DNA from: Candidatus Caldarchaeales archaeon
Lineage (GTDB): Archaea > Thermoproteota > Nitrososphaeria_A > Caldarchaeales > Wolframiiraptoraceae
Assembly (NCBI GenBank): GCA_039630055.1
Contig: JBCNVN010000016.1
Location: 10,795 to 31,354 of the forward strand
DNA: 20,560 nucleotides
Direction: 5' to 3'
A model generated the notes under the pieces. It was not told where the DNA came from and searched no databases. It saw nothing but the letters and a program-made list of their open reading frames with translations. Positions 1-20,560 of this stretch are shown here, piece after piece (position 1 is the stretch's first letter; each line of letters starts with the position of its first letter). Position numbers and translations under genes: made by a program.

Positions 1-458
1 CCGCTGATAATGTCTCCAATAGGATCTTTCTTCTTAAATACATCTACAACTTCTTTAACAGCAACACTACATCTCTCTATGCCTACACCTATCTCTGAAT
101 CTTCAGTTAAGATCTTTAAAGTCATGTCTTCGTGGCTTAAGTTCTTCTCTCTTAGTAAAGCTTCTAGAAGATGTGAGTAGGGTGTATGACCTATATCGTG
201 GACTAATCCTGCAATAGTTAAAACCTTAAGCTTATGAGGATCTAGACCAAGCTTCTCTCCAAACATCCTAGCTAGATGCATACATCCAAGAGAATGGTCG
301 AACCTAGTATGCCTAGCTCCAGGATAAACCAAGTAGACGAAAGGGAGTTGATGGATCCTTCTAAGCCTCTGAAAAGCAGAAGAATCAATAATCCTTAAAA
401 GATCTTCATCTAGAACAATATATCCATGTACTACATCTTTTATTAATTTCATCGGCAT
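1..458 (-). CDS. HD-superfamily phosphohydrolase (YdhJ/SAMHD1-like dNTPase family), 3' end outside window
   Basis: Not in the ORF track. Manual translation from ATG at 458 (or 452) gives MPMKLIKDVVHGYI...FQRLRRIHQL...YPGARHTRFDHSLG...GLVHDIGHTPYSH, with the family motifs FQRLR, HTRFxHSLG and HDIGH-x-P-x-SH. Confidence 0.9.
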   Translation of the reverse strand, partial: MPMKLIKDVVHGYIVLDEDLLRIIDSSAFQRLRRIHQLPFVYLVYPGARHTRFDHSLGCMHLARMFGEKLGLDPHKLKVLTIAGLVHDIGHTPYSHLLEALLREKNLSHEDMTLKILTEDSEIGVGIERCSVAVKEVVDVFKKKDPIGDIIS

Positions 459-606
459 CGGATACTGCGTAATACTCTTTATTAAAGTTAAGATAGATCC
501 ATGCTTAACTAGGAAACCATAGATTCTAGGTAATTCTAATCTTTGTTAGAAGATCTAATAGGAGGTTGCAAAGCATAAATAGGACAATGTTACTTGTAGA
601 AAAGCG

Positions 607-1038
607 GTGGGAACGGTTGTGAAAGTAGTTGTTAAGAGATCAGAATTTATTCCTGGAGCTCCAATGGAGGTTTTCCCAGGTGTTAAAGACTGGAAGGTAA
701 TCTATCCTGAGACAGGCATTAATACGAAGACTCTTATCATGGGGATAGTGGAGATCCAGCCTGGATGCCACACACCTCTCCACAGACATAATTGTGAAGA
801 GGTCTACTACGTGCTTCAAGGAAGGGGTAAGCTGGAGTCTGATGGGGAGTTATACGAGATCGAAGAAGGCGATGCCGTATACAATAGGGAGAACTCAAAG
901 CATAGAGTCTTCAATACTGGTCAAGAGACTCTTAAACTACTGGTTGTAGCTGGGATAATGCTGATAGGCTTAACTCCTAAGTGGCCGACAGAAAACCCTT
1001 ACGAAATATTGGAGAGGAGCAGTTCGCAGACGCCTTGA
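607..1038 (+). CDS. Cupin domain protein
   Basis: Cupin motif 1 PLHRHNCEEVYYVLQGRG and motif 2 GDAVY...KHRVFNTG. Confidence 0.85.
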   Translation: MGTVVKVVVKRSEFIPGAPMEVFPGVKDWKVIYPETGINTKTLIMGIVEIQPGCHTPLHRHNCEEVYYVLQGRGKLESDGELYEIEEGDAVYNRENSKHRVFNTGQETLKLLVVAGIMLIGLTPKWPTENPYEILERSSSQTP

Positions 1039-1048
1039 CCTGGTAGAG

Positions 1049-1426
1049 TTACCGACCTTCTACATCTTTCTTAAATGCTTCAACTGGTGGATGGAAGACT
1101 TCTATAACTGTAGATGTCTTCACGGCTAATGCTTCGTGTTCAACATTTGATGGTATAATATAGCTGTCTCCAGCCTCTATCAGATACCACTCTCCACCTA
1201 TCCGGATCTTCATCTCGCCTTCGATTAAGTATCCTACTTGCTCGTTTAGATGTTTGTGTGCAGGCACCATAGAACCTTCTTGTATAGTTACCTTGAGAAG
1301 CATCAGATTTTCGCAGACAGCCATAACCCTTCTAGTAACTCCCCTCCAAGTTTCGACAGGCTTAGCTTCATAACTTTTCATAACTAACTTCTGCCAACAT
1401 TCTGTACGGTTAACTTCATCTTCCAT
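1049..1426 (-). CDS. Cupin domain protein
   Basis: PAHKHLNEQVGYLIEG and GDSYIIPSNVEH motifs; AGGAGG RBS just upstream of the ATG at 1426. Confidence 0.85.
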   Translation of the reverse strand: MEDEVNRTECWQKLVMKSYEAKPVETWRGVTRRVMAVCENLMLLKVTIQEGSMVPAHKHLNEQVGYLIEGEMKIRIGGEWYLIEAGDSYIIPSNVEHEALAVKTSTVIEVFHPPVEAFKKDVEGR

Positions 1427-1506
1427 TAAGACTCCTCCTACTAAGCATCATTTATTAGAGAAATCTAAAAAATTAAAAAATAATATTGTGGTTGGATGAT
1501 TGCGTG

Positions 1507-2976
1507 TTATGCCCATATCCCAGTTGTAAGACCGAAGTAGATGAACCAGGCTGCGAAGTATATGTAGACAGCTGTTGCTATGAGCATGAAGATAAGGCTT
1601 ACGTAATGCGGTCTTACAAACTTGCCTGCAGGATGACTCTTAGGAACCATTATCCAATTTACGTAGATGAGGACTGGACAGTAAAGGGCGAAGGCAACCA
1701 TGTTCAGTACGCCTCCTAATATTAGGAGTGGGCCAGGAGCTATCAGATAGAGTGTGATAGCTGATATGATAAATAGGTATGCTGCCCACACATAGTACCA
1801 CCACCTAAAGGTCTTCTTTCTAGCTTTTTCGAAATTAGAATAGACAAAGTCTGAGTGCATTCTAGACATTGCGTCAATTATTCCTAGGTAGGAGTCTGAT
1901 ATGAAGAATGTAGCTACTATCAAGAATAGGGAGGCTCCTACAGGGCCCATCACCTTACCAAAGAACTCAGATTGTACTCCTACCAACTCCCATCCTCCTG
2001 GCCATTTTCCAGCAGGGAATAATATAGAATACGCCAAGAACATCATTATCACGGTTGTAAGTATGTTTATACCGACGGCCAGCGCATTATCCGTCTGGAG
2101 ATATCTTAACCACTTCTTCCATCTTTCACGGTTTTCACTGGTATCGGGGAACGTGTATCCGAAGGCAGGTATAGCCTCTGGCTTGCCTGTAATCGGGCTG
2201 GTCACTCTACCTACGTAAGAAGCCATCCCCACTCTTTTATCTCTTATCCAATACGAATACATGATATTGAAGAAACCGCCCATTCCAGCAAAAGCTATGC
2301 ATGTTACGAGTGTGGGCGTATCTCTTGGATCCCAATTAGATGGCCACGCTTGTGGTGTAAATAGATAGGAGGTAAACTCAGGCCCGTACTTCCAGCCTTC
2401 TACGTTGCCTACGAGAGCTATTATAAGACCAGCTACAGTTATTATTACTACCACCTTCATTATTTGTTCAACCCAGAAGTATACCACGTGCCCAAAAACG
2501 ATGACTACAAGTGTTAAGAGAACTATGATGTATGCCCAGAAGAGTGTCTGATCTCGAGCAGTCCATCCTGCTGGAAGCCCTGTAAGAATCCTAAGAGCTG
2601 TTCCACCTGCCCCCGCATACCCTCCGAACCAAGCGAATGTTATAAAGAGCATGATCCACATTAACATAGCATAATATCTGCTGACCCTTCTGAACATTGT
2701 AAATGTTGTCTCACCTGTTAATGCTGTATATCTAATGATCTCCAAGTTCACCCAGTATTGTAGGAAGGCAGCAGGAAGAAACAGCCAGATGAAGCTAGGA
2801 CCGTACTTCGCTGTAAGATATGGCCACCAGATCAGCTCACCGCTTCCTTGAGCCAGCGAAGCCCAGATAAAGCCTGGTCCTAGCATTGCTAGCAAACCTG
2901 TGTAAAGTGGTAGATCGCTTAGTTTCAGCCCTGAAACTTTCCGATCACCTAGAACAACAGTCTTCTCCTCACTCAT
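1507..2976 (-). CDS. Nramp-like / APC-superfamily secondary transporter, substrate unknown
   Basis: About 11-12 hydrophobic segments; N-terminal LGPGFIWASLAQGSGELIWWP motif typical of Nramp-related APC-fold permeases; lacks the canonical Nramp DPGN. Confidence 0.75.
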   Translation of the reverse strand: MSEEKTVVLGDRKVSGLKLSDLPLYTGLLAMLGPGFIWASLAQGSGELIWWPYLTAKYGPSFIWLFLPAAFLQYWVNLEIIRYTALTGETTFTMFRRVSRYYAMLMWIMLFITFAWFGGYAGAGGTALRILTGLPAGWTARDQTLFWAYIIVLLTLVVIVFGHVVYFWVEQIMKVVVIITVAGLIIALVGNVEGWKYGPEFTSYLFTPQAWPSNWDPRDTPTLVTCIAFAGMGGFFNIMYSYWIRDKRVGMASYVGRVTSPITGKPEAIPAFGYTFPDTSENRERWKKWLRYLQTDNALAVGINILTTVIMMFLAYSILFPAGKWPGGWELVGVQSEFFGKVMGPVGASLFLIVATFFISDSYLGIIDAMSRMHSDFVYSNFEKARKKTFRWWYYVWAAYLFIISAITLYLIAPGPLLILGGVLNMVAFALYCPVLIYVNWIMVPKSHPAGKFVRPHYVSLIFMLIATAVYIYFAAWFIYFGLTTGIWA

Positions 2977-3425
2977 AATGTAAATATTGTTATAAGTTAT
3001 ATATTAAATTTTTATATTTACGTCATAATGTTTATGTTTAGGTTCAGAATAGAGCTCTTATCTATGGTAAGATGATATGGAGATTAAGTGGTAGAGTATA
3101 TGATGAGTAAATGAGTATGTGTTTCTAATTCTTTCTTTATCTTAGAACGTCTAATATGATGTTAAGAATAAGATTAATGCACTTAATGTCTAGGTCTATG
3201 GAAGTCGGTGGGTTATGAAGCTCACTTTCTCAAGAAAGAACGTTAGAGGTCTTAAGATCTACATATCCGTAGCATCCTTCCAAGCACAATGCTCATAGCA
3301 GCTCTCCAACCATTCAAATTCATCTCTACCCCTCGAAATTTCTTCAGCCTTTTAATAATTTACATTCCATCCTTCCTTTTCTTTAATATATTCCAGAATA
3401 GATTATTTTTGGAGGTTTTAAGATT

Positions 3426-4613
3426 ATGGATCCACCTCTTAAAGGTATTATAGTGTTAGATTTTACAAGAGTTATGGCAGGGCCTTTTGCAACTATGCTT
3501 CTAGGAGATCTAGGTGCAGAAGTAATCAAGGTTGAACCTCCTGGAGGTGATGATACTAGAGGTTGGGGTCCACCATGGATAGGAGGAGACTCAGCATATT
3601 TTATGAGTGCTAATAGGAATAAGAAGAGCATAATCTTAGATTTGAAGAAGATGGAGAGTAGGGAGATCGTTGAGAGGCTTGTCAAGAGGTCGGACGTCGT
3701 TGTGGAAAATTTCAGACCGGGAGTAGCTGAACAGCTAGGTATAGATTACAATACCATCTCAAAGATAAACCCTAGAATAATTTATTGTAGTATCTCTGGC
3801 TTCGGTCAAAGTGGACCTTATAGAGATAAGCCTGGATACGATCTAATCGCATTGGCTATGAGCGGGTTGATGAGCATTACGGGTGAGCCTGATAGGCCTC
3901 CAGTAAAATTCGGTGTTCCTATAGCAGACTTGACGACAGCCATATTTGCAGCCCTCTCAATAGTCTCAGCACTCTACTGGAGGGAGAAGACTGGTAGAGG
4001 ACAATACATAGATATTGCTCTTCTAGATGTACAAGTCCTCTTACTAAGCCATCAAGCCTTCAACTTCTTTGCTACAGGTGAAGAGCCTAAGAGGATGGGT
4101 TCAGCTCATCCAAACATAGTCCCATATCAAGTATTCGAGACGAGTGATGGATATATCGTAATAGGTGTTGCAAATGAGAAGCATTGGCAGAACTTCTGTA
4201 AAGTTATTGAGAGACTAGACTTACTGAACGATCCTAAGTTTAAGACAAATGCTGATAGAGTAATCAATAGAGAAGCATTAATACAAGAGCTAGAAAAATT
4301 ATTCAAGAACAGTTCTACATCTTACTGGATTGAAAGGCTTGAGAGAGCTGGAATACCTGTGGCCCCGATCCTAACAGTAGGCCAGACACTCAATGATGAG
4401 CATGTAGAATATCGGAGGATGGTCTTAGACATAGATCATCCAAGGGTAGGCAAGATGAAGATGCTTGGAACACCGTTTAAACTATCTGAGACACCTGGTG
4501 AGGTTAGAACCCCTCCTCCACTTAAAGGTCAGCATACAGATGAAATACTTAGAGGATTGGGTTTTACTCAAGGAGAAATTGAGATGTTCAAGAGCAAGAA
4601 GGTAGTTGAGTAG
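3426..4613 (+). CDS. Family III CoA-transferase (CaiB/BaiF)
   Basis: PLKGIIVLDFTRVMAGP, LGDLGAEVIKVEPPGGD, NRNKKS, VENFRPG, SISGFGQSGPY, and the catalytic Asp in PIADLTTA. Confidence 0.95.
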   Translation: MDPPLKGIIVLDFTRVMAGPFATMLLGDLGAEVIKVEPPGGDDTRGWGPPWIGGDSAYFMSANRNKKSIILDLKKMESREIVERLVKRSDVVVENFRPGVAEQLGIDYNTISKINPRIIYCSISGFGQSGPYRDKPGYDLIALAMSGLMSITGEPDRPPVKFGVPIADLTTAIFAALSIVSALYWREKTGRGQYIDIALLDVQVLLLSHQAFNFFATGEEPKRMGSAHPNIVPYQVFETSDGYIVIGVANEKHWQNFCKVIERLDLLNDPKFKTNADRVINREALIQELEKLFKNSSTSYWIERLERAGIPVAPILTVGQTLNDEHVEYRRMVLDIDHPRVGKMKMLGTPFKLSETPGEVRTPPPLKGQHTDEILRGLGFTQGEIEMFKSKKVVE

Positions 4614-4655
4614 ATTATGAGAATATAATACTGGGCTCGATCTAGAGATGGTCGA

Positions 4656-5072
4656 CTAGTAGATGAGGTCGACATATGGTATGCCGATAGCCCTCGCTAT
4701 CTCTGCCTGTTCTTTATCAGATGTTACCAGTCCACCGAATCTCTCTGCTTGAGCTAAATATAGAGCATCATAGATACTTATGCTATTATCTAAAGCTATG
4801 GTTACAGCTCTTTCTAAGTAAGCTTCTTCATGCTCCAGCACTATCATACCTAGATCTACGAGTCTTGCAAGAGACTTGAAGATCTGTATAGCAGTATCTC
4901 TACTGATAAGATTTTTTACGATACAGTGCTTCCATAAAGCATTGACTACTTCTTTGAGCATATGGTCAAGAGAATATAACACTTCTTCTCTCTTCAAGTA
5001 CTGTGAGATTCTATCCCAGCCTTCTTCATGTAGAATGTACTTAACTAGAGAAGATGCATCAATTACTATCAC
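4656..5072 (-). CDS. vapC: PIN-domain toxin (VapC)
   Basis: VIDAS N-terminal motif, KEVVNALWK, SIYDALY, LVTSD; start overlaps the antitoxin gene. Confidence 0.92.
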   Translation of the reverse strand: MIVIDASSLVKYILHEEGWDRISQYLKREEVLYSLDHMLKEVVNALWKHCIVKNLISRDTAIQIFKSLARLVDLGMIVLEHEEAYLERAVTIALDNSISIYDALYLAQAERFGGLVTSDKEQAEIARAIGIPYVDLIY

Positions 5073-5286
5073 GATCTTCCCTCACATATGCACTGGCCGT
5101 ACCTCTCGGAGACTCTGGTAAACCGAGTATTAGATTCTCCAACTCTTCTATTGCTTTAAGACGTTCGTAAACATTCACTCTCTGCTCAATAAACCTTCTA
5201 ATCTCTTCACTCCAGTTAACATGTTTTCTCAATCTATCCATCTTTTCTTTTAACTCTCTAGGGATACGGAAAGAAACAACGCTCAT
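5059..5286 (-). CDS. vapB: Ribbon-helix-helix antitoxin (VapB)
   Basis: VVSFRIPRELKEKM...VNWSEEIRRFI RHH pattern; C-terminal VREDRD; directly upstream of and overlapping vapC. Confidence 0.9.
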   Translation of the reverse strand: MSVVSFRIPRELKEKMDRLRKHVNWSEEIRRFIEQRVNVYERLKAIEELENLILGLPESPRGTASAYVREDRDSN

Positions 5287-5306
5287 AATATCTCCTAGTA
5301 TGTATT

Positions 5307-5339
5307 TGTATTACAAACTTATAAATATATTGTAATACA
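5307..5339 (-). promoter_or_regulatory. vapBC promoter: TATA box flanked by a 10-bp inverted repeat (probable operator)
   Basis: TGTATTACAA (5307-5316) and TTGTAATACA (5330-5339) form a perfect IR; the 13-bp spacer reads TATATTTATAAGT on the minus strand; AGGAGA RBS precedes the vapB ATG. Confidence 0.75.
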
Positions 5340-5424
5340 TAATATTGGGAAAAAGTATTATGTTCTATAACTATCATGTCTCATATATTTCGTTTAATGA
5401 TCTAAGTCGACAAATAGATGAATT

Positions 5425-6030
5425 TCATATTGAGTTTCCTCTGAATCTCTGAGATTTTCCAACTATCTGGACTATCTCTTGGAATACTTCTCCAATACTT
5501 CTCGAAGCATAAACTATCTTTAACCTTTCTCTTACCGCTATCTCCAGGTATCTCTCTCTAACCTTTTCTAGAAACTTCTCTTCTTCAAATCTTGCTCTAC
5601 GCTTCCTGATCCTGCTTAATCCTATCCTCGGCTCAACGTCTAGAAGTATCGCTAAGTCAGGTCTAAATGCAAACTTATTTATCTCTTCAATCCATTCGGA
5701 ATCGCCCGTGGTTACCGATTGATATGCTAGAGATGAGTAGACATATCTATCGGATACCACTATGTATCCTTTCTGTATATATGGTATAACTTCTCTGTTT
5801 AAATGCTCTAGCCTATCTGCAGCAAATAGTAATGCTTCTACTCGAACATCTACATTTCTCTTCCTAATCATCTTCTTCAAGATCTTGCCTATGGGTCCGT
5901 CGGTCGGCTCTTTTGTATACCTTGACTTGAAACCTTTATTATTCAGCCATCTAACCAGCCTCTTCGATTGGATAGTCTTTCCAGAGCCGTCGATCCCCTC
6001 GATAACTATAAAGAATCCCTTGCTCTCCAT
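5425..6030 (-). CDS. tmk: Thymidylate kinase
   Basis: IEGIDGSGKT P-loop, TKEP, LLFAADR, SDRYVYSSLAYQ, PDLAILLDV. The ATG at 6030 is preferred over the track's start at 6060. Confidence 0.95.
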   Translation of the reverse strand: MESKGFFIVIEGIDGSGKTIQSKRLVRWLNNKGFKSRYTKEPTDGPIGKILKKMIRKRNVDVRVEALLFAADRLEHLNREVIPYIQKGYIVVSDRYVYSSLAYQSVTTGDSEWIEEINKFAFRPDLAILLDVEPRIGLSRIRKRRARFEEEKFLEKVRERYLEIAVRERLKIVYASRSIGEVFQEIVQIVGKSQRFRGNSI

Positions 6031-6189
6031 ACTACTCTCGGAAAGATAGGCAGTCAACAATATTAACAGTTAGATTATATTAGACTTTTCGAAGACCTTT
6101 ATAGACTATCTTCTCTAGATGGGCATCTTCTAGAATTCAGATAATCAAGCATATATTTTTTCTTAGAGCTTGTAGATTCATCTAGGATA

Positions 6190-7419
6190 CTATATCCTTC
6201 TACGGTTTATACCATTAAAAGATAATAGTTTTTCTTTCTCGATATTCTTTGTTAATTCTTTTTCTCTCCTTAGACCGTCTAGGATCTCGTCTAGTGGTGC
6301 ATGGGCGACGGAGACGTATGAGTCGGCTGAACCATAGTATACTATTAGTTCCCCATCTTTTACAATGGCGCCATTCGTGTATACTACTCCAGGCTTGAAC
6401 CCATTATACTCATATTCTCTATCCGGCTCTATGACTGGATATCTTGAGACCGCTAATATCTTCTCAGGATTATCTAAGTCTAAGAGCATCATTCCTATCT
6501 TGTATTTCCAAGGCTCATTCTTGCTGAGCCCATGGTAGAGTAGAATCCATCCCTCATCTGTCTTTATTGGTGGAGCTCCGGGACCCTTCACAACACCCTC
6601 CCATCCATTCCCATTAGAGTTGGGTATATAGATACTGTTTATCCGTTCTCCATTGCAGAAGCAGAGGTCATCTAGATATGTTATCTTGATCTTAGGCGTT
6701 ATACTATGTATTATTGCATATTTTCCATTAATCTTCTCTGGAAACATTACAAAGTTTTTATGGACTTCTCTAGGAGGCGATATTATCTTCTCCTCACTCC
6801 ACCTCCACCATCTCCTATTGAGGAAATCATCTATGCTGATCGAGGTGAATCCTACTCTCAACTCGTTTGGACCAAATGCAGTATAAGTTACGTATATCCT
6901 CTTATCTTCATCTATCTTAACTATTCTTGGATCTTCACATCCGCCGAAGCCTCCTCCGGAAGAGGAGGGATTGTAAGAGAGTTTCTCCATCCTTCTCTGA
7001 TATATAGGTTGTGGAAATCTTTCATCGATCTTAAATCCGCTGTTTGAGACAGCGTAACCGAATCGGGATATTCCATCGAATCCTATAGCTCTATAGATTA
7101 TATGGACCTTGTTGTCTAGAACTATGGCTCCCGCATTGAAGGTCTGGTATGCTTCCCAGTAATGTGTCCTGTTAGGGGTGATAATAGGATTATCAGGAAG
7201 CTTTCTTAATATTATTCTCCCATCGGTAGCCTCCTCTTCTAATCCTCTATTCCTTATCGATATGACCTCTTTTAATGGTTTTATCTGCTCTTCTATAACA
7301 GCTGTAGATGGTATTACCGTCCCCTCAATCCTGGTCTTTAGTGTCTTCCTAGTAGTTTTTCTACTAGGTCTAGTCTTGGTTTTCCGCTTTACAACAGTCT
7401 TCCGCGGTCTCCTCACCAT
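6190..7419 (-). CDS. GH130-family glycoside phosphorylase/hydrolase with a basic N-terminal extension
   Basis: NPIITP..WE..TFNAGA, IYRA, GCEDPR, KNFVMFPEKINGKY, PPIKTDEGWILLYHG, VVYTNGA, YYGSAD. Confidence 0.88.
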   Translation of the reverse strand: MVRRPRKTVVKRKTKTRPSRKTTRKTLKTRIEGTVIPSTAVIEEQIKPLKEVISIRNRGLEEEATDGRIILRKLPDNPIITPNRTHYWEAYQTFNAGAIVLDNKVHIIYRAIGFDGISRFGYAVSNSGFKIDERFPQPIYQRRMEKLSYNPSSSGGGFGGCEDPRIVKIDEDKRIYVTYTAFGPNELRVGFTSISIDDFLNRRWWRWSEEKIISPPREVHKNFVMFPEKINGKYAIIHSITPKIKITYLDDLCFCNGERINSIYIPNSNGNGWEGVVKGPGAPPIKTDEGWILLYHGLSKNEPWKYKIGMMLLDLDNPEKILAVSRYPVIEPDREYEYNGFKPGVVYTNGAIVKDGELIVYYGSADSYVSVAHAPLDEILDGLRREKELTKNIEKEKLLSFNGINRRRI

Positions 7420-7581
7420 AGCTTGACCACATCTTCTTGTCGATAGATTCTTCTACATATTAAAAAACTTTTTATACAGACTCGTAAATAATATACACGT
7501 TTGAAGCATAAACAAATACTTAAGAACGATAAAATATTTCAAATATAAAAAATAATAGGAAGACCGATAGTAGATACTTAT

Positions 7582-9483
7582 ATGAAGCGAAGCGTTCTCA
7601 ACCCTATTCTAATACCTATTAGAGAGCATTCATGGGAGGCTTACGCAGTCTTCAACCCCTCTGTAATCAAGAGGGGAAGATACTATTACATGTTATACCG
7701 TGCAGTCTCCTCCTCAGATCTATTAAAGAGGCAAGGGTCGAGCTTTAGCTCGATAGGTATAGCAAAGAGTAGAGATGGGATACACTTCTATGATAGGAGA
7801 AGGTTTATCTATCCTGAGAAAGAATGGGAGATCTTTGGATGTGAAGACCCGAGAGCAACATACATAGATGGTAGATACTATATCTTCTATACGGCCATTT
7901 CTACTATACCGCCCATCGCTGAAAACATAAGAGTAGGGGTAGCGATAAGCAGAGACCTAGAAAAGGTGGATGAAAAACATCTTGTAACCTCTTTCAATGC
8001 TAAGGCTATGGCCCTCTTCCCCGAGAGGATAAATAAGAAGCTAACAGCGATCTTGACAGTTCACACAGATAAGCCTCCAGCCTACATAGCCGTTGCACAG
8101 CTTGGAGACAACCCTTCTAAATGGCTCCATGAGATGGATGAATGGTATAAAGACTTCACTAGATATGTATTGACCCCTGATCCTCGGAGATCTACCTTAG
8201 ATCATATAGAAGTAGGTGCACCACCCGTAAAATTGGAAGATGGCTGGCTACTAATCTACTCCTACATACAGAACTATTTCTCACCTAGAATAGAAGATAG
8301 GATATTTGGAGTTGAAGCATTGCTTCTAGACCTGGATGATCCGAGAAAGGTTATCCGTAAGACTAGGTATCCATTCATGGTTCCTGAAGAATTCTATGAA
8401 CGCTATGGACATGTACCGAATATAGTATTTCCTACATCAGCTATGATAAGAAAGAATATGTTGAGATTATATTATGGTGCAGCTGATACAACATGTTGTT
8501 TAGCGACGGTTAAAATAGAAGCGATACTTAAAGCTATGGATAAGAATATGGGCCAAGTATTTGAAAGATATTCGAAGAACCCGATAATAAGTCCAGACCC
8601 CAACCATGATTGGGAGAGCATAGCAACATTCAATCCAGCGGCCATAGAGTTAGAAGGCAAGATATACATAATGTATAGAGCTTTATCCAGTGATAAGACC
8701 TCGACAATAGGTTTAGCCATCAGCGAAGACGGCTTCAAAATAGTTGAGAAGCTTGATGAACCAATATATGTACCACGAGAAAGCTTTGAGATAAAGCTGG
8801 CTCCTGGACATTCTGGATGTGAAGATCCCAGAGTAGTAAGAATAGGCGATAGAATATACATGTTCTATACAGCTTATGACAATGTAAATCCTCCAAGGGT
8901 AGCTATAACATCGATAAGTGTAGAAGATTTCTTGAATAGAGAGTGGAGATGGTCTAGACCTCGGATAATTTCACCTCCAAACATAGACGATAAGGATGCA
9001 TGCATCATACCTGAAAAGATCAACGATAGCTACATATTCATCCACAGAGCAGGTGGGATAAACATCGTCTACGATTATATAGAGTCTCTTGAAGATATCG
9101 ATAATACGGAGATGATGAGCTTAACACTTCTAACACCTAGAGAAGGCAGCTGGGATGGAAAGAAGGTTGGTCTAGCATCTCCACCGATAAAAGTTTCCTC
9201 AGGATGGCTTGTCTTCTACCATGGTGTATCACATGACAATGTGTATAGGGTCGGCGCCTTTCTATTAGATTTAGAGAATCCTGAGAAGATTATTGGAAGA
9301 ACACCTCATCCTCTACTAGAGCCTACTGAAGATTATGAAATAGAGGGTTATGTTAGAAATGTTGTCTTTCCATGTGGTGCGGTGGTAAGAAACGGTATGG
9401 TGTACTTATACTATGGTGGAGCGGATATGCATGTCTGTGTAGCGAGAGCTCCTCTGGAAGAGATAATCTCAAGAATAGTATGA
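7582..9483 (+). CDS. Tandem two-domain GH130-family protein
   Basis: Two complete repeats of NPIL/NPII..WE..FNP, YRA, GCEDPR, PE.IN, PP.K..GWL, VFP, YYG.AD. Confidence 0.9.
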   Translation: MKRSVLNPILIPIREHSWEAYAVFNPSVIKRGRYYYMLYRAVSSSDLLKRQGSSFSSIGIAKSRDGIHFYDRRRFIYPEKEWEIFGCEDPRATYIDGRYYIFYTAISTIPPIAENIRVGVAISRDLEKVDEKHLVTSFNAKAMALFPERINKKLTAILTVHTDKPPAYIAVAQLGDNPSKWLHEMDEWYKDFTRYVLTPDPRRSTLDHIEVGAPPVKLEDGWLLIYSYIQNYFSPRIEDRIFGVEALLLDLDDPRKVIRKTRYPFMVPEEFYERYGHVPNIVFPTSAMIRKNMLRLYYGAADTTCCLATVKIEAILKAMDKNMGQVFERYSKNPIISPDPNHDWESIATFNPAAIELEGKIYIMYRALSSDKTSTIGLAISEDGFKIVEKLDEPIYVPRESFEIKLAPGHSGCEDPRVVRIGDRIYMFYTAYDNVNPPRVAITSISVEDFLNREWRWSRPRIISPPNIDDKDACIIPEKINDSYIFIHRAGGINIVYDYIESLEDIDNTEMMSLTLLTPREGSWDGKKVGLASPPIKVSSGWLVFYHGVSHDNVYRVGAFLLDLENPEKIIGRTPHPLLEPTEDYEIEGYVRNVVFPCGAVVRNGMVYLYYGGADMHVCVARAPLEEIISRIV

Positions 9484-9595
9484 GAATCTATGGAAGATGC
9501 TTTTAGACTTAACCCTCCTTAGAAGGCGACACCCTCTTAGTCTTTATTGAATTAGATTTTTATAATAGATTAAAGGATTCTCAATTGAATTATCT

Positions 9596-9889
9596 ATGCT
9601 CTCTGAAGATGAGGAACTGGAATCAGTAACAAGATATTTTCATGCTCTCGGTAATAAAACTAGGTTGAAAATACTCTTACTACTTGCTTCTACTGAGAGG
9701 CCACTTCATATAAAAGCTATATCTAGAAAGCTCAAGATAAGTTATCCAGCCATCTATAGACATATAAAGACTATGGAGAATGCGAACATCCTCCAGATAT
9801 ATGAGGTTGGAAGAAGTAGAGTTGTAACCGTCATCAGCCCTGAGATACATAGTGAAGTTATTAATCTAATCAAGAAACATAAATCATAA
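9596..9889 (+). CDS. ArsR/SmtB-family winged-HTH regulator
   Basis: FHALGNKTRLKILLLL, and HTH region ISRKLKISYPAIYRHIKTME...GR. Confidence 0.85.
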   Translation: MLSEDEELESVTRYFHALGNKTRLKILLLLASTERPLHIKAISRKLKISYPAIYRHIKTMENANILQIYEVGRSRVVTVISPEIHSEVINLIKKHKS

Positions 9890-9973
9890 TAACAAAAATA
9901 GTAACATTGTATAACTTTTTTGCTAAGTCATTTATCCAATAACACTTATATAATTGATGAATCTTGTTAAATT

Positions 9974-10579
9974 ATGCCATCGAGTTACACTAGAATCAGC
10001 AAATGGTTGGCTGGGACATCTCTCCTAGCTTCAACAGCGATAATGATCTCTTTACTCCGTCTTAGAATACCATATCCCCTACTTCCATTCTTAAGCTTCG
10101 ACTTTGCAGAGATACCAAGCGTTATAGCTCTTCTAGTTCTAGATTTCAAATCTGCTTCTACTGTAGCAATAGTTCATTGGTTGACGCTGAATCTTGGAAG
10201 ACCTTTCCACGTTATCATAGGACCATTAATGAAACTCATCGCAGTGATCTCGATGCTAGTCGGGTTTAGACTGGTAGCAGGCAAGGATGGAAGTATGACC
10301 AGAGGTAAGATTGCTATGATGACAGCACTTGGGATCTTGACTAGAGTAGGAGTAATGTCTATAGTAACATTCATGATATACTATGTTATATTTCCAGAAG
10401 TTTATCTTCCTACATCTGAGAAAATATTAAAGAATGTCTTCGGCTTAGAGATCAGTTCAGACATCATAGTAGCATCGATAATAGTAGCTTTAACCGCAAT
10501 ATTCAACCTGATCCACGTCCCTCTCTCCCTAATTCCCGCATCATCGGTCTATGTCTTGTACAAGAAGATCTTTAAATGA
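9974..10579 (+). CDS. ECF transporter S-component (RibU/PanT-like)
   Basis: About 200 aa with 5-6 TM segments and the motif PYPLLPFLSFDFAEIP. Confidence 0.75.
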   Translation: MPSSYTRISKWLAGTSLLASTAIMISLLRLRIPYPLLPFLSFDFAEIPSVIALLVLDFKSASTVAIVHWLTLNLGRPFHVIIGPLMKLIAVISMLVGFRLVAGKDGSMTRGKIAMMTALGILTRVGVMSIVTFMIYYVIFPEVYLPTSEKILKNVFGLEISSDIIVASIIVALTAIFNLIHVPLSLIPASSVYVLYKKIFK

Positions 10580-10651
10580 TTAAATGATGTCCATGTATAG
10601 AGAGCATCTTAGGATAGGCGACCGTAAGAGATTCTTCTAAATTTTGTCAGC

Positions 10652-11887
10652 CTATTTCTTTAAGATCTCTACTCCCGGTAAAGTCCTCTCAGAGATATAT
10701 GTTATTAATGCTCCTCCTCCAAGGCTTACGTATGAGAAGTCTTTGGGGCTTAGGCCGACAAGCTCAATAGCGGTTGATGAATCTCCTCCACCGATCAATG
10801 TAAATGCCTTACATCTTGAAAGTGCCTCATAGACTATCCTTGTCCCTTTTCTAAACTCTTCTCTCTCATAAGCTCCCAATGGGCCTTTAACTATTATTGC
10901 ATCCTCTCTAGAAGAGTTCAAGATTATCTCAGCATATCCTTTAGCGGTCTTTTCACCTATATCGTATATAGTTCCAGGTGCTGGAAGCTTCTCTAAATCT
11001 ATCTCTACTCTTCTTCCATCTTCTTCATATGCTAAGTCTATGGGAGTTCTTAGCTTATCTCCAACCTTTTCTTTTATCTCTACTAAGTGTTTGATGTATC
11101 CATCGAATTTCTTCTTCTTGATATATGATTCTGAAGGCTCTCCGAGTTTTCTTCCTTCAGCCATTAGGAAGAGCTGTCCAAGCACTCCACCAGAAAGAAT
11201 ATGCTTGAGATTTTCAATGTTTTTAGATATTACTGCGTCTATGACCTTTATACATTCTTCAGGTTTATTTCCACCCATAACTAGCATGACTCTTCTATCT
11301 TCTTCGAGAACGGTGGTAATCGCTCTAAGCTCCCTCTCCATTATCCTACCGGCTACGGATGGTAAGATAGGTGAGAACCCTACCACTGATGCATGAGGCC
11401 TATGTGCAACAGAGAATGCATCTAATACGAATAAGTCAGCGAGAGGTGCTAGAGTAGATACAAGCTTACCACGAGAATGTTGTTCAGGCGATGTTTCCAC
11501 AGTCTCCTCATCAAGCATCCTAACATTCTCCAATAATAGAATCTCACCATTCTTCAACGATTTAACCGCTTTGACAGCATCTTCACCGATTATATCTGGA
11601 ACGTATCTGATGGGTTTACCTACGTGTTTTGAGAGAAGCTCTGCATGGTCTTTTAATAGAAGAAAGTCTGGATCACCTTTCCTTCCTTGATGTGCTAAGA
11701 GGACCACTCTAGAATTCTTCTCTGAGAGTTCTCTAATAGTCTCTGCATGTGCTCTAAGCCTCTCATTATCTCTAATCTTCCCAGTCTCAGGGTCGATCGG
11801 CGAATTCAAGTCAACCCTCACAATCAGAGTCTTACCTGAAACATCTACATCATCTAAAGTTCTAAACCAAATATTTCTTCTAGACAA
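10652..11887 (-). CDS. pgk: Phosphoglycerate kinase (archaeal type)
   Basis: RVDLNSP, LAHQGR, LLENVR, DAFSVAHRPHAS, GGGDS, SLGGGA. Confidence 0.96.
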   Translation of the reverse strand: MSRRNIWFRTLDDVDVSGKTLIVRVDLNSPIDPETGKIRDNERLRAHAETIRELSEKNSRVVLLAHQGRKGDPDFLLLKDHAELLSKHVGKPIRYVPDIIGEDAVKAVKSLKNGEILLLENVRMLDEETVETSPEQHSRGKLVSTLAPLADLFVLDAFSVAHRPHASVVGFSPILPSVAGRIMERELRAITTVLEEDRRVMLVMGGNKPEECIKVIDAVISKNIENLKHILSGGVLGQLFLMAEGRKLGEPSESYIKKKKFDGYIKHLVEIKEKVGDKLRTPIDLAYEEDGRRVEIDLEKLPAPGTIYDIGEKTAKGYAEIILNSSREDAIIVKGPLGAYEREEFRKGTRIVYEALSRCKAFTLIGGGDSSTAIELVGLSPKDFSYVSLGGGALITYISERTLPGVEILKK

Positions 11888-12072
11888 TTTTCATCATTAA
11901 TTCATCTATTTAGAGTAGTTAATTAAGATTCAGAGGTAAAGGATCTAAGAAGAAAGAAATTTTACGGTACTTAAATAATTATGTAAAGAAGGACATATAG
12001 ATCTACTTATAGTTAGTCTTTCCGGTCTTTAAGGTAGTATTTTGAGATGTATTGTGAGAGTCGACTGTATGT

Positions 12073-13104
12073 TTAACTAGATTGTAATTTCTTGGCTATC
12101 ATACAGACGACATCAACCAGTCGACAACTATAACCATACTCATTATCATACCATCCTAGGACTTTTACTACATCGCTCTTCTCGCCAATAACCATTATAC
12201 TCAATCCATCGATTATACATGAGTGTGGATTACCTATAACATCCGCTGAGACGATCGGGTCTTCTGTATATTCTAATATATTCTTCATCCTACCCTCTGC
12301 CGCTTTCTTAAATGCTCTCTTAACCTCATCTACTGTAACTTCCCTCTCAAGGTGAACCATTAAATCTGTTACTGAACCATCGGGAACCGGGACTCTTAAG
12401 GCTATGCCATCCATCTTACCTTTCACTTCTGGAATTACGAGATGAAGTGCAGATGCTGCACCTGTAGTTGTCGGTATTATCGATAATGATGCAGCTCTAG
12501 CTCTTCTCAGATCTCTATGAACTAGATCTAGTACTCTCTGATCGTTCGTGTATGCGTGGACCGTGGTCATGAAGCCTTTCTTTATTCCAAATTCATCTAA
12601 TAGTACTTTGACCATTGGGGCTAGACAATTAGTAGTGCATGAAGCAGCAGATACCACGTCATGTTTAGATAGGTCTAGCATATGATCGTTTACTCCTGGA
12701 ACTATTGTTACATCCGCATCTTTGCATGGAGCTGTAACCAATACCTTCTTTACTGTACCTCTAATATGTTTTGAGGCATCACTCTTAGATGTAAACTGTC
12801 CCGTGGCCTCGACTACTAGTTCTACTCCATTCTCACTCCATGGTATCTGAGAAGGATCCTTTATACTGTAAGCTCTAAGCTCTTTCCCATCTATTATAAT
12901 ACTTTTATCAGTGTATGAGATCTCTCTATTTAATTTTCGATGTACTGAATCATATTTGAGAAGTAGAGCGGTTGTCTTGGTATCTGCCAGTTCGTTGAAT
13001 GCTACAACCTCGAACTCTTTCCCATATCTCGGATCATCTAGTGCAGCTCGAAGGAACAATCTACCAATCCTACCCATTCCGTTAATTCCAACCTTCAGAA
13101 CCAT
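12073..13104 (-). CDS. gap: Class I (bacterial/eukaryotic-type) glyceraldehyde-3-phosphate dehydrogenase
   Basis: GINGMGRIGR, ASCTTNCLAP, TTVHAYTNDQ, RRARAA, IIPTTTGAA, RVPVPDGS, WYDNEYGYS. Confidence 0.96.
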   Translation of the reverse strand: MVLKVGINGMGRIGRLFLRAALDDPRYGKEFEVVAFNELADTKTTALLLKYDSVHRKLNREISYTDKSIIIDGKELRAYSIKDPSQIPWSENGVELVVEATGQFTSKSDASKHIRGTVKKVLVTAPCKDADVTIVPGVNDHMLDLSKHDVVSAASCTTNCLAPMVKVLLDEFGIKKGFMTTVHAYTNDQRVLDLVHRDLRRARAASLSIIPTTTGAASALHLVIPEVKGKMDGIALRVPVPDGSVTDLMVHLEREVTVDEVKRAFKKAAEGRMKNILEYTEDPIVSADVIGNPHSCIIDGLSIMVIGEKSDVVKVLGWYDNEYGYSCRLVDVVCMIAKKLQSS

Positions 13105-13418
13105 CTCGATTTAATATCGGATGAACTAGTTTTTATGTTTTATGTATAGACAAATCTTATATACTAATAAAATCTATGGTCTAACACTCTATCCTAACAA
13201 TATCTCAATTCGAATATTAGATAGGGTTAAGGATCCATCATCCCTAGACTTGGCAGCCTCTCAGACTGATGTGAAGATATTTCTTTTAAACTTTCCTCTT
13301 CAATCTTTCTACTATTCTCTATCTTTAGAACTTAATAATGACTAAGAGATCTTTAGAAAAACTTATAGAGTAGATTAATGCATAAACTTATAATGTACAT
13401 CTTTTCTCTAAAATATGT

Positions 13419-14255
13419 ATGAGTAAGCATCGGACCAGTATAGAGTTTCCCATAGATCTATGGGAAGCATTAAAGAAGTATATCCCCGCCCGGAAGAGAA
13501 GCTCATTCATTATCGAGGCAGTAAGAGAAAGATTGATGAGAGAATCATTAAAATGTCTAATTCTATGTGGTGGTAGAGGTACAGGTCTAACACCATTAAC
13601 TTTGAGTATACCTAAACCGATGATGCCGGTAGGCTACAAGCCGATAATCGAGCATATTATCGCATACATGAAGATGCAGGGTATCTACAACTTCATCCTA
13701 GCTATAGGATATCTAGGTGAACACTTGATAAAATACTTTGGAGATGGTAGGTCTCTAGGTATAACGATCGATTACTCTATCGAGAAGACGCCTCTTGGAA
13801 CGGCCGGCGCGGTAAAGAATGCTGAGAAGAAACTTAACAATACTTTCCTAACAATTAATGGAGACATAATATTCAAAGGGTTAGATGTATCTAATCTGAT
13901 AAGATATCATAGAGAGAAGAACTCTGTTGCAACCCTCGTTTTGACTAGGGTTGAAGATGCTAGAAGATTTGGCCTAGTCTCAGTAGATGAAGAAGGAAGG
14001 GTTATAGCATTTAGAGAGAAGCCTAGACAGCAGGCTCCAGGCCTCGTCAACGCTGGAATCTACGTATTCGAGCCCTCCATCTTCAACTATATACCGTCCG
14101 ATAGACCCTCATCTCTAGAAGAAGATATCTTCCCAGAACTTGCAGACCAGAATAAACTATACGCTTATATACATAATGGATACTGGATAGATATAGGGGA
14201 TAAGCTCGATTACGAGAAGGTCTGTAAAGACTTCTTTAATGGCTTGCTGCTATAA
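13419..14255 (+). CDS. Sugar-1-phosphate nucleotidyltransferase (Man-1-P guanylyltransferase-like) with an N-terminal RHH-like domain
   Basis: ILCGGRGTGLTPLT..PKPM, EKTPLGTAGA, NGD, FREKP, NAGIY, YWIDIG; the first ~42 aa (RTSIEFPIDLWEALK...RSSFIIEAVRERL) fit a CopG/RHH pattern. Confidence 0.85.
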   Translation: MSKHRTSIEFPIDLWEALKKYIPARKRSSFIIEAVRERLMRESLKCLILCGGRGTGLTPLTLSIPKPMMPVGYKPIIEHIIAYMKMQGIYNFILAIGYLGEHLIKYFGDGRSLGITIDYSIEKTPLGTAGAVKNAEKKLNNTFLTINGDIIFKGLDVSNLIRYHREKNSVATLVLTRVEDARRFGLVSVDEEGRVIAFREKPRQQAPGLVNAGIYVFEPSIFNYIPSDRPSSLEEDIFPELADQNKLYAYIHNGYWIDIGDKLDYEKVCKDFFNGLLL

Positions 14256-14361
14256 TTCTAAAGATCTTGAACCTATAAAACCTTATATAGTTCGATAAAT
14301 CTACTCATTTTTTGGTAAATACTCAGGTTTAAGTTATCCTAAGATCCTTTTTATACCTGGC

Positions 14362-15015
14362 ATGTCTAAAGACTCGAAGATAAGAATGACTGTAGTTATA
14401 GCTGTATCAACGGTCTTCGGCGCCTTATCCTCCCTTCTAGCAATGATGCCTCTAAGCTTCTCATTCCCCCTAATACCTTACTTAAAGTTCGATATAGCAG
14501 AGATACCTGTAGTTACAGCTTTTATAGGTTTCGGCCCTATTCCAGGAGCCGTATCTGCGATAACCCTTTGGCTTATCTTAAATATTTTTGGAGAATGGAC
14601 GCCTATCGGACCCGCTATGAAATTTCTCGCCGTCATCTCTATGCTGACAGGTTTCTGGATAGGTTACAAATTATCTTCGAGGTTTAGAGTATCATATATA
14701 GTTGTATTTTTATTTGGTGGTTTGGTAAGGATTATTGCTACGACTATTGCGAATTATATACTCCTAGTAGCCTTGGCACCCTTCTTCCTAGAGTATGCTG
14801 TATCTTTTGTATCTCTAGCTCTAGGTTTAAATATTGAGGTCGGTCTAGCCGGTTTAATACTAGTTCTATTCTTCACAGCAGTATACAACATACTGCATAC
14901 ATTATTCAGCCTATTTCCATCGATACTGCTGGTTAAGAGGTTCTCTCAACAAGGATTATTCCTAAACCTTAAGGAGCCTTGGATAATGGTCTCGAAGAGA
15001 GAGAAGAAGCCTTAA
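14362..15015 (+). CDS. ECF transporter S-component (RibU/PanT-like)
   Basis: FPLIPYLKFDIAEIP motif, IGPAMK, multiple TM segments; paralog of 9974-10579. Confidence 0.78.
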   Translation: MSKDSKIRMTVVIAVSTVFGALSSLLAMMPLSFSFPLIPYLKFDIAEIPVVTAFIGFGPIPGAVSAITLWLILNIFGEWTPIGPAMKFLAVISMLTGFWIGYKLSSRFRVSYIVVFLFGGLVRIIATTIANYILLVALAPFFLEYAVSFVSLALGLNIEVGLAGLILVLFFTAVYNILHTLFSLFPSILLVKRFSQQGLFLNLKEPWIMVSKREKKP

Positions 15016-15956
15016 CCTTTCTCATAAACTATCTTCTCAACTTCTCTTAATGCTCTTTCGAATAGCTTACCACTTAAGATACCTTTATCGAGAGCCTGTT
15101 CGAGGAGTTCTTTATCAATCACCTTAGGTTCACGGTCTGGAAGAGCTACAACATCTATCTCTAAATCGAAGTAATGTATCTGGTCTGGATAGAATGCAAT
15201 AGGTGTACAGATATTGTAATATGTGCCCTTGAGAGTTCCAGAGAAATTATAGTAGCTCGTCTTAGCCCACATCTCTAATCTTCTAGCTTCTGTTACAGCA
15301 TAATCTCCTACATGCTTAGGTAAACCTAGACCATCATATACGCCGGAACCCATAATCCTTCTAAGAATCTTAACGGTTTGATCACTTCTCCATGTAACTT
15401 TTCCAGGTCCGAGAACTATCCTTCCACCATTAAGTTTCACATGTATTATCTTGATCTTTGAGCCAAGTCTAGGAGTAAGCTGTTTAACCTGTTCTTCAAA
15501 CATCTTATCCATCTCACTAGGAGATACTAATCCTCTCTCTACCAGGTCCTCCGCGAAGCTGACCATACTCGATAATGCTTCTCCTCCAGCTCTACAATAG
15601 TGATGCCATGGAACAGTATATGCTATACTAGATCTTAGCTCATCAAGCTTCTTCTTAGCATCGACTGGAAACCCTAATCTAACATGTGGGATAGGTTTAT
15701 CCCTCCGTAAAACGATCAAATCTTCAAAGAATTCCCTCATAACATCAACTATAGGCTTAACTGCTTCCTCAGAGCCTTTGACCTCTGCGAAATGCCTATC
15801 GGTTGAGTCTACTATTGTCGCATCAGGCTCAGAGGTTATGTCCTCTAATCCAAACCTCTCTACTTGGGACTTTGTAGGCTTAACTATCTTAAACCCTTTA
15901 TCTATCAATAGCTTGGCTAACGCTGTAGAGTATATCCCTCTAATCGAGACCTTCAA
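15012..15956 (-). CDS. fau-1: FAU-1-like RNA-binding protein / probable ribonuclease (DUF402)
   Basis: N-terminal IRGIYSTAL, LDELR..T..WHH, GVYDGLG, GTYYNICTP, YFDLEIDVV. Confidence 0.82.
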   Translation of the reverse strand: MKVSIRGIYSTALAKLLIDKGFKIVKPTKSQVERFGLEDITSEPDATIVDSTDRHFAEVKGSEEAVKPIVDVMREFFEDLIVLRRDKPIPHVRLGFPVDAKKKLDELRSSIAYTVPWHHYCRAGGEALSSMVSFAEDLVERGLVSPSEMDKMFEEQVKQLTPRLGSKIKIIHVKLNGGRIVLGPGKVTWRSDQTVKILRRIMGSGVYDGLGLPKHVGDYAVTEARRLEMWAKTSYYNFSGTLKGTYYNICTPIAFYPDQIHYFDLEIDVVALPDREPKVIDKELLEQALDKGILSGKLFERALREVEKIVYEKG

Positions 15957-16029
15957 CTCCTAATAAATTGTAGATAGCTCTCCTATAACCTTAATGGCTA
16001 GCTGGTTTACATATTACCACTTTAAAACA

Positions 16030-17622
16030 CTAGGAGGATGAAGACTGCCCCGTTACAGTTCTAGGTGGTTGTGGTAGTTCCTTGATCTTTTCTTTTACTC
16101 TGACCGGCCAATCATCGAACTCGAAGCCGTGTCTTGCGAGGAAGCCTGCAGCCCACCTAGTCAATCCATGACCTACACACCCAGTCCACAACTCTCTATT
16201 CTTTACTTCTTTTATCTTGAATGCTTTAACATAGAAGTCTCTATGAACTGATGCTGCCGTGATCTCCAGCCATTCTGCTCTATCTCTCGGCCCTCTATAA
16301 GGTAGATAGACTTCTACATCTAATGTAGGTATCTTCTCGGTGCTCGATATATCTATTAGACGTTTAGATGCTTCTTCAGGGGAGAGGAAGAATGGGGCTC
16401 CAGCTACAACCCTCCACTCCATATCCAATACTCTATCAACTAGTTCAACGGTTAGATCTGTCACCTTGTCTCTTATCTCGACAGTCTCTTCCGGACCTGC
16501 TAAGAATACCATCTCCATCCTCCAGAACTCGTTCGTTCTAACCAATCCCTCAACTCCTCCACCCTCGTTTCTCCAAGTCCATCCACCTAGAAGGTCGAAA
16601 GCCTTGATCGGTAACTCTTCCAACCTAACAATCTCTCCAGAGAAGTATTGATAGAATGGTGGACATTGTACGGCTTCTAGAACATATCCAGGCTCTTCTA
16701 AAATATTCTTCAGCAAGTCTCTCCTCAACTCTCTCCTCAAAGCATACTCTCTCTTGAATTCTTCAAACGCAGTGGGTTCTCTCGGTGGAGCACAGACATA
16801 GAATAACCCTTCAGGAAGATGTTCAACATATGTTGAGAGCTTCTTAAAGACTTCGAAAGGCATAAGTCTGGGGAACATCCATTCTTGGAACCCTAAAGGT
16901 TTCGCAACATATTCTATTATCAGCTCGGAGAGGGTTCTAAGTAGGGTTGTCATAGGTGCAGTAAAGATCCATTGTCCTCTACCAGGATAACGTCTAGCCC
17001 ATCCCAGCCTCTCAGCCTCTATAGATACCTCTCCACTCAATCTGAATGTTTTCTCTTCACCTCTCTTTAAGATGGTGCCGAAGGTTGCAAGCTTCTCTAC
17101 GGGACGTTCTTCAACCTCCTGCACTCGGACCAATCTTATCGTCCGGTCCACTATCCTTTCACGAATATCATGGTCGGAGAGGTTCTCGAAGACTAAGATT
17201 AGTGAATCATCTTCAGAAGATAATTTAACGACTTCTCCAAGCTTCTCTCTAGCCTTCTCTAAACCTATATGTCCTCCATGAATCTTAACGGTAAGCTTCT
17301 CTACAACTATATCTCGAACTCCAACCTTCATGGATGGTCCAATCCTCTCAGCAAGAATATTCTTGAATCTCAGAAGAGCATCATGTGCTCTAAGCTTTCC
17401 TCCAGAGATTATCTTAAGCTTCAATCTCTTACCTTCTCCACCATACCCCACTATGACCGCAGTCTGGCTTGCTTCTCCAGAGACAGTCTTCCTAAACATC
17501 TCGTTAGCTTCTCTAATCACCTCCGATATCTGAGTAGCCAAGCCACCTACATCCATCGTTAACTCGAGATATCCTTCTAGCTCAATCCTCAACTCCATGA
17601 AGCCGCCACTCAAGCTAAACAT
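16030..17622 (-). CDS. serS: Seryl-tRNA synthetase, methanogen (type 2) form
   Basis: Long non-coiled-coil N-terminal domain with RAHDALLR; PGRGQW, QCPPFY, GWTWRNEGGG, EFWRME, WTGCVGHGLTRW. Alternative start at ATG 17598. Confidence 0.9.
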   Translation of the reverse strand: MFSLSGGFMELRIELEGYLELTMDVGGLATQISEVIREANEMFRKTVSGEASQTAVIVGYGGEGKRLKLKIISGGKLRAHDALLRFKNILAERIGPSMKVGVRDIVVEKLTVKIHGGHIGLEKAREKLGEVVKLSSEDDSLILVFENLSDHDIRERIVDRTIRLVRVQEVEERPVEKLATFGTILKRGEEKTFRLSGEVSIEAERLGWARRYPGRGQWIFTAPMTTLLRTLSELIIEYVAKPLGFQEWMFPRLMPFEVFKKLSTYVEHLPEGLFYVCAPPREPTAFEEFKREYALRRELRRDLLKNILEEPGYVLEAVQCPPFYQYFSGEIVRLEELPIKAFDLLGGWTWRNEGGGVEGLVRTNEFWRMEMVFLAGPEETVEIRDKVTDLTVELVDRVLDMEWRVVAGAPFFLSPEEASKRLIDISSTEKIPTLDVEVYLPYRGPRDRAEWLEITAASVHRDFYVKAFKIKEVKNRELWTGCVGHGLTRWAAGFLARHGFEFDDWPVRVKEKIKELPQPPRTVTGQSSSS

Positions 17623-17625
17623 CCA

Positions 17626-17661
17626 TATTCAAACTTAAATAAGTATTTTAAAGTTTGAATA
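17626..17661. promoter_or_regulatory. 11-bp perfect inverted repeat over the serS promoter
   Basis: TATTCAAACTT (17626-17636) and AAGTTTGAATA (17651-17661), 14-bp spacer, overlapping a TTTAAA box. Confidence 0.6.
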
Positions 17662-17890
17662 AATAATTGTTAGATCAATCATCTTATGATGATCTATGAT
17701 AAGACTGTTTTAAGGTTCTTCATAATAGCTTGTCGAATACTGAGATCAAGATGATCTTTCAACATGTTGATGTTTATAGGCTCCTGGTAAGACTCAGATA
17801 TAGACATAAGATAGATACAGGAATCTCTAGAAGACCTCTCCAAAGTCAACCTTTTTAAACTTCTATAAATTATGTTAAGAGAGAGGGAAG

Positions 17891-18655
17891 ATGTCTTTCA
17901 GAATGAGGTTGCCTAGTGCAGACTACTTTTCAGATCTAATGAAGGCTGTGCAGGCCGTAGTTGATGAGGGGACTTTCAAGATTACAGAGGATGGTATCAG
18001 GCTGATAGCCATGGATCCCGCCCACATCTCTCTTATAGACTTCGAGCTAAGCAATTCTGCAGCTGAAGAATATGAATGCGGTGGAGAACTCCAGATGACT
18101 ATCAGTATCTCTGAGATGATGAAGTTTCTCCGGAGGATAAAGAAGGGTGAAGGTCTAACCTTGATGTATGATAACCAATCGAGAAAGCTCAGCATAATAC
18201 TTGTAGATGCAACCAGTTCTAGAGAGAGAACTTTTACTCTGAATACTCTAGAGACTGTCGAGGCGAGAAGTACAACCCCTAAATTAACCTTCGATGCAAA
18301 GGCTAGATTGAATGTAGATGCTTTAAAAGATGCTATTAGGGATAGTGATGTAGTAAGCGACTACGTAAAGATAATCCTAAACCCTAATGAGGTAATCTTT
18401 CTGGCTAGAGGTGAGCTTGGAACAGTTCAGACAAAGCTCAGCAAGATGGGTGCGGCAGTGTACGAGATAGAGGCGGATAAGGAGGTGTGGGCCAACTTCA
18501 GTATAAGCTATCTTGACAAGATCGTTAAGGCTGGAGCCGACCTCTCAGAAGAAGTAATCATAAGTTTATCGACGAACAAGCCTATAAAGCTTGGATTCCC
18601 CATACCATCTGGAAGATTAGAATACTTGATCGCTCCAAGAATAGAGAGCACATAA
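17891..18655 (+). CDS. pcn: DNA polymerase sliding clamp (PCNA)
   Basis: AMDPAHISLIDF, FSISYL, PIKLGF, C-terminal YLIAPRIE; AAACTTCTATAAA TATA-like box upstream. Confidence 0.96.
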   Translation: MSFRMRLPSADYFSDLMKAVQAVVDEGTFKITEDGIRLIAMDPAHISLIDFELSNSAAEEYECGGELQMTISISEMMKFLRRIKKGEGLTLMYDNQSRKLSIILVDATSSRERTFTLNTLETVEARSTTPKLTFDAKARLNVDALKDAIRDSDVVSDYVKIILNPNEVIFLARGELGTVQTKLSKMGAAVYEIEADKEVWANFSISYLDKIVKAGADLSEEVIISLSTNKPIKLGFPIPSGRLEYLIAPRIEST

Positions 18656-18785
18656 AAATCCTAGAATCTACATCAAACGCTAAAATATTTCAATTACTAT
18701 AATATGTAGATAAAAATTTATAAATTAGTCCATGTAAGACATGAAAAATACATAAACCCCCTAAGCATATTCTAGATACGGCTGT

Positions 18786-19039
18786 GTGAAAGATATGGTG
18801 GAGAAGTATGAATCACCGTGGAGTTCTCCTTATATCTTCACGGTGGTGAGCGAACTCTATCGCTCACCCATTGCGAGGTGAAATAAGAAATAAAGGAGTG
18901 GAGGGGGCCTCTGGTCATGAGTTGCTACGGCTTAGATTAGTTCGGTTAAACTCTGAACGGACGTGGGAGTAACCCTCGTCTTTCACCTCGCAGGCCTACT
19001 AATCTTCATCGCCTTTATAGCTCATGACCAGTAGGCCTT
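18786..19039. ncRNA. Candidate structured non-coding RNA (~260 nt) overlapping the 3' end of the IS110-related ORF
   Basis: At least eight complementary segment pairs of 6-16 bp within a GC-richer, ORF-poor stretch (coordinates in findings). No match recognised to tRNA, SRP or RNase P. Strand unresolved. Confidence 0.65.
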
Positions 19040-19926
19040 ACGGAGATGGTTGTAGTTGCTTGCGGTCTATTAGATAATAAATATGCTTGTCTCATATCTT
19101 TGATTATTTGAGTTTTTATCCTTGTTATTATCTGTCTCCGACACATCTTCTTAGACTTTACTAATTCAATAAGTCTTCTATATTTCTCTGATATCTTCTT
19201 ACATTTTCCTTTTTTGAGGTTGAAGTATATGCTACTTGCTAGTAACGATAAATGTTTGTTTACTCTGAAATTATGTTTGCAATAACTCCATATTTCACTT
19301 TTACTATGGCTTAGGTCTATAAACGTCAATGATATAGCTAGCTCCACGCTATCATTTAAGCCAATGATTTGAAGTATCTTACGATATATTGGTGTGTTTT
19401 CATTAATTTTTCTACATATCTCTTCACCGATCCTTCTCTTCTCTTTTTCATAATCTCTTATGACCTTCTTTATATCACAGTATTCTGGAGTATCTCTAAG
19501 CCATTGTTTTAAAACTTGGATTCTTTTACCAAGCCTCTCATATCTTGAGATTAGTGGATTCATTTCTATTTTCACCTCAATCTCCCACATCATTACTTCT
19601 CTAAAGAATTCTTTAGGAATCTTCGAGATTGTAAGAGCATCATTTTCATCGCTCTTCTTAAGATTGTTCTCAACTCTCTTCTCTTTTAGAACTCTAGTAT
19701 TCTTCAAAAGAAATATCTTTACACCATTCTTCAATAATTCATAGATCTCACTGTAAATCGATGAGAACAAAACATCGATATAGATTTCCTCAGCATCTCT
19801 AAGCTCTGTCAACTTCTTAACCTTGAAGCATCTCTCACCATCAAACACCACATGCATCTTACTCTTATTCTTCTTGGAATCCAATGAATTGGCGACATCA
19901 ACATAATAAATCTTTCCTTCAGCCAA
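19015..19926 (-). CDS. IS110-related protein (RuvC-like DEDD domain + coiled coil + degenerate Tnp/Nop-like domain)
   Basis: YYVD10VA, IYID51, KKSD93END96A match the IS110 GIDVxK / E / KTDxxDA layout; helical K/E/R-rich region at ~120-176; ILQIIGL...EIWSYC...EKYRRL resembles the IS110/Tas C-terminal domain. TTG start with GAGGTGA RBS. Confidence 0.7.
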   Translation of the reverse strand: MAEGKIYYVDVANSLDSKKNKSKMHVVFDGERCFKVKKLTELRDAEEIYIDVLFSSIYSEIYELLKNGVKIFLLKNTRVLKEKRVENNLKKSDENDALTISKIPKEFFREVMMWEIEVKIEMNPLISRYERLGKRIQVLKQWLRDTPEYCDIKKVIRDYEKEKRRIGEEICRKINENTPIYRKILQIIGLNDSVELAISLTFIDLSHSKSEIWSYCKHNFRVNKHLSLLASSIYFNLKKGKCKKISEKYRRLIELVKSKKMCRRQIITRIKTQIIKDMRQAYLLSNRPQATTTISVRPTGHEL

Positions 19927-20200
19927 TATATGTCACCTCTTCATCTTCTTCTCTCCCAAATATCATGTCTGCCGCTATAAGCCCTCCAATAATCAATAGA
20001 GCTGCTAAGAGTCTGCTATCATTATATCTCTTTAAGACTTTCTCGATCGCCTCGGTATACTTATCTTCTTCATCGAAGATCTTTGCAACCTCCCTTACAA
20101 CTTCATCATATTGATTCCATGATAATCCTAGAGCTGAATGCAGACGCTCAGCATCATGCCTTAATGCAACTCTGAATAACCTCTTAACGATAACCACCAT
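19919..20200 (-). CDS. Hypothetical protein (93 aa, one hydrophobic segment)
   Basis: GAGGTGGTGA RBS upstream of the ATG; its stop overlaps the start of the 303-aa ORF. Confidence 0.7.
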   Translation of the reverse strand: MVVIVKRLFRVALRHDAERLHSALGLSWNQYDEVVREVAKIFDEEDKYTEAIEKVLKRYNDSRLLAALLIIGGLIAADMIFGREEDEEVTYIG

Positions 20201-20273
20201 CCACGTTCACCACCTCTAGACTATGTATAGCATCATCTATTAAGTCCAGTATCTCTTGCCTTAACCTCCGCAT
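20184..20273 (-). CDS. Possible 29-aa microprotein MRRLRQEILDLIDDAIHSLEVVNVDGGYR
   Basis: Its ATG overlaps the upstream stop (TGATG), it fills the gap between two ORFs, and it reads as an amphipathic helix; below the ORF-track size cut-off. Confidence 0.45.
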   Translation of the reverse strand: MRRLRQEILDLIDDAIHSLEVVNVDGGYR

Positions 20274-20497
20274 CAATGGTTCACCGCAAGATATTTTGAG
20301 TAGAATCTACAGAACATCTCTAGATCATTTCTGAAATCAGATATTCTCACCACCACTCTAAAATCAATGTCTTCTCCAAGCAGCGGTAGTAGAGACTCAG
20401 CATACTCTATAAGCCTCTCGAAATCCTCTATTCCAACCTCGCTGAAAGCCTCTAAATACTTCTCTCTAATCTTTTCAAGGGCTCTGACCACCATCAA
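20273..20497 (-). CDS. Hypothetical protein (74 aa)
   Basis: AGGTGA RBS upstream; closely spaced to neighbours on both sides. Confidence 0.65.
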   Translation of the reverse strand: MMVVRALEKIREKYLEAFSEVGIEDFERLIEYAESLLPLLGEDIDFRVVVRISDFRNDLEMFCRFYSKYLAVNH

Positions 20498-20500
20498 CCA

Positions 20501-20560
20501 TCACCTTTTGATGGCGTAGATAGAGTATATCAGTAGTATTACTACAATCAAGAGCATCAT
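20501..20560 (-). CDS. C-terminal end of a probable membrane protein (likely begins beyond the window)
   Basis: Open frame ...MMLLIVVILLIYSIYAIKR* from the window edge; its stop lies inside the RBS of the next gene. Confidence 0.5.
   Translation of the reverse strand: MMLLIVVILLIYSIYAIKR

Follow-up and report, generated by a model that had tools for sequence, protein, structure and literature searches.

The window, by which we mean the whole 20,560-nucleotide (nt) stretch of DNA analysed here, carries toward its end a minus-strand open reading frame (ORF) of 303 amino acids (aa) at positions 19015 to 19926. The start of this ORF is overlapped by a 93-aa ORF on the same strand (19919 to 20200), which ends in EEDEEVTYIG and shares this C-terminal motif, and the same arrangement, with a paralogous locus on contig C37 of the same genome. 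The DNA beyond it (20201 to 20560, minus strand) includes a 74-aa ORF (20273 to 20497) and runs to the contig end, from where it continues on contig C35. Past the 3' end of the 303-aa ORF lie a rod-shaped structured RNA (18911 to 19031) that overlaps the ORF, a short tail (18885 to 18910), and a stretch of flanking DNA that matches part of the rod exactly.

Pfam searches returned no family for the 303-aa protein and no match above threshold for the 93-aa and 74-aa ORFs, for a 183-aa ORF on C35 or for a 55-aa ORF of the related element L055 described below. No tRNA or tmRNA was found in the window, and no Rfam family reached its gathering score there; at E ≤ 10, the only Rfam matches were sub-threshold ones to microRNAs and to C/D small RNAs (sRNAs). 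RNase P RNA and SRP RNA were considered as identities and rejected: neither has an Rfam match in the window, and both are encoded elsewhere in the genome, on contigs C56 and C3.

The 303-aa protein and the rod RNA

A set of 5.8 billion clustered proteins contains 14 relatives of the 303-aa protein, each about 295 aa long, and a set of 1.84 billion proteins contains 243 representatives (E ≤ 1e-3), with public examples in Ca. Wolframiiraptor gerlachensis, Ca. Geocrenenecus arthurdayi and uncultured Nitrososphaeria metagenome-assembled genomes. The family occurs in 29 of 401 genomes sampled across the phylum, and these 29 belong to a single order, within which they represent three families. Many of them carry multiple copies, as does the window's own genome (the paralogue on C37); some copies contain stop codons, and copies often sit at contig ends. 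In an alignment of 13 members, D10, H25, D29, E47, D51, K91, D93 and D96 are invariant, and the acidic residues among them would be the candidates for catalytic roles.

An AlphaFold2 model built from the family alignment (pLDDT 88.6, pTM 0.78) combines a RuvC-like (DEDD-like) domain, a coiled coil and a helical domain of Nop/Tnp-like fold. The best structural match is the nuclease TasR of the TIGR-Tas systems (9mty; Foldseek E of 2.5e-7 and TM of 0.57; Z of 17.2 and rmsd of 4.2 over 253 residues), and the IS110-type recombinases ISCro4 and IS621 match with a Foldseek E of about 1.5e-5 and a Z of 16.7 over 262 residues. Taken separately, residues 3 to 111 match RuvC (Z of 6.9), residues 116 to 289 match the Nop part of TasH (Z of 13 to 14), and proteins of the Nop56/58 type are matched at a Z of about 8, within the range of 6.5 to 8.3 of the distant Nop-type matches.

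At the level of sequence, matches are marginal. The IS110 DEDD domain (PF01548) is matched weakly by 8 of the 13 members (best E, 1.4e-4), the window's protein not being one of them, and alignment by hhalign to a canonical IS110 fragment from the same order covers only a KKSDENDA motif (E of 0.023, 51 columns). A search of the family profile against solved structures produced two chance-level matches (E of 1.3 and 1.6) and no Tas protein at E ≤ 10. The IS110 Tnp domain with its catalytic serine (PF02371) was found neither in the protein nor in the 13 members, even at E ≤ 10, nor anywhere in the same genome; it is present in 3 of 61 genomes of the order. Where a canonical IS110 copy in a related genome reads GLVPSERSSGGG, the family has instead a shorter GLxPxxxxGRYNH with no invariant serine (aligned by eye), and this stretch is deleted in the window's protein. 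The first-pass annotation had likened the guide to the donor-binding loop of an IS110 bridge RNA. For the protein, a likeness to IS110 holds in overall fold; TasR is an equally good structural match, and the IS110 serine domain is, as judged from sequence, undetectable. Since its protein lacks the GLxP loop that its relatives keep, the window's copy may be inactive or mobilised in trans.

The rod has an outer stem, recovered by both repeat search and folding, in which 18911 to 18921 pair with 19021 to 19031. Inward of this stem, the predicted fold consists of an internal loop, an inner stem and an apical internal loop that is capped by a terminal hairpin (18960 to 18980). The 5' arm of the rod, together with its first internal loop, contains the last codons and the stop codon of the 303-aa ORF. 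In related loci too, the rod lies 3' of the ORF on the same strand and begins in the last codons, with the stop codon inside a conserved UAGUAA of the first internal loop, and in most family copies it is followed by a C-rich tract and then by T4 to T6. The tail of the window's copy is likewise C-rich and then T-rich, and its T-rich part is possibly an oligo-U terminator.

Both strands of positions 18760 to 19070 fold far better than shuffled sequences (z of −5.5 and −5.8). A blastn search of the rod against 30 related loci gave no match, and the RNA is recognisable only through its structure and through short motifs next to the two sides of the apical loop (called guides below), namely UA(A/G)GG before the 5' guide and AUGGUA before and CCYG after the 3' guide. 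From 28 delimited rods, the 19 of the nearer subfamilies were aligned, 2 of them entered as the reverse complement. The alignment has 25 consensus pairs, with compensatory changes in 19, and pairing in 94.7% of cells, as against 17 to 47% in slid controls; none of 500 shuffles was as good.

The first-pass annotation folded the plus strand, and the window's own rod does fold better on that strand, by 4.5 kcal/mol, against the trend of the family. Across the 28 rods, the ORF-sense strand is the more stable in 17 (mean difference, 4.8 kcal/mol; Wilcoxon p = 0.007), and the ORF strand of the rod alignment contains 34 G-U cells versus 15 A-C cells. Three arguments, from the pattern across the family, from the T-tract downstream of the rod and from guide geometry (an antisense RNA would give the mirror image), favor the strand of the ORF, so that the RNA is most likely encoded on the minus strand, with strand and ends that must be read as probable ones. 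A search for RNA runs containing this stretch returned none. In two loci, L044 and L045, the entire rod is turned around with respect to the ORF but the C-rich tail is not, and there the antisense strands are the more stable.

The sequence TGCGAGGTGAAA at 18872 to 18883 has its exact reverse complement, TTTCACCTCGCA, at 18981 to 18992, as the first-pass annotation had observed, and a repeat search lengthens the pair to 17 nt at 88% identity. The second copy lies within the rod and the first beyond it, and pairing between them does cross the outer stem. With up to one mismatch allowed, the 12-mer has only these 2 matches in the whole window, where 0.05 is expected, and none of 100 dinucleotide shuffles of the window contained 2 or more. 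The genome-wide search that the first-pass annotation had proposed found the exact 12-mer nowhere else in the 1.54-Mb, 80-contig assembly; two extra sites appeared with one mismatch, compared with 2 matches for a reversed control pattern. Nothing except the small size of the repeat speaks for a chance inverted repeat, an explanation to which we assign a negligible probability given the 0.05 matches expected, the uniqueness of the 12-mer in the genome and the recurrence of the same relation in other elements (see below).

The insertion site and its empty allele

A relative whose PCNA is 94% identical has no match to the 303-aa protein family, and its sequence aligns with the window through CTGTGAGGTGAAAT (in the window, TTGCGAGGTGAAAT, which ends at 18884). 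Beyond approximately position 18884, the relative enters the start of a saccharopine-dehydrogenase-like gene (TCTGAAAGCAATTG; TCTGAAAGCAATTGTTGTT), where the window reads AAGAAATAAAGGAGTGG. In the window's own genome, the saccharopine-dehydrogenase-like gene is on contig C35, preceded by GGAGTTGAAAT, or, across the junction, by TCTAGAGGAGTTGAAAT followed by TCTGAAAGC. The window thus ends inside an element that occupies position 18885 to the window end (1,676 nt) plus about 1,150 nt of C35, the contig break falling within it. The element is at least about 2.8 kb long and lies between the PCNA gene and the saccharopine-dehydrogenase-like gene; toward the contig end, its region appears in metagenome contigs as high-depth, repeat-like stretches.

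Metagenome contigs carry both forms of the site. In a single hot-spring study, all three DNA runs have contigs in which 18884 is followed immediately by TCTGAAAGCAATTGTTATTGGTGT, one of them continuing for more than 255 letters past 18884, and other contigs of the same runs cover 18855 to 19863 across the junction. Empty and occupied alleles coexist in one population; the three runs may include the window's own sample and are not independent of the assembly, yet they show the polymorphism. No contig joint that skips the element was found within the stretch examined, where the empty allele appears only as loose ends at 18884. Because the relative reads straight through and the metagenome contigs carry both alleles, the inserted element starts at 18885. 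The hexamer TGAAAT, at 18879 to 18884, recurs at the other end of the element, and this 6-bp repeat at the two junctions is compatible both with duplication of the target and with a recombination core that the two junctions share.

The position of the junction decides between the two meanings that the first-pass annotation had offered for the 12-mer pair. One was an intramolecular pseudoknot forming part of a functional RNA fold. A minus-strand transcript of 18760 to 19070 that reads through into the flank is predicted to form the 12-mer helix in its minimum-energy structure, at the cost of the outer stem of the rod. One strand of that helix (18872 to 18883) is nevertheless host DNA older than the insertion, present without the element in the nearest relative and in the empty-allele contigs, and for this reason the pseudoknot fails as an explanation. 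In other copies, moreover, the complementary segment is 56 to about 260 nt away from the rod, is always at the host junction wherever this was mapped, and a T-rich tract separates rod and flank. We consider a functional pseudoknot highly unlikely, although the helix could still form in a read-through transcript and might then mask the guide.

The other meaning was a single-stranded guide able to pair with DNA at the element's own end, in the manner of the donor-binding loop of an IS110 bridge RNA. This meaning is correct in kind, with a different DNA partner: positions 18872 to 18884 are host flank, homologous to the element-free relative and constituting one half of the insertion target. Since the matched DNA abuts the element end at 18884/18885 from the host side, the loop would be a target-binding one, and its 3' side corresponds to the remaining half of the intact target.

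Guide segments in the window's element and its relatives

Read as minus-strand RNA, the apical internal loop consists, from 5' to 3', of AGGCC, UGCGAGGUGAAA, the hairpin, CGUUCAGAGUUU and AACCGA. The 5'-side guide UGCGAGGUGAAA (18981 to 18992) is identical to the plus-strand flank at 18872 to 18883 and so would pair with the minus strand of the flank. The 3'-side guide CGUUCAGAGUUU (18948 to 18959) has its complement on the plus strand of the second half of the target, with 10 Watson-Crick pairs, 1 G-T pair and 1 mismatch opposite AAAT followed by TCTGAAAG. The two footprints overlap by 3 nt within the repeated hexamer. The empty site of the relative differs by one substitution within the 12-mer; against that site, the top-strand guide match was reached by 1 of 500 target shuffles, and the bottom-strand match of the 3' side (score, 10.3) was reached by 9 of 500.

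Empty sites were located in related genomes for five other elements (L055, L035, L036, L007 and L010), giving six with the window's own (WIN). Under a uniform test, guides matched the target on at least one side in five of the six and on both sides in four (p < 0.05), and all matches straddle the junction, within −8 to +17. The guide-target relation recurs, with different sequences, in five of these six elements. A hexamer is repeated at both ends in three of the four elements for which both junctions were read.

Outside the window, such repeats are those of L055 and L035. L055 is a 1,603-bp element with GAGCTT at both ends, in which the 5' side GGGUUAGAAAGAAGC is antisense to GCTTCTTTCTGACCC and the 3' side CUUAGCCGAG has the sense of the other half. 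L035 measures about 1.2 kb and has ATAGGT(TT) at both ends, a repeat of at least 6 bp; its 3' side GGGAAAUAGGUU matches the empty site in the sense direction at 12 of 12 positions, and its 5' side AGGCUUAAAC matches in the antisense direction. Only about 135 nt of L035 lie upstream of the ORF; at its smallest, the element consists of ORF and RNA, and the small ORFs of the window's element are additions to this. In L036 (about 2.0 kb, without a clean hexamer repeat), both sides match across the junction, and the 3' side is a palindrome, which renders its arrangement ambiguous. L007 is a decayed copy with an in-frame stop codon; of 500 shuffles, 1 did as well as its sense match and 33 as well as its antisense match. 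For L010, the guide-target match was not significant (64 and 114 of 500 shuffles). In four elements (WIN, L055, L035 and L007), the 5' end of each guide is placed at the outer end of its half-site and the 3' end toward the center, the two guides lying on opposite strands with footprints that overlap by 1 to 3 nt.

L055 and L035 were chosen for their good scores in a blind scan, which is a selection bias, and L036, L007 and L010 scored at background in that scan. The scan compared the apical part of each rod with the 300 nt downstream, setting the locus's own flank against the flanks of other loci. Among 28 loci, 5 reached p ≤ 0.05 (1.4 expected) and 12 reached p ≤ 0.1 (2.8 expected), leaving 16 of the 28 not above background. 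Long tails, decayed flanks and a possible alternative arrangement (in several loci, the 3' side is complementary to the downstream flank) explain part of these silent loci, though not demonstrably all of them. In an earlier scan of 140 nt downstream, WIN and L055 alone stood out; with tails of up to about 260 nt and some decayed flanks, the remaining loci escaped it.

Proposed insertion mechanism and kinship with known RNA-guided systems

We favor, with a probability of roughly 0.6, the reading that the locus is an RNA-guided mobile element whose apical loop is a target-binding rather than a donor-binding loop. Its core module would be the RuvC plus Nop-like protein of about 300 aa and the rod RNA of about 120 nt, which extends over and just past the stop codon of the gene. 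The two guides of the apical loop, with the hairpin between them, would each pair with a different strand of one target half, and the complex that the protein presumably forms with the rod RNA would find a site of about 21 bp, where the element would be inserted with TGAAAT ending at both junctions. The 12-mer pair of the first-pass annotation would then consist of the 5'-side guide and the target half left beside the element. For the insertion chemistry, our guess is that the DEDD site makes a staggered cut and joins the DNA, resulting in a 6-bp duplication, which we favor because a serine nucleophile domain is undetectable; in IS621, S241 forms a phosphoserine intermediate and is the nucleophile (PMC13626964). 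As to a second, donor-binding loop, comparison by eye of the conserved first internal loop with the element ends gave no consistent match in four elements.

The main competitor is an RNA-guided homing nuclease, in which a TasR-like protein cuts the empty allele and host homologous recombination copies the element in, the protein itself inserting no DNA. The best structural match of the protein is indeed a nuclease, TasR, which PMC12045711 describes as making staggered cuts, and both the undetectable serine recombinase domain and the presence of empty and occupied alleles in one population fit such a process. Homing also accounts for the design of the guides, since the two half-sites are adjacent only in the empty allele; guides that span the junction leave the occupied allele immune, as with homing endonucleases. 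It does not anticipate that copies occupy many distinct sites and that the guides of each copy fit its particular site, which needs de novo insertion by a pre-existing guide, beyond the copying of alleles, and hexamer repeats at both junctions of three of four elements are unexpected from simple break repair. We regard homing as improbable relative to RNA-guided insertion, at something like one chance in five.

Resemblance to TIGR-Tas extends beyond the structural match. TasR too is a RuvC plus Nop protein of similar size without a serine domain. A tigRNA has two spacers, one for each DNA strand, like the two guides here, and an active TasR comes from a Thermoproteota archaeon (PMC12045711). 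Stem-loop units of tigRNAs can extend into tas at its 3' end (bioRxiv 10.64898/2026.09.09.750476), as the rod overlaps the ORF. Differences from TIGR-Tas are equally evident: there is no tandem array in positions 18500 to 20560 and a single rod per gene in the loci read, the guides are 10 to 15 nt long with overlapping footprints rather than adjacent 9-nt spacers, and the family profile has no sequence-level match to a solved Tas protein. Furthermore, the guides here match the insertion site of their own element, and the locus is demonstrably mobile.

IS110 and IS1111 elements such as IS621 and ISCro4 are likewise mobile, and the single protein that they encode, also about 300 aa in length, joins a RuvC-like DEDD domain to a coiled coil and a helical domain that binds RNA. 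They share with the present family a structured RNA whose internal loop holds two guides for opposite strands that overlap in the middle, and site-specific insertion with a short sequence common to both junctions. In IS1111-type elements, the RNA lies 3' of the gene, as it does here. In IS621, the two sides of a loop take opposite DNA strands, one in the left and one in the right part of the target, and their footprints share the core (PMC11208160), a rule that the guides here reproduce when it is turned by 180 degrees.

These likenesses, the weak PF01548 matches and the fold match to IS621 are what a canonical IS110/IS1111 bridge RNA would have in its favor, with the 12-mer as a donor-binding loop on the element's own end. 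Such an assignment is hard to reconcile with the matched DNA, which is host sequence present without the element, with the absence of PF02371 from the searches of protein and genome, and with the shortened serine-loop region. In addition, only one variable guide loop is evident and no donor loop, the guides are 10 to 15 nt long versus 4 to 9 nt, and the junction repeat is 6 bp (in WIN, L055 and L035; unclear in L036) as opposed to a 2-nt core. The element is reversed within the guide-defined target in four elements, and sequence similarity is at the marginal level given above. We consider a canonical bridge RNA quite implausible, and RNA-guided insertion through a target-binding loop remains the preferred reading.

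Known Nop-type RNA-guided systems comprise IS110 bridge recombinases, which move DNA by means of a serine domain and a two-loop RNA, and TIGR-Tas, which cuts or binds DNA and uses arrays; to our knowledge, TIGR-Tas has no settled biological role. The present family combines the domain set of TasR with a single dual-guide RNA, yet it is clearly mobile, and the sequence of its own insertion site is written in its guides. This match between guide and insertion site points to a hitherto undescribed relative of IS110 and TIGR-Tas, both of them RNA-guided. The literature searched holds no description of a mobile, single-guide-unit, serine-less family, though supplementary lists of thousands of tas and IS110-like loci may include it. 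Faure et al. 2025 mention communities of IS110-like proteins with variant Nop domains, and a 2026 language-model survey is limited to loci with PF01548 plus PF02371.

Tentatively, and with slightly less than even confidence, we suggest that, among RNA-guided systems with a Nop domain, the family adds to the superfamily a third branch, one able to move itself: an archaeal transposon of about 1.2 kb, with a RuvC-Nop protein of about 295 aa that lacks a serine domain and a single dual-guide stem-loop RNA that would choose a site of 20 to 25 bp and give a 6-bp duplication. It would be a living intermediate between TIGR-Tas nucleases and IS110 bridge recombinases, near the proposed ancestor of Nop5 and the C/D ribonucleoproteins (RNPs), and a compact candidate, of thermophile origin, for programmable DNA insertion. 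Self-insertion, if true, would mean a new chemistry for RNA-guided insertion, with recognition of about 21 to 25 bp by a protein of about 295 aa from hot-spring archaea; homing only, if true, would provide a concrete natural function for TIGR-like nucleases. Either outcome bears on the common origin that has been proposed for IS110, TIGR-Tas and archaeal C/D RNPs (Vaysset et al. 2024; bioRxiv 10.1101/2024.06.21.599552), in which the Nop5 ancestor is not any extant archaeal IS110 clade; PMC12045711 contains a related discussion of shared origin.

More distant likenesses are found in two further systems. Archaeal box C/D sRNAs with Nop5 resemble the family in their Nop-type fold (Z of 6.5 to 8.3) and in having two guide segments flanking an internal loop, and the sub-threshold C/D sRNA matches in the window (minus strand, 18955 to 19013) fall exactly on the region of the 5' guide. 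The best of these scores 14.8 bits versus 38 for sR30, and, unlike in the box C/D system, the acidic RuvC residues are conserved here and the target is DNA beside a mobile element, not rRNA. TnpB of IS200/IS605 elements has a different fold, with no TnpB match in the Pfam and structure searches, and the guides here are dual and internal as opposed to single and 3'. The family agrees with TnpB and its omega RNA in that the gene for the guide RNA, at the end of the element, extends into the 3' end of the gene for the protein, and in that the guide matches the DNA adjoining the element.

Insertion site and downstream gene

Most of the window (positions 1-17622) is occupied by ordinary housekeeping genes, namely those for phosphoglycerate kinase, GAPDH, a nucleotidyl transferase, a class II aminoacyl-tRNA synthetase with a tRNA-binding domain, a DUF402 protein and a GH130 phosphorylase. 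The host intergenic DNA that extends from PCNA to the insertion site contains two stable hairpins on the forward strand (18778-18868), one of them being GGTGAGCG...CGCTCACC at 18845-18868. Comparison with the element-free relative shows that the second hairpin is present there as well, with letters of the stem altered; it may serve as a terminator for PCNA or as the downstream gene's leader. Directly past this hairpin, at a Shine-Dalgarno-like GAGGTGA motif, is the insertion site.

The far end of the element, recovered on another contig of the same genome (C35, locus L068, positions 2677-2700), reads GGAGTTGAAAT and is situated immediately ahead of the interrupted saccharopine-dehydrogenase-like gene. 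Because GGAGTTGAAAT is similar to the original GAGGTGAAAT (compare window positions 18872-18884), a ribosome-binding-like sequence is possibly kept for the downstream gene, and insertion may thus leave such a sequence, as judged by this resemblance, in place. In the element-free relative, no ATG, GTG or TTG start was found near the conserved N-terminus of the downstream gene.

Resemblance and orientation of the rod

Rfam searches returned sub-threshold matches to the archaeal box C/D sRNAs sR30, sR39, sR35 and sR49 on the minus strand at 18955-19013, spanning the inner stem of the rod and the 5' guide. This likeness to archaeal box C/D sRNAs is noteworthy beside the Nop-type fold of the element's protein, but the scores are far under threshold.

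Two related copies, L044 (G194:C13; rod at 3215-3335) and L045 (G267:C54; rod at 2370-2515), have the entire rod, including its outer inverted-repeat arms, reversed relative to the ORF, and in both the C-rich tail retains its orientation despite the inverted rod. Such reversal could represent DNA inversion at the outer arms, which are about 14 bp long; it may be a switch, the sign of a dead copy or a by-product.

Possibly shared segments and other family copies

Metagenome contig depth is several-fold higher at 20048-20200 and 20504-20560 than over the rest of the element, reaching 90 and 122 in run X1, as opposed to about 10 in the remainder. The raised depth suggests that these segments are also present in other copies or in other organisms, and such sharing probably accounts for the contig break.

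Near-identical elements occur on two contigs of a single MAG (L008, G194:C127, and L052, G194:C25), and more than 300 nt of downstream sequence is near-identical too. The 5' part of the apical loop differs strongly between them. The pair could be strain variants of a single locus, or else two long-tailed copies. The complement of the L008 loop lies about 262 nt downstream.

The family may frequently target tRNA genes. In the 3' flanks of L011, L013, L038, L047 and L050, tRNA genes, some of them intron-containing, are situated within about 100-250 nt, and the loops of L047 and L050 are complementary, on their 3' side, to tRNA sequence downstream.
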